Assembly (NCBI GenBank): GCA_963674735.2
Contig: CAXXQS010000002.1
Span: 992,001 to 1,056,000, forward strand
DNA length: 64,000 nucleotides
Reading direction: 5' to 3'
Source: Myxococcota bacterium
Lineage (GTDB): Bacteria > Myxococcota_A > SURF-8
Numbering within the stretch: position 1 is the stretch's first letter; the number at the start of each line of letters is the position of its first letter. Made by a program: the position numbers and the translations under genes. A model generated the notes under the pieces. That model was not told the DNA's origin and searched no databases. It saw only the letters and a list, made by a program, of their open reading frames with translations. Positions 1 to 64,000 of the stretch are shown piece by piece.

Positions 1-1336
1 TTCCCTTCGTCCCTTCACCCAATTCCATCTCAAGCCGCTCCCGCATGTAAACCAACGCCTGCCCGCGTTCGCTCAATTCCCCATTGAGTTGCCGCTCGCG
101 CAACTCGGCCAGCAACGCCCCGATACGCGGTCCTTCGGGTACACCAAGCTCCATTAAATCGTGACCGTTCAGCAGCGGCGGCGGTAAACAACGAGCGTCC
201 GGCTGGGCCTCCAATGCCTCGCGGATGGCCTGATACGTGGACAGATCGCCGTGGCAGGCCAGGCAATCGGCACGATGCAAAGCCAGATGATCGTCAAATT
301 GCGTTTGAGCCAGAAAGCGTTTTCGCGTGCTCGTTTTCATCTGCGGATAGTCGAGAAAACGCATGTGCCCGCGTACCAAAGCAGCCGTTTCTTCCCGCAG
401 TATATTGGAAAAACGCAGCCGGTCGGCCACCGTGTGCACCAGTTTTTCTCCAACGGCGGCGTGGCGGTGAAAAATCGGCCGCCCCTTCGTATCGCGCGCG
501 GCGGTGGGCGGCTTGCCGATGTCGTGCAGCAAAGCTCCCCAAGCCAGGGCGGGCGACGGCTGCAGCAGGTGCTCCAGAACTCCGGCCGTATGAACGAAGG
601 CATCGCCTTCCGGGTGATACTCGACCGGCTGCTCAACGCCCGTCAAAGCCGCGACCTCCGGCAGCCAGACGTCCAGCAAACCGCTATCGCGCAAGAGATG
701 CAGGCTTCGACCGGGATGGGGACCGAGAAGCATGCGCGTGAGTTCGTCGAACACACGTTCGGGAGCCAGAATGGCGGATTCGGAAGCGGCGGCACACAAC
801 GCCGTCCAGGTAGCGGGTTCGATAACGAAATCCAAACGGGCCGCGAAACGAATCGCCCGAAACAGGCGCAGGCGGTCTTCGGCGAAACGGGCCGCCGGGT
901 CACCGATGGCGCGTAATAAGCGGGCTTCCAGGTCGGCGCGACCATTCACGCGGTCGATCAGACGATCCGCCTGTGGATCGTACAGCATGCCGTTGATGGT
1001 GAAATCGCGACGCGCGACATCTTCTTCCAACGTGGCACGGCGCACCCAACTCGGGCGACGCCCATCAAGGTAGGGACCGTCGCAACGAAACGTGGCCACT
1101 TCGGTGGTCACACCTTTATAGTGGACGAGCACGACGCCGAAAGCTTTCCCGACTCGCTCGGTACGGTCGAACAGGGCTTCGACATCGTCGGGCCCTGCAT
1201 CGCCGGCGATGTCGATATCAGCAACCGCCAAACCGAGAAGACGGTCGCGCACCGCGCCCCCGGCGATATAGGCTTGATACCCCGCGTTTTGAAGAATGCG
1301 GATGATCCCGATAGCGGCGGTTTCGCGGCGAGTCAT
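1..1336 (-). CDS. cca: CCA tRNA nucleotidyltransferase with HD domain (3' end runs off window)
   Basis: Not in the ORF track because no stop is in the window. Manual translation from ATG 1336: MTRRETAAIG..YIAGGAVRDRLLG..DIDIA..EVATFR..RRDFTING..EDRLRLFRAIRFAARL..HPEGDAFVHT..LLHDIGKP..LLNGHDLM. Confidence 0.92.
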   Translation of the reverse strand, partial: MTRRETAAIGIIRILQNAGYQAYIAGGAVRDRLLGLAVADIDIAGDAGPDDVEALFDRTERVGKAFGVVLVHYKGVTTEVATFRCDGPYLDGRRPSWVRRATLEEDVARRDFTINGMLYDPQADRLIDRVNGRADLEARLLRAIGDPAARFAEDRLRLFRAIRFAARLDFVIEPATWTALCAAASESAILAPERVFDELTRMLLGPHPGRSLHLLRDSGLLDVWLPEVAALTGVEQPVEYHPEGDAFVHTAGVLEHLLQPSPALAWGALLHDIGKPPTAARDTKGRPIFHRHAAVGEKLVHTVADRLRFSNILREETAALVRGHMRFLDYPQMKTSTRKRFLAQTQFDDHLALHRADCLACHGDLSTYQAIREALEAQPDARCLPPPLLNGHDLMELGVPEGPRIGALLAELRERQLNGELSERGQALVYMRERLEMELGEGTKG

Positions 1337-1376
1337 GCAATGGGCTCCAGCACGCGGCGAGAAAGCCCTCCGCGCC

Positions 1377-2660
1377 TCAGCGCCAACGAGAGGAACGCTG
1401 GCCGATCTCCATATCGATCATCTTCTGGATCTGGCCTTTGACCTGGTTGGACAAGCGGTTGACCGCCGTACGGTCGCCTGCGGCTTCGGGTCCGAACTGG
1501 TTGATGTACATAGGTTCGCCGAAGATCACCGTCCATTTGGAGGGCAAAGGCGCAAGCCCAAGCGGCCCTAAAAGCGGGAACAGCGGCGTAAGCGGGAAGA
1601 ACGGCAATCCCAAGGTCTTGGCCAGTCCGCCGAGATTGGCCATGATCGGGTGCACTTCTTCCGATCCCACGATCGCCACCGGAATCACCGGAGCGTCGCT
1701 GACCAGACATAACTTGACAAATCCCCCGCGCCCGAAGCGTTCCAGACGGTAGCGATTGCGGTAGGGTTTGACAATACCCTTGATGCCTTCGGGGAACACC
1801 AGAACCTGCTGATCCTCCGCCAGCAGACGTTGGGCGTTTTCCTGGCAGGCGCGCACCAGACCGAGGCGCGACAACAGCGGTCCCAAAACGGGGAAATAGG
1901 AATAGTAGTCTTCCATCAAAGGCCAGATATCGCGTTTCGCTTCACGGCGCACGGCATGGCTGACCATCAGACTGTCGAAAGGCAGAATTCCGGCATGGTT
2001 ACCCACCAGCACCGCGCGTCCCGTTTTCGGCAGATTTTCGATACCCTTGACGGAAACCCGCCAATAGAAACGGTAGAAGAAAGACAACAAAGATTCCGCA
2101 CGCTGGCTGAGCTCGGGATCGTAACCGTATTCCTGCCCGACCGTAAAGCCGTCGGGACGCAATCGGCGAATCAGCTTTGGATCGCCCCCGCCAATCGCCA
2201 GCGAGCGTTTCGATCGAGCCGAGGCCCATTCCGCTGCGCCTTCGGCCGGTTGCACGTTCGACTCAGGTTGTGCGACAGACGCTGGTTGCACACGAGCCGA
2301 TTTTCCGGTGCCGCTTTGACGCGGCGCGGTCTTTTTAGGTGTCTTCTTTCGGGAAGTTTTAGGGGATGCTTTCGGTTTAGCCTTTGGGCCTGCGGCGGTC
2401 TTGGGTTTGGCCTTGGAAACGGCCTTGCTTTTCGACGGCGCCTTGACGGTTTTCGAGACCTTCGATGCCTTGGCTGTCGTTTTCTTGGCAGGCTTCGTTT
2501 TCGGTTTCGGCTTTTCCACCGTTACCGGCTTTGCTTTCGGGGTGGACGCCTTTTTGGGCTTAGCAGCCCCTTTCGTCTTGCCGCTCTTCCCAGTCGCGGG
2601 CTTCTTTTCAGCGGGTCCACTCAGGAAAGGATCGTTGCCGAGTACGGATTTGGCCATCAT
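1377..2660 (-). CDS. Lysophospholipid/glycerol acyltransferase (PlsC-like) with long Lys/Ala/Pro-rich N-terminal extension
   Basis: NHAGILPFD (HxxxxD), VFPEG and RFGRGGF motifs; the first ~120 aa are low-complexity KPKAK-type. Confidence 0.85.
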   Translation of the reverse strand: MMAKSVLGNDPFLSGPAEKKPATGKSGKTKGAAKPKKASTPKAKPVTVEKPKPKTKPAKKTTAKASKVSKTVKAPSKSKAVSKAKPKTAAGPKAKPKASPKTSRKKTPKKTAPRQSGTGKSARVQPASVAQPESNVQPAEGAAEWASARSKRSLAIGGGDPKLIRRLRPDGFTVGQEYGYDPELSQRAESLLSFFYRFYWRVSVKGIENLPKTGRAVLVGNHAGILPFDSLMVSHAVRREAKRDIWPLMEDYYSYFPVLGPLLSRLGLVRACQENAQRLLAEDQQVLVFPEGIKGIVKPYRNRYRLERFGRGGFVKLCLVSDAPVIPVAIVGSEEVHPIMANLGGLAKTLGLPFFPLTPLFPLLGPLGLAPLPSKWTVIFGEPMYINQFGPEAAGDRTAVNRLSNQVKGQIQKMIDMEIGQRSSRWR

Positions 2661-3643
2661 TCTCCTCCCATCCCACGTTGCGCTCGAACGCGCCGCACGT
2701 CGTCAAGGGCTTCAAAGCAGTCATGCGCCGGAACGAAATCGAGTACCTGGGCCGCCCGGGTTCCATCTGCGACCCAAGGATATTTCAAATGCCCCAGGTA
2801 GCTGCTGGGAATGTCGTAGAGCTTAAGGCTCCACAGCAGGGATGTTACCGGTTTTAAAAAAACTCCCGGTAAAATACGTTCACGGCCTCCGGCGCGCTCG
2901 ATCGCCTCGGAATACCGGAGCACGCCCTTTCCGACGATGTTGAAAATCCCTTCCGCATCGCCCATCACCCCCATGTGATATGCCCGGAACAAATCATCTT
3001 CATGGATAAACTGCATCAGCGGATCGTGCCCGAAAAATCGCGGGGAGTGACGCGCAAAAAGAATACTCGACAGGTAGTTCATGGAAGTCGAGCCCAGCGA
3101 GGTGCAATCGCGCAGAATCATCACTTTCGCCGCCGGGTGCTCGCGGCGGAACTGACGCATCTGGCGTTCCATTTCAACTTTGTCGGCGGTAAACGTGTCT
3201 GCGCCGCGTTGACCGACCGGATGATCTTCAGTGAGAAAAGCCGGGTTACCGGGACGCGCCCCGTAAATCGCCGTAGTCGAACGCGCCACCACCCGTGACA
3301 CTCCCGCTTCGGAACAGGCATCCAGAATGTGCAGAGTACCGATAGCTTCCAGTTCATGGGCCAAGGTTCGGTTCCGCGACAACGTGTAGGTGAAAATAAG
3401 ATGCGCAAAAGTATCCACACCCTCGTTCTGAAACAGCCGACTGACCACCTGCTGCGAGGCGGGACCGGTCAGATCCACTTTGTAGTAAACCAGCTTGGGA
3501 TGTTCGAATTCCGGCTTGTTGATGTCGATGGCGACGATACGCGCACAACGTTCGTCATCCGCCAGTCGTCGCATCAACCCCTGTCCGAGATAATTCGAAG
3601 CCCCGGTCAGGGCGACTACCCGCCGAGTTGGATCCACCGCCAT
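2657..3643 (-). CDS. NAD-dependent epimerase/dehydratase (extended SDR)
   Basis: Rossmann motif ALTGASNYLG and STTAIYG; 4-nt overlap with the acyltransferase, a pairing like mycobacterial Rv0501/Rv0502. Confidence 0.8.
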   Translation of the reverse strand: MAVDPTRRVVALTGASNYLGQGLMRRLADDERCARIVAIDINKPEFEHPKLVYYKVDLTGPASQQVVSRLFQNEGVDTFAHLIFTYTLSRNRTLAHELEAIGTLHILDACSEAGVSRVVARSTTAIYGARPGNPAFLTEDHPVGQRGADTFTADKVEMERQMRQFRREHPAAKVMILRDCTSLGSTSMNYLSSILFARHSPRFFGHDPLMQFIHEDDLFRAYHMGVMGDAEGIFNIVGKGVLRYSEAIERAGGRERILPGVFLKPVTSLLWSLKLYDIPSSYLGHLKYPWVADGTRAAQVLDFVPAHDCFEALDDVRRVRAQRGMGGE

Positions 3644-3672
3644 GGCTATTCCTCACCCATCGCTATGCGCAT

Positions 3673-3706
3673 AAAAAAAGCCCGCCCGGAAGTGTCCGGA
3701 CGGGCC
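3673..3706 (-). terminator. Rho-independent terminator
   Basis: Minus strand GCCCGTCCGG-acactt-CCGGGCGGGC followed by T7, just after the stop at 3712. Confidence 0.8.
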
Positions 3707-3711
3707 GACCA

Positions 3712-5013
3712 TCAGTATTTGCCGGTATGGCAACCGGCCATGCAGCCCCGAGTCGAGACACCGTTGCCTTCGAGCTTGCCGCAGGAATAACCGCGCGGAC
3801 ACTCGAGGGTTCCCTCTTCCACTTCCCCTTCCTGGCGCAGGGTGCAATCCCATGCCACGAAACAGAAGGAACCGAGCTCGACCGTATTGCCGTTGTCATC
3901 CTCTTCCTGCAAGGTAACGCAATAGTTGCCTTCACCGCATTCGTTGTTCTGATTCTGCGTGTCGGTACACTCCATGCAGAAAGGCTGGGGACCGTAAGGA
4001 TTCTGGCATTCGCCGGTGGCTTCTTCGCGCGGGGCGAAACAGCAGCCGCGGTCTTCCGGATCGCCGTCGGGCAATTCCACCGAACAAAGCTCGCCCAGGC
4101 CGCATTGCCAAGTTCCTTCACAACCCGTGCGTTCGACGCATTGGCCCTCGATGCACTCGTTGTAGGCATAGCAATCGCCGTCGTTGTCGCAACCCGGCTC
4201 ACAGGTACGAGAAGCCACATCGCATTGGTATTCCAACGGACAATGTTCCTTGGCCGCGCAATCGCCCTCGACGCAGACGCCGTCGATGCAAACTTCACCG
4301 CCCAGGCAGTCTTCCTTCACCAGGCAACCGTCCATGCAAAGACCATTGCGGCCGCCCGCGCCATCCAGGTCGAGGCAAACCTGCCCGGTGGGACAACCGG
4401 CGCTGGCACTGCAACCGGGGAAGCATTTCGCCGTCAAGGGATTACAGACATTCGGCTCGGTGCAATCGTTATGGGTGCAACAGGAAGCTCCCACGTCACC
4501 TGGGGGGCGGTTGGTGTCGAACACGCACTGTTCGATACTGATACCCGCCACCTGCTCACACAGCCAGCCGTCCGGACAGACATAGCCCGATCCGCAATAG
4601 TGGCCGCAGACTCCGTCGGGCAGACAGGCGTCGTCGCTCAATCCGCATTCCTCACTGGTGGTGCAGGCTTCGCATAGTAGCTTGCGCCGCTTGCAGACAC
4701 CCAGGCTGGTGTCGCACCACTCGTCGCCGAAACACTCGGCGTCTTTGGTGCAGTCGGGCTGGGGTTCGTTATCGTCGCCATCCGTCGTGATGATCACACC
4801 GCCATCGCCGTCAACCGGACTGTCGCCATCGGCCGGACTATCGCCGTCAACCGGTCGATCCCCATCGGTCGGGGCATCGCCGTCGGTTGGAGCCATCGTA
4901 TCGCCATCCGCTCCGTTTTCATCGGAATCGGAACCGCAAGCCGGAAAGGCCAAAGCCACAATCAAGAAAACAGCCAGCGCCAATCCGTTCCATTTCCGTG
5001 TATTACACATCAT
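3712..5013 (-). CDS. Cys-rich secreted lipoprotein with DGD-repeat linker
   Basis: Signal peptide ending LAFPA-C; PxDGDx repeats; repeated CxxxxDC/ECxxG modules. Confidence 0.8.
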   Translation of the reverse strand: MMCNTRKWNGLALAVFLIVALAFPACGSDSDENGADGDTMAPTDGDAPTDGDRPVDGDSPADGDSPVDGDGGVIITTDGDDNEPQPDCTKDAECFGDEWCDTSLGVCKRRKLLCEACTTSEECGLSDDACLPDGVCGHYCGSGYVCPDGWLCEQVAGISIEQCVFDTNRPPGDVGASCCTHNDCTEPNVCNPLTAKCFPGCSASAGCPTGQVCLDLDGAGGRNGLCMDGCLVKEDCLGGEVCIDGVCVEGDCAAKEHCPLEYQCDVASRTCEPGCDNDGDCYAYNECIEGQCVERTGCEGTWQCGLGELCSVELPDGDPEDRGCCFAPREEATGECQNPYGPQPFCMECTDTQNQNNECGEGNYCVTLQEEDDNGNTVELGSFCFVAWDCTLRQEGEVEEGTLECPRGYSCGKLEGNGVSTRGCMAGCHTGKY

Positions 5014-5041
5014 CGCCTCCTTCGCCTTATCATCCGGCTCA

Positions 5042-6355
5042 TTATTTCGTGTTTCGTTTGCGTGCCGTACTCGGAACCACCCGGTTGGGTTTCACCTTTA
5101 TTAAGTCGGGCGTTACGGCCTTGGCCGCCGGTTTCGTTCCCGCAGGTTTGTCACTGAAAGTAATCGTCCCGAAGCGTCCCAGAGTATGAAAATCGCCGAC
5201 TAGGGTAGGCGACCACATCGCCGCCAGAGTTCCCCGCTTCTGCGGACGTTCCATGCGGTAGAAATTGATGCGCCATTGATCGCCGGGTTTGGGCGGCAGA
5301 TTCGGGGCGTCTTTGATCTCGGTAAAAGGCACGGCCATTTCGACCACATAGCGGGTATCGCGATCCTCCCGCTTATTCAAAGTCCCTTCCACCTGAACGC
5401 CGGATTTCAGTTTGGAGTCCCACTTGATATCCATGTTTTTACGACGTTCGGGGAAATAGGCGTCGTATACGGCATTGGCGGCATTGACCTGCAGTTCGTA
5501 GTAAGTGGACTTCGACCCATCCGCGTCGATCATGACCTCGGTGGTTTCTTCGCGGTAAAGCGGATCATCGCGTTTGGTGTAGCTGGTCCAGACATCGGCG
5601 TCCTCGCAAATGAACGCGATGTATAGATAACGGTCGTCCCACAACATTTTGACATTCGTCTCAGGCTTGACGGTTTTGTCTCCGGCCAGGTTGCCCAATG
5701 CGCCGGTACCCTCTGTTTTGCCCCAGGATACCTCATCCAACTTGCCATCCGGCGTCAGGCTTCCTTCGCTCCGGTAGACCGTCATGTAACGCTTGATCTC
5801 CCGCGATTCCGTAAGAGGTAAAGCGGCGATTTTAGCTCGGCCATCGCTGTCGGCCCGGTCGCGGCTCTCACGCGCGATGGGCATCCGCGTCTCGCCTTTG
5901 TAGAAACCGCCCCAGAGAATCCCTTTCTCGCCCGGAAAACCGGCCGGCATGCGCGAGCGAAAAACATCCTTGATGATGTCGCCCTTGCGCCAGGCACTGG
6001 TGGGATATTTATTGTCGAGCACGAAGTGGTCCATCTTGGCGCGAAAACGCTGCGGACCATTCGGCTCGAAGTGACCGAAAAACTCATAGTCCGCACCAAC
6101 CCGGTCCAACACTTCAAGATAAAACGTGATCGTATACATCTTGTTGTGCGCCAGAGGCTTGGGCGTATAGTCCAAACCGAGGATGCGAATTTTGTTGTCG
6201 AAATTGATGTTTACCGGCACATCGTACTTGGCCGGAGCTTCTTTTAGCAGATAAGCCGACAAAGCCGACCGATCGATGTTGTCCGCCGCCGGAGGTTCTT
6301 CACATCCGAACATTGTCAACAACGCAATCATCACCCCAATCCATCCCAAACGCAT
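5042..6355 (-). CDS. Lipoprotein with C-terminal carbohydrate-binding family 9-like (CBM9-like) domain
   Basis: Lipobox MFG-C; DGKLDEVSW, LWDDRYLYIAF, YYELQVNA, VEMAVPF and WRINFYR motifs. Start moved to ATG 6355. Confidence 0.8.
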   Translation of the reverse strand: MRLGWIGVMIALLTMFGCEEPPAADNIDRSALSAYLLKEAPAKYDVPVNINFDNKIRILGLDYTPKPLAHNKMYTITFYLEVLDRVGADYEFFGHFEPNGPQRFRAKMDHFVLDNKYPTSAWRKGDIIKDVFRSRMPAGFPGEKGILWGGFYKGETRMPIARESRDRADSDGRAKIAALPLTESREIKRYMTVYRSEGSLTPDGKLDEVSWGKTEGTGALGNLAGDKTVKPETNVKMLWDDRYLYIAFICEDADVWTSYTKRDDPLYREETTEVMIDADGSKSTYYELQVNAANAVYDAYFPERRKNMDIKWDSKLKSGVQVEGTLNKREDRDTRYVVEMAVPFTEIKDAPNLPPKPGDQWRINFYRMERPQKRGTLAAMWSPTLVGDFHTLGRFGTITFSDKPAGTKPAAKAVTPDLIKVKPNRVVPSTARKRNTK

Positions 6356-6460
6356 GAAACACACCTCGACTCTACAATGACGGATTCGATTCGAGAAACC
6401 GGAACACCTTGAAATGACCAATCGTTTCAGCCTAACGCAGCCCTTTGGTCCACGTCAAGA

Positions 6461-6494
6461 AAAACCGGGCCGCATCAGCCTGCAGCCCGGTTGA
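6461..6494 (-). terminator. Rho-independent terminator after fsa
   Basis: Minus strand CCGGGCTGC..GCGGCCCGG followed by TTTTTCTT. Confidence 0.65.
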
Positions 6495-6515
6495 ATCATT
6501 CCTCGATAGTCGCGC

Positions 6516-7160
6516 TTATTTCGGCACTTTCGCCCAATCAGCCGCGAACTTCGCCAAGCCGATATCGGTGAGCGGATGCTTGGCCAGCTGCTGGATGACC
6601 TTGAGAGGAATGGTCGAGGCATCCGCTCCCATCATGGCCGCTTCGACCACATGCAGCGGACTGCGTACGGAAGCGACCAGAACCTCGGTTGCAAATCCGT
6701 AGTTATTCAGAATCTCGACGATTTGCTCGATCAACTCCATTCCGACGCTGGAGATGTCGTCCAGGCGACCGACGAACGGCGAGACGAACGTGGCTCCGGC
6801 CTTCGCGGCCATGAGCGCCTGCATCGAAGAGAACACCAGTGTGACGTTTGTTTTGATGTTTTCGGCCGTCAGCGATCGGACCGCTTTGAGACCTTCGAGA
6901 GTCATGGGAACTTTGATCACGACATTCTCGCCCATCTTGGCCAGCTCACGCGCCTGGGTCATCATGCCTTCGTAATCGTCGGCCGTCACTTCCAGGCTGA
7001 CCGGACCCTCCACCAGCGCCAAAATCTCTTTCGCGACCTCATCGAAAGGACGTCCGGTTTTGGCAATCAGCGACGGATTGGTGGTGACACCATCGACCAG
7101 ACCATAGGCCGCCGCTTCCTTGATTTCGTTCACATCTGCCGTATCGATAAAGAATTTCAT
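6516..7160 (-). CDS. fsa: Transaldolase / fructose-6-phosphate aldolase (TalC/Fsa type)
   Basis: [39 protein letters not shown]. Confidence 0.93.
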
Positions 7161-7185
7161 GAGATCGGGCTCCTTTTAACACTCG

Positions 7186-7674
7186 TTAATGGGTAATCAA
7201 CCGGACCTCTGCCGGGTCCGGGCAAATAGCAAGCAGATTCTCGATCGTTTCACCCAACACCGGATGCCGCCAGCTGGGCGCGATCTCGGCCAGCGGCATG
7301 AGGACAAAACGCCGCTGGGTCAGTCTCGGATGCGGGACAATCAGATCGAATTCACGAATGGTCTTCTCGTCGTAAAGCAACAAATCCAGATCCAGGGTGC
7401 GTGCCGCCTTGGGTTTGAGCCGCACACGCCCCTTGATCGTCTCCAGCGCAAACAGGGCATTCAGCAACTCTCGTGGAGACAGCTTGGTCTGAATAACCGC
7501 TGCGGCATTGATGTACCACGGCTGTTCATCAAGCACGTCAACCGGCTCGGTCTCATACAGCGAGGACCGGGCCACCAGAGAAGTGGCGGGCAAAGCATCC
7601 AGATTGCGAAATGCATCCAGAACCGACAGCTCACGTTCTCCGATGTTGGCTCCAATGCCGATGGCCGCGCGCAT
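7186..7674 (-). CDS. folK: 2-amino-4-hydroxy-6-hydroxymethyldihydropteridine diphosphokinase
   Basis: IGIGANIG, SSLYETEP, RTLDLDLL, VPHPRLTQRRFVL. Confidence 0.95.
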   Translation of the reverse strand: MRAAIGIGANIGERELSVLDAFRNLDALPATSLVARSSLYETEPVDVLDEQPWYINAAAVIQTKLSPRELLNALFALETIKGRVRLKPKAARTLDLDLLLYDEKTIREFDLIVPHPRLTQRRFVLMPLAEIAPSWRHPVLGETIENLLAICPDPAEVRLITH

Positions 7675-7704
7675 GATCGTTTCCTTGCAAACCGTCTGCC
7701 GACT

Positions 7705-8877
7705 TTAAGCCAAAGCGGCCAGGCGTTCGACCGCTTCACTCACCCGAGCCTGATCGGCACAAAGCGCTAGTCGGAAATAACCTTCACCCGCCGCTCCAAA
7801 ACCCGTTCCGGGCGTAACGACCACCGCCGCTTCTTCCAGGGCCCGCATGGCAAACTCAGCGGCCGAACAGCCGCCGGGAGTTTTGATCCAGAGATAGAAG
7901 GTCGCCCCGGAATCGAAAACGTCGAATCCCGATTTCGCCAGCACCTTCGTGGCCGCCTTGCGACGCCGGTTATACACCTTGCGGATGTCGTTGGTCAACC
8001 GAACCGGCAGGTCATTGGCCGTGATTCCCGCTTGCTGGATCGCCGTGAAAATACCGGAATCGACGTTGTTTTTAATCCGCCCCAAAGCTGCGATACCCGC
8101 CTCGCACCCGGCGGCAAATCCGACGCGCCAACCGGTCATGTTGTAGGTTTTGGAATGGGAATACAACTCGATCGCCGTTTCGCGGCCACCCTCGACCTCG
8201 AAAATGGAGATGGGACGCTCTCGTCCGGTATAGATTTCGAAGTAGGCCGCATCGTGGGCAATCAGCACACCATATTTGGCCGCTTTGGCCACGGCATGGG
8301 CGAAAAACTCTTTTGTGGCCCGAGCTCCGGTGGGGTTGTTCGGGTAATTTAAAAACAGGATCTTGGCCTTGTTCCACACTTTGGCCGGAATGCGGTCCAG
8401 GTCGGGTAAGAAGGCATTCTCGGCTTTAAGCGGCATAAACACCGGCTCCCCGCCGCAAAAACGGGTCGCAATCGCGTACACCGGATAACCGGGATCGGGA
8501 ACGAGCACCACATCGCCGGGATCGACGAAGGCCAGCGGCAAATGAGCAATCCCTTCCTTCGATCCGATCAACGCCAGCATTTCGCGGTCGGGATCGAAGG
8601 TTTGGCCGAGACGCTTTTTCAGGTATTTCGCACAGGAAATCCGAAAGTCCCGTGACCCGGCATAGGCCGGATAACGATGATTGGCCGGATCTTCCGTTGC
8701 CACCTGCATGCGACGCACGATAGGTTCCGGCGTCGGCATATCGGGATCACCGACGCCAAGATCGATGACGTCCGCGCCTTTTTGAACCATCGCATCGCGC
8801 AATGCATCGATCCGAGCAAACAGATAAGGAGGTAACTCAGCCACTCGCGCGGCTGGCTTGGGTGTTTTGAACTTCAT
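7705..8877 (-). CDS. dapL: LL-diaminopimelate aminotransferase
   Basis: LPPYLFA, DLGVGDPD, LIGSKEG, NYPNNPTG, SKTYNMTGWR; follows dapA-dapB. Confidence 0.85.
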   Translation of the reverse strand: MKFKTPKPAARVAELPPYLFARIDALRDAMVQKGADVIDLGVGDPDMPTPEPIVRRMQVATEDPANHRYPAYAGSRDFRISCAKYLKKRLGQTFDPDREMLALIGSKEGIAHLPLAFVDPGDVVLVPDPGYPVYAIATRFCGGEPVFMPLKAENAFLPDLDRIPAKVWNKAKILFLNYPNNPTGARATKEFFAHAVAKAAKYGVLIAHDAAYFEIYTGRERPISIFEVEGGRETAIELYSHSKTYNMTGWRVGFAAGCEAGIAALGRIKNNVDSGIFTAIQQAGITANDLPVRLTNDIRKVYNRRRKAATKVLAKSGFDVFDSGATFYLWIKTPGGCSAAEFAMRALEEAAVVVTPGTGFGAAGEGYFRLALCADQARVSEAVERLAALA

Positions 8878-8906
8878 GGGAACCTTTCCGTTACAATGAT
8901 GATATC

Positions 8907-9710
8907 TTAAGGTTGAATGCCGAGCACGTCCAACATACCATAGAGGCCGGGCTGCTGAGCGCCCACCCAACGGGCGGCTTTAAGCGCGCCGGAGGCGAGA
9001 GCTTCACGCCCGGAGGTCCGGTGGGTCAGTTCCAGACGTTCACCGTTACCGAACAAAAACACGGTGTGTTCACCAACCACATCACCGCCGCGCAAGGCAT
9101 GAACGCCGATCTGGTGGTGCGGCCGCGCACCGATTTCGCCTTGACGACCGAAGATCGTTACGGGATCGATATCGGATTTGAGCGCCAACGCCGCTTCTTC
9201 AACCAAACGCAGGGCCGTGCCTGATGGAGAATCTTTCTTGTTTCGATGGTGAATTTCCTCCACCTCCACTTCCACATCGCTTCCCATACCCGCGACGGCG
9301 CGGCGCACCAAGTGAAACAACAGATTGACACCGGAAGAGAAATTGGGAGACCACACCACCGGGGCGCGCATGGCCAGCATGGCCACCTCGTCACGAATAC
9401 TTTCGGACAAACCGGTTGTTCCGCAAATCAAGGGCAACGGTCGCCCGCGCAAAACACGCAAGAGCTGAGCCGTACCCTCCGGTAAAGAGAAATCCATTAC
9501 CACATCGGCTTCGATGCGATCGGGTAAGGACGATAAAACCTGCTTCTGCACCGACAAGCCCGAAATCACCCCCACATCTCGTCCGATATCGGGGTGACTG
9601 GACCGTTCATAGGCACCGGCCAGGGTCAAATCGTCGGCTTCAATCACCATTTTCGCCAAAACGCCGCCCATACGGCCGCCGGCTCCGAAAAGTGCAACAC
9701 GGGTCGTCAT
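8907..9710 (-). CDS. dapB: 4-hydroxy-tetrahydrodipicolinate reductase
   Basis: GAGGRMG, GTTG, EIHHRNKKDSPSGTA, RGGDVVGEH. Confidence 0.96.
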   Translation of the reverse strand: MTTRVALFGAGGRMGGVLAKMVIEADDLTLAGAYERSSHPDIGRDVGVISGLSVQKQVLSSLPDRIEADVVMDFSLPEGTAQLLRVLRGRPLPLICGTTGLSESIRDEVAMLAMRAPVVWSPNFSSGVNLLFHLVRRAVAGMGSDVEVEVEEIHHRNKKDSPSGTALRLVEEAALALKSDIDPVTIFGRQGEIGARPHHQIGVHALRGGDVVGEHTVFLFGNGERLELTHRTSGREALASGALKAARWVGAQQPGLYGMLDVLGIQP

Positions 9711-9722
9711 CGGATCGCCTCC

Positions 9723-10601
9723 TTAACCCAGCAAATTATGGGCGGCGAGATCCTGGCGCAGACCAGCCAACGCTTCACCTGCCATGGGAACCAAGGGCAG
9801 GCGTAATCGGTTTTCGCACAAACCCATCAAACTGGCGGCCGCTTTGACCGGAATCGGGTTGGATTGCCGAAACATCGCCCCGATCAGGGTTAAAAGCGCC
9901 AGTTGCTCGCGTCGGGCCGCGGCCGGATCTCCGGCTGTCCAGGCGTTGTACACCGCCATGAAGCGATCCGGCACAATATTCGAGGTTGTGGAAATCAGGC
10001 CCTGCCCACCCAATGACAAAATAGGCAACAGCAGGGCGTCTTCGCCGGACAACACATCCCATTTGCCCTCGGTCAAGCGCAGAATCTCGGCCACCTGAGC
10101 CACGTTGCCGCTGGCTTCCTTGAGACCGATCAGCGCGGGCAAATCCGCCAGACGAGCGGCCGTTTCCGCCGTCATGTTCGTCCCGGTACGCGAAGGAACG
10201 TTATAGGCCACCAGAGGAATATCCACCGCCTCCGCCACTGCTTCGACATGGGCCACGATGCCATCCGGAGTCGGTTTGTTGTAGTAGGGCACCACCACCA
10301 TGGCGGCATCCGCATCCAGTTCTTTGGCCTGACGCACCATATCGATGGTCGTCGTGGTGTTGTTGGTGGCCGCTCCCACGATCACTGGAACCTTTCCACC
10401 GGCTTCTTCCATCACGATACCAACGATACGAGCACGCTCCTCAAAGCTCACGGTCGCCGCTTCTCCGGTAGATCCCAATGGGACAATCCCGGAAATGCCG
10501 CCCTCGATTTGACGCTGCACCAGACGACGCAGGGCCGGTTCATCAAGCCCATCAGCGTTAAAGGGAGTAATCAATGCCGTATAAACACCTTGTAGTCTCA
10601 T
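9723..10601 (-). CDS. dapA: 4-hydroxy-tetrahydrodipicolinate synthase
   Basis: TALITPF, GSTGEA, PYYNKP, YNVPSRTG, KEASG, NPIPVK; start ATG 10601 after a GGAG RBS. Confidence 0.96.
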   Translation of the reverse strand: MRLQGVYTALITPFNADGLDEPALRRLVQRQIEGGISGIVPLGSTGEAATVSFEERARIVGIVMEEAGGKVPVIVGAATNNTTTTIDMVRQAKELDADAAMVVVPYYNKPTPDGIVAHVEAVAEAVDIPLVAYNVPSRTGTNMTAETAARLADLPALIGLKEASGNVAQVAEILRLTEGKWDVLSGEDALLLPILSLGGQGLISTTSNIVPDRFMAVYNAWTAGDPAAARREQLALLTLIGAMFRQSNPIPVKAAASLMGLCENRLRLPLVPMAGEALAGLRQDLAAHNLLG

Positions 10602-10623
10602 CTCGTTCCACTCTCCTTGAGAA

Positions 10624-11931
10624 TCACGGTTTGGGGTCGGAAGGCGTGGCAGCACTCTGCGTTTCGGGAATCGCCGCTTCGTCGGTTGCGGAATCGGCAG
10701 CAGCTTTGTCCACCTCTTCTTCATCCACAGCCGGATCGGAGACGGCGGCGGTTTGTTCATCCGCCTGGGACTCCTCGGACACCGGTTTTTCGGCCGGAAA
10801 ACGCACGGCTTGGTCGGCAGAGTAGGCCGGATTTCCGGCTTTGTCACGAACCACCACGCGGTAAAGATAATCGCCGGGTTCACTCAAGTCCCGATCGGTA
10901 TATTCATCAACAGTTAAAAACGGGGAGATACGCTTGGCCTGTTCGGGGGATTCAGACGCCAATCGGCGGTCGACCAGGTAGCCGAGAAGCCCCGGATCGC
11001 TGACTGGTTCCCAGCGCAGGCGCACCCCGCCGTCGATCGCTTTGATCCACATCACCACCGGTGCGGGCGGCGGCGTGACATCCACGACCTTGATTCCCTG
11101 TTCATCGCTCGGCGGACCCAACAAAAGAACACCGTTATGAGCCGAAGCCTTACGCAAACGATACCGCAACCAGGCACCGGGCTGTACGCCTTCGTCTTTG
11201 TACAACCCTCCCACCAGGGGCAACGCTGTAATCGGAGTATTCTTAAACATGCCGGTTTTGCCTTCGGCACGATAGATCACGATCCCCTTGACTGGTCCTT
11301 CCGGAATCGCAGCAGTTTCTGTGGGAGGCGCTTGCGAGGAAGATTCGGCCGTCTCGGCCGCCGCATCCGGCTTGGCCTCTTCTGTCGAATCGGATGCTTC
11401 CACCTGTGCAGCTTCCGGCTCAACCGGCGTGGAATCGGCGGCTTCTTCACGCCACACGACAATCACCATGCCATCGCCCGGCGACAACGCCAGATCAGCC
11501 GGGGGTTCCGTCGGAAATTCCGCCACAAACGGCCCGATAACCGTATCCGCCCCTAAAACCTTCGCGGCATCATAGGGAAACAGGTGATACTCATAGGTAT
11601 CCCCAATCTTCATGGAGTCATCGGTGAAACTGAAATCGCCCCCATTTGGAGAACTGTTTTCGATTTCGACCATCAGCAGCGTTTGCGCCTCAGCCGGGTC
11701 CGTACTGCCCTTCGGCCATTGTTTGCGGTACAACTGCACCCCGGCCACCTGGACCCGGTCTTCGGAGGCAGGCGGCAGACGCCACGCTAGTTCCAAGCGA
11801 CCGTTCTCCCCAATCGCGGAAAGCAGCTCAAGCGTCGGAGGAGCCGTTTCATCAACCGCTTTCGGAGCCGATTTGGCACCGCAACCGCTCAACATCAGGA
11901 GCATTCCCAACACAACCGCCCACCCAAACAT
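10624..11931 (-). CDS. Fibronectin type III-like repeat lipoprotein
   Basis: Lipobox LSG-CGAK; three FN3-like units (LELAW..YEY, VIVVW..YRL, VRLRW..YLYRV) with acidic linkers. Confidence 0.7.
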   Translation of the reverse strand: MFGWAVVLGMLLMLSGCGAKSAPKAVDETAPPTLELLSAIGENGRLELAWRLPPASEDRVQVAGVQLYRKQWPKGSTDPAEAQTLLMVEIENSSPNGGDFSFTDDSMKIGDTYEYHLFPYDAAKVLGADTVIGPFVAEFPTEPPADLALSPGDGMVIVVWREEAADSTPVEPEAAQVEASDSTEEAKPDAAAETAESSSQAPPTETAAIPEGPVKGIVIYRAEGKTGMFKNTPITALPLVGGLYKDEGVQPGAWLRYRLRKASAHNGVLLLGPPSDEQGIKVVDVTPPPAPVVMWIKAIDGGVRLRWEPVSDPGLLGYLVDRRLASESPEQAKRISPFLTVDEYTDRDLSEPGDYLYRVVVRDKAGNPAYSADQAVRFPAEKPVSEESQADEQTAAVSDPAVDEEEVDKAAADSATDEAAIPETQSAATPSDPKP

Positions 11932-12134
11932 ATTGCGGCTGTCTCCCTCATAATGTCCTTTAGTGCCTATCATGAGCCTCTACCTCAACTGCAGGAGGAT
12001 TCAAGTCTATCATTTATCGACCCCAACCTACAGTATGCCCCCGCCGTCCGTCAAGCGCTTATCCGTCGACGCTTGCCAGTCCGAGTGGATTCTGCTAGGA
12101 TCTCTCATGGCGAATCAAACAAGAGGTTGTCATT

Positions 12135-12950
12135 ATGGGTGGAAACAAACCGCAGATTGTCCAGCGTCTTTTACCGTTGACAATCATGATCCTGGCCGTC
12201 GGTTTTCTAATGGGTGACTTCTGCGAAGATGTCTTCTCCATCCCCCTCGAAATCGAGCACCAGACCGACGAAATCACCCTCACCGTCCGCTTCGCCCCCG
12301 CCGCCGATGGCGACTCGGACAGCGAAACACCGACGGACGGCGACATGGATTTCGACGGGGAGGTTCCCGAGGCTGAAAATCCCAACTTCGACCCCGAAAC
12401 CGGCGAGTATCGGCTGACCCCTAGCCATCTCACCATCGATTTCAGCGAAAGCGCAGGTGGCACCAACCTGGAGAAATACCGGGGAAATCTGGTCGGCGTT
12501 TTCGTCCGATCCGTGGAATACACCATTTTGCAAAACACCATTCCAGCCGATTTGCCTCCGCTGGACATCTATCTGACGCCTCTTGTGCAAGGCGACGACA
12601 GCGACTCCTTCGATTGGAAATCCGCCATCGAATCAGGCGAATTCGACACGTTCGAACTCAAGGAGCTGGGTGTGGGAGACAAGGGTTTGGTTAAACTCGG
12701 CCAAACCAAGCGCGCCTATTTCGGAGACCCGGTTCCGGATTTCCCAAGCAAGGAGCGCCTGGTCGAAAAAGCGCTCCCAGCCAATATCGATGAGATATCG
12801 AATACGATTTTATCCAATTTCAAATTCGAAGCCGTCATCAACGCATCGGATAGCATCCTTGTTCCCGAAGAAAACTACAACCTGCTGCCGGAAACAGGCG
12901 AGGTGCAACTCCAGTTGCGCTTGATGGTGGTGGTCATCGCCAAAGCTTGA
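12135..12950 (+). CDS. Hypothetical secreted acidic protein (possible lipoprotein) with DGD motifs
   Basis: Hydrophobic N-terminus ending MGDF-C; ADGDSDSETPTDGD segment. Confidence 0.65.
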   Translation: MGGNKPQIVQRLLPLTIMILAVGFLMGDFCEDVFSIPLEIEHQTDEITLTVRFAPAADGDSDSETPTDGDMDFDGEVPEAENPNFDPETGEYRLTPSHLTIDFSESAGGTNLEKYRGNLVGVFVRSVEYTILQNTIPADLPPLDIYLTPLVQGDDSDSFDWKSAIESGEFDTFELKELGVGDKGLVKLGQTKRAYFGDPVPDFPSKERLVEKALPANIDEISNTILSNFKFEAVINASDSILVPEENYNLLPETGEVQLQLRLMVVVIAKA

Positions 12951-12960
12951 TTCCCCCTTC

Positions 12961-13743
12961 ATGGAGATGTCAATGTCGCGTTGGACAATCATGGTTGTTG
13001 TCGCATGTCTGGTCGCGTTTTGCTGTGGCGCCTGCTCCTCTGAGCCAGCCACCGACACTCCGGACAAAATCAAGACCCAAAAAGACGCCCTTTCCATCTC
13101 CGATTGGCGTATCGACGAGAATACAGCAAACATCCTCTATACTTACATGGACGAAAAGCAGGCTTTTCAGACCGTTGAACAAGCCGACGCCGTCCCCGAT
13201 CCTTTCCGCAACGATGTCATCGTGGTCGATCTTTCACGCCCCCCCGAAGAACGTCGATCCACCACCAAGGTGGTCGTGGCCGATCTGAATCGTAAAGAGG
13301 GCGGTCATTTTCATTTACGCCTGGAAGACCGAGCCCGTTTCGAAACCGCCATCAAACACAAGCGTCAATGGCGACTCTCTCCGGTCGCCGCCATGAATGC
13401 TCCAGCCCCAGGTGCTCAGTCGGGTCCGCCTCCCGGACAACCGGCCCTAAACCCCGGAGACAAACACGATAAAATCGTCCTATATGGCGCGACCTGGTGT
13501 GGCTACTGCCGCAAGGCACGACAGATTCTCAGCAGCAGCGGCATCGCATTCGTCGACAAAGATATCGAAAAAACACCGGGAGCGGCCGCAGAGTTGCAAG
13601 CACTCTGCCAAGCCCGGGGACAAACCTGCAACGGCGTGCCGGTTATCGATTTCAAGGGTCGCTTACTGCTTGGCTTCGACGAAGCCACCTTGCGTGGCCT
13701 GCTGGCTGCGGAAAAAGCGAAAGCAGGAGCTAAATCCCCGTGA
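12961..13743 (+). CDS. Exported glutaredoxin/NrdH-domain protein
   Basis: Signal peptide with CGA-C; C-terminal YGATWCGYC..GVPVI..GF; the start may be ATG 12973. Confidence 0.8.
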   Translation: MEMSMSRWTIMVVVACLVAFCCGACSSEPATDTPDKIKTQKDALSISDWRIDENTANILYTYMDEKQAFQTVEQADAVPDPFRNDVIVVDLSRPPEERRSTTKVVVADLNRKEGGHFHLRLEDRARFETAIKHKRQWRLSPVAAMNAPAPGAQSGPPPGQPALNPGDKHDKIVLYGATWCGYCRKARQILSSSGIAFVDKDIEKTPGAAAELQALCQARGQTCNGVPVIDFKGRLLLGFDEATLRGLLAAEKAKAGAKSP

Positions 13744-13747
13744 AAAC

Positions 13748-13776
13748 TTGACAACCTCCGCTCATCAAGCTACCGT
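13748..13776 (+). promoter_or_regulatory. Sigma70-type promoter
   Basis: TTGACA-17nt-TACCGT upstream of AAGGAG RBS and ATG 13824. Confidence 0.6.
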
Positions 13777-13823
13777 TAGGACGCCCAACCTATGATCGCA
13801 ATCGTTAGTTAAGGAGTAGACGA

Positions 13824-14117
13824 ATGCCGAAAATCAAGTTAAGCGAGAACCATGGTCTGGCACGTGAAGAGTTGATCAAGCGCGTTGACGATTATCTGTC
13901 TCTGCTGCGTGATGACAAAATGAAAGCCATGAATTTCGGTTTCGAGTGGAATAGCGCGCAAACCGACATTGCGCTGACCGGTTCCGGTTTCAAAGGTTCC
14001 GTCAAGCTAAGCGATAGTTCCGTGGACGTCTTAATCGACCTCTCCATGATGCTCACCCCGTTTAAGGGAAAAGTAGAAGAATCGCTGAAGCGCGGTTTGA
14101 AAAAATATCTCGGCTAA
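13824..14117 (+). CDS. Polyhydroxyalkanoic acid system protein (PHA_gran_rgn family)
   Basis: 97 aa; H.L..EE..R..W....G..G.V..L..ML.PFKGKVEE pattern. Confidence 0.75.
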   Translation: MPKIKLSENHGLAREELIKRVDDYLSLLRDDKMKAMNFGFEWNSAQTDIALTGSGFKGSVKLSDSSVDVLIDLSMMLTPFKGKVEESLKRGLKKYLG

Positions 14118-14154
14118 AGGGTTTTACCCGGTCGTCCGGCAAGGAGGAAAGCGG

Positions 14155-14958
14155 ATGCGGCAGACGGCTATTTGCTTGTTTTTAATCGTTATTTTCGCGT
14201 TGGCCACGGCCTGCTCGGAAAATGCGAAGCCTAAAACAAAAGATCCGTTGGAAGCACTCACCTATGATTATCTGAACTTGATCAAGCAGAAAAAATGGGA
14301 TGAGGCCTACGCCATTCATGCAGCGGAAACCCGCAAATATTTTCCGGAGAAGGAATTCATCGCCTACGCCGAGGATTTCATCTCCCCGAAGGTCGACGCC
14401 ATTTACGTCACCCGCATCGAAAAACGAAAACTCGATGCCACGGTGGAAACCGCGTTCAAACCCAAAAGCAATTGGGCGACGTACAACTCCCTTGAATCGG
14501 CGAAACTCAAGCTGGAGTATGTCTACCAGGACGGTAAATGGTGGATTTCACGTCCCGAGATCGTCGTCAAAGGCGCTGAAGAGGAAGCGAAAAACAATGC
14601 ACGCCAGGAGCGTGTGAACAAATGGAAACCACACCTGAAGTTCAGTGATTTCCGCGTGGAAAACAAAATCACCGATGAGGGTCCGACCTTGGTATTCCAC
14701 GGTGAATTGGAAAACACCACCCAGGAACCGCTCGAAATGGCTATGGTCAAAGTCGACTTCTTCGACGGAAAAGGCTCCAAGGTCTTCCACATCGTGTTCG
14801 TCCCGATTTATGTGTCGGAATGGCAGAAGAAAGAAGCCCTGAAACCGGGCGAGAAACGCACGTTCATGGAATCGGTCAGCTCGGAAATCCCCGACGACTG
14901 GTCGGGCAAAATCGATTATTACCTCTTCGATGCGGGCGAAATGCCTAACAAACGCTAG
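14155..14958 (+). CDS. Lys-rich lipoprotein, NTF2-like N-domain plus FxLYD-like C-domain
   Basis: Lipobox ATA-C; GELENTT..VKVDFFDGKG..LKPGEKRTF. Confidence 0.65.
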   Translation: MRQTAICLFLIVIFALATACSENAKPKTKDPLEALTYDYLNLIKQKKWDEAYAIHAAETRKYFPEKEFIAYAEDFISPKVDAIYVTRIEKRKLDATVETAFKPKSNWATYNSLESAKLKLEYVYQDGKWWISRPEIVVKGAEEEAKNNARQERVNKWKPHLKFSDFRVENKITDEGPTLVFHGELENTTQEPLEMAMVKVDFFDGKGSKVFHIVFVPIYVSEWQKKEALKPGEKRTFMESVSSEIPDDWSGKIDYYLFDAGEMPNKR

Positions 14959-15072
14959 GATATCATCTCCAACGCATCATGAAATTTGTTCCGGCTTGAT
15001 CCACCGACCCCGGCGGGTCAGGCCGGTTTGTTTTTCAAGATTCCAAATCTGAGACCAGGCTACGATCGAAAA

Positions 15073-15693
15073 ATGGCGACTCAATCTCCCAAAATCACGC
15101 GCGAGCGTATTCTCGACAGCGCCGAGGCAGAATTTGCGGAAAAAGGCTTCGGGGGTGCTCGCGTCAAGGAAATAGCCGCCAGCGCCGGAGTCACCGGGGC
15201 CATGGTGCACTACTATTTCAATTCAAAAGAAGACCTGCACCGCGCCGTGCTCGACCGCATGGTGAAAGACCTGATGGATTTGGTTTCGCGCATCGCTCCC
15301 GAACCGATCGATCCCGTTGAAAAAGTCCAACGTTTTTTCTATGCCTTTTTCGACTATGCCGCCCGACACCGGAATTTCGCGCGGCTCACATCCATGGAAA
15401 CCGGCCACGACAGTCGCGAGTTTTTCCTGAGCCTGGTACGCACACATTTTCGTCCCCTCTACCAGCTCGCCAAAGCTTTTTTGAAAAAAGGAATGGATCA
15501 AGGGGTTTTCCGCAGCATCGATACGGACCACCTGCTGACCGCCATTTACGGCATGACCATCACCTATTTTTCCGATAGTCCCTTCCTTGATGAGCTCTTG
15601 GACCGCCAAGTAACCTCCCGCGAGGCCGTTGCCGAACGCCGAACGGTCTTGATGGACATGATTTTACGGCTCCTACTGAAAAACCCCAACTAA
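15073..15693 (+). CDS. TetR/AcrR family transcriptional regulator
   Basis: RERILDSA..FAEKGFGG..IAASAGV..VHYYFNSKEDL. Confidence 0.92.
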   Translation: MATQSPKITRERILDSAEAEFAEKGFGGARVKEIAASAGVTGAMVHYYFNSKEDLHRAVLDRMVKDLMDLVSRIAPEPIDPVEKVQRFFYAFFDYAARHRNFARLTSMETGHDSREFFLSLVRTHFRPLYQLAKAFLKKGMDQGVFRSIDTDHLLTAIYGMTITYFSDSPFLDELLDRQVTSREAVAERRTVLMDMILRLLLKNPN

Positions 15694-15820
15694 ACACGGA
15701 TTTGCTCACCTGCGGCGCCGCCTCGACTCTACCGGCTCTCCGGTAAAGGTGGTCCGGCGCTGAAAATAAAAAAGCGATGAACATCGTTTTTTAACTTGCC
15801 ATGGTTAAGCTTTTCGTTTA

Positions 15821-15834
15821 ACTAAATGATTAGT
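15821..15834. promoter_or_regulatory. Palindromic operator candidate (ACTAA-N4-TTAGT) upstream of the activase
   Basis: ACTAAATGATTAGT in an AT-rich promoter region between tetR and the activase; a second dyad TTAAC-N8-GTTAA lies at 15791-15808. Confidence 0.45.
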
Positions 15835-15910
15835 AAGGGTCGATAATACGCTGGAGGGGAAAGGCGCGAGGGCCGTTGTCGTCGCGTCGATGACATCGAA
15901 GGAGTGCAAC

Positions 15911-18900
15911 ATGTTACATGAATCCGTCAGCCTCGGTTTGGACATCGGCGCCCTGACCGTCAAATTGGCCATCCTGAACGAGCAGGGTGATGTGATTGAA
16001 CGCCACAGTCAACCGCATCACGGCGAAATCTTCACCACCACCCATGCATTACTACAGGATACGCTGCCAAACCGTCGTATTGCGCGCCTCGGGATCATCG
16101 GCAGCCAGGCCGAACCCGTAGCCCAAACCCTGGGTTTTGCTGCCGGAAACGACGTGGCCGCCATTATCCGAGCCGTCACCGATCAATACGAAAATATCAA
16201 ACAAATCATCGACATCGGCGGTGGATCGCTCTCGATGATCACGCTTAATGATGCCGGTGAGTTCACCGGCTACCAGACCAACACTTTATGTGCGGCCGGA
16301 ACGGGTTCGTTTCTCGACGAACAGGCGGCCCGCCTCGGCATCGAGTATGCTCAATTGGATGACATGCCCGAGGTGGCCAGTCCCCCTTCCATTGCCGCTC
16401 GATGCGCCGTATTCGCCAAATCCGACCTGATTCACCGCCAGCAGGAAGGATACGACAAGCCATCCATGTGGTCCGGGCTGTGCCGCGGCCTGACCCACAC
16501 GATCGTTATGACCTTGTTCAAAGGACGCACTCCCGCAGGAACCACCGCAGTGGTCGGCGGTGTCGCCCAAAACCGCGAAGTCTTACGTTGGCTCAAGGAA
16601 GAATTGAAGGTCGAGTTGATCGCCCCGCCGTCGCCACAAGAAACTGCCGCCGTCGGAGCCGCACTCAACGCTCCCCGATTAGAAGGCGACCTGCCCCTCG
16701 ACCGTTTGCTCGACAGCAATCTGGAGAGTACGGAGAAAACTCGGCGGCCCAAACTCACCCTCACCCGCTCCAATTATCCATCCTTCGAGGTGGAGAAAAC
16801 CGACCTCGACGACGGAAACGAAATCCGTATCAGCCGTTGGCCCGCCGACGGCCACCTGACGGGTTATCTGGGTATCGACATCGGTTCCACCTCCACCAAA
16901 TGCGTCTTGATCGATACCCACGACGAAGTGTTGGTGGATATTTATCGTAAAACCGGTGGCGATCCCATCGGGGCCACCCAGTCGCTTTTCCGAAGTCTTT
17001 CGGCCTTGGTCGCCAAACGCGGCGGCCAAATCGACATTCTCGGTGTCGGCACCACCGGATCGGGCCGAAAACTGGTCGGTGCCGTAACCGGTGCCGATTA
17101 TGTCATCAACGAAATCACCGCTCATGTCACCGGAGCAATGAAGGTCGATCCGAGCATCGACACCATTTTCGAAATCGGCGGCCAGGACGCCAAATACATC
17201 CACGCCGTCGAGGGCCGCCTGCATAACTCCAACATGAACTACGTCTGCGCCGCCGGAACCGGCTCCTTTGTCGAAGAGCTGTCGCGAAAGATGGGATTTG
17301 ACCTCTTTTCACTCGGCGACGAGGTGCTGGGCGTCGAGCCGCCCGTCACCTCCGACCGCTGCACGGTTTTCATGGAACAGGATGCGCGCGCCCTCCTGCG
17401 CAAAGGTTTCACCCCGCGTGAAGTCATGGGCGCCGTCATGGTTTCCGTGGTGCAGAACTACCTGAACAAGGTGGTCGGCAACCGGTATTACTCGAAGGAG
17501 AAGGTGTTTTTTCCAGGGTGCGACCGCCCGCAACAAAAGCCTCGTGGCCGCCTTCGAAACCCTGCTGGGAGTTGAAGTGGTGGTCTCCCCCTACTGCCAC
17601 CAGATGGGTAGCTTCGGCGTCGCCCTGATCGTGAAACAGCGTATGGAAGAAAATCAGGCGAAAACCCGCTTCGTCGGACTTGATTTCGCCGAAAAACCGG
17701 TGACGCTCAGCAAGGATGAATGCAGCCTGTGCGCCAACCGCTGCGCCATTACCTACGCAGAAGTAGACGGACTGACCGAACGACCGAGTTGGGGCTATTT
17801 GTGCGGTCGCGAACCGGACGAAAAGGCCATGCGTATCAACCGTGAATTCGCTTTGATGCGCCAGCGAAACCGCCTGTGGAAAGAAGCAGCCGAATACCTC
17901 CAACCACCGAAGAACGCGCCGGTCATCGGCATGCCGCGCGCCCTTCTGGCACACAGCCATTATCCATTCTGGCGACGCTTCTTCGCCGAACTGGGCTACG
18001 ATCTTCAGCTTTCCGCCCCCACCGATCGCCGTATCATCGAAAAATCCTCCGACTGGGTGGGAGCCGATTATTGTTTTCCGGTCAAGCTGGCCCACGGACA
18101 TTTGCGCGACCTGCTGGAAAACGACACCATCCAACAGGTGTTCATTCCCTTCATGGTCAGCGCCGGTCACACGGAAAAAGCCACCGAAGCCTATTTTTGT
18201 CCTTACAACATCGCCTTACCGGCCGTTCTGGGTTCGGCCATGTGGCTCAACGGCTACGACGAAGAGCGCTTACTGAAAGCCACCTGCGATTTTCGTTGGG
18301 ACGATGCGACAGCCGCAGAGCGCCTCACCGCCGATCTTGGGAAGCGCCTCGGTCGCAATAAACGCAAAGTCGCAGCGGCCTGGAAGGCGGCCAAAAACCT
18401 GATGACGAGCCATGAAGAGACGCTGCGCCGGATCGGTCGTGACGCAACCGCCCAGGCACTCGCCGCCGATAAACCGGCCGTCGTCATTCTGGGACGCCCC
18501 TACAATGTCTATGATCCCGGCGCCAATCTGGCCTTGCCCGAAAAAATCGCCCGGCTCGGGTTGACCGTCCTGCCCATGGATTTTCTGCCGCTCGATGAAG
18601 AAGATATCGGCGAGGAATTCCGCAACATGTATTGGAATTACGGCCGCAAGGTGATCGAAGCAGCGCGCTTCGTGGCGCGTACCCCCAACCTCTACGCCGT
18701 CTGTTTCTCCAATTTTTCCTGCGGTCCCGATAGTTTCATCCAAACCTACACCGAATCCATCATGGGCGAGAAACCCATGCTGATGCTCGAACTCGATGAA
18801 CATGGCGCGGATGCGGGATACCTCACACGACTCGAAGCCTTCGCCGATGTTTTGGCGAACAGCACCATCGAGCGCGTCCCGCGCTACACCTTCAACCGCC

Positions 18901-20120
18901 CGGCGGCGGACCCGGCCTCCGCAAAAGGCCGCACGCTGTGGGTACCCCCCATGGGCGAAGCGGGAGCCGCACTCATCGCAGCCGCGGAGCGCACCGCCGG
19001 TTACGACGCCCAACCTCTTCCGGTTGAGGATCTGAAGGCCTATCTCAAAGGCCGTGCCGTCACCCGCGGTGGCGAATGCCTGCCCTGTCCGGCGACATTG
19101 GGAACCTTCCTCTCCACCGTGGAGCGCACGGGAAACGATCCCTCCAAACACGCGCTTTTCATGCCCACTGCCGAAGGGCCTTGCCGCTTCGGACAATACT
19201 GCACCCTGGATCGCATGGCCATGAACCGCCGCGGCTGGGACACCGTCCCCATTTTGTCGTGGACGTCGGTCGATACGTACGACGGCACCGATGAAGAAAC
19301 ACGCCGCTGGCTGTGGCGCGCCATCGTGCTGAGCGATACCCTTTTCAAACTACGCTGCCGAGTCACCCCCTACGAAACCGATCCCGGTGCGGCAGACCGT
19401 CTCTACTATACTTGGATCGACCGCCTGAGCCGTGCCGTCGAAAACCGGGAAAAGCTCGACCCGGTAATGGTCAGCATGCGCAATGATTTCATGTCCATCC
19501 CTCGCCACGATATCAAAAAGCCGTTGGTCGGTATCGTCGGTGAGATCTACGTACGTCAAAACCGCTTTACCAACCAAGAACTGGTCAAACGTATCGAGCA
19601 GGCCGGAGGCGAAGCCTGGTTGGCTCCGATCACCGAGTGGATTCTCTACACCGCCTACGTAGAAGCCTGGACCCAAGGCTATCGCTCAGCCTCGCTTCTG
19701 GAAAAGATGGGAAACCTGCTCAAGAACCGTTTCATGGCGGGTGAAGAACGACATTTTATGGATCTGGTTTCACCGCTTCTCGATGAACGCCACGAACCCC
19801 CCATCGCCGAAACGGTCCAATCGGGTGAGCGATTCGTCCCTATGGATTTTGAAGGAGAAGTGATCATCACGCTGGGACGCGCCATCGAATACATGAAAAA
19901 CGGAGCCGATCTGGTTATCAACTGCGCGCCTTTCGGCTGCATGCCCGGTTCCATCACCAGCGGGATTTTCCAACGTATCGAGCGCGAATACGGCGTACCG
20001 GTAGCCAATATGTTTTACGATGGGGAAGGCGACCTGAATCGCTTGGTCGATATCTACCTGTCCAACCTCGGGGCGTCCAATGGATTGGCCGCGACGGGCA
20101 CCAACGGCCAGACAGGTTGA
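15911..20120 (+). pseudogene. Acyl-CoA dehydratase activase multidomain protein (two BadF/BcrAD ATPase domains plus DUF2229-like domains), split by one extra base
   Basis: GLDIG, DIGG, CAAGTGSF (x2), RCAVFAKSD, GIDIGSTSTK, CFPVK, FSCGPD, ELDEH, CRFGQY, PFGCMPG. Removing one T from the T6 run at 17507-17512 restores KVFFQGATARNKSLVAAFE and gives about 1402 aa. Confidence 0.85.
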
Positions 20121-20134
20121 CACGATAACACCAT

Positions 20135-20275
20135 AAAAGTGTCCGCCGCCGGTGGGGGGACCGGCGGCGGCGCGGGGTAGGCGCGAGCCAAGGCAGGAGG
20201 GTGGGTTGCCCCACAAAGAGGTTCGCACCTAGATCAAATGGACAGAAGGAGAAAGAACGTAAAAGCACCCATTTT
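20135..20275 (-). ncRNA. Candidate structured small RNA
   Basis: 12-bp stem (one mismatch) enclosing a GCAA tetraloop hairpin, then an 11-bp GC hairpin with a U-run only on the minus side; no minus-strand CDS feeds it. Confidence 0.45.
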
Positions 20276-20672
20276 TAAAACGCTACCATTCGAACCATGC
20301 GTCATTCATAAGGCCTTTACTCTATTTGAGATGATTAATTTCCTTTAATTCCGTATGAACGGACGCGTTGAATGGTTTATTTTGCAACAATCACACCAAC
20401 TTGTAATTCATAGTGATTCCGCCTTATTTTTGGGGTTTTCCAAACCTATATCGTTTCATCGACCCTCACAATCCTGACAATTATGTCACCATGAGCGGTG
20501 GAATGTCATACTCAGCGGCAAGCCCACAAAGGGAGTTCCTTCCCCCCAAAAAACATGCTATACTTTCAAACAATATGAAGTATCAGATCGGGGAGTCCAA
20601 CAAAAGTGATTGTCTTGATGTGTGCGCTTTCGCGACGCACAAAGAACGATCCAGATCAACCGAGGAGGAACC

Positions 20673-21254
20673 ATGAAAAACCTCACGTCATTGTCAATCT
20701 TGATCTGTACACTTTGTCTGTTTGCCTTTGCGGGAAACGCTCGGGCCGAAGGTGATTGGGACGGCTTCACCCTAGCCCCCAAGTTTGGTTACCTGTGGTT
20801 CGCGGAGACCAGCGGTGACTTTAAAACCCCGGCTCGCCATTCTTTCAATCTGCAACTCGATCTCGATTTCGGAGGCGAAGGCACCGGCTTCGATATCGCC
20901 CCCTACTTCAGCTATGAAGATGTGGAAAGCGATGATTATTTCGACTATGATCCTCTCATGGCGGTGGGCTTGTATTTCGGTTTCGCCTACCGCTTCAGTA
21001 TCGGCAGTTGGTATCCCTACCTCGGATTCGGTACGCGCATCGGGTATATGTTCGGCGACTGGATCGACCATGGCGCGGAAATTTACGGCCGCATCCCTCT
21101 TGGCGTAACTTATTACATCTTGGAAGACCTCGGAATCCTGCTCGAACTCGGCCTCGGTTACGGCATCACCGGCCTGACCGGAAGCACAACGGATGATTTC
21201 CAGATTGGTCACGGCTTCATGCTCGATGTCATGACGGGTATTCGTTGGCCCTAG
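20673..21254 (+). CDS. Small outer-membrane beta-barrel protein
   Basis: GAGGAGG RBS; signal peptide ending ARA; alternating aromatic/Gly strands, PYLGFG, C-terminal GIRWP; TG-TATACT -10 at 20559-20564. Confidence 0.75.
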   Translation: MKNLTSLSILICTLCLFAFAGNARAEGDWDGFTLAPKFGYLWFAETSGDFKTPARHSFNLQLDLDFGGEGTGFDIAPYFSYEDVESDDYFDYDPLMAVGLYFGFAYRFSIGSWYPYLGFGTRIGYMFGDWIDHGAEIYGRIPLGVTYYILEDLGILLELGLGYGITGLTGSTTDDFQIGHGFMLDVMTGIRWP

Positions 21255-21289
21255 AGCTTATTCACGGTTATGTGACTTTCAAACGATAA

Positions 21290-21316
21290 GCGGGAGACCC
21301 GACCGGGTCTCCCGCG
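21290..21316. terminator. Bidirectional hairpin between convergent genes
   Basis: GCGGGAGACCCG-ac-CGGGTCTCCCGC perfect inverted repeat. Confidence 0.7.
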
Positions 21317-21351
21317 TTGAATATCGCATCCTGGTGAATTCCTGAAACCAT

Positions 21352-22188
21352 TCAGGCCGTCTGAACCGGATCGAGATGCACGTCCATCTGCGGGAAGGGA
21401 ATTTCGATACCTTCGGCATCAAACACAGCTTTCACTTCGCGATGGAAGCGAAAATAAACATCCCAGTAATGTGCGGTCTCCGACCAAGGGCGAACCACCA
21501 AGTTAATCGACGAGTCCGCGAGTTCCACCACCTCGATCACCGGAGTGGGCTCCTTGAGCACATTTACGTCTGCTTCCAGCACGCGTTTGACCGCTGAAAT
21601 GGCCTTTCCGATATCCGCGCCATAACCGATCCCGACTGTCATATCCACCCGGCGCTTGTCGTAAACCGTGTAGTTGATGATCGGGTTGCCCCAGATGTTG
21701 CGGTTGGGAATGGTGATGCGCCGATTGTCCGGCGTATCGAGCGTGGTCGCCATCATATTGATTTCGCGCACCGTTCCGGCATGCCCTCCAGCCTCGACAT
21801 AGTTACCCTTTTCGAAAGGCCGATTCAGTAAAATCATCAATCCGGCCGCCAGGTTACCCAGCGACTCCTGGAAGGCAAAACCGATCACGAAGCCGGTAAC
21901 ACCCAAACCGGCAATTAATGGAGCAATATCGACTCCGAGTCGCGGCAATGCCGCCATGAGCACGATCACCCACAGCACCTTGTTCTGCACATTCAGAATA
22001 AAGGCGCTGAGTGTATCATCGACTCGTTGTGTTCGGCCTAAGACGGTCTTTGTCATCCGTCCCAGCATACCGATCACGAATTTGCCGACAATCAGAATCA
22101 GCAAAAAGATCACGATGTTGACGGCAAAATCCGGACCGTTTGTCAACAACCAGTCTCGTCCTTTTTCGATCCATTCCATTTCCGCCAT
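21352..22188 (-). CDS. mscS: Small-conductance mechanosensitive channel
   Basis: GFAFQESLGNLAAG..RPFEKG..IPN..GIEIPFPQ. Confidence 0.92.
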   Translation of the reverse strand: MAEMEWIEKGRDWLLTNGPDFAVNIVIFLLILIVGKFVIGMLGRMTKTVLGRTQRVDDTLSAFILNVQNKVLWVIVLMAALPRLGVDIAPLIAGLGVTGFVIGFAFQESLGNLAAGLMILLNRPFEKGNYVEAGGHAGTVREINMMATTLDTPDNRRITIPNRNIWGNPIINYTVYDKRRVDMTVGIGYGADIGKAISAVKRVLEADVNVLKEPTPVIEVVELADSSINLVVRPWSETAHYWDVYFRFHREVKAVFDAEGIEIPFPQMDVHLDPVQTA

Positions 22189-22301
22189 GGCCAATCTCCT
22201 CTTCAACCCCCATTCATCGGGAGGCCGTTAATTTCCATAACAAAACCGGCCTGCTATTGATTCGACAAACGGGCCGGTCTGGTCTAAAAACACGCAGGGT
22301 C

Positions 22302-23396
22302 TCAACCGTCCGAGGCGGGCGGTTCCTCCACCGGCGGTTCGGTCGTCTGCGAGTCGCCGCCCCAGGCAACAAACTTGCGGTAGGCGTAATTGAGGTTCAG
22401 CAGGATGTTGTTCTGAATCTGCCATTCATCCACAATCTGCGAGTCTTTGATCGCCTTGAATTCGTAATCCAGCGAAAGCCACTCAAAGAAACGGAAGCTC
22501 CAACGCGTGCCCAACTCAAGCACCAGAAGATCGGCTCCCGAAAGTCCGGCCGGATCGGGATCATTGTAGAATGGCATCATGAGCTGCACACCGGCAGCAT
22601 AATTGATCTTTTTATCCCACAATTCACCCCAGATCCGGTTAATGGATTCACCACCAATCTGGACGAAGTCATCCAATTCGGTCAGGTCGCGCTCAGGCGT
22701 GGCGTCATCATCGGCCACCGCCAGATCACCCTTCATGAACCCTTCGCGGAAAGCCAAACCAAGCAAGAACTCCAGGTTGACCTTCTCACTTTTGAGAGGT
22801 CGGAAAAATGGACCGAGACCTTGCCGAAGCTGCAAGGGCGAGAAAAAATCGGTCAGGCGGACTTTATCGTCCAGATGATTGGTTGGGGTGCCATCCAACC
22901 AGGTAATGGCATACGTCACTTTTTCCGGCTGAATATCATAGTTGGGGAAGATAGCCGTGTCCATCAGAGCGCGGCCATAGAAACCAAACCAATCCAGCAA
23001 GTAGTAAAGATACATACTCTCGATGAAAAAACGGTCGGCCGACAGGAAAAACTCGTCGATGAGCGGCGTACGCGAAATACTCTCATTGAGCAAGACCAGA
23101 TTACGCCATTCATGCTTGCCTTTGTACAGATCGATCTTCAGCTCGAAATTCAACCCAAAATTCAACGTATAGCCGTCCACCTGCCCGGCTACCTTGCGGT
23201 TGTCGTTGAAAGAAAAGGTCGAACTCGGCAAAATCGTGAAATACCAGCCGTCTTTGCTTACCTCATCCGTACGCGTGGATTCCAACTTATCTTCAGGTAA
23301 AAGGTCGGCTTCCACCGCCTTTTCCTGAGCCATGGCTCCCGACATCAAGCCCAACCAAACACCGATCACTGTTGTTAGAGCAAACGCATGCTTCAT
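22302..23396 (-). CDS. Outer-membrane beta-barrel protein (DUF3078/DUF481-like)
   Basis: Signal peptide ending AMA; amphipathic strands; directly upstream of mscS. Confidence 0.65.
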   Translation of the reverse strand: MKHAFALTTVIGVWLGLMSGAMAQEKAVEADLLPEDKLESTRTDEVSKDGWYFTILPSSTFSFNDNRKVAGQVDGYTLNFGLNFELKIDLYKGKHEWRNLVLLNESISRTPLIDEFFLSADRFFIESMYLYYLLDWFGFYGRALMDTAIFPNYDIQPEKVTYAITWLDGTPTNHLDDKVRLTDFFSPLQLRQGLGPFFRPLKSEKVNLEFLLGLAFREGFMKGDLAVADDDATPERDLTELDDFVQIGGESINRIWGELWDKKINYAAGVQLMMPFYNDPDPAGLSGADLLVLELGTRWSFRFFEWLSLDYEFKAIKDSQIVDEWQIQNNILLNLNYAYRKFVAWGGDSQTTEPPVEEPPASDG

Positions 23397-23634
23397 GGCA
23401 TACCCCTTTCCCTGAGACTCCCCTGCTGCTGTTGAAATTGCGTGTACTTCTTTTATCCTGATTACTTCAGTCGGGTATTTTATTCCAATTTCAAATTAAT
23501 TACACCCTTAAAAAAAAGAGAAGTGATCCGATGCAAAGATTAGGCTCTTCAGACAAACCATCGATGCACCAATCGTACAACACTCGTAACACCTGTATAT
23601 TCATGCATTTACCACCATTCCGATTGAATTAATC

Positions 23635-23692
23635 TTGACACCTAAGCCCAGCGTGTGCTATCAGTTCAAGAAAAATGAATGAACGTTCATTC
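23635..23692 (+). promoter_or_regulatory. Promoter with perfect 16-bp palindromic operator
   Basis: TTGACA at 23635 and TG-c-TATCAG; GAATGAACGTTCATTC at 23677-23692 upstream of the acyl-CoA dehydrogenase. Confidence 0.65.
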
Positions 23693-23758
23693 TGTACTCT
23701 TGGTAAAAGTGGGCATTCCGTCCATGATATGAATCCGGAACCATCACAGGAGGTAACC

Positions 23759-25567
23759 ATGGCCGATAATTGGAAAAAAGGCGGACTGTTTTTCCTGCAG
23801 CCCACCGAATCCGCTGACGTCTGGACCGTTGAGGATTTCGACGACGAAGACAACATGTTCGCTAAAACCGCGCTCGACTTCGTGATGAACGAAGTACTGC
23901 CGCGCAAAGAAGAGATCGAAGCCTCGGAAACCAAAGTGGCGTCACATGCCGAGCTGCTTAAAAAAGCCGGTGAGCTGGGCCTGCTGATGGTGGAGATTCC
24001 GGAGGAATTCGGCGGATTGGGCCAGGGCCTGCGCCAAGCCATGTACGTCGCCGAGCATTACAGCAAAAACGGCTCCTTCACCACTTCGATGATGTGCCAC
24101 ACCGGTATCGGCACCCTGCCGATCGTGTATTTCGGCACCCCCGAACAGAAAGCCAAATACCTTCCCAAGCTGGCCACCGGTGAATGGCTGGGCGCTTATG
24201 CGCTGACCGAAGAGGGCTTCGGCTCCGACGCCTTGTCGGCCAAAACCAAGGCCGTTAAAAGCGAAGACGGCAAATACTGGATCATGAACGGTGTCAAGCA
24301 GTTCATCACCAACGCCGGGTTTGCCGACGTCTACACCGTCTATGCCAAAGTCGATGGCGAGCACTTCACCGCCTTCATCGTCGACGCCGACACCCCGGGC
24401 GTTTCGACCGGCGCGGAAGAACACAAAATGGGCATCAAGGGTTCCTCGACCCGCCAGCTCATTCTCGAAGATGCCCAAGTCCCGATCGAGAACATGCTCG
24501 GCGAAATCGGCAAAGGCCACAAGGTCGCGCTGAACATCCTCAACATCGGCCGTCTGAAGCTCGGATTGGGTTCGCTGGGCGCGATGAAGATTCTGCTCAA
24601 GGAAACCCTCAACTACACCGCCGACCGCAAGCAGTTCGGCCAGACCATCAACAAATTCCAGCTTCTGCAGGGCAAGATGGCCGATATGGTAAGTGAGATT
24701 TACATCACCGAATCCATGGCCTATCGTGTCGCGGGCGACATCGACAAAGCCATCGAGATGATCGATCTGCCCCATGAAGACCCCGCCTTCTGGACCCAGA
24801 AAGTGGCCTGCGTCGAAGAATACGCCATCGAGGATTCCATCCTGAAAGTCTACGGTTCCGAGGCTTTGGCCCGCGTAGTGGACGACGCCGTTCAGTTGCA
24901 CGGCGGCTATGGATTCATCGAAGAATACCCGGTTTGCGGCGCTTACCGCGACGCTCGCATCAACCGCATTTTCGAAGGCACCAACGAAGTCAATCGCATG
25001 CTCATGCCGGGTACGCTGATGCGCCGGGCCATGCAGGGCCAGATCGACCTCATGAGCGGCGTAATGGGCCTGATGGGTCGCATCAAAGACGACAGCATCA
25101 ACAAAGAAGCGGCCGAAGGTACGCTGGGACGCGAAAAAACCGCCGTCGCTCTGCTGCGCGACTGGGCCGTTTTCGGCTTGGGCGTACCGGCGCAGAAAGC
25201 CATGGCCGATCCCAAGTACATGATGAAAAACCAGATCCTGCTCGAACTGCTGGCCGATCTTACCATGGATCTCTATGCGGCCGAGTCGGTTTACTTGCGC
25301 ACCGAAAAGATGATCGCAGCCAAAGGCGAAGACAAATGCAAGGTGCCGATCATGATTACCGAAGTGGTGGTCTACGAGAAACTGCGCCATGCCATGGAAC
25401 TGGTTCGCCAGATCTGCGCCAATTGCGCGGGTGACAGCTCCGAGGAATTCGCCAAGAATCAGAAGGCGATGCACCGGCTGGTGATGAGCTACGGCCTCGA
25501 CACCATGTCCCGCAAACAGGCGATCGCCGAGCACATGATCGAACGCGAGAATTACAACCTTCAGTAA
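23759..25567 (+). CDS. Acyl-CoA dehydrogenase, long FadE/ACAD9-like form
   Basis: YALTE..GSD, KQFITNAG, KMGIKGSST, LNIGRLKL, RKQFG, QLHGGYGF, YRDARINRIFEGTNEVNR; AGGAGG RBS. Confidence 0.93.
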   Translation: MADNWKKGGLFFLQPTESADVWTVEDFDDEDNMFAKTALDFVMNEVLPRKEEIEASETKVASHAELLKKAGELGLLMVEIPEEFGGLGQGLRQAMYVAEHYSKNGSFTTSMMCHTGIGTLPIVYFGTPEQKAKYLPKLATGEWLGAYALTEEGFGSDALSAKTKAVKSEDGKYWIMNGVKQFITNAGFADVYTVYAKVDGEHFTAFIVDADTPGVSTGAEEHKMGIKGSSTRQLILEDAQVPIENMLGEIGKGHKVALNILNIGRLKLGLGSLGAMKILLKETLNYTADRKQFGQTINKFQLLQGKMADMVSEIYITESMAYRVAGDIDKAIEMIDLPHEDPAFWTQKVACVEEYAIEDSILKVYGSEALARVVDDAVQLHGGYGFIEEYPVCGAYRDARINRIFEGTNEVNRMLMPGTLMRRAMQGQIDLMSGVMGLMGRIKDDSINKEAAEGTLGREKTAVALLRDWAVFGLGVPAQKAMADPKYMMKNQILLELLADLTMDLYAAESVYLRTEKMIAAKGEDKCKVPIMITEVVVYEKLRHAMELVRQICANCAGDSSEEFAKNQKAMHRLVMSYGLDTMSRKQAIAEHMIERENYNLQ

Positions 25568-25593
25568 ATCTCGTAGAGAATCGGATTTTTACA

Positions 25594-25622
25594 GCGCCCC
25601 CCGCGATCCGGGGGGCGTTTTT
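25594..25622 (+). terminator. Rho-independent terminator
   Basis: CGCCCCCCG-cgatc-CGGGGGGCG followed by T5. Confidence 0.8.
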
Positions 25623-25660
25623 CGTGGCCGACGTCGCATGATTTTGGGGTCGCTCCACGC

Positions 25661-25687
25661 AAAAAAACGGTTCTAATCCCAGAACCG
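25661..25687 (-). terminator. Second minus-strand terminator
   Basis: CGGTTCT-gggatt-AGAACCG followed by T7 on the minus strand. Confidence 0.7.
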
Positions 25688-25805
25688 GGGGGCAGAACGA
25701 ACCAGAAGAAATCCACAAGACCCACCATCAAGGGAAGGGAAAGCGAAGATCCCGAATTTATTCGTTCGAAGCGAGCAGGCTCCCCGGAAATGGGAGTTGA
25801 ACCCC

Positions 25806-25835
25806 AAAAAAACGGCCCCCCATTCGGGAGGCCGT
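25806..25835 (-). terminator. Terminator of the IgGFc-like gene
   Basis: ACGGCCTCCC-gaat-GGGGGGCCGT followed by a T-run on the minus strand. Confidence 0.8.
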
Positions 25836-25857
25836 CGAAAGCGAGAAGAAGGCCCGA

Positions 25858-28455
25858 TCAATAGGGCGTATAGGTCAAGTCGAGACCGGCCGGGTAAGCA
25901 TAGGACACGTAGCTGTCATAACCGTAAACCATCAGACCCACACGACTGTCGCTTGTGAGGGTATGGGTCCCATCGGAAATGGTTTTTTCCATCTTGTACG
26001 CATTCACGTTGCTGATCTGGGTGAAACTGTTCGTAAGCTGGGTGCCATCGAGATAAATCTCGGCATCGGGATTGGTGGTTAGCAGCGTGATGTAGTCGGT
26101 TTTGTAGGTATTGGGAACCAGGAATACGTAGTCGTAACGGAACTGCTCGACCGGGGGCACCAACAAGAAGGCCGGATCGCCTTCCGACGCCGCTGCCGAA
26201 TCCAGATAGTTCTGACCAACCAGGAACTGACCAACCATGATCGGGTGGCCGGGGTTGGATAAGACGATGAAATCATCGCCGGTTTCGATGACACAGGACT
26301 CACCGCGGTCGAGGTCGTGATCGCAGGGCTGCTGGTGGGCGATCTCGGTTTGCGCCTTGATATTGGAAGGCCGCGTGGTGATTTCCGTCCCGTCTTCCAT
26401 GGCAACGATTTTGTAGATGATCTTGTGGTTCGCCAGCGGAGTATGCAGACGAGCGGCGATGTATTGGGTGGTCCAACTCTTGGTCGGGAAAAGCTGCTGT
26501 TCGAGGTGATCGCAGGCCCAACGGTAATGCGGGACAAAACTGCATTCGTTGCCACCGAACACCGCGATCGGTTTGTCGGATTCCACCACGGAACCGGTGA
26601 GTTCCGGCCCGAGGCAATAGTTGTCGCTTGCATACACTCCCGTTCCGGCGATGCAGGTGGCGTTATCGGTAAGCGATGAATCCACCGAACTCCCCACCTG
26701 CAGCACTTCGCCGCGATCGAGGGTGAAGACCTTGGGCGTACCCGGGAACATGGGATCGACACTCAGGCCGCCTTCGGTACGCGCGTTGGCCGTAACGGTG
26801 ACGGTCGTGCCATCGGCTACCGCTACCACGGTAAAGAAAGAACCGATGTTGGGGATATCCGTTCCGCTGCGGGTGACCATCATGGTGCGGTAATTCATCA
26901 CCAGGTATTCGTCGCCAAGGACATGGGTGGGCAGCAACAACGAGGCGTCGTTGGTGTGAGCGTAGGTTCCGTTTTTCTCGGCCGAGATCGGGTTGAATTG
27001 CGACACGGTCACGGGAATGGTCGAATTGAGACGGAAGGCATTTTTCTGTTTATAGCTTTTATAAACCAAACCGGTTGGTGTGGAAGGACCTTCCTTGAAA
27101 GGCAGCCGCACCGTCACGTCTTCTCCGGCAGGAACGCTGATCGATTTGGTAAAGGAAGTGCCCGTGTGCTCGATGGTAACCTGGGCCGCGTAGGTGTCGT
27201 TGGTATTGGAAACGACCACCGCAAATTCCGACTCGTCACCCGATTTGAACGCATCGTCAAGCTGCGGGTTGGGCAAGACCACCGGCCAATACTCACAGCC
27301 GATGTAAGAATCGCTCAGCTCGGCCATGTCGCACAGGCTCAAACATTCTCCGTTTACGCAACGGTTTCCGGTACTACCGGCATTGCAGGGGATCGTCCCG
27401 CTCAACCAGCCCGATCCGTCGTCGTTGCACTGACGGATCGTGCTCTCGTCCACGCATTCGTAAGAATCGGGAATGCAGATGTAAGAGGAAGCCGTGCAGC
27501 CGGAAACCGAATCCTCGACACAAACCTGGCCGGGCGGACATTCTTCGGCCTCTTTGTAGCCGTCACCGGCTTCGTTGCACCATTGTATTTCCGTTTGGCT
27601 GGACGTGCATTTGAAATCGACACTCGGAATACAGCCCGCTTCGACACAACGGTCATCCTCGCAGGTATATCCCAGCGGACAAGCATAGGATTGCGACCAG
27701 TCGGTGCCGGTGGAGTTGCAGACCTGCACTTTGCCGTCGTCGGTGCATCGGGTTTCCGTACCGGCTTCACAAACGATGTCGCCTTCGTCGATGCAGCGAC
27801 CGTCATAGCAACGCTCACCTTCACGGCAGGGTTCGGGGTTTTCCCAGGCCGTGCCATCGGCATTGCAATGCACTACTTCGCCATTGTCATTGCAACGCGT
27901 CTCCACCAGGGAATCGCAAATCTGAGACCCCTCTTCGATGCACTCGCCATCGTAACAATAATCGCCGTCTTCACAGGCGGTGGGATCCGTCCAGCCAGTT
28001 CCGGTGCTGTTGCAGGTTTCCACTTCGCCGTCGTCATTGCAGCGCGTTTCGGTATCGGCAACACAAACTTCCGTCGCCGCCGGTTTGCAGCCGCCGTTTA
28101 TACAGGTGAGCCCCGTCGCACAACTGACGGGCGTATTCCACGCACCGTTGGCCGCACAACTCTGCACCAGCTCGCCCACGCAGATCGCCTCGTTGGGGAT
28201 ACATTCTCCCACCAGATCGCCATCGGTATCGTCGGGCTGGCAAATGCCTTCCAAACAGGACTCGCCATCATTGCAGGCCACCGCCGCACCCCAGGTTCCA
28301 TCTTCGCCGCAAGTGGCAAAAGACGCGTCGTCGGCACAACGGACCTGACCGGCTGTACAAACGGTGTCATCACCTGACCCACCGTTGCAGGCGGGAAATA
28401 AAACAACGGCAAACAGCACCAACATCCAAACGGATATGCATCCTCTCATCAACAT
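25858..28455 (-). CDS. Surface lipoprotein with seven 6-Cys repeats and an IgGFc-binding-protein N-terminal-like domain
   Basis: Lipobox LFPA-C; SYIGCEYW, TNDASLLLP, DHLEQQLFP, GDPAF..PVEQFRYDYVF, SYAYPAG. Confidence 0.82.
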   Translation of the reverse strand: MLMRGCISVWMLVLFAVVLFPACNGGSGDDTVCTAGQVRCADDASFATCGEDGTWGAAVACNDGESCLEGICQPDDTDGDLVGECIPNEAICVGELVQSCAANGAWNTPVSCATGLTCINGGCKPAATEVCVADTETRCNDDGEVETCNSTGTGWTDPTACEDGDYCYDGECIEEGSQICDSLVETRCNDNGEVVHCNADGTAWENPEPCREGERCYDGRCIDEGDIVCEAGTETRCTDDGKVQVCNSTGTDWSQSYACPLGYTCEDDRCVEAGCIPSVDFKCTSSQTEIQWCNEAGDGYKEAEECPPGQVCVEDSVSGCTASSYICIPDSYECVDESTIRQCNDDGSGWLSGTIPCNAGSTGNRCVNGECLSLCDMAELSDSYIGCEYWPVVLPNPQLDDAFKSGDESEFAVVVSNTNDTYAAQVTIEHTGTSFTKSISVPAGEDVTVRLPFKEGPSTPTGLVYKSYKQKNAFRLNSTIPVTVSQFNPISAEKNGTYAHTNDASLLLPTHVLGDEYLVMNYRTMMVTRSGTDIPNIGSFFTVVAVADGTTVTVTANARTEGGLSVDPMFPGTPKVFTLDRGEVLQVGSSVDSSLTDNATCIAGTGVYASDNYCLGPELTGSVVESDKPIAVFGGNECSFVPHYRWACDHLEQQLFPTKSWTTQYIAARLHTPLANHKIIYKIVAMEDGTEITTRPSNIKAQTEIAHQQPCDHDLDRGESCVIETGDDFIVLSNPGHPIMVGQFLVGQNYLDSAAASEGDPAFLLVPPVEQFRYDYVFLVPNTYKTDYITLLTTNPDAEIYLDGTQLTNSFTQISNVNAYKMEKTISDGTHTLTSDSRVGLMVYGYDSYVSYAYPAGLDLTYTPY

Positions 28456-28806
28456 CGCCTGAACCTCCGAACATGGCAAATTTCTTAATACAACCGAGAT
28501 ATTATGGAGGAATGTCCCACTCCTGTAAAGACTTTTTCGCAAGCAGCCGAATCTGGGTGTCAGTATTTAAAGTGTTTTCACTTTCATTCGTGTTAATCGG
28601 GGGAAGCCTATCTCCAGTCAACTTAAACAGTCGTTTAAGATAATCTTTCATAAAAATGATTCCATTGTCAGTTTTTATTTGCTTTCGACCGCTCAATCTG
28701 TACACTTTTCACGCTCGGTGACCACGGCTCATCGCCGATCCGGTCCCACCCGTTTGCGCCGAGCCTTCTTGATTTGGTGCGGATGTTTCAGTCGAGGTTA
28801 AATTCC

Positions 28807-30765
28807 ATGACCGCCCCTCTTGATTTTACTTTCAAGTCCTTCGAAGAGATGACCCCTGCCGATTACGCCATCATCGGGCTCAAGGCAGGTCTGGAAATCC
28901 ATCAACAGCTCAAAACACGGCGCAAACTTTTCTGCCGCTGTCCAGCCGGCTGCTACACCCATGAGGTGGACGCCGAGATCCTGCGACACATGCGGCCGAC
29001 GCTGTCGGAGTTGGGTGAATACGACGGCACGGCGTTGATGGAATTCAAAACCAAGAAGGAAATCGTTTATCTCCTCAAAAACGAGAGTGTGTGTACCTAC
29101 GAGATGGACGACGCTCCCCCGTTTGAAATGGACCCGGAAGCGATCAGAATCGCGCTCGAAGTCTCATTGCTCTATAATCTCAACTTGGTATCGGAAATCC
29201 ATATTGCCCGCAAGCAATACCTCGACGGCTCCATTCCGACCGGCTTTCAGCGAACCACGATTCTGGGCGTCGATGGGGAAGTCCCCTTTAAGAACCGGAC
29301 CTTGCACATCATCCAACTCGGTCTCGAAGAAGACAGTTGCCGCGAAGTAAGCGACGTCGGCCATCGCATCACCTTCCGCACCGACCGCCTGGGCATGCCG
29401 CTGATCGAAACGGTGACCTATCCCGAATTGACGACCCCGGAAGAAGTGGCCGAAGCGGCGGAATTGCTCAGTAGTCTCGTGCGCTCCACCGGGCACGTGC
29501 GCACCGGGGCCGGGGCCGCCCGAGAAGACGTCAATGTCTCCATCAACGGTGGCACACGCATCGAAATCAAAGGCGTCCCGTCGATCAAGCGTATCCCCCG
29601 CCTGGTTTACAACGAAGCCAGACGCCAGCATAACCTATTGAAAATACGAGAAGAACTAAAAAGTAGAAATATTACGCCCGAGACTTTCGAACACGGGCAT
29701 GCCGATGTCACCGGGATTTTGCACGATACGAGCTATATCCCGATCCGGCAAGCCGTGAAAGAGGGTAAGCACGTAGCGGCGGTCCGCCTCAAGGGATTCA
29801 AAGGAATTCTGGCCCACCCCACACAGGAGCACACCTTTTTCGGACAAGAAATATCCGATCGCGTCAAGGTAATCGCCTGTCTGATGGACCACCCCAACAT
29901 TCTGCACTCCGACTCCACCGATCCGGGAATTTCCCGCGGGCAGTGGAATCGTATTCGCAAACGTCTGCGAGGTAATGGCGAGGATAGCTTCGTGGTGGTA
30001 TGGGGGTCGAATGAAGATCTGCAAACCGCCATCCAGGAAATCGCCATTCGGGCCAAAGAAGCCACCGAAGGGGTTCCGTCCGAAACCCGCCAGGCTTTCC
30101 GCGACGGCACCCAGGGCTTCGAACGCATCCTGCCCGGCGCCAACCGCATGTACCCGGATACCGACGAACCGCCTATTTCCATCCCCGATGAGATGGTCGA
30201 GACCGTTCGGGCGGCGTTGCCCGAAACTCCCTGGAAGCGCGTCGAACGTTTACGCGAGTTGGGATTGGACGACACGACGATCGAGATTCTGGCCGATTCG
30301 GCACTCCTACCGCTCTTCGATGCCGTTATGGCGCAATACGACAATCGAATGGACTTCATGGTTAAGTTGATTCGCCGTGATCTGCGCGGCTGGACACGCC
30401 GTGGCCGTCCGGTGAAACGCATCGATGCGGATGTAATGGGCGCGCTATTCGATAGCCTTCGCAGCGGGAAGCTGTTGCCGGAAGCCGTGACCTACATTCT
30501 CGATGCTTTCTTGGACGCACCCGAAAGCGGCATCCAAGCGGCAATCGAACGCTTTACCCCCACGGGCGGCGAAAAAGCCGAATTGGATCGGCTGGTTGGT
30601 GAAGCCAAACATTTGCAGCACGACCTGAAGAGCGTCACGCGACAGGGACGCCAGCGCTATTTCATGGGTCAAATTTTGAGCGACAACGGCCTGCGCGGGC
30701 GCGTGGCGGCCGCCATTGTGGCCGAACGGCTTTGGGAGGTAATGACCGGTGACGACGAACGCTGA
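28807..30765 (+). CDS. gatE: Glu-tRNA(Gln) amidotransferase subunit E (archaeal type)
   Basis: GLKAGLEIHQQL, KLFCRCP, RPTLSELGEYD, DGSIPTGFQRT, LEEDSCR, DRLGMPLIE, DVNVSI, RIEIKGV, central insertion domain, GVPSETR, LPGANRMYPDTD. Confidence 0.92.
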   Translation: MTAPLDFTFKSFEEMTPADYAIIGLKAGLEIHQQLKTRRKLFCRCPAGCYTHEVDAEILRHMRPTLSELGEYDGTALMEFKTKKEIVYLLKNESVCTYEMDDAPPFEMDPEAIRIALEVSLLYNLNLVSEIHIARKQYLDGSIPTGFQRTTILGVDGEVPFKNRTLHIIQLGLEEDSCREVSDVGHRITFRTDRLGMPLIETVTYPELTTPEEVAEAAELLSSLVRSTGHVRTGAGAAREDVNVSINGGTRIEIKGVPSIKRIPRLVYNEARRQHNLLKIREELKSRNITPETFEHGHADVTGILHDTSYIPIRQAVKEGKHVAAVRLKGFKGILAHPTQEHTFFGQEISDRVKVIACLMDHPNILHSDSTDPGISRGQWNRIRKRLRGNGEDSFVVVWGSNEDLQTAIQEIAIRAKEATEGVPSETRQAFRDGTQGFERILPGANRMYPDTDEPPISIPDEMVETVRAALPETPWKRVERLRELGLDDTTIEILADSALLPLFDAVMAQYDNRMDFMVKLIRRDLRGWTRRGRPVKRIDADVMGALFDSLRSGKLLPEAVTYILDAFLDAPESGIQAAIERFTPTGGEKAELDRLVGEAKHLQHDLKSVTRQGRQRYFMGQILSDNGLRGRVAAAIVAERLWEVMTGDDER

Positions 30766-32140
30766 GAAGTACAAAGGTTACCGCAATACCGCCAAGGCCA
30801 AAATGATCGAGTGCGGCGTGCAGGTTTGGAGCGATGTGGAAGCCCACACGGAACGGGGTGTCTTCAAGGGGATCATCCTCCCGCGCTCTGAAACCGCCGA
30901 CGATCGACACATCGTGCTCAAGCTGATCAGCGGTTACAACGTCGGACTCGCGGCGGAAAAAATCGTCTCGATGAAGCAGGTGGGCTATCGCGCCGCCAAC
31001 TACCACATCCCCGAAAAGGAATTCCCCTTCGATCCGGCCAAACGCAAGGTGCGCCTGTTCGGGACCGGCGGCACCATCGCCTCGCGCCTCGATTATCGCA
31101 CCGGCGCGGTCATCCCGGCTTTCACGCCGGGTGAACTATATGGCTCCGTACCGGAGCTGGCCGATATCTGCAATCTGGAAACGGAAAAGCTGTTCGGCGT
31201 TTTCTCCGAAAACATGGGGCCCGAACAGTACATCACGACCGCTCTGCAATGCGGGGAGGCCATCCGCGCGGGCTATGACGGCATCGTCATCGGCCACGGC
31301 ACCGATACCATGCACCACACCGCCGCCGTCTTGTCGTTCATGGTGCAGAATTCACCGATTCCCATTGTAATGGTGGGCAGCCAGCGCAGTTCCGACCGGC
31401 CCAGTTCCGACGCCGCCCGCAATCTCATCCACGCAGTCACCGCCGCCGCCCACGGCGACCTGGCCGAGGTGATGGTCTGCATGTTCGGCCCGACCTCCGA
31501 CGAATACAACCTACTGCATCGCGGCACGCGCGTCCGCAAAATGCATTCGTCCTACCGGTCGACCTTCCGCACCTTGTCCGATGTCCCGCTGGGTAAAGTG
31601 GAAAACAAGAAAATCGAAACCTTCACCGACGACTACAAGCGCCGCCGCAGCGACCGAGACGTGGACATCAAGGCTGTTTTCGACGACCGCGTAGCGATCG
31701 TGTATTACTACCCCAACATGAAACCCGACATCATCACCTCGCTGGTCGACAACGGCTACAAAGGAATCGTGATCGCCGGAACCGGCTTGGGGCACGTCAA
31801 CAAACCGCTGTACCCGGTGCTGCGAGACGCCTGCGAAAAAGGCGTGCACATTTACATGACGGTGCAGACACTTTATGGTTTCGTTCAGATGTACGTATAC
31901 GAAACCGGTCGCGAACTGATGCAACTGGGCGTCGTCCCGGCGGCCAACATGCTGCCGGAAGTGGCCTACGTCAAGTTGGGCTGGGTACTCGGCCAAACTC
32001 ATGATCGCGATGAAGTACAGCGCCTGATGCTGACTCCCATCGCCCACGAAATCACCGAGCGCGAACCGCACAACGGTTATCTCATCCTCCAGGGCGGTTT
32101 GCCCGAGGTGGAAGAGTTCTTGTCCAAAATCCGAAAATAG
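30749..32140 (+). CDS. gatD: Glu-tRNA(Gln) amidotransferase subunit D (archaeal type)
   Basis: GatD N-domain (IVLKLISGYNVG) plus asparaginase domain GTGGTIASRLDYRTGAV, HGTDTM, GSQRSSDRPSSD, RKMHSS, GTGLGHV, MLPEVAYVKLGW; 17-nt overlap with gatE. Confidence 0.92.
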   Translation: MTTNAEKYKGYRNTAKAKMIECGVQVWSDVEAHTERGVFKGIILPRSETADDRHIVLKLISGYNVGLAAEKIVSMKQVGYRAANYHIPEKEFPFDPAKRKVRLFGTGGTIASRLDYRTGAVIPAFTPGELYGSVPELADICNLETEKLFGVFSENMGPEQYITTALQCGEAIRAGYDGIVIGHGTDTMHHTAAVLSFMVQNSPIPIVMVGSQRSSDRPSSDAARNLIHAVTAAAHGDLAEVMVCMFGPTSDEYNLLHRGTRVRKMHSSYRSTFRTLSDVPLGKVENKKIETFTDDYKRRRSDRDVDIKAVFDDRVAIVYYYPNMKPDIITSLVDNGYKGIVIAGTGLGHVNKPLYPVLRDACEKGVHIYMTVQTLYGFVQMYVYETGRELMQLGVVPAANMLPEVAYVKLGWVLGQTHDRDEVQRLMLTPIAHEITEREPHNGYLILQGGLPEVEEFLSKIRK

Positions 32141-32160
32141 ATACAATCGAACCCCGTTTT

Positions 32161-32194
32161 AACGACCGTCAGCCTGCGGCGCGGTCGTTTTTTC
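32161..32194 (+). terminator. Rho-independent terminator after gatD
   Basis: AACGACCG..CGGTCGTT followed by a T-run. Confidence 0.7.
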
Positions 32195-32334
32195 GTTTCG
32201 ACCGCCCAGCCCAAAATCCTTTCCTCCCAAAAACAAAAAAGACGCGCCGCGACCAAAGGTTTTTGCCTGCAGCCCTCCTTCTCTGCTAAACTGCAGGCTA
32301 TTTCGACACGAAAAAAACCAAATGGAGGATCGCC

Positions 32335-33120
32335 ATGCCGGAGTTCACCACCCTGACGACCGAAAGCCGCGACCGTGTTTTTTGCATCGGCTTTAACCGA
32401 CCCGATAAGTTCAACTCCTTCAATCTGGCCATGCTGAAGGAATTGGCCGAAGCATACACTCTCTTCGAAAACGATCCCGAGCAACGTTGCGCGCTGGTCT
32501 TCGCCCACGGCAAACACTTCACCGCCGGTCTCGATTTATCCGAAGTCGGTCCGGCCGTGGCCCAAGGCGCGCCCCTGTTCCCCGCCGGTTCCGTGGATCC
32601 CATGGACCTGATGGAACCGCGCCGCAAAAAACCGGTGGTGATCGCCATGCAGGGCTATAGTTTCACCATCGGAGTCGAATTGGCTCTGGCCTGCGATATC
32701 CGACTGGCGGCCGACGACGCCGTCTTCGCCCAGATGGAAGTCTGCCGAGGCATCATGCCCTTCGGCGGTGCGACGCTGCGTTTCTGGCAGATGAGCGGCT
32801 GGGGCAACGCCATGCGCTACGTCTTGACCGGTGAACGCTTTCCGGCTGCCGAAGCTTTGCGTATTGGACTGGTGCAGGAAATCGTCCCGGCTGAACAGCT
32901 TTTCGAACGCGGACTGGAAGTCGCGACCACGATTGCCAAACAAGCGCCGCTGGCGGTGCAGGCGGCCCGCCGGGCCTCCATGGTGGCCATGGAAAAAGGA
33001 CGCGAAGCCGCGCTTCAGGAATTGATGCAGGAAGCGACCGGCCTGATGGCTTCAGAAGATGCGGTCGAGGGAATGATGAGTTTCATCGAGCGCCGCGAAG
33101 CGGATTTTAAAGGTCGCTAA
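32335..33120 (+). CDS. Enoyl-CoA hydratase/crotonase family protein
   Basis: NRPDKFN, FTAGLDL, GVELALACD, EVCRGIMPFGG, EALRIGLV. Confidence 0.92.
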   Translation: MPEFTTLTTESRDRVFCIGFNRPDKFNSFNLAMLKELAEAYTLFENDPEQRCALVFAHGKHFTAGLDLSEVGPAVAQGAPLFPAGSVDPMDLMEPRRKKPVVIAMQGYSFTIGVELALACDIRLAADDAVFAQMEVCRGIMPFGGATLRFWQMSGWGNAMRYVLTGERFPAAEALRIGLVQEIVPAEQLFERGLEVATTIAKQAPLAVQAARRASMVAMEKGREAALQELMQEATGLMASEDAVEGMMSFIERREADFKGR

Positions 33121-33247
33121 GCGGATCAGCCGACATCGGGGCTTTGTCAATCTTCAGCGAATCCGGCCCACGACGGTCCCGACAGAGACGGCACGCAAAC
33201 CCTTGACTCCCGACTTTGAAAAAACACATGGCGAATGTGCGGAGAAA

Positions 33248-33463
33248 TCAGAGCGTTCTCGCCAATAACCAAGCCGTCCCCATAATCGAAGCGGCGATAA
33301 TAAGCTGCCAAGTCCACAGTTTAGGCGCGGGTCTATCCATTTTTTCCGTCCAGATATAGCCCTTTCCCCGGCATACCGGGCAGGGCAAGCCCAATGGCTC
33401 ATCCCCCTCGACAAACCGCAACCCCATACACTGCGGGCAGGCGACACGCACCACCTGTCCCAT
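33248..33463 (-). CDS. Small Zn-finger protein with C-terminal TM helix
   Basis: CPQCMG..CPVCRGKG (DnaJ-type CxxCxG pair); AAGGGG RBS before ATG 33463. Confidence 0.6.
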   Translation of the reverse strand: MGQVVRVACPQCMGLRFVEGDEPLGLPCPVCRGKGYIWTEKMDRPAPKLWTWQLIIAASIMGTAWLLARTL

Positions 33464-33654
33464 CGTAGCCCCCTTTTCCGGAATCGACCGCAGATACCCC
33501 ACCGCGCAAGCCGATTCCGCTTCCATCAAACAGATTTGTTATCCAAATTTATACCCGCTCCAATTATCCCCACAAGTAATACAATTGCAAGAAATATTTG
33601 ATGGAAAAACGACGATTTACGGACATGTAAGTCTAAGATTGGAAGTGGACGCGT

Positions 33655-35313
33655 TTAGTCGCCGTTCCAAAGACGGGCCGAACCGGGGGTGGGGTCACTG
33701 ACAATGAAATCGAGGCTGTTGTCATCGATATCGGTATTGGCCAATTCGCGAACCAGCGAACGGCCCTCGGACGGAGCCGGAGCGGGATTGCCTTCCCCGA
33801 CGAAACTCCAGGTGCCGGTATCCGAATCGCCGAAGCCCACCGCATCGTAGATGAACCCGAGTTCTTCGGAGTCCAGAATCACGTTCATCGGCAGACCGCG
33901 CGTGAAGAACGTATCGAAGTTGTCGAGTACCAGATCGGCGGGCGGTCCTGCCGTTCCAGCAAGAACGAACAAGCCGTTTTCATTGAGGGTTTGTCCATCG
34001 AGGGTCACAACTGCATACCCGATATTCAGTCCATCGCCACCCTTAGACCATTTCTCGTAAAGTCGCATGCCGGTGAGATCGTAGCCGGGCGAACCCACCA
34101 ATTCGTAAAAGCCGTCATCAACCCCGGTACCCGGATAAACTTCCGAAATAACCGGTAAATCGATCAGAGGAGCATTATCGACGCCGAAAGGCGCACTGAC
34201 CGAAACCAAGGGCGGCTCGAAGGCGTTCCCCTCAACATCGAGCAGTTCCACCACAATCCGCAGATCCCGGACAATCCCTTTGCCCAGATCGGCCAAGCTG
34301 TCCCAAACAAAGGCATGATCGACTCCTTCCGGATGGGCGCGCAAGTTGCGGGTGTTGTCGGAGGGACCGATAAGCTGGGTGCAGGCCGTCGCCGTTTCTC
34401 CGCCGTCATCGGAATAACCGATCCAGACACGAAAGAGAGTCTCAGTGTTGCCGACAAGCGTGAAAGCCAGGGGGGCTTCACCGCGCAGGGTGGAGGCGGG
34501 ATCGGGTAGCTCCAGCGCCGCCGCGACCTCGAACGCGAGCCAGAAATGGTTGGAAACAACCGCCACGCCATCGCCAAGCGAATCCCTCGGGAGAAGAATC
34601 AGGCGCAGATTGTCACGATCGACATAGTCGAGATCCTGACCGGCGGCCCAGCGCAGTTCATGGATACTCCCTTCGGGAGTGGCGGCCAAGTCCGTCGCCT
34701 CGTCGAGCAGAGTGGCCGGACGATAGTTCTCCCCTCCGTCGATGGAAAAAGACAACTCCACCGAAACGGGGTCGTCCTCGGGATCGGCCAGACCAACCGA
34801 CAAAGCCACCACGCCGGAGCTGGTATCGGGTAATGGTGCGAAAGCGGCCTGGGGCGGCAGGTTGTCGTTCTCGACCGAAAAAGCAAGACTTTCGGCGGCG
34901 GAGGCGGCTGCCGGGTTCTGGGCAGCCACACGCAGGCTGACTTCGGCTCGGTTGAACCCGATATCCGCATAGCTATCCCACAAAAAGACACGCGCCTGCG
35001 TGGTGCCGTCGGAACGAAAGCCCTGCCCATCCGTCGCACCGGCGGCGGCGCTGGCGGCGCGCCATTTATCGCGGCCTTCCGTACGGTACGAGACACTGAT
35101 CTGTACCGGATAACCGCTGGCATCGGCCAGATTGAAGGAAACCGGCACCACCCCGCGAACGCTCTCGCCGGGCAATTCGATATCCGAGATCACCGGGGCC
35201 GGACCGCTATCGGTCCCGACGCCACAGGCAGGCAAAACAAACAGGACGACTATCAGCCACAAGATCTGCGGCCCAAAGCTCATCCGACATGATGTGTAAA
35301 ACGGCGTTTTCAT
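33655..35313 (-). CDS. Lipoprotein with three Ig-like repeats and a C-terminal lamin-tail-like domain
   Basis: Lipobox VLPA-C; three ~115-aa units ending W(D/A)xxxD(I/L); VISEVY..FYEL..DAVGFG..SLVR..DNSLDF..PTPG. Confidence 0.7.
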   Translation of the reverse strand: MKTPFYTSCRMSFGPQILWLIVVLFVLPACGVGTDSGPAPVISDIELPGESVRGVVPVSFNLADASGYPVQISVSYRTEGRDKWRAASAAAGATDGQGFRSDGTTQARVFLWDSYADIGFNRAEVSLRVAAQNPAAASAAESLAFSVENDNLPPQAAFAPLPDTSSGVVALSVGLADPEDDPVSVELSFSIDGGENYRPATLLDEATDLAATPEGSIHELRWAAGQDLDYVDRDNLRLILLPRDSLGDGVAVVSNHFWLAFEVAAALELPDPASTLRGEAPLAFTLVGNTETLFRVWIGYSDDGGETATACTQLIGPSDNTRNLRAHPEGVDHAFVWDSLADLGKGIVRDLRIVVELLDVEGNAFEPPLVSVSAPFGVDNAPLIDLPVISEVYPGTGVDDGFYELVGSPGYDLTGMRLYEKWSKGGDGLNIGYAVVTLDGQTLNENGLFVLAGTAGPPADLVLDNFDTFFTRGLPMNVILDSEELGFIYDAVGFGDSDTGTWSFVGEGNPAPAPSEGRSLVRELANTDIDDNSLDFIVSDPTPGSARLWNGD

Positions 35314-35460
35314 CGCGTCAATCTTAACACAACGCCGGGCTGGGTCAAGATAGAAGAAAGCCTGTCGCCCACATGCGGGAAGACCGCCTCCGACAATCCT
35401 CTTCGAGACATGAACCAGAACAAAAAGGCGCCGTGTGCCGTCAAGCGATGCCGTAACAAC

Positions 35461-35489
35461 TTGAAAAGCCTTTATCATTCCGGTATAAT
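35461..35489 (+). promoter_or_regulatory. Sigma70-type promoter
   Basis: TTGAAA-17nt-TATAAT. Confidence 0.7.
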
Positions 35490-35531
35490 ATAATGAATGG
35501 AGCCCACGTGCGCTCCGCGATGGAGGTTTGC

Positions 35532-36554
35532 ATGCAACGATACGTCCCGGTTCGCCTGGCGCTCTGGGTTTGTTTGGTCGCGCTATGCCTGGGCGGCTGC
35601 AAGCGCACTTATCCGGAAGACGAACCTTTCGACTTCGATTTCTACCCCGACGGCGACAGCGAACAGGTCGTCGAACCCGATGGCGACGGCCTCATCCCCG
35701 GCGATGGCGACGGCCCCGACATCGGCCCGGTGGATCAACGCCCGCAAACGCGGGATGCCGCCGTCGAACCCTTCGGACCCGGCGAGTGGAATCCCCCGAC
35801 GCCGCATCTCACCCCGGACGGCGAGATGACCATCGCTCCCTTCGAAACACTGAATTTTCATGCCGATGCCTCACTCCCGGCCGAAGGCGACATTACCGAT
35901 TATTACTGGCATCTGGTTCAATCCCCCGCTCTGACATTGTCCACACTCGATTTGTCGCCTAATGGCGTCGCCGCCGCTCTGACCCCCGATTTCGCCGGAC
36001 AGTACACTCTGCGCCTCAACGTACGCGACGAAGGCGGCGTGGGTTTCGCTCCGGCGCGCGCCGACATCTGGGTTCGTCCGCAAACGGCTCTATACGTGGA
36101 ATTGGGTTGGACAACCCCCGGCGATGACGATGAAGCCGACGACTGCACCGGTTGCGGAGCCGATCTCGACCTTCACATGGTTCCGCTCGGCGGTCTATGG
36201 GGCGGGCCGCTCGACTGTACCTGGTTGAGTCCGCAGGTGGATTGGAGCGGCGAACATGACCCGCAACAGGCCTGCGTTCTCGCCCGTGAAGATTTCACCG
36301 GACGCGGCCCGGAGATCGCACAGGTGGAGGATCCCAGCAATCTGCCCGCCATCGCCATCGGCGCGCAGGTTCTCGACGATGCCGGATTCGGTCCGAGTAC
36401 GGCGCGATTGGTGATCTGGCTGGACGGCGAAGCGGTGTTTACGGGAGAGAGCGACCCGCTGGACATCGGACAATTCTGGACCGCCGCCACTCTGCGGTCG
36501 GACGGAACGGTATTGCCCGTCAACCGCGTCAGTGATGGTTACCCGAACAATTGA
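35532..36554 (+). CDS. Lipoprotein with DGD linker, PKD-like domain and DLDLH-motif domain
   Basis: GGAGG RBS; lipobox LGG-C; YYWHL..PDFAGQYTLRL; LGW..DLDLH..GPE. Confidence 0.7.
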   Translation: MQRYVPVRLALWVCLVALCLGGCKRTYPEDEPFDFDFYPDGDSEQVVEPDGDGLIPGDGDGPDIGPVDQRPQTRDAAVEPFGPGEWNPPTPHLTPDGEMTIAPFETLNFHADASLPAEGDITDYYWHLVQSPALTLSTLDLSPNGVAAALTPDFAGQYTLRLNVRDEGGVGFAPARADIWVRPQTALYVELGWTTPGDDDEADDCTGCGADLDLHMVPLGGLWGGPLDCTWLSPQVDWSGEHDPQQACVLAREDFTGRGPEIAQVEDPSNLPAIAIGAQVLDDAGFGPSTARLVIWLDGEAVFTGESDPLDIGQFWTAATLRSDGTVLPVNRVSDGYPNN

Positions 36555-37560
36555 TCCCGCATTGGTGCGGAGGAGCCTGCTTCCGTTGCGGCCGCCACTC
36601 GTCGTAGGCGGATGAGGTCCGCGCGCAACCGACGGTGCAGTAGGTACAGCAGGTTTTGATGGTATCGAACTGCTCCTTGAGGTCGTCGATGGTGTACTCC
36701 ATCAACGGCTTGGCGAAATCGTCGCGTTGCTGGCTGCACCAATGCACCACCCCGAACTCGTCCAAGTACAGATAACGGGCACCGGAACGACACTTGAACG
36801 GCGCGGGCTTGCCATCGAGCAAACGCTCGCGGTAGCCGTGCGATTCTTTGAAACGACGACCGATACGGCGCTTGGCTTCCTCATAGGCCGCCAACTCTTC
36901 CGCACTCAGCTTCACCTGACCGTCTTCGCCGTGGATCAAGAGCACCCGCGGCACGAACTTCATCTCACGTGCAAAGTCTACCATCTCCAACACTTCATGT
37001 GGAGGTGCAGCCCCCACCACCGCCGACAGGGTCACGGTGAAGCGCGCCCGTTCCGAAATCATGCGCAGCTTGTCGCGCAATGGATCGAGCACCTTGACGG
37101 TCATGGCGTTGGTTTTCACGCCGTCGATCGAAACCTGCAAGTCGGTCAACCCGGCTTCGTTCAACTGCTCCACGCGCCGTTCGGTGAACAGATAAGCGTT
37201 CGAAATCATCATTCGGGCCGGAAAACCCAACTCGGTGGCATAGCGTACCGCCTCCACCAGATCGGGATTCAAAAGCGGTTCGCCCCCGGTGAACTCCACC
37301 GCCAGAGCCCCCAGTTCGTGGATTTTATCGAGCTGGCGTTTGAGTGTATCAAGCGGCAGAGGATTGGATACCTTATCGAATTCGTTGCAGTAACCGCAAG
37401 CCAGGTTGCAGCGGCGCGTGACCACCATTTGCACCAGAAACGGGCTGTAACCGAATTGATCTTTCAGGCCCACCGGCAAGCGCGGACGATCGAGGATGAA
37501 GTGCCGGGCGATGCGCACGGCATTGGATAATTTTTCCTGAAGCAAACGACGTGTCGCCAT
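36529..37560 (-). CDS. Radical SAM enzyme with C-terminal SPASM/twitch-like Cys motif
   Basis: CNLACGYC, TGGEPLL, QVSIDG; CRSG..G.VHWC..CCTYCTVGC. Confidence 0.9.
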   Translation of the reverse strand: MATRRLLQEKLSNAVRIARHFILDRPRLPVGLKDQFGYSPFLVQMVVTRRCNLACGYCNEFDKVSNPLPLDTLKRQLDKIHELGALAVEFTGGEPLLNPDLVEAVRYATELGFPARMMISNAYLFTERRVEQLNEAGLTDLQVSIDGVKTNAMTVKVLDPLRDKLRMISERARFTVTLSAVVGAAPPHEVLEMVDFAREMKFVPRVLLIHGEDGQVKLSAEELAAYEEAKRRIGRRFKESHGYRERLLDGKPAPFKCRSGARYLYLDEFGVVHWCSQQRDDFAKPLMEYTIDDLKEQFDTIKTCCTYCTVGCARTSSAYDEWRPQRKQAPPHQCGINCSGNHH

Positions 37561-37563
37561 GGA

Positions 37564-40292
37564 TCAGCCGTCCTTTCGTGAGCGCCGCGCATCCATGAAA
37601 ATCAGCAACGCGGGGAAAGAAAGCACCGAAGACACCAGACAACATCCGATGCCCACAACTGCCAGAAGACCGATGGAGTTGAGCCCGGCATGATTGGCCA
37701 GATTCATACCGGCGAAGCCGATCATGGTGGTCAAGGACGCCAGCGTCACCGCCCAGCCGGAAGTGGCTAAAACCTTGGGCACCGAGCCCGGTCCCTCTTC
37801 CAGATAACGGTGGTAGATATGCACCCCGTTATCGACCCCGATTCCAATGAGCGAGGGCAATACCACCATATTGAAAAACGATAGCTTGATACCGTCGTAA
37901 GCCATCACTCCGCACAACATCAGCACACCGCCCAGAAGCGGCGTCATCACGAACAGGGTATGCCGCAACGAGCGAAAATCGATCAACAACAGCAAAAACA
38001 CCACCAGGATGCTGGCGCCGATGGCGATCTTGCCGTCCTCTTCCATCGCCCACATGGTGTCGGCGAAAACGAAAGCCTCACCGGCCGGGTAGAAGGTCTT
38101 CCCGCCGATTTCCAGCTTCGAGGCCTCTTCCGTAAAACGAATGGAGGCAATGCCGTTCCAGGTATCGACGTTGGTGTAGATCATGTTCAAAATGCCCACC
38201 CGGTGCTGGGTCCAGCGGATCAACTTGGCCAAGACGGGATCATCGGACTTGGGCGTATCGGGTATCTCGACATTCGCCACCCATTTCGCCACCCGCTCTT
38301 TCGCCTCGGCGGAAACCTGCGGCCAGCGGCGGGTCAGTTCACTGACGAAACGATCGTCGAGGCTTGTGCCCTTCCACCCTTTCATGGTGTCTTTCAGGAA
38401 GGGAATCAGCTCTTCCTTGCCCGCGCGCACGATGGAGAACGTGCGAATCACCTTTTCGGGCAATTCGAACAAGGCGGGCGGCGGGGTGCGCGTCATCGTG
38501 CGCAGTTGCTCGGCGTCGGCCCGGTTTTGCTCATCGCCGATCATATCGAGGTTCTCGTCGGTAAGCAGCTTCTCGATCTCGCCGATGATCATCCGTTTGC
38601 GCGACAGATCGTCCGGGAGGAAGGTGAACAATGAACGAATGATCTTGAGGGTGGTGCGCGGCGTGGTATCGCGCATCTCCATCACATGATCATGCACTTG
38701 CTTGGTCTCCGCCAGGTCTTCGGCGATCACCATCACCGGCTGCAACGACAGAGGCATGGCCTTGCCGTATTTTTTGCTCATGTTGAGCACCGGGTTGTTG
38801 CGGGTGCGCAGCTTGGCGAAGTTGTATTCGAAATCGATGGGCGGCACACAACAGTCGCCGGGTTCCGGCGCGCAACGCCGCGTATCGGAATACCAGGGGT
38901 TGTCGGTGTGACATTGGAAACTGCGATAGATCGTGTAGCCGCCGAACAGCATGATCAAGGCGGTCAACAGCACCACCCAGCCGGGTTTGGGAATGCCGAT
39001 CGGCTTGACATCATGGTTGGTAGCGTTTTTACGGACGATGGGCCAGATCCGCTCCGAAATCACCAGCATGGCCGGATGAACGACGAACGAGGCGATCACG
39101 CAGAAGACCACCCCGGTTCCAGCCAGAAAACCGAACTGTGAAAACCCGCGAAAATCAGCCAGTGTAAGGGAGAAAAAGGCGGCGGCCGTGGTTACCGAAC
39201 CGGTAAAGATGGCACGGCCGGTTTTCGTTTCGGCCTCCAGCAGACTGCCCGGAATGTCGACACCCTTATGGCGGTTTTCCATGTAGCGATTCAGGAAATG
39301 GATGCAGAAATCGATACCCAGCCGAGCAACACCGCGAAGATGAACGCGGTGATCATGTTCAGATAACCATACTTGAACTGCGCCACAGCCAGCGCCCAGG
39401 TGATGCCCATGATCAAGGGCACCATCACGGTCACGATGGCCCGCAGGCGACGGAAGTAGAGGGTGATCAGCAGAGTCAGCAAGATCATCGTCGTGCCCAT
39501 GGAGCGCACCAGATCATTGATGATACTCTGTTTTTCGACCATTTTATTACGGTAGCTGCCCCCCAGGTCGAAGGTGGTGTCGCCGAATTTTCCCGCCGCA
39601 ATCACTTCGTTGCCCACGATACGCACGTGGTGGAGCAAGCGTTGGTTGAAGCCCAGATCGGAGGACGACTGGGTGGGTTTGACCAGCACACCCAGAACGC
39701 TCTCGTCGTCGGAAATGAAGTACTCCTTAAAGTCGCCGGTACGGTATTTCTGATGCAGACTCTTCTGCCGCCAGACCTCGTCGTCGTCCTCTTCCTCTGC
39801 CTCGTCGTCGTCGAGATCGACGTACAGCGGGTTGGCTTTGAGCTTTTCCTCACGAACGCGGTCGTCCAGCTTCTCCCATACTTCCATCAACTCGTCGCGC
39901 GATAGGAAATAGAGGGCGCGGTCTTTGAAGTACTGGATATCGTTTCGTAAATCGACCTTCTGAACGAAGATCTCCTTCCCTTCTTTCAAGCGCTGTTCTT
40001 TGTGAACCAGCAAGGCTTCTTTGAGCGCATGACCGAAGGCTTTCATCTGCGCGGGCTCGGAGCCCTCTACCATGACCATCAGATAACCGGCCGCCCCGAT
40101 TTCCTTCATGGTTTTTTCGAGGTTCGTCACCGAGAAGGTGTGCTCGGGCAACAAATCGCCGATGTTGGTTTTAATCTTGAGTTTGGAGGCGTAATACCCC
40201 GCCCCCACAGTCAGAAGCAGCGCCAAAACGAGAATCCAAACCGGGAACCGGTAAACGAGCGTCGCCAGGAACTTCAAAAACCGTTCAATCAT
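37564..40292 (-). pseudogene. MMPL/RND lipid exporter (HpnN-like), split by one missing base
   Basis: Adding one base near 39321 restores VLLGLGIDFCIHFLNRY; second half has GIGVDNGVH and ASLTTMIGF; about 909 aa when joined. Confidence 0.85.
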
Positions 40293-40344
40293 GCGGTCCT
40301 CCCGCTAAACCTGCGTCCGTAATCGACACTCACGACCTGCCCCC

Positions 40345-41670
40345 TCAGTCGCCCACGGGTTGAGCAAGCCGGACTTTCAAGCGCCAGATGCGCACCGACA
40401 AGGTCAAAACGCCGTAGGCGGTCATCATCCAGTAGCCGGGGTAATAGGCACCGGCCAACAAGAAGGGGATCAAGGTCCAGATATAGGTGTTGCGACGCCC
40501 CGAGATCACCCGGAAACGACGCTCGAAGTCGCCCGCATCATCGAGCTGGATGTTACGACGCTTTTTCATCACCAGACCCACGTAGATGTCGGCCATATTA
40601 CAGAAGAACAGGATTCCGAACAGAATATACGGCATTTGCCCGTATCCCTGATTCGACAGGTAGTAGGCCATAGCCCAATACCAGGTGTTTTCGTAAATTT
40701 TATCGAGTACCTCTTCGATGCGCCCGAATTCCGACGTCATCATTTTTACGCGCGCCTGCTTGCCGTCCAGGCCGTCGAGAATGCCCACCGCCAGCGCACC
40801 GGCCATCGCCGGAACCAACGCACCCACGGCAAAGGCGTAAGCCGCCGCAAAGGCCACGATATTGTTGATCAACGTGAGTTGGTTGGGCGTAATCGACCAT
40901 TCGCAGATGTGATAGACGATCCATTTTTCGATGGGCCGGTGAATGTACCAGGCGGGCCAGTCGAGCACGCTTTTCTGGGCGTGATTCAACAGCTCGCGTT
41001 TGGCCGCAGGGTTGTCTCCCGGACGACTGATCGGCAGCCACAAATAGGGCACGTCCCGGCGCATATCGTAGTGATAAGTCGGCAAAGTTGCGGTATCGAC
41101 GAGCGCATCGGGGCTATCGGACACAACCGATTTCAGCAATTCAGCGAGCCAGGCGTCGCCTTTTTCGGGTTTGAGCGCACCGATGCGTCCGGCCCGCAGT
41201 CGCGCCACACCGTTGAAAATATAGGATTTACCACCCAACTCCAATTTCAAACCGCGTGCCGCATCGCCGGAAGCCGCCACACTCTCGGGTAGCAGCGCAA
41301 CCTGCTCGTCGGCGCTCTCACCGAATGAATTGGACAGCCGCTCATCGAACAGGGACGCACCGTCGAGCAACAGCCAGGGGGCGTTGTCGTTGGCCGCAAA
41401 CGTACCGTCCAGATCCAGCCGTCCATCGGCGCCCGGCCACGTCAGCCGCAGACGCATCTTGAGCGAAGCCAGCCGATCCATTTCGGCCTGCAACGCCTCA
41501 TCGCGTCCGGCCGCCACCACCAGCGCCTCCGATACCCCGGCCTTGCGCAGGATCCGCACCTGTCGCTCAAGCAAAGTGATACCGCCGATACGAATCAGCG
41601 CGCGCGGTCCCGAACCGCTTTCGGTCGGTGCCGTGGCCGCGATCAATCCACGCAAATTGCGAGTATTCAT
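40345..41670 (-). CDS. NTP-transferase-like domain fused to a CDP-alcohol phosphotransferase
   Basis: N-terminal PRAL..IGGITLLERQV..AGV; C-terminal ITPNQLT and LDGLDGKQAR. Confidence 0.85.
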   Translation of the reverse strand: MNTRNLRGLIAATAPTESGSGPRALIRIGGITLLERQVRILRKAGVSEALVVAAGRDEALQAEMDRLASLKMRLRLTWPGADGRLDLDGTFAANDNAPWLLLDGASLFDERLSNSFGESADEQVALLPESVAASGDAARGLKLELGGKSYIFNGVARLRAGRIGALKPEKGDAWLAELLKSVVSDSPDALVDTATLPTYHYDMRRDVPYLWLPISRPGDNPAAKRELLNHAQKSVLDWPAWYIHRPIEKWIVYHICEWSITPNQLTLINNIVAFAAAYAFAVGALVPAMAGALAVGILDGLDGKQARVKMMTSEFGRIEEVLDKIYENTWYWAMAYYLSNQGYGQMPYILFGILFFCNMADIYVGLVMKKRRNIQLDDAGDFERRFRVISGRRNTYIWTLIPFLLAGAYYPGYWMMTAYGVLTLSVRIWRLKVRLAQPVGD

Positions 41671-43187
41671 TCCGTTTTACCTCGAATTCCCAAACGCCCC
41701 AAGACCTTGTGCGCCACCGCGCGTTCTTCCCGCGCGGGACCGAGCGCCAGAAGCAAGGGGAAATAAACCACCAGATAAACCAACGCAAATCCCAACTCAG
41801 CCAGGGTTCCATCCAAACCGGAAACGGCTTTGGCCGCAAAAACCATCCCAAAGGCCGCCAAGGCTGAAAACACGGCCTTCAAGTGATAAACCGTGAACGG
41901 ATGCAGCTTGAACAAGACACTCACCTCGATCAGACGAGCGGCATTCATGGCCGAATAGGCGATCACGATGGCCGCCGCCGCACCCTCCATTCCGTATTGA
42001 GGAATCAACAGCACGTTCAACGTCACGTTGATCGCGATGGTGCCGATCGTGTTGGCCAGGTTCAACATCGGCCGGTCGATCAGGATAAAGAGCTCAGACA
42101 CCCCCAAAACTCCGTTGATCATCACCGACAGCGCCAAGAGTGCCAACGTGACGGTGCCGGCCGTGAAATCGGCTCCGAACAGGGCCATGAGCGGTCTGCC
42201 CGCCAGCACTACCACACCCAAAAGGGCGGCGTCAAGGATCAGGATCCAGCGAGTGACATTTTGATATTGCAGCCGCATGGCCGCCCGGTCCTTGATTTCA
42301 TGGGCGGCCGAGATCACCGGGATGAAGATGGGATCGAAGCTCTGACGCACCTTCTTTACGGTGAAGGCCGCTTCTTCGGCCATTCCGTAAACACCGACCA
42401 TGGCAGTGGGCACATAACGTCCCACCATGAACATATCGATCCGCTGTAGAAGCAGGTTCAGCATATCGTAAAACCCGATGGGTGCAGCGAATCGCAATAA
42501 ATCACCCCGCCCCGGTCGTTCGAACAAACTTCGCAGCACTTTCTTGAGCGACATCTCTTTCGAAAAGAAATAAGCCGCCAATGCCGCGCCCGCCGCCACG
42601 GAACACAGAAAAGCGATGGACAGCCCCGTGATTCCGGCGTCGAGCCAGAATAGCGGCAAGGCCAACGCCAGCATCACCAGCGGTTCAACCACCCGCTTGG
42701 TAATAACCTCGTAACGCATCACCCGCAGAGCGCGCGTGGCGAATAATAAAACAGCGGAGATCGTCCAGAACGGCATGCCCCAGGCCATCACGCGCAACGG
42801 CAGAATCAACTCGGGCTTGTCGTAAAACGCCAAAGCTGCCGGAGCGGCCAGAAGTTCGAGCAGGGCCACCATCACCGCAGAGGCAACCAGACCGATCATC
42901 AGCGCCTGAGCCACGGCGCGGTGTAACGCTTCTGTATCGCCCCGCGCGTGATGCCGCGCCGCAACGGCCAGAATGCCGCGATCAAGCCCTAAAATGCCCA
43001 GCTTCGACACCACATCCACACTGGCCCACGAAAGCAGATAAAGGCCCGTCAATTCCGCCCCGTAAAGACGGCCGAGAACAATGTAGAAGACGAAGTTCAG
43101 GCTGGAGGCCAGAACCCCGATAAAGTTCACCAAGGCCCCCCGGACGATGTCGCGCGTATCGCGACGGCTGGTTTCGTGTGCGCTCAT
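41667..43187 (-). CDS. Wzx/MOP-superfamily flippase
   Basis: About 14 hydrophobic segments; GRLYGAELTGLY, RIDMFMVG, VGVYG, NVLLIPQYGMEGAA. Confidence 0.85.
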   Translation of the reverse strand: MSAHETSRRDTRDIVRGALVNFIGVLASSLNFVFYIVLGRLYGAELTGLYLLSWASVDVVSKLGILGLDRGILAVAARHHARGDTEALHRAVAQALMIGLVASAVMVALLELLAAPAALAFYDKPELILPLRVMAWGMPFWTISAVLLFATRALRVMRYEVITKRVVEPLVMLALALPLFWLDAGITGLSIAFLCSVAAGAALAAYFFSKEMSLKKVLRSLFERPGRGDLLRFAAPIGFYDMLNLLLQRIDMFMVGRYVPTAMVGVYGMAEEAAFTVKKVRQSFDPIFIPVISAAHEIKDRAAMRLQYQNVTRWILILDAALLGVVVLAGRPLMALFGADFTAGTVTLALLALSVMINGVLGVSELFILIDRPMLNLANTIGTIAINVTLNVLLIPQYGMEGAAAAIVIAYSAMNAARLIEVSVLFKLHPFTVYHLKAVFSALAAFGMVFAAKAVSGLDGTLAELGFALVYLVVYFPLLLALGPAREERAVAHKVLGRLGIRGKTE

Positions 43188-43205
43188 TGAATGTTCGGCA
43201 GTCGC

Positions 43206-44279
43206 CTACGGATTGATAAGCTGCATGACATAGTCGCGGTTTTCCTTGATCACGATCGTCTCCGCTTCACCGCCTTCCGTTACGGGCGGTAAAGTCAGCG
43301 TGAACTGAAAATCGCCGTTGAAGGTATAGTCGATCGGTTCCGATACCCGCGCCACCACGAAGCTTTCCAGTTTGGAGAGATCGTCCAATACATCTTTCCG
43401 ACGTAACAGCTTTTTCTGCCGGAGTGTCACCTCAAGCTTGCAGCCGTCTTTCTCGGATGAAATCGTCACCATTTTCGGTAACTTGTACTTGTTTTTCGAT
43501 TTGCTGTCCTGCACCGCCCCTTTGAAAGTCACCTTCGGATTAAGAGTCGCAAACAGGGTGCGCTCTTTCTGCCCCAGCCAGATCCATCCGCGATCGAGAC
43601 CTTGCGGACCCGCCTGGTCGGTGGCGAAACCGGTGAAAAGCGCTGTGGTATCGCCGCTGAAGAACTTGAATTTCAACCAGCGGCGCGCCAGCTTGTGTGG
43701 GGGAATGGTCGTCCAGCTGTGGTCCACCAACCCGGTCCCCACGATCGGCAACGACTTGCCTTTGATGGTCATCACGCCTTTGAATGCCGCGCGCGGGGCC
43801 AACAAGACCATGTCGTACACGCCGTTTTTCTCGTACAGATGTCCGCCCGCCGCCGGATTGAAACCGGGGGTGAGAGACGTAATGGTCAATTCGGTTGACA
43901 AATCGCCATCACCCGCCTTGATATAAAGCGCATCGCCGCGCTTTTCGATGACCGACCCCTCGAAATCGAGCGCAAAGCGATCTTTGGCGAAGCGCCAATC
44001 GTCACCCACTTTGATCTTGGTGGCCAAACGTTTCATCCTGGGAGTGGTGACTTCCACCTTGACGGCGCCCTTTTTATCGCCAAGCCCGATATTGGACACC
44101 ACAAACTGCACGTGCACGTAAAAACCGTTTTCCGCCCAGACGGAACTCGACCATTGCTCGGTGTAAAATTCGTCGGAGGCAAGGTGGGGCTGATAGTCGC
44201 CCAACGGCAACGCGAAAGCGGGCGTGGCCAACAACCACAAACCCGTCAAGACTGTCAGAAAATGTTTCAACAGGGTCAT
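43206..44279 (-). CDS. Secreted AttH/CrtC/Svf1-like (lipocalin-like fold) protein
   Basis: AAAGGAG RBS; signal peptide ending AFA; YTEQW, APRA..KG, GLVDHSW..PHKLARRW.KF. Confidence 0.6.
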   Translation of the reverse strand: MTLLKHFLTVLTGLWLLATPAFALPLGDYQPHLASDEFYTEQWSSSVWAENGFYVHVQFVVSNIGLGDKKGAVKVEVTTPRMKRLATKIKVGDDWRFAKDRFALDFEGSVIEKRGDALYIKAGDGDLSTELTITSLTPGFNPAAGGHLYEKNGVYDMVLLAPRAAFKGVMTIKGKSLPIVGTGLVDHSWTTIPPHKLARRWLKFKFFSGDTTALFTGFATDQAGPQGLDRGWIWLGQKERTLFATLNPKVTFKGAVQDSKSKNKYKLPKMVTISSEKDGCKLEVTLRQKKLLRRKDVLDDLSKLESFVVARVSEPIDYTFNGDFQFTLTLPPVTEGGEAETIVIKENRDYVMQLINP

Positions 44280-44924
44280 GAAATCTCCTTTCCGGTCGAA
44301 AGCCTCCCGCACTTTCAACCGAAGCAAGCGCGGGATTCTACCGCAAATTGCGCGGCAATGCCAGAAAACGGACGATTAGGTCACGATTACAAGAACTTCG
44401 GGAGTCGGATGCTCGATGCTCACTCACAGGATGACAGTCGCGTCGCATAGCAGCAATCGATTCGTTCAATCCCGAATTCATCCCATTCTCCGATTCTCAC
44501 CGGAAATAGAATCGCCATCCGCAGCCCGAAGCTCAGCTACATCATGAGTGTTTTCAAAGAGTTAACAGATTCCTTTCTAAGGCTATCGTTTTATCCGTTG
44601 CCGGGCATTGCCACCCTCATTAAACAGGTAACACGAACAGCCCCGCCATTCGTTACCGGCACACAACATCCGCACGACAATAAAGCTCGCATTTCGGATG
44701 GCCAGTCGAACGAGATGCCAACCGATATCGAATCGGACGGCACTCATGAAAAAAACGATCGGATACGGCTTGTCGAAAGGAAGAAGAGTAGGGTTTTTTA
44801 TGAAATTGTGGTATATATGAGCTTCTGCGTTTCGGGAACCCTCTCATGACGGGGCCGTCTGTTCGGGGTTCCTTGTTCGATTCCGACAATCAGGACCCCT
44901 GCGAAAGGGCGAAAGGAGAGCACC

Positions 44925-45275
44925 ATGAGCACAACCATGCTGGCTTACTGCGGCTTGGCCTGCAACCGCTGCCCCGCTTATCTGGCGACTCAAAACAACG
45001 ACGACGCCCTGCGCAAACAAACGGCGATCGAGTGGTCCAAGATGTACAATGCCGAGATTCGTCCGGAACACATCAACTGCGACGGCTGCAAAAGCGGCTC
45101 CGAACGGCTCTTTTTCCATTGTTCCCAATGTGGAATCCGCAGCTGCACAACGGAGAAAGCCTACCAAACCTGCGCCGACTGTGGCGACTACCCCTGCGAC
45201 CAACTCTCTTTCGTTATCAACGCCGTGCCTGAAGCCCGTGCAGCCTTGGAAATGTTACGCGAGTCCATTAAGTAA
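44925..45275 (+). CDS. DUF3795 family Cys-rich protein
   Basis: YCGLACNRCPAY..CDGCK..CSQCGIRSC..CADCGDYPC. Confidence 0.85.
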   Translation: MSTTMLAYCGLACNRCPAYLATQNNDDALRKQTAIEWSKMYNAEIRPEHINCDGCKSGSERLFFHCSQCGIRSCTTEKAYQTCADCGDYPCDQLSFVINAVPEARAALEMLRESIK

Positions 45276-45386
45276 GCCAAGGCTCTTTTGAGTGGATGGT
45301 TTTAGGAAACTACGCCTGCTAAATCAAGCCCTTTTGCGCCTTAACCAACCGGAAATAATAGATTATTTCGCCTCTACATTTCAAGC

Positions 45387-45415
45387 TTGCCCAAGGCTGA
45401 AGTGCATGCTAGGAT
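45387..45415 (+). promoter_or_regulatory. Sigma70-type promoter for thyX-pur
   Basis: TTGCCC-17nt-TAGGAT with an extended TG. Confidence 0.55.
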
Positions 45416-45499
45416 GCACGCGCCCGACGGGGTAACCGATAAAAAAGGGGGCTGAAAACGCCGCCGATTTGCCGCCCGTCCGATACGAAAGGAGCGCCC

Positions 45500-46303
45500 A
45501 TGGGTCATGTCACCACCCCGGAAGCCGAAGCCCTGCTCGACAAACCGATTGCCGTTTTAGATCACGGATTTGTCCGCATGGTGGACTACCTGGGATCCGA
45601 TGCTCGCATCGTCCAATCGGCGCGTGTGTCTTACGGCGAAGGGACGAAAACCGTCCGCGAAGACAAAGGTCTGATCAACTACCTGCTCAGACACCAGCAC
45701 ATGTCCCCCTTCGAGCAAGTGGTGTTCACCTTTCATCTTAAAATGCCCATTTTCGTGGCCCGCCAACTGGTGCGCCACCGCACGGCCCGTTTGAATGAAA
45801 TCTCGGGACGTTACAGCAAGATGCTCAACGAGTTCTACCTGCCCACCGAAGAACGGGTGGCTTTTCAAAGCAACAGTAACCGGCAGGGCTCCAGCGACAA
45901 GGATGTCCCGGACGAACTGCGCAAGAAGGTGATCGAAACGCTCACCGGCGTCTACGACAGCGCCTATCAAGGCTACGAAGAAATGATCGAGGCCGACATC
46001 AGCCGCGAATTGGCGCGGGCGGCCTTGCCTTTGTCCCTTTACACGGAGATGTACTGGCAGATCGACCTACGCAACCTGATGCACTTCATCGCCTTGCGCG
46101 CCGACAGCCACGCCCAGCATGAAATTCAGGTTTACGCCAACGCCATGGCTACATGCGTGCAAGCGGTCACGCCATATACCTGGGAAGCGTTCGATCGCCA
46201 CGTCCTCGGCTCCAAAAAGCTCAACCGCGAGCAGCTGGCCGAACTGGTGGAGGCGCTTGGCGAAAGTCATCCCGACCTGTTACGCAAACTGAACCTGATT
46301 TGA
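45500..46303 (+). CDS. thyX: FAD-dependent thymidylate synthase
   Basis: ARVSY, HMSPFEQ, RQLVRHRTARLNEISGRY, LRADSHAQHEI. Confidence 0.96.
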   Translation: MGHVTTPEAEALLDKPIAVLDHGFVRMVDYLGSDARIVQSARVSYGEGTKTVREDKGLINYLLRHQHMSPFEQVVFTFHLKMPIFVARQLVRHRTARLNEISGRYSKMLNEFYLPTEERVAFQSNSNRQGSSDKDVPDELRKKVIETLTGVYDSAYQGYEEMIEADISRELARAALPLSLYTEMYWQIDLRNLMHFIALRADSHAQHEIQVYANAMATCVQAVTPYTWEAFDRHVLGSKKLNREQLAELVEALGESHPDLLRKLNLI

Positions 46304-46357
46304 CCTCACGGCCGCCTTGCGACAGGCGGCCGTTTGCTTTTCGGAGGATTCACTTAC

Positions 46358-49351
46358 ATGGCAGCGCGAATCGAAGTCATCCATAAGCCCGCAGTGGTCG
46401 ACGCCGCCGGGGCATCCATCCAACGCCGCCTCAAACGCGATCTCGGCCTGACGGTCGACGATTTGCGCGTGGTGCAGGTGTACACCATCGACAAAGAGCT
46501 GACGTCCGAACAACTCGACCAACTGCGCAAGCGGCTCTTCACCGATCCGGTGACCCAGGACTCGGTCATCAACCAGTCCGTTTCAACCGCCTTCGACTGG
46601 GCCATTGAAATCGGCTACCTGCCGGGCGTCACCGACAATGCGGGCCGCACCAGCCGCGACGGCATCCAGGATCTATTGGGCTTGCGTTTCGATGAAGGTG
46701 AAGCGGTCTATACTTCCGAACTGCTTCTGATCAAAGGCGCGCTCAAAGCCGCCGAAGCCGAGCGCATCGCCGGTCTGCTGTCGAACCCGCTCATCCATCG
46801 CGTAGCCGTGAAAGACAAAGCCACCTTCGATAAAACGGGCGACATGGACATGACGCCGCCCAAAGTCACGCTGGCCCCCAATCCGCGCGTGGACGACGTC
46901 GACCTGGAATTGCCCGAAGCGGATCTCAAGATTTTGTCATCCCAAGGCATTCTCGACCATGTCGAGGAGGGGCGGGAAATCCGCCGCGGTCCGCTCGCAC
47001 TGGACATGGACCAGATGGAGGTCATCCGCGCCTACTTTAAAAAAGAAGGCCGCAAGCCCACCGACGTCGAGCTGGAATCGCTGGCGCAGACCTGGTCGGA
47101 ACACTGCAAACACACCATCTTCGCGGCGCAAGTCGACGATGTGACAAGCTTGTATAAAACCTACATCCAGCGCGCCACTCGCGAAATCCGCGAAGCCCTG
47201 GGAAACGACGACTGGTGCGTGTCGGTTTTCTCCGACAACTCGGGCGTCATCAAGTTCGTCGACGGCCACAACATCTGCTACAAAGTCGAAACGCACAACA
47301 GCCCCTCGGCGCTGGATCCTTACGGCGGGGCCATCACCGGCATCGTGGGCGTCAATCGCGACCCGCTGGGCACCGGCATCGGCGCGCGGCTGGTCACCAA
47401 CATGTACGGCTATTGTTTCGGCAACCCTTACTACGACAAGCCGCTGCCCTATCGCCGACCCGGTAAACAGGATCCGATCCTGCATCCGCGCGTCATTTTC
47501 GAAGGCGTGCGCCTGGGCGTCGAACACGGCGGCAATAAGTCAGGCATCCCCACCAGTTGGGGTTTCCTCTCCTTCGACGACCGCTACATGGGTAAGCCGC
47601 TGGTATTCGTGGGAACCTTGGGCCTTATGCCCGAAACGATCAACGGCCAGCCGAGCGAGCAGAAGCAGGCCTTGCCGGGAGACGTCATCATCATGGCGGG
47701 CGGACGTGTGGGAGCCGACGGCATCCACGGCGCCACCTTCTCATCCGAAAGCCTGCATGCCGGATCGCCCACCGGCGCGGTGCAGATCGGCGACCCCATC
47801 ACCCAGAAAAAACTTGGCGACGCCCAACTCGAAGCGCGCGACCTGGGATTGTACCGCTCCATTACCGACAACGGCGCGGGCGGACTGAGCTGCTCGGTGG
47901 GTGAAATGGCGCTGGAATCGGGCGGCTGCGAAGTGGCGCTCGATAAAATCCCGATCAAATACGCGGGCCTGGCTCCCAACGAAATCTGGATCAGCGAGTC
48001 GCAGGAACGCATGACCTACGCCGTTCAGCCGGAAAACGTCGACGCGTTCATGGACCTCATGCGTCGCCGCGACGTCGAGGCCACCATCATCGGCCATTTC
48101 ACCGACAGCGGGCGCTGCGTGGCCACCTTCGAAGGCCGGGCGGTGATGGACGTCGAACTCGATTTCCTGCACGACGGTTTACCTAAAAAACTCTTGAATT
48201 CCAGCTATACACCGCCCAAACACCCCGAACCGATCTTGCCGGGCTCCGAAACGCTGGCTACCGACTGGATCGCGTTGATGGGGTCGCTCAATCTGTGCTC
48301 CAAGGAATACGTCGTGCGCCAGTACGACCACGAAGTGCAGGGCGGCTCGACCGTCAAACCGCTGGTCGGTCGTCAACTCGACGTCCATTCCGATTGCGCC
48401 GTGGTGCGACCGCTTCTGAATAATGCGGCAGGCGTGGGCTTGTCGTCGGCGCTGTATCCAAGCTACGGCGACATCGATCCCTACGCCATGGCCGCCTGCG
48501 CCATCGATACGGCATTGCGCAATCAACTCGCGGCGGGAGCCGATCCCGAACGCGTGGCGCTACTCGACAATTTCTGCTGGTGCAGTTCCAACGAGCCCGA
48601 GCGCCTGGGCCAACTCAAACTCACCGCGCAGGCCTGTTACGAAACGGCCGTGGCCTACCGCACCCCGTTCATCTCGGGCAAAGACAGTATGTTCAACGAC
48701 TTCAAAGGCTTCGACGACAACGACCAACCCGTCAAAATATCGGTACCCCCGACCCTGCTGGTGTCGTCCGTAGGCGTTTTGCCCAAAGCGCACTTCGCCC
48801 TCACCCTCGACGCCAAGGCCGCCGGCGACCTGGTTTATGTCGTCGGCACCACCCGCGACGAACTGGGCGGCTCGGAATACTTCCGCCTGCTGGGCGAACG
48901 AGAAAGCGGTCAGCCCTATCTGGGCAACCGGGTACCGACCCTCGATCCCGAAGCGAACATACCGGTTTATAAAGCCTTTTACCGCTGCATACGCGAACGC
49001 CTGCTGGCTTCGGCGGCCAGCGTCCATCTGGGCGGCTTGGCGGCGGCGGCGGCCAAAACCGCCATGGCGGGCGAACTGGGCCTGACACTCGATCTCGATG
49101 CCCTGCCCGCCGACGGCCTGGACGATCCGCTACGACTCCTGTTTTCGGAGTCCCAGGGACGTTTTCTGGTAACCATGCCGAAAGCCAGCACGGGTCGTTT
49201 CGAAGCGTTATTCGCCAACCTGCCCTGCGCTCGCGTGGGTCTGGTAACCGAAGCGCCCGTCATCTCGGTCACGCAGGGCTCGGGTCCGGCGCTGGCGACC
49301 ATCGAGCTGGCGGATCTCAAAACAGCTTATAAGCAAACCCTCGATTGGTGA
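46358..49351 (+). CDS. purL: FGAM synthase PurL with fused N-terminal PurS-like domains
   Basis: QTWSEHCKH, KVETHNSPS, DGIHGATFSS, DNGAGGL, SESQERM, QYDHEV, ISGKDS; N-terminal LPGVTDNAG..NPLI. Confidence 0.93.
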   Translation: MAARIEVIHKPAVVDAAGASIQRRLKRDLGLTVDDLRVVQVYTIDKELTSEQLDQLRKRLFTDPVTQDSVINQSVSTAFDWAIEIGYLPGVTDNAGRTSRDGIQDLLGLRFDEGEAVYTSELLLIKGALKAAEAERIAGLLSNPLIHRVAVKDKATFDKTGDMDMTPPKVTLAPNPRVDDVDLELPEADLKILSSQGILDHVEEGREIRRGPLALDMDQMEVIRAYFKKEGRKPTDVELESLAQTWSEHCKHTIFAAQVDDVTSLYKTYIQRATREIREALGNDDWCVSVFSDNSGVIKFVDGHNICYKVETHNSPSALDPYGGAITGIVGVNRDPLGTGIGARLVTNMYGYCFGNPYYDKPLPYRRPGKQDPILHPRVIFEGVRLGVEHGGNKSGIPTSWGFLSFDDRYMGKPLVFVGTLGLMPETINGQPSEQKQALPGDVIIMAGGRVGADGIHGATFSSESLHAGSPTGAVQIGDPITQKKLGDAQLEARDLGLYRSITDNGAGGLSCSVGEMALESGGCEVALDKIPIKYAGLAPNEIWISESQERMTYAVQPENVDAFMDLMRRRDVEATIIGHFTDSGRCVATFEGRAVMDVELDFLHDGLPKKLLNSSYTPPKHPEPILPGSETLATDWIALMGSLNLCSKEYVVRQYDHEVQGGSTVKPLVGRQLDVHSDCAVVRPLLNNAAGVGLSSALYPSYGDIDPYAMAACAIDTALRNQLAAGADPERVALLDNFCWCSSNEPERLGQLKLTAQACYETAVAYRTPFISGKDSMFNDFKGFDDNDQPVKISVPPTLLVSSVGVLPKAHFALTLDAKAAGDLVYVVGTTRDELGGSEYFRLLGERESGQPYLGNRVPTLDPEANIPVYKAFYRCIRERLLASAASVHLGGLAAAAAKTAMAGELGLTLDLDALPADGLDDPLRLLFSESQGRFLVTMPKASTGRFEALFANLPCARVGLVTEAPVISVTQGSGPALATIELADLKTAYKQTLDW

Positions 49352-49368
49352 CAGACAGGGGAATATCC

Positions 49369-50175
49369 ATGGCAAAACCAACCACGCTGGTGCTGACCGG
49401 CTATGGCATCAACTGCGATAACGAAACTCAATTCGCCTTCGAAAAGGCGGGCGGCAAGGCCGAGCGGGTCCACATCAACGACCTGATCGAAGGCCTGAAA
49501 AAGCTCGACGACTACCAGATTCTCGCGTTTCCGGGCGGCTTTTCCTACGGCGACGACATCGCCGCCGGGCGCGTCCTGGCCAACAAGTTCATCGCCAATC
49601 TGCGCGAACCGCTCAAACGCTTTCTCGAAAACGACAAACTGGTGATCGGCATCTGCAACGGTTTTCAGGTCATGGTGAAACTGGGACTGCTCACCGCCGA
49701 CGAAGCCACTCTGGGCGCGCAAACCTTGACGCTGACCTACAATGACTCGGGCCGTTTCGAAGACCGCTGGGTACATGTGAAAAACGAGCGTCCCGACTGC
49801 GTGTGGCTGCGCGGTATCGACGAGCTGCCTCTGCCCGTCGCCCACGGCGAAGGGAAGTTTTTCGCCCCCGACACACAACTCGATCGCTTGGAAGAACGAC
49901 GCCAGGTGGCGCTGCGCTACGTGTTGGAAGACGGCCAACCGGCCGCTGGCGCGTATCCTGCCAACCCCAACGGTTCTCCACGCGATATTGCCGGACTCTG
50001 CGACACGACAGGCCGAGTGTTCGGCCTCATGCCCCATCCCGAACGTTTTCTGAGCTTCATCAACCATCCGCACTGGACGCTTGAATCCGATCGTCTGCGC
50101 CGCAAACAGGAGCCCGTTCCCGAAGACGGCGCCGGGCTGGCCATTTTTAAAAATGCCGTGTCGTATTTCAAGTAG
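49369..50175 (+). CDS. purQ: FGAM synthase glutaminase subunit
   Basis: GINCD, PGGFSYGD, GICNGFQ, AHGEG, NPNGS, MPHPER. Confidence 0.95.
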   Translation: MAKPTTLVLTGYGINCDNETQFAFEKAGGKAERVHINDLIEGLKKLDDYQILAFPGGFSYGDDIAAGRVLANKFIANLREPLKRFLENDKLVIGICNGFQVMVKLGLLTADEATLGAQTLTLTYNDSGRFEDRWVHVKNERPDCVWLRGIDELPLPVAHGEGKFFAPDTQLDRLEERRQVALRYVLEDGQPAAGAYPANPNGSPRDIAGLCDTTGRVFGLMPHPERFLSFINHPHWTLESDRLRRKQEPVPEDGAGLAIFKNAVSYFK

Positions 50176-50202
50176 GCGAACTCCATCGCCGAGGAGGCCG
50201 CG

Positions 50203-50985
50203 TTGCTGAAACCCTTGCACGATCCCGCCGAAGGCCCCTTGCGCGTAGCCGGATTGATGTCCGGTTCGGGCACCAACCTGCGCCGCATTCTCGAACATCG
50301 GCAGGCGCTTTGCGCCAAGCCGGGCGGTTGTCCTTTCGAAGTCGTGGTCATTTTTTCCGACAACGCCGACAGCCAGGCGACGGCCATCGGGCGCGATTTC
50401 GATATTCCGGTTGTCACCCACGACATTCGCGGCTTTTACAAGAAACGCGGACTGCCGCGCCGCGACCTGAACGCCCGTGCGGAATTCGACGAAATCAACG
50501 TGGCGGCACTCAAGTCGTTCAACGCCGAAGTGGCCGCTTACGCCGGCTACATGAGTATCGCCACTCCGGCACTGATCAACGCCTTTCTGGGCGTCAACGT
50601 GCATCCGGGCGATTTATCGGTGATCCAGGACGGTCAACGCCGCTGGGTGGGCGATCACGCCGTACGCGACGCCATCGTGGCGGGCGAGAAAACCCTGCGC
50701 GCCACCACGCACCTGGTCGAACTGAAGGTGGACGGCGGTCACTTGCTGATGCTGTCGGACCCACTGCCGGTGGAATTGCGGCCGAATGTGGATGTGTCGA
50801 TTCCGGAAGCGGCCACCTGCGCCGAATCGCACAACCAGGAACGCCTGAAGGAAGCGGGCGACTGGGTGATTTTCCCCAAAACCCTCGAATTGATCGCGGC
50901 GGGCCGCGTGTCGCGCGACGCCGAGGGCCGCGCCTACATCGATAGCCGCCCGGCCCCGCTCACGCCGGAGGAGTTGGAAGACTAA
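50203..50985 (+). CDS. purN: Phosphoribosylglycinamide formyltransferase-like (formyl transferase family)
   Basis: MSGSGTNL, AGYMSI, NVHPGDL, HLV..VDGG; TTG start after GAGGAGG. Confidence 0.8.
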   Translation: MLKPLHDPAEGPLRVAGLMSGSGTNLRRILEHRQALCAKPGGCPFEVVVIFSDNADSQATAIGRDFDIPVVTHDIRGFYKKRGLPRRDLNARAEFDEINVAALKSFNAEVAAYAGYMSIATPALINAFLGVNVHPGDLSVIQDGQRRWVGDHAVRDAIVAGEKTLRATTHLVELKVDGGHLLMLSDPLPVELRPNVDVSIPEAATCAESHNQERLKEAGDWVIFPKTLELIAAGRVSRDAEGRAYIDSRPAPLTPEELED

Positions 50986-51620
50986 CCCGTTCCGTCCGAT
51001 CGGATCGTCTTCCCTTCGCCCTCCGCTTCATCATCGTAATCGACTTTCAACGGCAACCCCGCCAGCATCGCCAGTTCGGCCGCCGGGCCTTCGACCTGCC
51101 GCCGGTTGTCCCGTGACCACAGCTCGACAGGTCGCCCCGATCCGCCGTCCAGCGCGGCGGTGTAGTGGTAGCCGGGTTTGCCGTTCTTCGGGGTATAGCG
51201 CTCGGAGACCCGGATCGGCAACCGGGTCAGCGTCACCGCGCGGCACTCGCTCCACGACAGATCCAGCATGCGGCGCGGCCACAGCGGCCGTACACGCAGC
51301 CGCTGTTTGTTTGTGTCCACCTCCACCACTTGAAACCAGTGTGTCAGCAGAACACGGAGCATGAAAACCCCTCCGATGAAAAGCAGGCCGCCGAAAAACA
51401 TCAACTTCGTGAGATAGCTCGAACCCAGCGACTCGTAAACGGATAACGAGAGACCCAGTTTGGAGGCCGCGCCAAACGCCAGGAGCATCGGTCCGCCGAT
51501 CGTCATCGCCAAGGCGACCGTCAACGGCATCACGATCATAAACCGTTCGGTATGATCGTAAATGCGATAACGCCAGCCCTGCGACGTGCGGCGAAAAAAG
51601 CGCGGCTCTTCGGTCGTCAT
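50982..51620 (-). CDS. Hypothetical membrane protein (2 TM helices plus soluble domain)
   Basis: ATG 51620 directly after the deacetylase stop; two hydrophobic segments. Confidence 0.6.
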   Translation of the reverse strand: MTTEEPRFFRRTSQGWRYRIYDHTERFMIVMPLTVALAMTIGGPMLLAFGAASKLGLSLSVYESLGSSYLTKLMFFGGLLFIGGVFMLRVLLTHWFQVVEVDTNKQRLRVRPLWPRRMLDLSWSECRAVTLTRLPIRVSERYTPKNGKPGYHYTAALDGGSGRPVELWSRDNRRQVEGPAAELAMLAGLPLKVDYDDEAEGEGKTIRSDGTG

Positions 51621-51621
51621 C

Positions 51622-52428
51622 TCATGCCCCTTGTTCGAACAGTTCTCCGGCCATTTCGGCGCGGAAAGCCTCGGCATATTCGCAATCGTGGGCCGCGCCC
51701 ACCTTGCCCGCCCAGGTTTTGATGAGCATGTCGGTGGCGGGTTCGAAGTTGTCCTTGTCGAGCAGCGGAATCAATTCCGTATGCCGTCCGGTGGCCGTGA
51801 GCGCACCGACGAAATCCTGCATGGTCATGCGCATCTGGCTGGTATGCGCGCAGATGGCCTGAACCTTCGTGTCGATCGTCGCGCCGATGTCCACCGCTTC
51901 GTTGCACAGGTTGTCGTTTTTGGCGAACCACAAAAAGTAGGGCGTCTGGTGCGGAGCCAGCCCGGCTTCCACCTGCTCGGGATGATACAGCGGCAGATGC
52001 GCGAAACCCGCCGCCTCCACCGCCGCCGCCGCCACGTGCCGATGGTCGGGGTGGGTTTCGAAGGGGGCGAAGAGGTCGAAGCTCATCACCAAATCCGGCT
52101 GCACGCGCCGCACCCATTCCATGAAGATGCGCCGCAGCTCGTTCTTGGGCGTATCGTCGAGGAAGCCGTCGGGATAGCCGAGAAAATGCACGGCCTTTTT
52201 ACCGATGATCTTGGCCGCCGCACGCGCCTCCACGTCGCGGCTTTCGCTGACAAGCTGCGTGGTGGCCAGTTCGAAGCTGCCGCGCCCGTTGTCGGTGGCG
52301 ATGATTTCCGTGATTTCCGCGCCGTTTTTCGCGAGCTTGGCCACCGTGCCGCCCGCGAAGAACTCGCAGTCGTCGGCATGCGCCGAAAACACCAACACCC
52401 GCTTTACACGATCCAGCCAGTCCAGCAT
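51622..52428 (-). CDS. PIG-L/LmbE family deacetylase
   Basis: SAHADD, GGT, LGYPDG, HPDHR, HTSQ. Confidence 0.9.
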   Translation of the reverse strand: MLDWLDRVKRVLVFSAHADDCEFFAGGTVAKLAKNGAEITEIIATDNGRGSFELATTQLVSESRDVEARAAAKIIGKKAVHFLGYPDGFLDDTPKNELRRIFMEWVRRVQPDLVMSFDLFAPFETHPDHRHVAAAAVEAAGFAHLPLYHPEQVEAGLAPHQTPYFLWFAKNDNLCNEAVDIGATIDTKVQAICAHTSQMRMTMQDFVGALTATGRHTELIPLLDKDNFEPATDMLIKTWAGKVGAAHDCEYAEAFRAEMAGELFEQGA

Positions 52429-52454
52429 CTGTGTTACTCCTTGCTTGAGTTATC

Positions 52455-53294
52455 TTAATCCGGTTCCTCCGACACCTCCGGCTTATCCAACGCCAGGCGA
52501 TAGGCCTCCTTCTTGCGCAGGCCGCAACGCGCCATCAGCGCCTCGCTCAAGCTGCGTCCCGTCAACCCCTCGGCACGCAACTCAAGCAGCACAACCTGCG
52601 GATCTTCGGCCATGCCCTCTTCCGCCGCGCCCGCGACCACCAGCACGATCTCGCCTTTGGGTGGCGCATCGCGGTAACGGTCGGCCAGTTCGGTCAGCGT
52701 TCCTGTCACATATTCCTCGTGGATTTTGGTCAGTTCGCGACACAACACCGCCGCACGCTCCCCGAAGGCCCCGGCCAAATCGTCGAGTTGACGAACGGTT
52801 TTATGCGGTGCGAGGTAAAAGACCTGGGTGCCCTTCAGATGAGCCACTTCCGCAAACAAAGCCTGCCGCTTGCCCGGCTTTTCGGGTGGAAAGCCATGAA
52901 AAGTGACCCGGTCGGTGGGCAGGCCCGCCGCCGACAACGCCGCCATGGCCGCCGTCGCTCCCGGTATCGGCACCACGGTATGGCCCGCCTCACGGCAGGC
53001 GCGCACCAGCTTGAAACCGGGATCGGAGACGGTCGGCGTCCCGCCATCCGAGATCAACGCCACGCGCTTGCCCTGCTCCAGCTCGCGCAACACGCGCGGC
53101 AGGCGCTCTTCTTCGTTGTGTTCATGCACCGACAGCGTCACCGGATGAAAACCGTAATGGTTGAATAACTTGGCCGAGTGGCGCGTGTCCTCACAGCAAA
53201 CCAGATCCGCCTCCTTGAGAACGCGAACGGCCCGGAAGCTGATGTCTTCCAGGTTGCCGATGGGCGTCGCCACGATATACAAAACTCCGGCCAT
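52455..53294 (-). CDS. rsmI: 16S rRNA C1402 2'-O-methyltransferase
   Basis: LYIVATPIGNLEDISFRA, EDTR, SDGGTPTVSDPG, RELTKIHEE, KGEIV. Confidence 0.96.
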   Translation of the reverse strand: MAGVLYIVATPIGNLEDISFRAVRVLKEADLVCCEDTRHSAKLFNHYGFHPVTLSVHEHNEEERLPRVLRELEQGKRVALISDGGTPTVSDPGFKLVRACREAGHTVVPIPGATAAMAALSAAGLPTDRVTFHGFPPEKPGKRQALFAEVAHLKGTQVFYLAPHKTVRQLDDLAGAFGERAAVLCRELTKIHEEYVTGTLTELADRYRDAPPKGEIVLVVAGAAEEGMAEDPQVVLLELRAEGLTGRSLSEALMARCGLRKKEAYRLALDKPEVSEEPD

Positions 53295-53303
53295 GCGGCC
53301 TCC

Positions 53304-53684
53304 TCAGTACGCCTCGAAAGCGTTTTTGATATGGGTAATTCGAAAAGGTCCGTTCGCGACAGGCACCAGGCCGATGACGTCGAAGCGCACCGCCACATCG
53401 TCCAACCCCTTTTGCTGCAGATAGGCCTCCGCCATGCGCACGATCCGCCGCTGCTTGGGGCCGGTGACCGTCTCCACCGGATGCCCCAGACCGGGGCGGG
53501 TTTTGGCACGCACCTCGACGATGCACAAGGTTTCGCCATCCCGGGCGATCAGATCCAGCTCGCCCTCGCGAATATGCCAGTTGCGCTCGACAATGACATA
53601 CCCACGCGCTTCGAGATAGGCCGCCGCCGCGTCCTCACCCGCCTCGCCCAGACGGCCTTTGCGCGTTGCGTTGTGGATTGACAT
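53304..53684 (-). CDS. yraN: YraN (UPF0102) family protein
   Basis: GEAGE, NW..GELDLIA, VEVR, RFDVI, HIKNAF. Confidence 0.93.
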   Translation of the reverse strand: MSIHNATRKGRLGEAGEDAAAAYLEARGYVIVERNWHIREGELDLIARDGETLCIVEVRAKTRPGLGHPVETVTGPKQRRIVRMAEAYLQQKGLDDVAVRFDVIGLVPVANGPFRITHIKNAFEAY

Positions 53685-53705
53685 GCGCCCCCTTTGTGCT
53701 ACAAT
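53678..53705 (+). promoter_or_regulatory. Sigma70-type promoter overlapping the yraN start codon on the opposite strand
   Basis: TTGACA-16nt-TACAAT with an extended TG. Confidence 0.6.
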
Positions 53706-53762
53706 CGGCTGCCTGCATGGACAGGCCGATAAGATACGGGAACCTGGAGACGAAAACAGATA

Positions 53763-55409
53763 ATGATTCCAGACGATTACCTGGTCATAAGTGTGACGCC
53801 CGACACCCTCGCGAAACTCGATTTCAGCGAGGCCGAAGATCTCCTGACGCTGCTGACCGCCGATGACGATACCATATCGCAGCAGGCCGGGAAACTGTTT
53901 TTGGATGTCGAGTCCCTTCTCGAAGCCGACAACCGCGAGCCGGGTGAAATCGCCGAGTTGCGCGTGTGGACCGCCGAGTTGGATCGCCGCTATCCCTACC
54001 TGCCCTATTTTCTATCGCACGCGACGGAGTTGGCTCAGCTCGGACTGTATGCCAATCTATTGGTTCCGTTTCACGTGGACGGCAACCGGCTACGCTTCGA
54101 ACGTCAAGAATTGGAACGCTTCGCCCTTGAAAAAATTCGTGCCATTCACGATTTCTGCGGCGAACACGGCATCAGCCCGAAAGACAGCATTCGCCATCTT
54201 TGCGAACAGCTCAATCTCGACATCATCGAAGAAATTACGGAAGACGACGAAGGTCCGCGCTTTCCTTTTGAATCCGAGCGAATCACCTCGCCGTTCTTGA
54301 TCGATTTTTTCGAAAGCGGTTACTATTTCCACACCATCGACGCCTCCGACGAACCGGTGCTGTTTGCGCTGGTGGACGATCCGGTAGCCGCCTATTACGC
54401 CGATACGGCGGTTGAAATCGAGCTTTTCACCTCATCGGCTTACCCGGTGATCGCACTGGAACTGACGGTCTTCGACCTTCCCGAATCGCCGCTCAAGATG
54501 ACCTTCGTCTACAACATCGATATCGAGCGCCACCGCCGGGAACTGTATCAGTACGCCGAGATGCCCTATATCTCGGCCAACTTCCTGTTCAAACAAGAAA
54601 ACGAACTATTTTACGGCTTTACGCGCGCCATCGCCTTGCCCGACCCGGTGCGGGAACGTATCCGCAGCCTGGTGCTCGACGCCTCGAACCTGCTGCGCGC
54701 CATTCCCAAAGAGGCGCGACGCTTCCCCGATGCGGTCGCGGAACTATTTGCCGCCAAAGGCCACGCCAAAGAGGCCGAAGCGATCGAGGCGGAAATGGAC
54801 GAGCTGCCGCCTCTTCCGGAAGCGCCAGCCGCTCCCGAACCGGATGATCATGAAGAAGTGAAAGCCGCGGCCACAGCTCCTCAAACGGGGGATGACTCTT
54901 TACCGGAGGAAGTGCAAACAGACGAAGAAACCCCAGTGGACACGGATGCGGAAGGCGATTCCAGAGCGGCGCGCGCAGTATCCGATGCGGCTGATATTTT
55001 GCAGGAAATCGAGGTGGTTAATAGCACCACTGCCCCTGAACACGTTTCCGATGACGACGGCCAACGCCACTCCGTCCGCTCGCCCTACGAAAGCGCCATT
55101 CCCGCAAGCGTGTTACCCGAGTCGATTCAGCGCATAACCAAAGCGCTGTCCAAACCGGTACGCAAACCCGCCCGCAATATCACCGAAGAGTTGAGTATCG
55201 CCCCCGCTCCCAAACGGGTGGTCATGCGTGAGGAAGACCCCATGGAACGCCTCTCGCGGCGCCTGGTGATCATGCAAAACAACCTGGAACGCACCGAGCG
55301 TGAAAATCTGCGTCTCAGCTCCGAGTTGAAAGCCGCCCGAGAAGAAATCGAGCATCTGCAACGCGAAAATATGTCTCTCGAAACCCGCTGGTGGAAATTC
55401 TGGCGTTAG
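53763..55409 (+). CDS. Multidomain protein: CRR6-like N-domain, acidic linker, coiled coil, WWKFW tail
   Basis: REPGEIAELRVW..LDRRYPYLPYFL..YANLLVP..ELERF..KI; C-terminus ETRWWKFWR. Confidence 0.65.
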   Translation: MIPDDYLVISVTPDTLAKLDFSEAEDLLTLLTADDDTISQQAGKLFLDVESLLEADNREPGEIAELRVWTAELDRRYPYLPYFLSHATELAQLGLYANLLVPFHVDGNRLRFERQELERFALEKIRAIHDFCGEHGISPKDSIRHLCEQLNLDIIEEITEDDEGPRFPFESERITSPFLIDFFESGYYFHTIDASDEPVLFALVDDPVAAYYADTAVEIELFTSSAYPVIALELTVFDLPESPLKMTFVYNIDIERHRRELYQYAEMPYISANFLFKQENELFYGFTRAIALPDPVRERIRSLVLDASNLLRAIPKEARRFPDAVAELFAAKGHAKEAEAIEAEMDELPPLPEAPAAPEPDDHEEVKAAATAPQTGDDSLPEEVQTDEETPVDTDAEGDSRAARAVSDAADILQEIEVVNSTTAPEHVSDDDGQRHSVRSPYESAIPASVLPESIQRITKALSKPVRKPARNITEELSIAPAPKRVVMREEDPMERLSRRLVIMQNNLERTERENLRLSSELKAAREEIEHLQRENMSLETRWWKFWR

Positions 55410-55428
55410 GTCGTTCAAGCAACCCCAT

Positions 55429-56481
55429 TTACGGTCCGGTCGGAAACACACCGTTTTCGTGATAGGCGTCGAGTGCCACGACCAGTTCGGCGGGCATGTC
55501 GGACTGCAACAGAAAGACCCCCGCCTCAACGAAGGCCGCCCAGCCCGAATAGTCACCCACGAAAGCCAGCGAATCGCCCGCCGCCATCACATCCTGCTGC
55601 ACCTTGAGGCCCAGCCCGTTGATACCGGCGGTCAGATCCGGTTCCGGGCCCGCTTTGGCGATTTCGACGATGCACAAACCGGGCAAAAGCTGTTGCGCGG
55701 CTTCGGCTTCGGCGACACTGTTCACCGGCGGCATGACCAGCAAATTGGAATCAAGGTCGAGCATCAACTGCAACTGACCCGCCCCATCGCGCACCAGCGC
55801 CTGTTCGTAATAAGGTCCGGCCGCAATGGCTGCCGCCACCCAATCTTCACGGTCGGTTTTCTGATCGACATAGAGCATCAACCCCGTTTCGGCGGCCAAA
55901 GCCAAGGCGTCGGAAAAGGTGGGGATTTTGACGGACTCCGCATCGCCCGGGTCTGCACCGTTGAGCGTGAGCGCTTGGAGTTCGGCCAGCGTAAGCGCTG
56001 CCACCTCGCCCGATCCGTCGGTCGTGCGGTCCACCGTATCGTCGTGCATCAGCACCAAAGCCCCATCGGAGCTATGGCGGACATCGACTTCGGCAAAGGC
56101 CGCCCCGATTGCCGCCGCCGAACGGATGGCCGCCAGCGAGTTTTCGGGATGGCCGACATGATGACCGCGATGGGCGGTCACCAACGGGAAAGTGCAAGTC
56201 GGATCGCACAGGCATGCGGCCGGAATCAGAGGGATATCCGGGTCGTCAGCGCCGTCGCCGTCGAGATCCGCCTCACCGTCATTGTCGGCTTCCTCATCAC
56301 CCTCCGGCAAGTCACTTTCTTCATCGCCATCCGAGGCCCCGCCGTCGGTCTCGATATCGACATCGCTGTCGCCATCCGGCAAGATCGGCTCTCCCTCGTC
56401 ATCCGAACAGCTCCAGATCAGCACCGTGCCAAGCAGCAGGATAAGAACCAAACGGATGAACGAGGGGCCCAGACGCAACAT
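55429..56481 (-). CDS. Glycerophosphodiester phosphodiesterase family lipoprotein
   Basis: Signal peptide ending IWS-C; AHRG..PENSLAA..EVDV..DG..LMHD.TVDRTT. Confidence 0.88.
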   Translation of the reverse strand: MLRLGPSFIRLVLILLLGTVLIWSCSDDEGEPILPDGDSDVDIETDGGASDGDEESDLPEGDEEADNDGEADLDGDGADDPDIPLIPAACLCDPTCTFPLVTAHRGHHVGHPENSLAAIRSAAAIGAAFAEVDVRHSSDGALVLMHDDTVDRTTDGSGEVAALTLAELQALTLNGADPGDAESVKIPTFSDALALAAETGLMLYVDQKTDREDWVAAAIAAGPYYEQALVRDGAGQLQLMLDLDSNLLVMPPVNSVAEAEAAQQLLPGLCIVEIAKAGPEPDLTAGINGLGLKVQQDVMAAGDSLAFVGDYSGWAAFVEAGVFLLQSDMPAELVVALDAYHENGVFPTGP

Positions 56482-56484
56482 GTT

Positions 56485-58938
56485 CTAGTCTCCCGATTGG
56501 ATAATGCCACTGTAAAGGCCCATGTAGTAGGGCAACAGCCAATTGGTGGGGGCCTGATAGCTCGACCCGTCGCCGCCGTCACTCATGGAATAAGGATTGC
56601 CGTTCCACCACATGGTGCGCAATTCATCGTAAGGATAGACCCGGTCGATCTGTTCGTGGCCGTGACGATCATCGACCACCTTCACGTGATCCTTGCGATG
56701 TGCGTGATTCACATGCCATTCTCGCAAATCGTCCGGCATTTCGCGCAGGGTGCGTAAAGCGCTGTCCACATCCGGGTCGGCTCCACCCGAAAGCGCATAG
56801 GCCGCCGCCCACCAGGGGTTGCGCTCCGGGCGCTCGTGGTCGTACATGAATTTGTAGCTCTCGATCCAATCGGCGCGACGCGCGTCGTCGGCCTCGTAGC
56901 GGATCAAGGAGGTGTACGCCAGGGTAGCCAGCTCGTGATCGGAATGGTTGGCGATGGAATCGCTGACGATGGTGAGGGTGTCGTCGCCGGCCATGGCGAC
57001 TTCGGCATAGCGGTGAGTGGTGTGCAGCAACTCATAGGCATCGTAAAAATAGCTGTCGCCGGTCATGTGGTAGGCAGCCAGCAACATGCCCAGCGCTTCC
57101 AGTGAATTGAGCCAACCACCGCCGTAAAACGCCTCGCCGCAATCCGTGATCTCGTAGCCGTTCCCCAAACACGCCGTCACGCCGTCCACCGCGATGGAGA
57201 TGGTGTCGGGATCCCAGTGACCATGCAGAGTCCGCTCGCCATCCAGGTCGATCAGCTTGAAGCCGCCTTCCACGATGTAGCGCGCCACCTCGTCGGCATA
57301 AGCCGCGATCTCGTCCTTTTCGTCCTGGGTTTTGGCGCACAGGTCGTAAAAGACGGGGAAGCCGAAGAAATGCCCGGCCAGTTCGTCGGAGGAGGTGTCG
57401 TCCTTCCACACATGTTCCTGCTCCTCCCAGGTTTCCTGGTGCCAGTTATCCTGAGTCAGCTTGGACTCCCACACCGACCCCTCATCGTCACGAACGATGG
57501 AGCGCGAAATAAACCCGCGCTCCAGGCCCGCCCGTTCGAAGGAGATGGCCGGGATATCCACTAGAAGAAACATGTTGTCCATGGCTTTGCGGGCGTAATC
57601 GTAATACTTTTCCTCGCCGGTGGCGGCGTAAGCCATGCACCAGCCGCCGATCATCATCTGCGTCCACAAGCCGTCGTTGTCTTTGTCGTTGAGCGTCATG
57701 GTGTCGGGATCGGCCCACGGATCGTCCACCCGACCATCGGAAGCGAAAAAGCCCCCCATGCGCCAGAAATGGGGAACCATGCTATCGAACACGGGTTCCT
57801 TGTCCGCCAAGGTGCGTTCGATCAGATAGATACGTCCGGCACCCGCTTCGGTTCCTATCCAGCGCTCACCGGTCGCACTCAACGCCACGGCAGGCGCGCG
57901 CAGCCCGGGCGTCCAGCGGATGCTGGCGTAGTGATCGATATGACTGTAATCGCTCGAAAGGAAGGTTGCGCCGACTTCGTGACCCACCAGGAAACCCGCA
58001 TCGGAGCAGGTGACGGCAATCAGGTTGTCGGTCGGAAATCCGTCGGGCTGAGCCAGGAAGCGGCGCGGATCGCCGTCGCCGACGATGCTGAGTCCGCTTG
58101 CCGTTGCAACCGCCACGCGCGAACCGCACACGGCAACCGCACGCGCATCGTTGTCGAGCAATTCGCCACTCACGTTGCTCCAGGTCTCGCTGCCGCCGTC
58201 ACCGGTAATCCGGACACCGTTATCCGTTGCCGCATACAGCGTTCCGTCGTCTGCGATATCCAAACCCTGGTAGGTGTGCACATCACTTCCGGTGATGAGA
58301 GTCCAGCCGCCATTGCTTTCGTGTTCATACAAACCGTTCTGTGTCGCGGCAACCAGCTTCCCGCCGCCGACCGCGATATCGATCACCGGGTTATCGGTGA
58401 AGGCGAAGCTGTCGTGGCTGCTGCCGCCCAGATCGATCAGGTCCACCCGCTCGGCAAGCGCGACGGCCAGTTTTCCTTCGTACAATTCGTCGGCGATGGC
58501 ATGCACGGCTCCCGCAGCACCGCCCAACGGCATCGCTTCGAAGATCCGCGAGGTGTCGTTCAACTGATAGAGACCATCGACCGCACCCAGGTATACCGCA
58601 GCACCGATCACCGCCAGAGCCTTGACATCCAGGCTGGGAAGTTGTTCGACACGATGGAATTGTTCGGAGAATTCCTGCATATAGGGCTCGTCGGCCGCCG
58701 TTGCGGCGGGCGTGCGAACTTCAAAGATAAAAGCCGGGTCGGGATATTGGAATTCTTCATCGCCGTCCGTGTCGCCATCCGGATCGTCGCCATCGGGTTC
58801 GTCACCATCCGGATCATCCCCATCGGGGGCATCCCCATCGGCATCGCCGTCCACCGATGCATCGTCGCTGCCGCCGCAGGCGAAAGCGGTCAAGGCGACA
58901 AACAAAACCATCATCCAGATTATCCAATTAGCTCGCAT
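56485..58938 (-). CDS. Large lipoprotein: DGD linker, beta-propeller, uncharacterised helical catalytic-like domain
   Basis: GGAGG RBS; lipobox AFA-C; ATxxG blade repeats; DNDGLWT, KDDTSSDE, NHSDHELA. Confidence 0.75.
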   Translation of the reverse strand: MRANWIIWMMVLFVALTAFACGGSDDASVDGDADGDAPDGDDPDGDEPDGDDPDGDTDGDEEFQYPDPAFIFEVRTPAATAADEPYMQEFSEQFHRVEQLPSLDVKALAVIGAAVYLGAVDGLYQLNDTSRIFEAMPLGGAAGAVHAIADELYEGKLAVALAERVDLIDLGGSSHDSFAFTDNPVIDIAVGGGKLVAATQNGLYEHESNGGWTLITGSDVHTYQGLDIADDGTLYAATDNGVRITGDGGSETWSNVSGELLDNDARAVAVCGSRVAVATASGLSIVGDGDPRRFLAQPDGFPTDNLIAVTCSDAGFLVGHEVGATFLSSDYSHIDHYASIRWTPGLRAPAVALSATGERWIGTEAGAGRIYLIERTLADKEPVFDSMVPHFWRMGGFFASDGRVDDPWADPDTMTLNDKDNDGLWTQMMIGGWCMAYAATGEEKYYDYARKAMDNMFLLVDIPAISFERAGLERGFISRSIVRDDEGSVWESKLTQDNWHQETWEEQEHVWKDDTSSDELAGHFFGFPVFYDLCAKTQDEKDEIAAYADEVARYIVEGGFKLIDLDGERTLHGHWDPDTISIAVDGVTACLGNGYEITDCGEAFYGGGWLNSLEALGMLLAAYHMTGDSYFYDAYELLHTTHRYAEVAMAGDDTLTIVSDSIANHSDHELATLAYTSLIRYEADDARRADWIESYKFMYDHERPERNPWWAAAYALSGGADPDVDSALRTLREMPDDLREWHVNHAHRKDHVKVVDDRHGHEQIDRVYPYDELRTMWWNGNPYSMSDGGDGSSYQAPTNWLLPYYMGLYSGIIQSGD
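58762..58855 (-). repeat. Coding DGD repeats (7 copies)
   Basis: VDGDADGDAPDGDDPDGDEPDGDDPDGDTDGD. Confidence 0.85.
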
Positions 58939-59035
58939 AGATGCCTCCACGAATGATGCCCCAACAACGGGACGAAAAGTTCGGGTTTTCAAACGGACTC
59001 ATCATACTTGAACATAGTGGCGAGGGCAAGCATGG

Positions 59036-59063
59036 TTGACATTCTCATTCACTGCGCTACGAT
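59036..59063 (+). promoter_or_regulatory. Sigma70-type promoter
   Basis: TTGACA-16nt-TACGAT. Confidence 0.55.
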
Positions 59064-59095
59064 ACTCGCATGGCGAACCACAAGCGAGGTCGGAC

Positions 59096-59899
59096 ATGAA
59101 TCCGCAAGCCCGAGTCATCTCACTGCTGACGGATTTCGGGACTCAGATGGGGTATGTGGGTCAGATGAAAGGAGTGATCCTGTCGATCAATCCCGAAGCG
59201 CATCTGGTCGACCTGTCCCACGATGTTCCGGCACAGAGTATCGCCACGGCGGCGCTGGTTTTGGAACAAAGCACACCGTTTTTCCCTACCGGCTCCATTC
59301 ATCTGGCGGTTACGGATCCCGGAGTGGGCACCGACCGTCCGGCCGTCGTGGTTGAAACGGAAAAAGCGTTGTTCGTCGGTCCCGACAACGGCCTCTTCGG
59401 TTTTCTGGCCAAGTCGCAACAGGTGCGATCCATTCACCGCATCGTCAACGAACGCTATTTTCTGGACCAACTCTCCAATACCTTTCATGGACGCGACATC
59501 TTCGCTCCCATCGCCGCCTACCTCTCCCTGGGCTATCCGCCCGACGAGTTCGGCCCCCTCGACGACAGCCTGTGCATGCTATCCGGAGACGGATTGCGCA
59601 AAACCGGCAACGAAGTCGAAGGGGATATTCTCGCCGTGGATGTCTTCGGGAATCTGATCACCAGCCTGCCCGCCGATGCGGTGGACCATTACCTGTTCGA
59701 GCACGCCGACCGCGACGTCTATGCCTGGTGCCACGACCAGCCGGTCCCCATCCGTTTCACTTACGCCGATGTCCCGGAGGGGGATCTCTTGGCTTATATC
59801 GGGTCGGGGGGGCGCCTGGAAATCGCGGTCAACCGCGGCAATGCCGCCACAAAACTGAACGCAGGCATCGGCACGCCCGTCAAATTGATCACACTGTAG
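59096..59899 (+). CDS. SAM hydroxide adenosyltransferase (DUF62; chlorinase/fluorinase family)
   Basis: LLTDFG, DLSH, DPGVGT.R, GPDNG, TFHGRDIFAP, DVFGNLIT, LEIAVNRG. Confidence 0.93.
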   Translation: MNPQARVISLLTDFGTQMGYVGQMKGVILSINPEAHLVDLSHDVPAQSIATAALVLEQSTPFFPTGSIHLAVTDPGVGTDRPAVVVETEKALFVGPDNGLFGFLAKSQQVRSIHRIVNERYFLDQLSNTFHGRDIFAPIAAYLSLGYPPDEFGPLDDSLCMLSGDGLRKTGNEVEGDILAVDVFGNLITSLPADAVDHYLFEHADRDVYAWCHDQPVPIRFTYADVPEGDLLAYIGSGGRLEIAVNRGNAATKLNAGIGTPVKLITL

Positions 59900-59913
59900 A
59901 CTCGACCGAAGAC

Positions 59914-61059
59914 TTAATCGCTGGTGGAGGGAATGCAGACTCGCCGCCCATCGGAGGTCTGGGTGCAGGCATAACCTTCACGGCAGTCGCCGTAATTGGT
60001 AAAAGGCGGATACGCCAAAGTGCCGCACAGATGCAAGCAAAGGTACTGATAGTCGGTCTGTTCGTTGGGACGAATGCCGGTACAGCGCGTGTAAGGATTG
60101 TCACAGGTACTGTCATCGCCTGCAGTACAAAACTTGGAACACAGCCCATCCGGCCAGTTGAAACCGTAATCCCCGCTGGACAAGCATTCGGCATCGGGTG
60201 AACAATCCAAATCGACCTCGCACGAACCCCCGATGTTATGCAAACCATTGCACGTATCATCGGCCGGGGCACACACATTCCCACCCGTTGTGGAAACACA
60301 TTCGGCATCGAAAGGACACGCATTGTCAGCCTCGCAAGGCGGAGCGCAATAGGCTTCCTGCGTATCCGGGATGTACAGACATGCCGATCCGGAAGCACAG
60401 TCGTCGGGCGAGAAACAAGGGGCGCAATAGCTGGGCCATTCGTTGGGATAAACACCTTCGCACTCGCCCGTTTCGGCATTGCAGGTGTGTCCATCCGGAC
60501 AACCGGTGACCACGCAATGGTTGCGCTCATAAACGCAATTCCCGGTTTCGGTGTTGCAGCGCTGGCGTGGCGGGCAACCGGTATCGACACATGTCCGCAC
60601 ATCGCCGTCGGTTGCATCGCCGTCGGTTGCGTCGCCGTCGGTTGCGTCGCCGTCGGTTGCGTCGCCATCGGTTGCGTCGCCGTCGGTTGCATCGCCATCG
60701 GGTGTATCGCCATCGGGTGTATCGCCATCGGGTGCGTCGCCATCGGGTGTATCGCCATCGGGTGTATCGCCATCGGGATCGTCGCCGTCGGCAGGTTCGT
60801 CATCGATGCAACTATTGGTGATAAGATCGCAGATCTGCCCGTCGGGACAGGGAACCTCATCAGAACAATATAAACGGCATTCGTTATCGATACAAAGCTC
60901 TCCCGCCTCGCAATCGGCCGCCACCTGACACTCGACGAAGACCGGACTATCGCCATCCGCATCGCCATCGGGATCGAACGAAGGCAGCAGGGTGGATTGA
61001 CAGGCAGTCAGAATCCCAAACAGGCAGGCGATTGTGGCAATGAAAAGAAAGCTTCGCAT
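59914..61059 (-). CDS. Cys-rich lipoprotein with 13 tandem xDGDx repeats
   Basis: Lipobox LTA-C; CxxxxDC modules flank the repeat. Confidence 0.8.
   Translation of the reverse strand: MRSFLFIATIACLFGILTACQSTLLPSFDPDGDADGDSPVFVECQVAADCEAGELCIDNECRLYCSDEVPCPDGQICDLITNSCIDDEPADGDDPDGDTPDGDTPDGDAPDGDTPDGDTPDGDATDGDATDGDATDGDATDGDATDGDATDGDVRTCVDTGCPPRQRCNTETGNCVYERNHCVVTGCPDGHTCNAETGECEGVYPNEWPSYCAPCFSPDDCASGSACLYIPDTQEAYCAPPCEADNACPFDAECVSTTGGNVCAPADDTCNGLHNIGGSCEVDLDCSPDAECLSSGDYGFNWPDGLCSKFCTAGDDSTCDNPYTRCTGIRPNEQTDYQYLCLHLCGTLAYPPFTNYGDCREGYACTQTSDGRRVCIPSTSD
60598..60792 (-). repeat. 15-nt tandem repeat, 13 copies
   Basis: CCCGATGGCGATACA / ACCGACGGCGACGCA units encoding PDGDT/TDGDA. Confidence 0.95.
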
Positions 61060-61234
61060 GGTACTCTGCTCCATTGTTGGTCCGCGTATGGCGGAAAGAA
61101 CGGACGGGAACCGTTAACCGGGAAACTCTAGCGGGTGAAGGACGAAAAGTCAACCACGGCAAAGGAATGAAGGAATGAAGCGCAATACGGCATTTCAATT
61201 CTGATTTAGTCGCGAATCATCTTCGATCGATGAT

Positions 61235-61310
61235 GGGTGGCACGGGCTAAACCGTCAGGTTTGCCCGTGAAAACAGCATGGGCAAGCCAAAGGCTTGGCC
61301 CATGGCACCC
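61235..61310. repeat. Inverted doublet of REP-like palindromes (REPIN/BIME-like)
   Basis: GGGTGGCACGGGCTAAACC-gtca-GGTTTGCCCGTG (61235-61269) and, on the minus strand, GGGTGCCATGGGCCAAGCC-ttt-GGCTTGCCCATG (61277-61310). Confidence 0.65.
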
Positions 61311-61387
61311 CGTAAACCGAATTAGAGTGGGTGGAAAACGGTGAAAAGCTTGGAAGTGAATCGCCCTATGAAACACAATCCGCAGCC

Positions 61388-61416
61388 TTGCCTTTCTCCC
61401 CCTTCTGCGATAGCAT
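61388..61416 (+). promoter_or_regulatory. Sigma70-type promoter
   Basis: TTGCCT-17nt-TAGCAT upstream of a GGAGG RBS. Confidence 0.55.
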
Positions 61417-61466
61417 CAAATGAGTGATCTCGCCATCGACCACCTGACAACCAATGGAGGAATGTC

Positions 61467-62054
61467 ATGTTACGTGTCGGACCGCTCGGTTTGGGGGTGG
61501 GTATTTTTATGCTGGTGATAAGCTGGACGGCGATCGCCTCGGCCAACTCCCCGGCCCCGCAAACCTATGTCGTCAATGCGGAAAACAACACCGTGACCAT
61601 TTGCCCCATGAGTTTCGACACCCGTTACTGCCCGGATGGCGGCGTCATGCTGCGACTCGATGTCGACACTCGCGAGGCGGTGGAGTTGGCCGGATTCTGC
61701 GACAGCGGCGAATGTTTTGTCGATGAATGCGTCCCGGCCGGCACCTACCGCTATGGCTTCGCCGAACCCTTCGAGTGCGTGGAAGAAGCCAACACCGACT
61801 ATTTCAGCGAAGTGACGGTAGAGGACGACTTGGGCGACTGCACGCTCAATCCCGAAAACAGCGGCGTTACACCGTTCAGCGGCGAGATGGCCTGGAGCGA
61901 TTGGCAGACACGCTGCTGGGGGCACTACGAAAGCAGTGAAGAAGATGACGGCTGCCGTGGCGTCGGCATGCTGTCGGCCCGCGTGCTGGGCTTGAACCTG
62001 CTCGTGGCATCCCTGGCCCTGCTAATTCTATGGCGGCGACGCCGGACAACCTGA
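61467..62054 (+). CDS. Secreted Cys-containing protein with GC-type (MYXO-CTERM-like) C-terminal sorting signal
   Basis: Signal peptide ending ASA; C-terminus EEDDGC, TM helix, WRRRRTT. Confidence 0.75.
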   Translation: MLRVGPLGLGVGIFMLVISWTAIASANSPAPQTYVVNAENNTVTICPMSFDTRYCPDGGVMLRLDVDTREAVELAGFCDSGECFVDECVPAGTYRYGFAEPFECVEEANTDYFSEVTVEDDLGDCTLNPENSGVTPFSGEMAWSDWQTRCWGHYESSEEDDGCRGVGMLSARVLGLNLLVASLALLILWRRRRTT

Positions 62055-62387
62055 ATGCATCCCGTCCTGCAAGCCTGGCTTCTGACGGTCGCCCTGGAGA
62101 CACCGGTTGTTGCGCTGTTGTTTCCGGGACGACGAGGTTGGATGGCGCTGGTTTGCGTGATCGCCACAAGCGGCACCAATCTATACATGAATATCGGATT
62201 GCCGCGCTTCTTTAGCGACTTCGCCTATGGCTTGTTGCTGGGGGAAGCGCTGGCATTGGTGATTGAAGCGTTGATTTACGGAGTGGCCGCCCGCAAACTG
62301 GAGATCGTTAACCCCTTTGTAAAAGGCTGGCTCGCTTCGGCTTTGGCCAACAGCCTGAGTTACGGGGTAGGCATCGCGGTTTTGTAA
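62055..62387 (+). CDS. Small 4-TM membrane protein
   Basis: TGA-ATG coupled to the previous gene; LTVALE, GEALALVIEA, ANSLS. Confidence 0.7.
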   Translation: MHPVLQAWLLTVALETPVVALLFPGRRGWMALVCVIATSGTNLYMNIGLPRFFSDFAYGLLLGEALALVIEALIYGVAARKLEIVNPFVKGWLASALANSLSYGVGIAVL

Positions 62388-62442
62388 CTGCCGAGCGGCC
62401 GCCTTCAACATACACCTTCACGTTGAGCTATTTCCGTGAAAT

Positions 62443-63684
62443 CTAGGGGTGATCGGTTTCTTGTTTCACCTTCTCGATTTGGCCACCATGGGCGAGCTTG
62501 TAGATCTGGCTGACAATGTAACGGGCGAAGGCGAAGGAACTGGTGAAAGCCGGTGATACGGCGTTCAGGACATGCATGGATTTATTGTCACCCTCCAACA
62601 CGAAATCCATCTCCAACCGTCGCGTCAGAATATCGTATAATTGGGCACGAATACCGGGTTTTCCCCAGCTCGGGTACAGATCAGGGTCGACATTGTCCAC
62701 CATTTCGGAACCCAGCTCCACCATATGCTTGATGGAGTGTTTGCTGATCTCGGCCGGAATGTCGACACCGGAGCCGAGCATCACGCCCAACTGGCGGAAG
62801 ACGATATCAAAAAATTCACCTAAACTGAAATTGTCCAGCCCGTCATAATGTTCGCGCCACAGTCCGGGTGAAGCCGAGGGGCCGATTTTGATGTGCTCAT
62901 CGGGCGTCAGGATGAAATGAATGCCTAAAAACGGGTTGGCCAGGTTGGGGGCGGGATAAATATGCGTGTGCAACCCGCCCGCCATCTCTTTGGAATTGAC
63001 ATACATCCCACGAAACGGAAGAATGCGGTAGCGATGTCCGAACCCGAAATCACGCGCCACCACATCGGCATACAGCCCGGCGGCGTTGATCACGTAGCCC
63101 GCTTCGTAGGCGTGCAAATCGGTCAGGACGACGTTGGAGTCGCGGCTGCCTCGGCGCAAGTAACGAATCCCGAGCTGAAGCCGGATGCCCGCCTTCATGA
63201 GAGCTTCGGTTTTGAGTTGCCCCATGACCCGCACCGGATCGAAAGCTGCGGAAGTGGGAGAATAGAGCGCTCGACCGACGGTTTTAACACGCGGTTCGAT
63301 TTCCCGTGCTTCCTCGGTCGTAACCATTTGAACTTCGACATTGTTGGCTTGGGCACGCGCGTAAAGTTCGTCCAAAATAGGGAAATCGGATTCGCTACGA
63401 GCCACCACCAACTTGCCGCAGCGGTTGAACGGCAATTTGTGCTCCTGGCAGTACTGACTCATCATCAGGTTACCCTCGCGGGTAAGCTTGGCTTTCAGTG
63501 AATCCGCATCATAGTAGAAACCGGCATGCAGCACCCCGCTATTCCTACCGGAAGCATGCTTGGCAACGTCCGCCTCTTTCTCAATGAGAATCACGTGCTG
63601 ATCGGGAAAACGACGCTTTAGCTCCCGAGCAATACTGATGCCGACGATCCCCGCCCCAATGATTAGAAAGTCTGTTTTAATCAT
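62443..63684 (-). CDS. lhgO: L-2-hydroxyglutarate oxidase family
   Basis: IIGAGIVG, HASGRNSGVLHAG, CGKLVVA, NAAGLYAD, IYPAP..PFLGIH, GIRAQ, NAVSPAFTSS. Confidence 0.9.
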   Translation of the reverse strand: MIKTDFLIIGAGIVGISIARELKRRFPDQHVILIEKEADVAKHASGRNSGVLHAGFYYDADSLKAKLTREGNLMMSQYCQEHKLPFNRCGKLVVARSESDFPILDELYARAQANNVEVQMVTTEEAREIEPRVKTVGRALYSPTSAAFDPVRVMGQLKTEALMKAGIRLQLGIRYLRRGSRDSNVVLTDLHAYEAGYVINAAGLYADVVARDFGFGHRYRILPFRGMYVNSKEMAGGLHTHIYPAPNLANPFLGIHFILTPDEHIKIGPSASPGLWREHYDGLDNFSLGEFFDIVFRQLGVMLGSGVDIPAEISKHSIKHMVELGSEMVDNVDPDLYPSWGKPGIRAQLYDILTRRLEMDFVLEGDNKSMHVLNAVSPAFTSSFAFARYIVSQIYKLAHGGQIEKVKQETDHP

Positions 63685-63811
63685 ACCAATCCCACGCAAA
63701 TGTAAGATTTACAAACAACCCCTCACTGCAACACTGGAGCTAAATCCCGCTGTTACTCTCTATTATCGGATGAAAACGGTGATAGAACCACAAAAAAATC
63801 GAAACTCACTC

Positions 63812-64000
63812 TTAAATTTCTCCCTCACCCCCGATAATTTTCGGGATATTGACGTCGTATGGCGGTAATATTACACCCTTTTCGGTGATAATGCCCGCCA
63901 CCAGCTCATGTGGCGTAACATCGAAGGCCGGATTCCAAACCGGCACATCGGCGGCCCAGGTACAGTCGCCGAAACCGCGGACCTCCTGCGGGTCCCGTTC
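63812..64000 (-). CDS. mtnA: Methylthioribose-1-phosphate isomerase, C-terminal fragment
   Basis: Manual translation [29 protein letters not shown]..stop TAA 63812. Confidence 0.85.

Follow-up and report, generated by a model that had tools for sequence, protein, structure and literature searches.

What is the task of an amidotransferase regarded as archaeal in a bacterium that also codes for GlnRS? Reviews up to 2022 place GatDE in archaea only, and arguments on LUCA and on the co-evolution of tRNA-Gln have been built on that restriction (PMC2330236, PMC9499178). The stretch of 64,000 nucleotides of a Myxococcota chromosome analyzed here (the window) codes for a gatE-gatD pair that the first-pass annotation had described as archaea specific. 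That description agrees with the reviews but not with the databases, where "archaeal signature" is no longer a current label, as GatDE annotations exist for hundreds of bacterial genomes. Annotated bacterial homologs, whose existence had been allowed for, are indeed widespread, and the bacterial GatE clade was detected in at least 575 species genomes. This bacterial group is already labeled in databases, and the literature searched contains no discussion of it. No paper using the phrase "bacterial GatDE" was found; among the matches listed, no title since 2013 on GatDE was about bacteria, and no paper joined gatD or tRNA amidotransferase with Ignavibacteria, Caldithrix, Melioribacter, or Aminicenantes. 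The window provides a clean, complete-genome example of an enzyme that stands beside GlnRS in 22 of 25 sampled carriers, which usually have a discriminating-looking GluRS as well. The testable question raised is what an amidotransferase does in a cell that seemingly makes no mischarged tRNA.

All the features of the locus are on the plus strand. The open reading frames and the profile matches (NCBIfam for both, and also Pfam for the second) identify gatE (28807..30765; 652 amino acids), coding for the tRNA-dependent kinase/amidotransferase subunit, and gatD (30749..32140; 463 amino acids), coding for the asparaginase-type glutaminase subunit. By their coordinates, the stop region of gatE and the GTG start of gatD overlap by 17 nucleotides (30749..30765), which suggests translational coupling, and neither frame contains an internal stop, so that the description of an intact, overlapping gatE followed by gatD holds. 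The list of open reading frames also offers an in-frame TTG at 28774, which would give a protein of 663 amino acids. The ATG at 28807 is the likely start of gatE, since a Shine-Dalgarno-like GAGG (28793..28796) can be read 10 nucleotides upstream and homologs align from residues 1 to 9. The intergenic leader 5' of gatE (28543..28806) is preceded by a gene that points in the opposite direction. No sigma-70-like site was found on the plus strand of this leader, and an Rfam search of positions 28300 to 32500 gave no family at an E value of ≤1 and hence no riboswitch or leader match. A hairpin with a T-run at 32176 to 32188 (5-bp stem with 3 G-C pairs), 36 nucleotides past the gatD stop, forms a weak terminator-like element (32176..32199). 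The terminator initially ascribed to the operon is the least secure of the features first noted, as such sites are not in excess in the scanned region (4 observed versus 5.3 in shuffles). The neighboring genes (acyl-CoA dehydrogenase, an IgGFc-binding-like secreted protein, and enoyl-CoA hydratase) are ordinary bacterial genes, as was first noted, and the codon style is host-like, with GC3 values of 0.68 and 0.77 for the pair versus 0.47 to 0.77 in the other open reading frames of the window.

The family assignment of both proteins is clear. With the NCBIfam models, GatE reached 540 bits for NF003107 (cutoff, 456) and 469 bits for TIGR00134 (cutoff, 320), versus at most 146 bits for each of the GatB models, whose cutoffs are all at least 315 bits (338 for the best-scoring one). 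GatD reached 506 bits for TIGR02153 (cutoff, 324) versus 373 bits for type I asparaginase, and its Pfam domains are GatD_N (PF18195), Asparaginase (PF00710), and Asparaginase_C (PF17763). A grouping with GatB and type I asparaginase had been considered as the alternative, and it is the GatE and GatD models that score highest. Residues 19 to 646 of GatE align with Pyrococcus abyssi GatE (1zq1_C; 358 bits) and residues 19 to 640 with Methanothermobacter thermautotrophicus GatE (2d6f_C; 324 bits). Both alignments pass through the regions of the AspRS-like insertion and the YqeY-like tail, although Pfam reported GatB_N alone for this protein; the GAD and GatB_Yqey domains are recorded for some bacterial GatE homologs but not for all. 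GatD in turn matches 1zq1_A with 397 bits and 2d6f_A with 382 bits, and its motifs GTGGTIAS, HGTDTM, and VRKMH line up with both; the residues of its catalytic triad are presumably those of asparaginases. As the genes overlap here and gatE is followed by gatD in 76 of 80 related loci, the two encoded subunits can, we predict, pair as a GatDE holoenzyme.

At the residue level, GatE combines a conserved core with motifs of its own. His32, Glu174, and Glu201 are gap-free matches of M. thermautotrophicus His15, Glu157, and Glu184, which bind Mg2+ and whose mutation kills the enzyme (PMC2330236), and these ligands are invariant across 16 bacterial GatE sequences. At three other places, the window's protein has YEMDDAPP, RKQYLDGSIPTG, and GAAREDVN, where 2d6f_C has VEADEEPP, RKQVIDGSNTGG, and GTIRQDLN. 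The departure from the archaeal pattern that had been pointed out is real, and the first three motifs are likewise invariant among the 16 bacterial sequences. The least conserved part of GatE in these 16 sequences is the C-terminal tRNA-binding tail.

The proposed phylogeny was run for GatE only, as two trees (34 rows in the smaller set and 78 in the larger). In both, the bacterial clade is monophyletic with an SH-aLRT of 100, and the GatE of the window falls among those of Myxococcota, which are also its closest sequences (64 to 67% identity). Because this clade is monophyletic and only 31 to 40% identical to the archaeal GatE representatives (40% for the nearest), the GatDE described here fits an old, resident bacterial lineage, and the GatE tree, the host-like GC3, and the relatives together bear out the idea of an old and ameliorated clade. 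Of 251 genomes sampled from the phylum, GatE was found in 39, among them all five of the same family and all four of the same order, within which the operon has been inherited vertically. The GatDE clade is kept in at least six phyla, with 66 to 82% GatD identity across phyla. The gatD gene follows on the same strand in the 76 loci mentioned above, and three of the other four stop at a contig edge. The two genes of related loci typically overlap slightly or are separated by a small gap; in 61 related pairs examined with a crude open reading frame caller, the gatE/gatD spacing was -4 nucleotides in 15 and -1 nucleotide in 12. An apparent GatE fusion in Aminicenantes was rejected, as the long frame upstream of gatE has no Pfam domain and is probably a high-G+C artifact. 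The window itself is ordinary within the bacterial GatDE lineage.

The nearest archaeal neighbor of the bacterial clade is the GatE of Heimdallarchaeota (SH-aLRT of 97 in the two trees), a label taken via the relatives of sequence P0154. The bacterial clade is invariant at 13 alignment columns, such as Ile143 in GSIPTG, with residues seen in at most 5% of the 33 non-Heimdall archaeal rows. The Heimdall clade, scored separately, has 6 of these 13 signature residues, including Met62, Met78, Ile143, and Glu180, yet its identity to the window's GatE is 40% and the stem between it and the bacterial clade measures 0.36 to 0.63 changes per site. An AU test of the root on the 34 rows gave a P value of 0.53; therefore, neither the root of the GatE tree nor the direction of any transfer between bacteria and Heimdallarchaeota is fixed. 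On a bolder reading, all archaeal GatE together may form the sister group of the bacterial clade, in which case GatDE would be older than the split of the domains, as was proposed by Sheppard and Soll (cited in PMC9499178). The Heimdallarchaeota link and the open root thus matter for deciding between a GatDE already present in the common ancestor of the two domains and one passed from one domain to the other.

The gene inventory, a check suggested in the first-pass annotation, found gatCAB, glnS (GlnRS with 737 bits, over the cutoff), asnS, and one gltX in the host genome, together with two AsnB-family genes. As GlnRS, GatA, GatB, and AsnRS are all present, the canonical reaction is not needed by the host. 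Its GluRS carries Arg at the position of Thermus thermophilus Arg358, which suggests a discriminating enzyme; in T. thermophilus, a single Arg-to-Gln change at this position makes GluRS non-discriminating (PMC2978374). Since it is the sole GluRS, none of the classical sources of Glu-tRNA(Gln) can be seen in the host. Among the 25 other GatDE-bearing bacteria, GlnRS was found in 22 and GatB in 10. An Arg-type GluRS is the sole GluRS in 12 of the 14 without GatB, and second GluRS copies with a non-Arg residue occur in 6 of the 10 assessable genomes having GatB. In the phylum sample, GatB is present in 16 of 39 GatE-positive versus 156 of 212 GatE-negative genomes, counts that include kin and so are not independent. 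In one carrier, G009, GlnRS and GatB were both not found, which would leave GatDE as the sole route to Gln-tRNA(Gln).

The tRNA genes are of the bacterial type. Both tRNA-Gln genes of the host have a U1-A72 pair and not the archaeal A1-U72, and tRNA-Asn likewise has U1-A72; recognition by GatDE must therefore differ from the archaeal A1-U72 rule. A different tRNA specificity or role in this clade, as first suggested, is no more than possible. Every tRNA-Gln read in 30 genomes of the phylum has U1-A72, and the tRNA-Gln features showed no difference between 15 GatDE-positive and 15 GatDE-negative genomes. The CUG isoacceptor of the host differs from the UUG one in having A73 and C2-G71. It was considered as a tRNA-Gln dedicated to GatDE and rejected, as GatDE-negative genomes of the phylum have this same tRNA too and some GatDE-positive genomes have G73.

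We consider it fairly probable that the locus is a resident and functional gatE-gatD operon of the bacterial clade, whose substrate and role, as we infer them, amount to a second or corrective route to Gln-tRNA(Gln). The curated equivalog scores over cutoff, the presence of both subunits, and the full-length match to solved archaeal structures support this function. By analogy with the archaeal enzyme, GatE would bind the mischarged tRNA and phosphorylate the side-chain carboxylate using ATP and Mg2+, while GatD would hydrolyze Gln or Asn, and the ammonia would move through an internal tunnel from GatD to GatE and amidate the intermediate. The substrate would most likely be Glu-tRNA(Gln) bearing the bacterial U1-A72 pair, and the outcome would be an indirect or corrective supply of Gln-tRNA(Gln) beside GlnRS. 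A link to Gln is suggested by carrier G009, in which GatDE would be the sole route, and by the insertion-domain region through which the GatE alignment runs: modeling of the insertion domain of GatE fits a complex with GluRS and not one with AspRS (PMC2330236).

Compared with the archaeal GatDE enzymes of known structure (M. thermautotrophicus, PDB 2D6F; P. abyssi, PDB 1ZQ1), we found the same two subunits, Mg2+ ligands, GatD_N domain, and asparaginase-type motifs. The differences are in the substrate, which has A1-U72 in archaea (PMC2330236) and would have U1-A72 here; in the setting, which in archaea has a non-discriminating GluRS and no GlnRS and here combines GlnRS with a bacterial Arg-type GluRS; and in the protein and its genes, with the low GatE identity, the 13 clade-fixed substitutions, and the coupled operon of most bacterial loci. 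Bacterial GatCAB, also present in the host, contains the GatE paralog GatB and shares with GatDE the reaction chemistry, and it recognizes U1-A72 (PMC2330236). However, GatB pairs with an amidase-type subunit whereas GatE pairs with an asparaginase-type one and would have the insertion domain.

As the source of the substrate is not visible, another substrate is conceivable, and we give a distinctly smaller chance to GatDE working without its canonical substrate; it would then amidate Asp-tRNA(Asn) or a different acyl-tRNA, or form a complex with GluRS and alter the tRNA choice of that enzyme. Taken by itself, a role on a different acyl-tRNA or outside translation, for example in supplying amidated aminoacyl-tRNA to a secondary pathway, seems rather unlikely. 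It would explain the persistence of GatDE where no mischarging synthetase is visible, and it is consistent with the Arg-type GluRS being the sole one in the host and in most GatDE genomes without GatB, with the 13 clade-fixed columns (Ile143 in GSIPTG among them), and with the variable tRNA-binding tail of GatE. The catalytic core of GatE is unchanged, though, and no shared neighbor suggests another pathway: across 81 loci (80 related plus that of the window), the next family after gatD recurs in at most 9. Annotation of the commonest neighbor families gave H+-PPase, MFS, GH123, PadR, and similar unrelated genes, and none of the 80 related loci has a tRNA gene within 6 kb.

We also think it unlikely that the clade switched to, or added, Asp-tRNA(Asn) for tRNA-dependent asparagine synthesis, like the GatCAB of Thermus, Deinococcus, and Bdellovibrio, where an amidotransferase likewise persists despite GlnRS and AsnRS (PMC4206432). 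Archaeal GatDE rejects tRNA-Asn by its first base pair (PMC2330236), a rule that cannot apply in the host, as both of its tRNAs have U1-A72. Moreover, 5 of the 14 GatDE genomes without GatB (G012, G013, G016, G023, and G024) have AsnRS and no AsnB-family or AsnA gene. However, each of these five has a single bacterial AspRS, with no archaeal-type non-discriminating AspRS over the cutoff, and the GatE alignment covers the insertion domain, which is predicted to clash with AspRS (PMC2330236). An AsnB-family gene is present in 17 of the 25 other GatDE genomes, and the host owns two in addition to GatCAB. In the three genera named above, the retained enzyme is GatCAB and serves asparagine synthesis; here it is GatDE, beside asparagine synthetase genes.

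That the operon is a redundant relic heading for loss, with no present function, we regard as very unlikely. The host does have every alternative route, but both frames are intact, the catalytic residues are invariant, GatD is well conserved across phyla, the operon is kept in nearly all related loci, and GatE occurs in all nine genomes sampled from the host's family and order.

The coverage of the junctions, another check suggested at first, was examined with two Logan contigs (21.6 kb), which span positions 27500 to 33500 without any difference; they may include the source sample and thus represent a separate assembly rather than separate DNA. In a second Logan sample, 25 of 30 bins of the stretch were covered. 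Since these contigs run through gatDE and all the sampled family and order members carry GatE, the contig is not chimeric here, contrary to a concern raised in the first reading. A recent archaeal transfer, or an assembly or binning artifact joining archaeal DNA to a bacterial contig, is scarcely credible even though GatDE is named an archaeal signature protein in the reviews (PMC2330236, PMC9499178), as the closest archaeal GatE is far less similar than those of Myxococcota, the GC3 is host-like, the two Logan contigs match the stretch throughout, and the relatives of the host carry the operon too.

We are highly confident in predicting that the gatE-gatD operon (28807..32140, forward strand) is a functional member of a bacterial GatDE clade. 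Both genes are intact: gatE occupies 28774/28807..30765 (663 or 652 aa, depending on the start chosen) and gatD 30749..32140 (463 aa), with an overlap of 17 nt. ATG 28807, the start chosen in the first-pass annotation, is likely the right one, as a GAGG motif lies 10 nt 5' of it and homologue alignments begin at residues 1 to 9 of the 652-aa protein. The terminator that the same annotation assigned to the pair is weak: it amounts to just a 5-bp hairpin and a T-run at 32176, and terminator-like sites are no commoner in this region than in shuffled sequence. Rfam elements were absent in and upstream of the operon. Divergent from gatE is a gene for an 894-aa protein (25858-28542, reverse strand) that carries an IgGFc_binding domain (PF17517, 237 bits) at its C terminus and contains numerous Cys-rich repeats, and a BcrAD_BadFG ATPase and DUF2229 "CoA enzyme activase" pair is found downstream of a TetR regulator (15890-20120, forward strand).

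Family identity is given by curated equivalog models, with GatE scoring 540 bits against NF003107 (cut-off, 456) and 469 against TIGR00134 (cut-off, 320), and at most 146 against GatB models, whose cut-offs are at least 315. GatD reaches 506 bits against TIGR02153 (cut-off, 324) and a lower 373 against type I asparaginase, so that neither protein groups with these relatives, and it contains the GatD-specific N-terminal domain of Pfam. Over their full length, both can be aligned to the archaeal subunits of known structure from Pyrococcus abyssi (GatE 1zq1_C, 358 bits; GatD 1zq1_A, 397 bits) and Methanothermobacter thermautotrophicus (2d6f_C, 324 bits; 2d6f_A, 382 bits). The latter enzyme is described as inactive if any of its Mg2+ ligands, His15, Glu157, and Glu184, is lost (PMC2330236). 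Their gap-free counterparts in the window's GatE are His32, Glu174, and Glu201, which are invariant across 16 bacterial GatE sequences. GatD keeps the stretches GTGGTIAS, HGTDTM, and VRKMH, within which we take the Thr/Thr-Lys-Asp site residues to lie by analogy with asparaginases.

The closest GatE relatives come from Myxococcota MAGs (60 to 67% identity), followed by Calditrichia, Latescibacteria, Krumholzibacteria, and Phycisphaerae (52 to 57%). The best-matching bacterial proteins all carry the name GatE from their sources already, bearing out the suggestion that annotated homologues may exist, and no treatment of bacterial GatDE was found in the searchable literature, in agreement with the earlier statement that no functional characterization was known. 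The window's GatDE is thus of an annotated yet uncharacterized kind. When one genome per species was scanned, at least 575 stretches proved to encode a relative, and the 80 best belong to Myxococcota, Caldithrix, Ignavibacteria, Kapabacteria, Aminicenantes and Acidobacteriota, Bacteroidota, Latescibacterota, Neomarinimicrobiota, Zhuqueibacterota, and others. In 76 of these 80, gatD comes after gatE and is read from the same strand, the exceptions being three loci at a contig end and one (L023) without gatD within 6 kb; identity to the window is 66 to 82% for GatD and 50 to 66% for GatE. Beyond gatD, the loci share no conserved neighbor (the next most frequent family is present in no more than 9 of 81), and tRNA genes are absent from all 80. 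Two loci (L069 and L073) have about 1.5 kb between the end of the gatE match and gatD, which leaves room for an inserted gene.

A search of 1.84 billion proteins, reduced to representatives at 50% identity, revealed a score step, with full-length matches of 40 to 64% identity at 451 to 897 bits and matches of 31 to 39% at no more than 383 bits. The relatives of one representative at 36% (P0167) are Asgard and TACK archaea, and those of another at 40% (P0154) are Heimdallarchaeota. In a 78-row tree (IQ-TREE, LG+C20 PMSF, short search, SH-aLRT only), the window's GatE falls in a 35-row clade (support, 100) that takes in all named bacteria plus 15 unnamed representatives. A nine-row Heimdallarchaeota/Asgard clade (support, 100) adjoins it (joint node, 97), the remaining archaea are placed apart, and a 34-row tree agrees (100, 100, and 97). 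One row inside the bacterial clade (P0481, on a 5.16-Mb contig) is labeled "Thermoplasmata archaeon," probably wrongly. At thirteen alignment columns the bacterial clade is invariant, with a residue that occurs in at most 5% of the 33 non-Heimdall archaeal rows; six of the thirteen are common to the Heimdall clade. The root depends on a single long GatB branch, and an all-archaeal clade with the bacteria outside, a grouping chosen after the first tree was seen, was not rejected by the AU test (P = 0.53). Both placements therefore stay compatible: bacterial GatE may branch from within the archaea, with a transfer from or into a Heimdall-like lineage, or it may be an ancient sister lineage.

The operon is neither a chimera nor a recent import. 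The contig that bears it is 2.37 Mb long and the genome 5.26 Mb (94% complete), and positions 27500 to 33500 are spanned in one piece by single 21.6-kb Logan contigs from two runs of one sample with zero differences; this sample may be the source, so it represents an independent assembly and not independent DNA. In a second sample from the same study, 25 of 30 bins were covered. The ordinary bacterial flanks and host-like codon style described in the first-pass annotation were confirmed, the GC3 of gatE (0.68) and gatD (0.77) being inside the range of the window's other ORFs. When 251 genomes were sampled evenly across the phylum, 39 yielded GatE (38 above the cut-off), including 5/5 of the same family, 4/4 of the same order, and 13/13 of one other family, and it was not found in most other families. 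This distribution indicates stable inheritance within lineages.

The host genome codes for adjacent GatA and GatB (602 and 548 bits), GlnRS (737 bits), AsnRS (485 bits), and one bacterial GluRS (563 bits). Its Asn/Gln decoding set is unusually redundant, as it also holds two bacterial-type AspRS-like genes (G000:C1:24333-25985 and C1:1617869-1619515, G000 being the host genome) and two adjacent AsnB-family genes (G000:C2:1924719-1929349). Among 25 other GatDE carriers picked for taxonomic spread, mostly MAGs, so that absences mean "not found," GlnRS was above the cut-off in 22 and GatB in 10, plus one GatB copy split across two contigs; AsnRS was found in 23, AsnB-family genes in 17, and AsnA in 1. 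In the phylum sample, where kin are not independent, GatB occurs in 16 of 39 GatE-positive versus 156 of 212 GatE-negative genomes. These counts argue that GatDE is neither a simple replacement of GatCAB nor limited to genomes needing the indirect route. GatDE would be essential in one carrier (G009), where neither GlnRS nor GatB was found.

A single change in Thermus thermophilus GluRS, Arg358 to Gln, is reported to give a nondiscriminating enzyme (PMC2978374). We mapped this column through an alignment of one carrier's GluRS (G016) to 1j09_A and a separate MAFFT alignment of 36 GluRS sequences, and confirmed copy numbers by direct gltX search. The sole GluRS of the host has Arg at this position, which suggests a discriminating enzyme. 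G006 and G011 were not assessable. Of the 14 GatDE genomes sampled that lack GatB, 12 contain Arg-type GluRS only (G005 also has a His-type copy, and G024 a Tyr-type copy), and 6 of 10 assessable GatB-bearing genomes have a second, non-Arg GluRS (E, K, K, E, S, and Y). The enzyme that classically feeds amidotransferases hence tracks GatCAB, not GatDE. In the Latescibacterota genome G006 (L113, G006:C1:3300200-3302750), the sole GluRS match covers model positions 3 to 332 in a 706-aa open frame, with no recognizable anticodon-binding domain after it.

Archaeal GatDE recognizes the A1-U72 pair of tRNA-Gln (PMC2330236), whereas both host tRNA-Gln genes carry the bacterial U1-A72. The canonical reaction on U1-A72 tRNA-Gln would be the most economical function, and we lean toward GatDE being a parallel or corrective route of this canonical kind beside GlnRS. 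Action on Asp-tRNA(Asn) is a live alternative that would suit the 5 of 14 GatB-less carriers with neither AsnA nor AsnB-family genes, but these have one ordinary AspRS each, and the window's genome holds both GatCAB and AsnB-family genes. The enzyme may also have another substrate or role, as first proposed. In two carriers (G004:C180 and G019:C4), gatE lies 0.7 to 2.5 kb from glnS on the opposite strand, an arrangement absent from the window's genome. The host tRNA-Gln(CUG), with A73 and C2-G71 (G73 and G2-C71 in tRNA-Gln(UUG)), is located outside the window, 8 nt from tRNA-Glu(CUC) (G000:C1:1408936-1409092), and the same pair, features included, is seen elsewhere in the phylum with or without GatDE.

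Follow-up and report, generated by a model that had tools for sequence, protein, structure and literature searches.

Gene content and organization of the operon

On the minus strand of the window (the whole 64-kb stretch of Myxococcota DNA analysed here), genes of five families lie co-directionally, encoding, in order, a secreted AttH/Svf1-like protein, a Wzx-like membrane protein, a fusion of a cytidylyltransferase-like domain to a CDP-alcohol phosphotransferase, an MMPL/RND pump, and a radical SAM enzyme, rSAM_A (Table 1). The gaps between them are 18, -4, 52, and 3 nt, with the start of the fusion gene overlapping the stop of the gene upstream by 4 nt. The preliminary description had presented a five-gene operon; the families, strand, and gaps are as it stated, but the MMPL gene is broken into two ORFs. 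The ORF list gives the first gene as 43206-44327, beginning at TTG, and the other ORFs with the bounds given in Table 1. We prefer the ATG at 44279 of the preliminary description because AAGGAG precedes it and the protein read from it has a signal peptide. Consensus scans for promoters and terminators returned sites no more numerous than in shuffled sequence.

Table 1. Features of the operon region, in window positions.
Feature	Position	Strand	Basis or remark
Shine-Dalgarno-like AAGGAG, first gene	44285..44290	-	Direct sequence reading; 6 nt before ATG 44279
Secreted AttH/Svf1/CrtC-like tandem-lipocalin protein	43206..44279	-	357 aa from ATG 44279
MOP-superfamily (Wzx/PST-type) polytopic membrane protein, putative lipid flippase	41667..43187	-	506 aa
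Degenerate cytidylyltransferase-like domain + CDP-alcohol phosphotransferase fusion	40345..41670	-	Pfam, NCBIfam, family profile
MMPL/RND (HAE3, HpnN/BstA-like) transporter, N-terminal third, ends at stop	39291..40292	-	NCBIfam, homologue alignment
One-base frame break in conserved LGIDF (GxGIDF) motif of MMPL gene	39283..39330	-	Sequence and translations
MMPL/RND transporter, C-terminal two thirds, sterol-sensing-like transmembrane bundle	37564..39282	-	Pfam, NCBIfam, L009 alignment
Radical SAM enzyme rSAM_A, 343 aa	36529..37560	-	Pfam Radical_SAM 64.3 bits, cut-off 29.5

The domain identities proposed earlier agree with the Pfam and NCBIfam results, except for the SPASM assignment discussed below. 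The operon had also been said to contain no glycosyltransferase, squalene cyclase, or serine palmitoyltransferase, and this is true across all Pfam-scanned ORFs of the window. Genes for inositol-phosphate synthase (MIPS) and IPCT-like, short CDP-AP, and Spt-like genes are all absent from the window, and its sole class I/II aminotransferase (7705-8970) is an LL-diaminopimelate aminotransferase, not a serine palmitoyltransferase. Far from the operon, the window carries a PlsC-type acyltransferase and an epimerase-like gene (1377-3643) and a glycerophosphodiesterase (55429-56481).

The comparison set comprised 80 loci with related fusion genes, 49 of them 15 kb or more, and 78 fusion-family rows. 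The five families recur together in other genomes, so the grouping is more than chance; the cluster is real and conserved, and the concern that its homologues might not co-occur elsewhere falls away. All five Pfam families are also found in one gammaproteobacterial locus, where a serine-palmitoyltransferase-like gene precedes them.

The fusion enzyme and its probable head group

The fusion protein consists of a cytidylyltransferase-like domain (approximately residues 1-230) and a CDP-alcohol phosphotransferase membrane domain (approximately residues 250-441). The latter matches Pfam CDP-OH_P_transf (35.6 bits, cut-off 22) and the former weakly matches NTP_transf_3 (23.9 bits, under the cut-off of 27), in agreement with its earlier description as an NTP-transferase-like domain fused to a CDP-alcohol phosphotransferase. 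Its top NCBIfam model is the bifunctional IPCT/DIPPS NF041135, at 71 bits well under the cut-off of 580. The fusion-family profile aligns with both domains of Archaeoglobus fulgidus IPCT/DIPPS (PDB 4MND; positions 3-415 against 41-444, E 4.5e-21) and also with AF2299 (PDB 4O6M). In all of these proteins, a six-helix CDP-alcohol phosphotransferase follows a cytosolic domain of nucleotidyltransferase fold, and they share the DxxDGxxAR...D motif, which reads D299GxxD302GxxAR..G316xxE319xxxD323 in the fusion. Unlike in IPCT/DIPPS, however, the third acidic position is Glu (73 of the 78 family rows), and conservation at the cytidylyltransferase P-loop (GxGxR in 4MND) is lost across the family; in most bacterial loci of the family, the active IPCT-like enzyme is a separate gene. 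The contexts also differ, being lipid flipping and export for the fusion and synthesis of the soluble osmolyte di-myo-inositol phosphate for IPCT/DIPPS.

A MIPS gene and/or a separate IPCT-like gene lies near the fusion gene in 53 of the 80 loci (38 of the 49 that are 15 kb or more), with MIPS at most 220 bp away in 28 loci. For nine of nine neighbouring stand-alone NTP-transferases tested, the IPCT half of NF041135 was the top NCBIfam hit. This linkage and the 4MND alignment over both domains make inositol phosphate the probable head group. The fusion of the window itself belongs to a Myxococcota clade of 7 rows (SH-aLRT 98), where no MIPS or IPCT-like gene occurs within 8 kb (0/7) and the cluster is without linked inositol or sphingolipid genes; for this clade, the donor alcohol and the lipid anchor would be extrapolated from other clades.

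The probable lipid anchor

Ceramide is the best-supported candidate for the anchor, given that a Spt-like gene heads the same operon in two loci, L027 and L032. Locus L032 carries, on one strand, epimerase/reductase-like, Spt-like, Svf1-like, MMPL, fusion, fusion, rSAM_B, and rSAM_A genes, and L027 carries Spt-like, Svf1-like, MMPL, fusion, Wzx-like, rSAM_B, acyl hydroxylase, and fusion genes, with rSAM_A on the opposite strand. Both Spt-like genes have serine palmitoyltransferase as their top NCBIfam hit (in L032, 522 bits vs. 421 for the next family). In 10 Verrucomicrobiota loci, an alpha-oxoamine-synthase gene is found together with a KDS-reductase-like SDR, but the sphingolipid link is ambiguous there because BioF (345 bits) slightly outscores Spt (318 bits). 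Thirty loci are alphaproteobacterial, mostly from Sphingomonadales, which are sphingolipid producers.

The same enzymology could instead serve a glycerolipid anchor (diacylglycerol or alkyl/ether glycerol), yielding a phosphatidylinositol-like or other polyol-phosphate glycerolipid. Characterised CDP-alcohol phosphotransferases mostly act on glycerolipids, by sequence the fusion's next-closest relatives are PIP and AIP synthases, and the window and its 7-row clade are without a linked sphingolipid gene. The PlsC-type acyltransferase, epimerase-like gene, and glycerophosphodiesterase of the window would also fit, all of them distant from the operon, and CDP-inositol and diacylglycerol are proposed for the Bacteroides vulgatus-type cluster in Heaver 2022 (PMC9246714). 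Nevertheless, we regard a glycerolipid as possible but rather unlikely, in view of the enrichment of the fusion family in sphingolipid-producing orders and of the Spt-like gene standing before the Svf1-like, MMPL, fusion, and rSAM genes in L027 and L032.

The putative flippase and the secreted lipocalin

The Wzx-like protein matches Pfam Polysacc_synt_3 (61.7 bits) and Polysacc_synt (56.5 bits), so that its assignment to the Wzx-type flippases holds at the level of family; the NCBIfam Wzx-like model gives 37 bits against a cut-off of 300. In L001 and L005, the fusion gene has a relative with 46-49% identity as its neighbour, and 20 of the 80 loci contain less similar relatives; the L027 protein shares only 18% identity with that of the window (pairwise E 0.037). 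The classical cargo of Wzx/PST proteins is undecaprenyl-linked repeat units, and in 15 of the 80 loci, 13 of them alphaproteobacterial, the cassette is followed by a gene for the capsule-assembly protein Wzi. These observations would suit a surface polysaccharide, in which polyol phosphate is placed on a polyprenyl-phosphate-linked unit, Wzx flips the product, and the other genes serve capsule assembly; inositol lipids have also been tied to capsule phenotypes (Heaver 2022, PMC9246714). We consider a polysaccharide role improbable, since glycosyltransferase, Wzy, Wza, and Wzc genes are absent from the operon and the window's other scanned ORFs, Wzi is absent from the window and its clade, and the cargo of HpnN/BstA-type RND pumps and AttH/Svf1 lipocalins is lipid.

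The first gene had been described as encoding a secreted Svf1/AttH-like protein, and this is borne out by a Pfam Svf1_C match (27.6 bits, cut-off 25), an N-terminal signal peptide without a lipobox cysteine, and a tandem lipocalin-like fold. The AF2 model (pLDDT 94.5, pTM 0.89) has AttH NE1406 (2ICH) as its top Foldseek PDB match (E 4e-11, TM 0.56/0.61), followed by Fsa2, Phm7, CghA, kievitone hydratase, and 25-phosphosteroid lyase. An exhaustive profile search returned 1312 family representatives at E<=1e-3. The tandem beta-barrel and the Svf1_C match are shared with yeast Svf1 and bacterial AttH, but sequence identity to AttH is only 13%, and the window protein is predicted to be secreted to the periplasm. 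Yeast Svf1 reportedly binds ceramide, which argues for a sphingolipid over a glycerolipid. It is worth noting, however, that the protein need not be a carrier, because some AttH/CrtC-fold proteins are hydratases, lyases, or pericyclases.

The MMPL/RND pump

The N-terminal MMPL piece scores 95.7 bits with NCBIfam BstA and 69.4 bits with HpnN, both far under the cut-offs. The C-terminal piece matches Pfam MMPL (84.5 bits, cut-off 20.5) and Sterol-sensing (34.5 bits), and scores 135.8 bits with HpnN (cut-off 752). The pump shares an HAE3/MMPL-type RND architecture and a sterol-sensing-like bundle with HpnN (hopanoid) and BstA-BstB-BstC (sterol), but scores far below the equivalog cut-offs, and hopanoid or sterol synthesis genes are not linked to the window operon. 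Those pumps work with a periplasmic lipid-binding protein (BstB/BstC for sterols) to deliver a bulky lipid to the outer membrane. The window operon would share this pairing, but its putative partner has a different fold, the AttH/Svf1 tandem lipocalin.

The exporter family claimed earlier is thus retained, but an intact single gene is not. The N-terminal ORF corresponds in alignment to residues 15-336 of the L009 homologue (828 aa), and the alignment resumes at residue 337 (LGIDF...) in the frame that is read from 39330, which places a one-base frame break in the GxGIDF motif. The break may stem from assembly or may mark a real pseudogene; unless it is a sequencing error, the export step may be defective here. 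A genuine break could mean that the operon is decaying in this genome, with export and perhaps the whole pathway non-functional, as its position in a conserved motif and the clean alignment of the frames on each side would allow. We think decay unlikely, given that the four other genes are intact with conserved catalytic residues and no further stops or truncations, and that assembly commonly introduces single-base indels into long contigs.

The radical SAM enzyme

In rSAM_A, the CxxxCxxC motif is formed by C51, C55, and C58, and the alignment reveals five invariant C-terminal cysteines (C257, C275, C304, C308, and C312). Pfam SPASM (PF13186) had no match at E<=0.01. The radical SAM core of the "radical SAM-SPASM enzyme" proposed earlier is therefore confirmed, but the invariant cysteines indicate a SPASM/twitch-type auxiliary-cluster domain rather than a recognised SPASM domain. 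Foldseek neighbours of the AF2 model (pLDDT 85.2) are viperin, MoaA, PqqE, SkfB, and BlsE, all at TM of only about 0.5-0.6, and point to no substrate; the previously proposed head-group modification by this enzyme is not supported as written. The core and the auxiliary-cluster C-terminal domain are shared with viperin, BlsE, DesII, and MoaA, which act on nucleotide-linked substrates, but rSAM_A reaches no NCBIfam equivalog cut-off. Calditol synthase Cds and HpnJ, which remodel the head groups of lipids, would be further radical SAM counterparts, and the rSAM_A gene is likewise linked to a lipid head-group enzyme. In 19 of the 80 loci, from Myxococcota, Verrucomicrobiota, and Gammaproteobacteria, a fusion gene has within 1 kb of it an orthologue sharing 38-58% identity with the window protein, and 33 of 78 fusion copies have some radical SAM gene at a distance of up to 8 kb.

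A hopanoid with a phospho head group, modified by an HpnH/HpnJ-like radical SAM enzyme and exported by an HpnN-like pump, had been among the lipids first suggested. HpnN is indeed among the top NCBIfam hits of both MMPL pieces (69 and 136 bits), and the L032 epimerase has HpnA as its top hit (155 bits, under the cut-off of 368). We nevertheless judge this very improbable: the HpnN scores are 5-10 times under 752, HpnH is not among the best 25 of 69 NCBIfam hits for rSAM_A and gives 43 bits (cut-off 225) with the L032 orthologue, and squalene-hopene cyclase and other hpn families are absent from the window ORFs and from about 200 neighbour ORFs in 21 loci. More generally, with all NCBIfam equivalogs far under their cut-offs, the cluster maps to no characterised hopanoid or phospholipid locus, as the preliminary description had supposed.

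Comparison with known systems and proposed pathway

According to Heaver 2022 (PMC9246714), ceramide phosphoinositol occurs in Myxococcus xanthus, and Novosphingobium acidiphilum has an inositol-sphingolipid-like lipid yet neither known gene cluster. In M. xanthus, a MmpL gene immediately downstream of spt is a proposed sphingolipid exporter (2026 preprint, 10.64898/2026.04.12.717747). By gene descriptions, the closest analogue of the operon appears to be the Caulobacter crescentus CPG/CPG2 cluster CC_1152-CC_1168 (PMC11324152; 10.64898/2026.04.12.717747), where phosphosphingolipid synthesis involves a CDP-alcohol phosphotransferase-domain protein, nucleotidyltransferases, and a putative flippase. 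Both regions would combine such a ceramide head-group route, proposed here for the window, with a putative flippase and dedicated inner-to-outer-membrane transport. However, the Caulobacter head group is phosphoglycerate, export is by LptC2/F2/G2 paralogues, and no radical SAM enzyme, MMPL, or lipocalin is described there. The Bacteroides clusters (BT_1522-1526 and the B. vulgatus-type NTP-transferase/CDP-AP/HAD) group MIPS with a proposed CDP-inositol-forming NTP-transferase and a CDP-alcohol phosphotransferase, and have inositol phosphoceramide among the end products. Unlike in the window, these enzymes are unfused, a HAD or PAP2-type step turns PI into the ceramide lipid, and radical SAM, Wzx, MMPL, and lipocalin genes are not described there (PMC9246714); the top match of the NCBIfam BT1523 model from the window is only 34 bits (cut-off 350).

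Overall, from the gene set, domain identities, conserved motifs, folds, and recurrent linkage observed, we tentatively favour, with somewhat less than even confidence, an operon that makes and exports a specialised envelope lipid, a phospho-cyclitol lipid and probably a sphingolipid, carried towards the outer membrane. The fusion would act on the cytoplasmic side of the inner membrane, where it would take a phospho-alcohol from its CDP-linked donor, most likely CDP-inositol or a derivative of it, and attach it to a membrane-lipid hydroxyl with release of CMP, as its family and its motif suggest (catalytic motif intact with the third Asp replaced by Glu, P-loop of the IPCT-like domain lost); the acceptor would most likely be ceramide, as with ceramide phosphotransferases of the CDP-alcohol type. 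The radical SAM enzyme, with its SAM cluster and one auxiliary cluster, may tailor the CDP-linked head-group precursor or the finished lipid, and the Wzx/PST-like MOP protein may flip the polar product into the periplasmic leaflet. On the model of HpnN, BstA-BstB, and yeast Svf1, the HpnN/BstA-like RND pump would then extract the lipid and hand it to the AttH/Svf1-like double lipocalin for the outer membrane. The build-flip-export scheme first suggested fits all tests run, without its hopanoid option, SPASM domain, and intact MMPL gene. Full-text literature searches found no description of such a cluster and, if the proposal is true, its head group and export route would not previously have been described.

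Organization of the gene cluster

The five minus-strand gene families of the cluster follow one another with gaps of 18, −4, 52, and 3 nt in the ORF listing, exactly as the preliminary description had it. Its assignment of the five families also proved right in substance by Pfam and NCBIfam, except that the MMPL gene is not a single open frame and the radical SAM protein has no Pfam SPASM match. For the first gene, the ORF list begins at a TTG (44327), and an ATG at 44279 has AAGGAG six bases upstream and a typical signal peptide. Consensus scans for promoters and terminators (36000-45600) gave counts not above those in shuffled sequence and are uninformative on the operon boundaries. Across the whole window, Rfam gave no family at gathering score, and thus no recognized riboswitch ahead of the operon, and ARAGORN found no tRNA. 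On the plus strand, an ORF that carries a lipobox-like LGGC signal and weakly matches a PKD domain runs toward the radical SAM gene, and the two share 26 nt at the 3′ end of that gene.

Coordinates of the cluster genes, other features of the window, and features of related loci (prefix L)
Feature	Position	Strand	Basis or remark
Svf1/AttH-like protein, 357 aa	44279-43206	-	ORF list and domain scan
MOP/PST flippase-superfamily protein, 506 aa	43187-41667	-	Polysacc_synt_3 and Polysacc_synt (Pfam)
Fusion protein, 441 aa	41670-40345	-	Sub-threshold NTP_transf_3 stretch and CDP-OH_P_transf
MMPL gene, as a 333-aa and a 572-aa ORF in separate frames	40292-39291 and 39282-37564	-	MMPL and sterol-sensing-like bundle
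Radical SAM protein (rSAM_A), 343 aa	37560-36529	-	Radical_SAM (Pfam)
ORF converging on rSAM_A	35493-36554	+	
LL-diaminopimelate aminotransferase	7705-8970		
BcrAD/BadFG-type activase, then DUF2229 protein	15890-20120	+	
GatE-GatD pair	28774-30765 and 30749-32140	+	540 vs 456 and 506 vs 324 (NCBIfam curated cut-offs)
PurL with fused PurS domain	46334-49351	+	
(R)-SAM hydrolase-like protein	59036-59899	+	200 bits, below cut-off of 350
Hadarchaeota fusion proteins	L029:1356-2621, L039:267-1592		
ORFs next to fusion gene, no Pfam match	L005:15166-16485, L007:5839-7290, L008:11356-12582, L009:11708-12985, L028:11664-13136, L061:11306-12715		
Dual-specificity, PTP-like phytase-type phosphatase	L005:4466-5215		Pfam PTPlike_phytase, E 2e-7

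The fusion enzyme

The fusion of a cytidylyltransferase-like domain to a CDP-alcohol phosphotransferase passes the Pfam PF01066 gathering score (35.6 bits vs. a cut-off of 22) and carries the motif D1xxD2GxxAR(x7-9)G(x2-3)D3xxxD4, with D299, D302, A306, R307, G316, and D323 invariant in alignment A1. The D3 position is Glu319 in the window; of 78 family rows, 73 have Glu and 3 have Asp there, and 2 are unmatched. We regard the change as conservative: the motif is otherwise intact, and the protein is a predicted phosphotransferase. The best NCBIfam match is the bifunctional IPCT/DIPPS model (NF041135), at 71.2 bits far under the equivalog cut-off of 580. When searched against the PDB, the fusion-family profile matched the Archaeoglobus fulgidus IPCT/DIPPS (4MND) over both domains (E 4.5e-21), followed by AF2299 (4O6M) and PI/PIP synthases.

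The cytidylyltransferase signature GxGxR is not conserved in the fusion-family profile at the position aligned to GLGTR of 4MND. The GSGPR of the window protein (residues 19-23) sits five residues further downstream, opposite GGVPK of 4MND, and GxGxR at the expected position, residues 9-12, is kept only by two Hadarchaeota rows (L029 and L039). The Hadarchaeota fusions are probably still truly bifunctional, with the motif lost in the bacterial members. For nine of nine stand-alone nucleotidyltransferases scored next to fusion genes, the top NCBIfam match was the IPCT half of the IPCT/DIPPS model. The simplest reading is that an archaeal-type bifunctional enzyme became, in bacteria, a phosphotransferase with a pseudo-cytidylyltransferase domain, and that CDP-inositol would come from a separate enzyme. 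The short contigs of the Hadarchaeota members carry no separate IPCT-like gene.

In the alignment of fusion relatives, neither a junction motif, QK[GS]xLDWPA, nor the catalytic residues vary in any clade, which argues for similar chemistry throughout without proving it. Synthesis of the osmolyte di-myo-inositol-phosphate, the function of the closest solved relative, was rejected: a flippase, a pump, and a secreted lipocalin accompany the enzyme, and its P-loop is lost.

Recurrence in other genomes

An alignment of 22 fusion relatives served to retrieve 80 loci from contigs representing one genome per species; this set does not include the nearest relative (61-71% identical), whose locus is on a Myxococcota chromosome of 5.98 Mb. 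Neighbor families were counted by tblastn with representatives of each family (E ≤ 1e-8, coverage ≥ 40%).

Neighbor families of the fusion gene in 80 loci; absences are soft because many loci are short contigs
Family	Loci
rSAM_A orthologues	19/80
rSAM_B (SPASM-type)	5/80
rSAM_C	15/80
Wzx-like	20/80
MMPL	6/80
Svf1-like	5/80
Short second CDP-alcohol phosphotransferase	44/80
MIPS (inositol-phosphate synthase)	33/80
IPCT-like nucleotidyltransferase	46/80
Alpha-oxoamine synthase (Spt-like)	12/80
Wzi	15/80

The preliminary description held that its reading would fall if the families failed to co-occur elsewhere, and they do co-occur: orthologues of the window's radical SAM enzyme recur in 19 of the 80 loci, and all five Pfam families of the window are present in a gammaproteobacterial MAG (L027), whose Wzx-like protein is only 18% identical to that of the window. 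The radical SAM gene lies within 1 kb of a fusion gene in all 19 of its loci, which belong to Myxococcota, Verrucomicrobiota, and Gammaproteobacteria. An Svf1-like profile, with distant rows left out, found exactly 6 of 2894 six-frame ORFs, those of the window, L002, L005, L006, L027, and L032.

Gene order varies among these loci. A Myxococcales locus (L005) reads short CDP-alcohol phosphotransferase, fusion, rSAM_A, Svf1-like, Wzx-like. The order in L027 is Spt-like (serine palmitoyltransferase-like), Svf1-like, MMPL, fusion, Wzx-like, rSAM_B, OlsC/LpxO-like acyl hydroxylase, and another fusion gene; its rSAM_A gene is encoded on the opposite strand. In an Arenicellales locus (L032), the order is epimerase/reductase-like, Spt-like, Svf1-like, MMPL, fusion, fusion, rSAM_B, rSAM_A, with a fatty-acid desaturase further on.

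Two further observations concern the surroundings of these loci. ORFs of 408-490 aa that match no Pfam family sit directly beside the fusion gene in several phyla and have no counterpart in the window. In addition, the Myxococcales cluster has, 4.8 kb upstream, a gene for a phosphatase that might act on lipid or inositol phosphates.

The radical SAM enzyme

The window's radical SAM protein belongs to PF04055 (64.3 bits vs. a cut-off of 29.5), and C51, C55, and C58 of its CxxxCxxC motif are invariant. It had been labeled a SPASM enzyme, a label not supported by Pfam, which gives no PF13186 match at E ≤ 0.01; rSAM_B, a separate radical SAM family of related loci, does match SPASM. Only five C-terminal Cys are invariant in rSAM_A (C257, C275, C304, C308, and C312), which departs from the seven-Cys, two-cluster SPASM pattern and fits a single auxiliary cluster (twitch-like). 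The protein falls short of the NCBIfam equivalogs MoaA (76.7 vs. 284) and Tes (62.8 vs. 450), and HpnH is absent among its best 25 NCBIfam matches.

Foldseek with the predicted model (pLDDT 85.2) and PDB sequence searches returned viperin, MoaA, PqqE, SkfB, BlsE, DesII, and GDGT-MAS with similar modest scores. These matches are too evenly spread to name a substrate, and viperin, the top match, was rejected as a guide to it. The ESM Atlas placed rSAM_A in generic “radical SAM” clusters only, and the 2947 proteins assigned to the family at E ≤ 1e-3, among 8000 candidates scored, are annotated only as “radical SAM protein”. Three different radical SAM families are represented next to fusion genes, depending on the lineage, and 33 of the 78 fusion copies have such a gene within 8 kb, which suggests a general coupling of fusion-type phosphotransferases with radical chemistry.

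Putative pump and flippase, and secreted lipocalin

The C-terminal MMPL ORF matches PF03176 (84.5 bits vs. 20.5). In an alignment to an 828-aa homologue, the N-terminal ORF covers residues 15-336, and the second frame, from 39330, continues from residue 337. As the two frames abut at residues 336/337, the break, located at 39283-39330 on the minus strand, is a single-base shift within a conserved GxGIDF motif; the gene is either misassembled here or a pseudogene. Against HpnN (TIGR03480/NF052374, equivalog cut-offs 752/1100), the C-terminal ORF scores only 135.8 bits and the N-terminal ORF 69.4 bits, and no hpn or shc genes were found in the window or the scanned neighborhoods. A hopanoid reading of the cluster is not supported.

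The flippase-like protein passes Pfam PF13440 (61.7 vs. 23) and PF01943 (56.5 vs. 28.2) and falls below the Wzx-like model NF041503 (37 vs. 300); by these profile matches it is a PST member of the MOP superfamily and a putative flippase.

The secreted protein matches Pfam Svf1_C marginally (27.6 vs. 25), and its relatives match Pfam CrtC. Structure prediction for this protein, a check proposed in the preliminary description, bore out the fold: an AttH/CrtC/Svf1 double barrel (pLDDT 94.5) that matches AttH NE1406 (2ICH) at E 4e-11 and TM 0.56/0.61. After AttH, the PDB matches are fungal decalin-forming pericyclases, kievitone hydratase, and 25-phosphosteroid lyase. All ligand-defined matches, that is, all except AttH, act on bulky hydrophobic molecules; because several of them are enzymes, the protein is only a putative carrier. 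A word-index search found only 4 Svf1-like relatives owing to the sensitivity of the tool, and an exhaustive profile search found 1312 representatives.

Head group and lipid anchor

Inositol is the head group to which the related loci point. A MIPS or IPCT-like gene is present in 53 of the 80 loci, and in 28 loci MIPS comes after the fusion gene at a distance of at most 220 bp. A fixed cassette recurs in Alphaproteobacteria, in which the fusion is preceded, on the opposite strand, by a short CDP-alcohol phosphotransferase gene and followed by MIPS, an IPCT-like cytidylyltransferase, and often Wzi. This cassette was seen, mostly in Sphingomonadales, in L010-L013, L016-L022, L031, L034, L040, L045, L047, L051, L059, L065, L073, and others. 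A quick-search maximum-likelihood tree (LG+G4) built from 78 fusion copies places the window's fusion in a seven-row clade with L001-L006 (SH-aLRT 98). None of these seven rows has a MIPS or IPCT-like gene within 8 kb, nor does the window in its 64 kb, so the donor alcohol in this clade is an extrapolation.

Several lines of evidence bear on a sphingolipid anchor. The first cluster gene of L032 and L027 has serine palmitoyltransferase as its best NCBIfam match, with 522 bits in L032 against 421 for the next family and below the cut-off of 640. Ten Verrucomicrobiota loci have an alpha-oxoamine synthase and an SDR for which 3-ketodihydrosphingosine reductase ranks second or third; their link to sphingolipids is ambiguous because BioF slightly outscores Spt for the synthase. 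We also count in support the 30 alphaproteobacterial loci, mostly of Sphingomonadales. Heaver et al. (2022; PMC9246714) refer to ceramide phosphoinositol in Myxococcus xanthus and describe, for Novosphingobium acidiphilum, a lipid resembling an inositol sphingolipid in a species without either of the known Bacteroides clusters. For this unexplained inositol-type lipid of Novosphingobium, the alphaproteobacterial cassette offers a candidate locus. In M. xanthus, an MmpL gene lies immediately downstream of spt and is proposed in part of a 2026 preprint (10.64898/2026.04.12.717747) as an alternative sphingolipid exporter. A glycerolipid anchor is nevertheless a serious rival, and in the window and its clade no sphingolipid gene is linked to the cluster; no linkage to spt, cerS, or cerR was found in the 64-kb window.

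Other features of the window

The nearest relatives of the lipid-cluster proteins are in Myxococcota MAGs. GatDE, the archaeal-type Glu-tRNA(Gln) amidotransferase, is considered a system of Archaea, and for that reason it is out of the ordinary here. The fused PurL, the (R)-SAM hydrolase-like protein, and the activase with its DUF2229 neighbor have no connection to the operon. The window's aminotransferase, considered as a possible Spt, proved to be of the LL-diaminopimelate type and has dapA and dapB as neighbors.

Comparison with known systems

None of the five operon proteins reaches an NCBIfam equivalog model, a full-text literature search returned no paper describing the cluster, and we do not file it as a member of any characterized pathway. 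It resembles the archaeal IPCT/DIPPS in parts, and both HpnN and BstA-type lipid export systems and the Caulobacter phosphosphingolipid region in logic; the last, according to sections of PMC11324152, encodes a CDP-alcohol phosphotransferase-domain protein, two nucleotidyltransferases, and a putative flippase.

Overall, a composite mechanism in which a head group is placed on a lipid that is then tailored, flipped, and exported has, in our view, slightly less than an even chance of being right. Phospholipid head-group synthesis plus export is the more secure part of this reading, and inositol and ceramide, for the window's clade, are the less secure parts. It may even be, improbable as we consider it, that the fusion family is the missing enzyme of a third, CDP-inositol-dependent bacterial route to inositol phosphosphingolipids in Sphingomonadales, Myxococcota, Verrucomicrobiota, and some Gammaproteobacteria. 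The radical SAM enzyme would then remodel the cyclitol head group in window-type clusters, and the outer membrane would be reached by a so far undescribed path made up of the Wzx-like flippase, the MMPL pump, and a periplasmic Svf1-like ceramide carrier, a bacterial counterpart of the yeast ceramide-transfer protein.

Significance

Two questions about bacterial sphingolipids are left open in the literature considered here. One is which genes make inositol-type sphingolipids outside Bacteroidota, as illustrated by the Novosphingobium lacking known clusters in the passages of Heaver et al. (2022). The other is how sphingolipids reach the outer membrane without duplicated Lpt genes; sphingolipid transport is called “a mystery” in part of the 2026 Caulobacter preprint (10.64898/2026.04.12.717747), where MmpL is only guessed at in Myxococcus. 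The cluster and its relatives, among them the cultured isolates Novosphingobium aquae, Polymorphobacter arshaanensis, and Thermaurantiacus tibetensis, provide concrete candidate genes for both inositol sphingolipid synthesis and outer-membrane transport. They also offer three leads: a widespread, uncharacterized radical SAM family tied to a lipid head-group enzyme, an archaeal bifunctional enzyme whose first domain has apparently turned pseudo-enzyme in bacteria, and a possible prokaryotic parallel to Svf1-mediated ceramide transfer.
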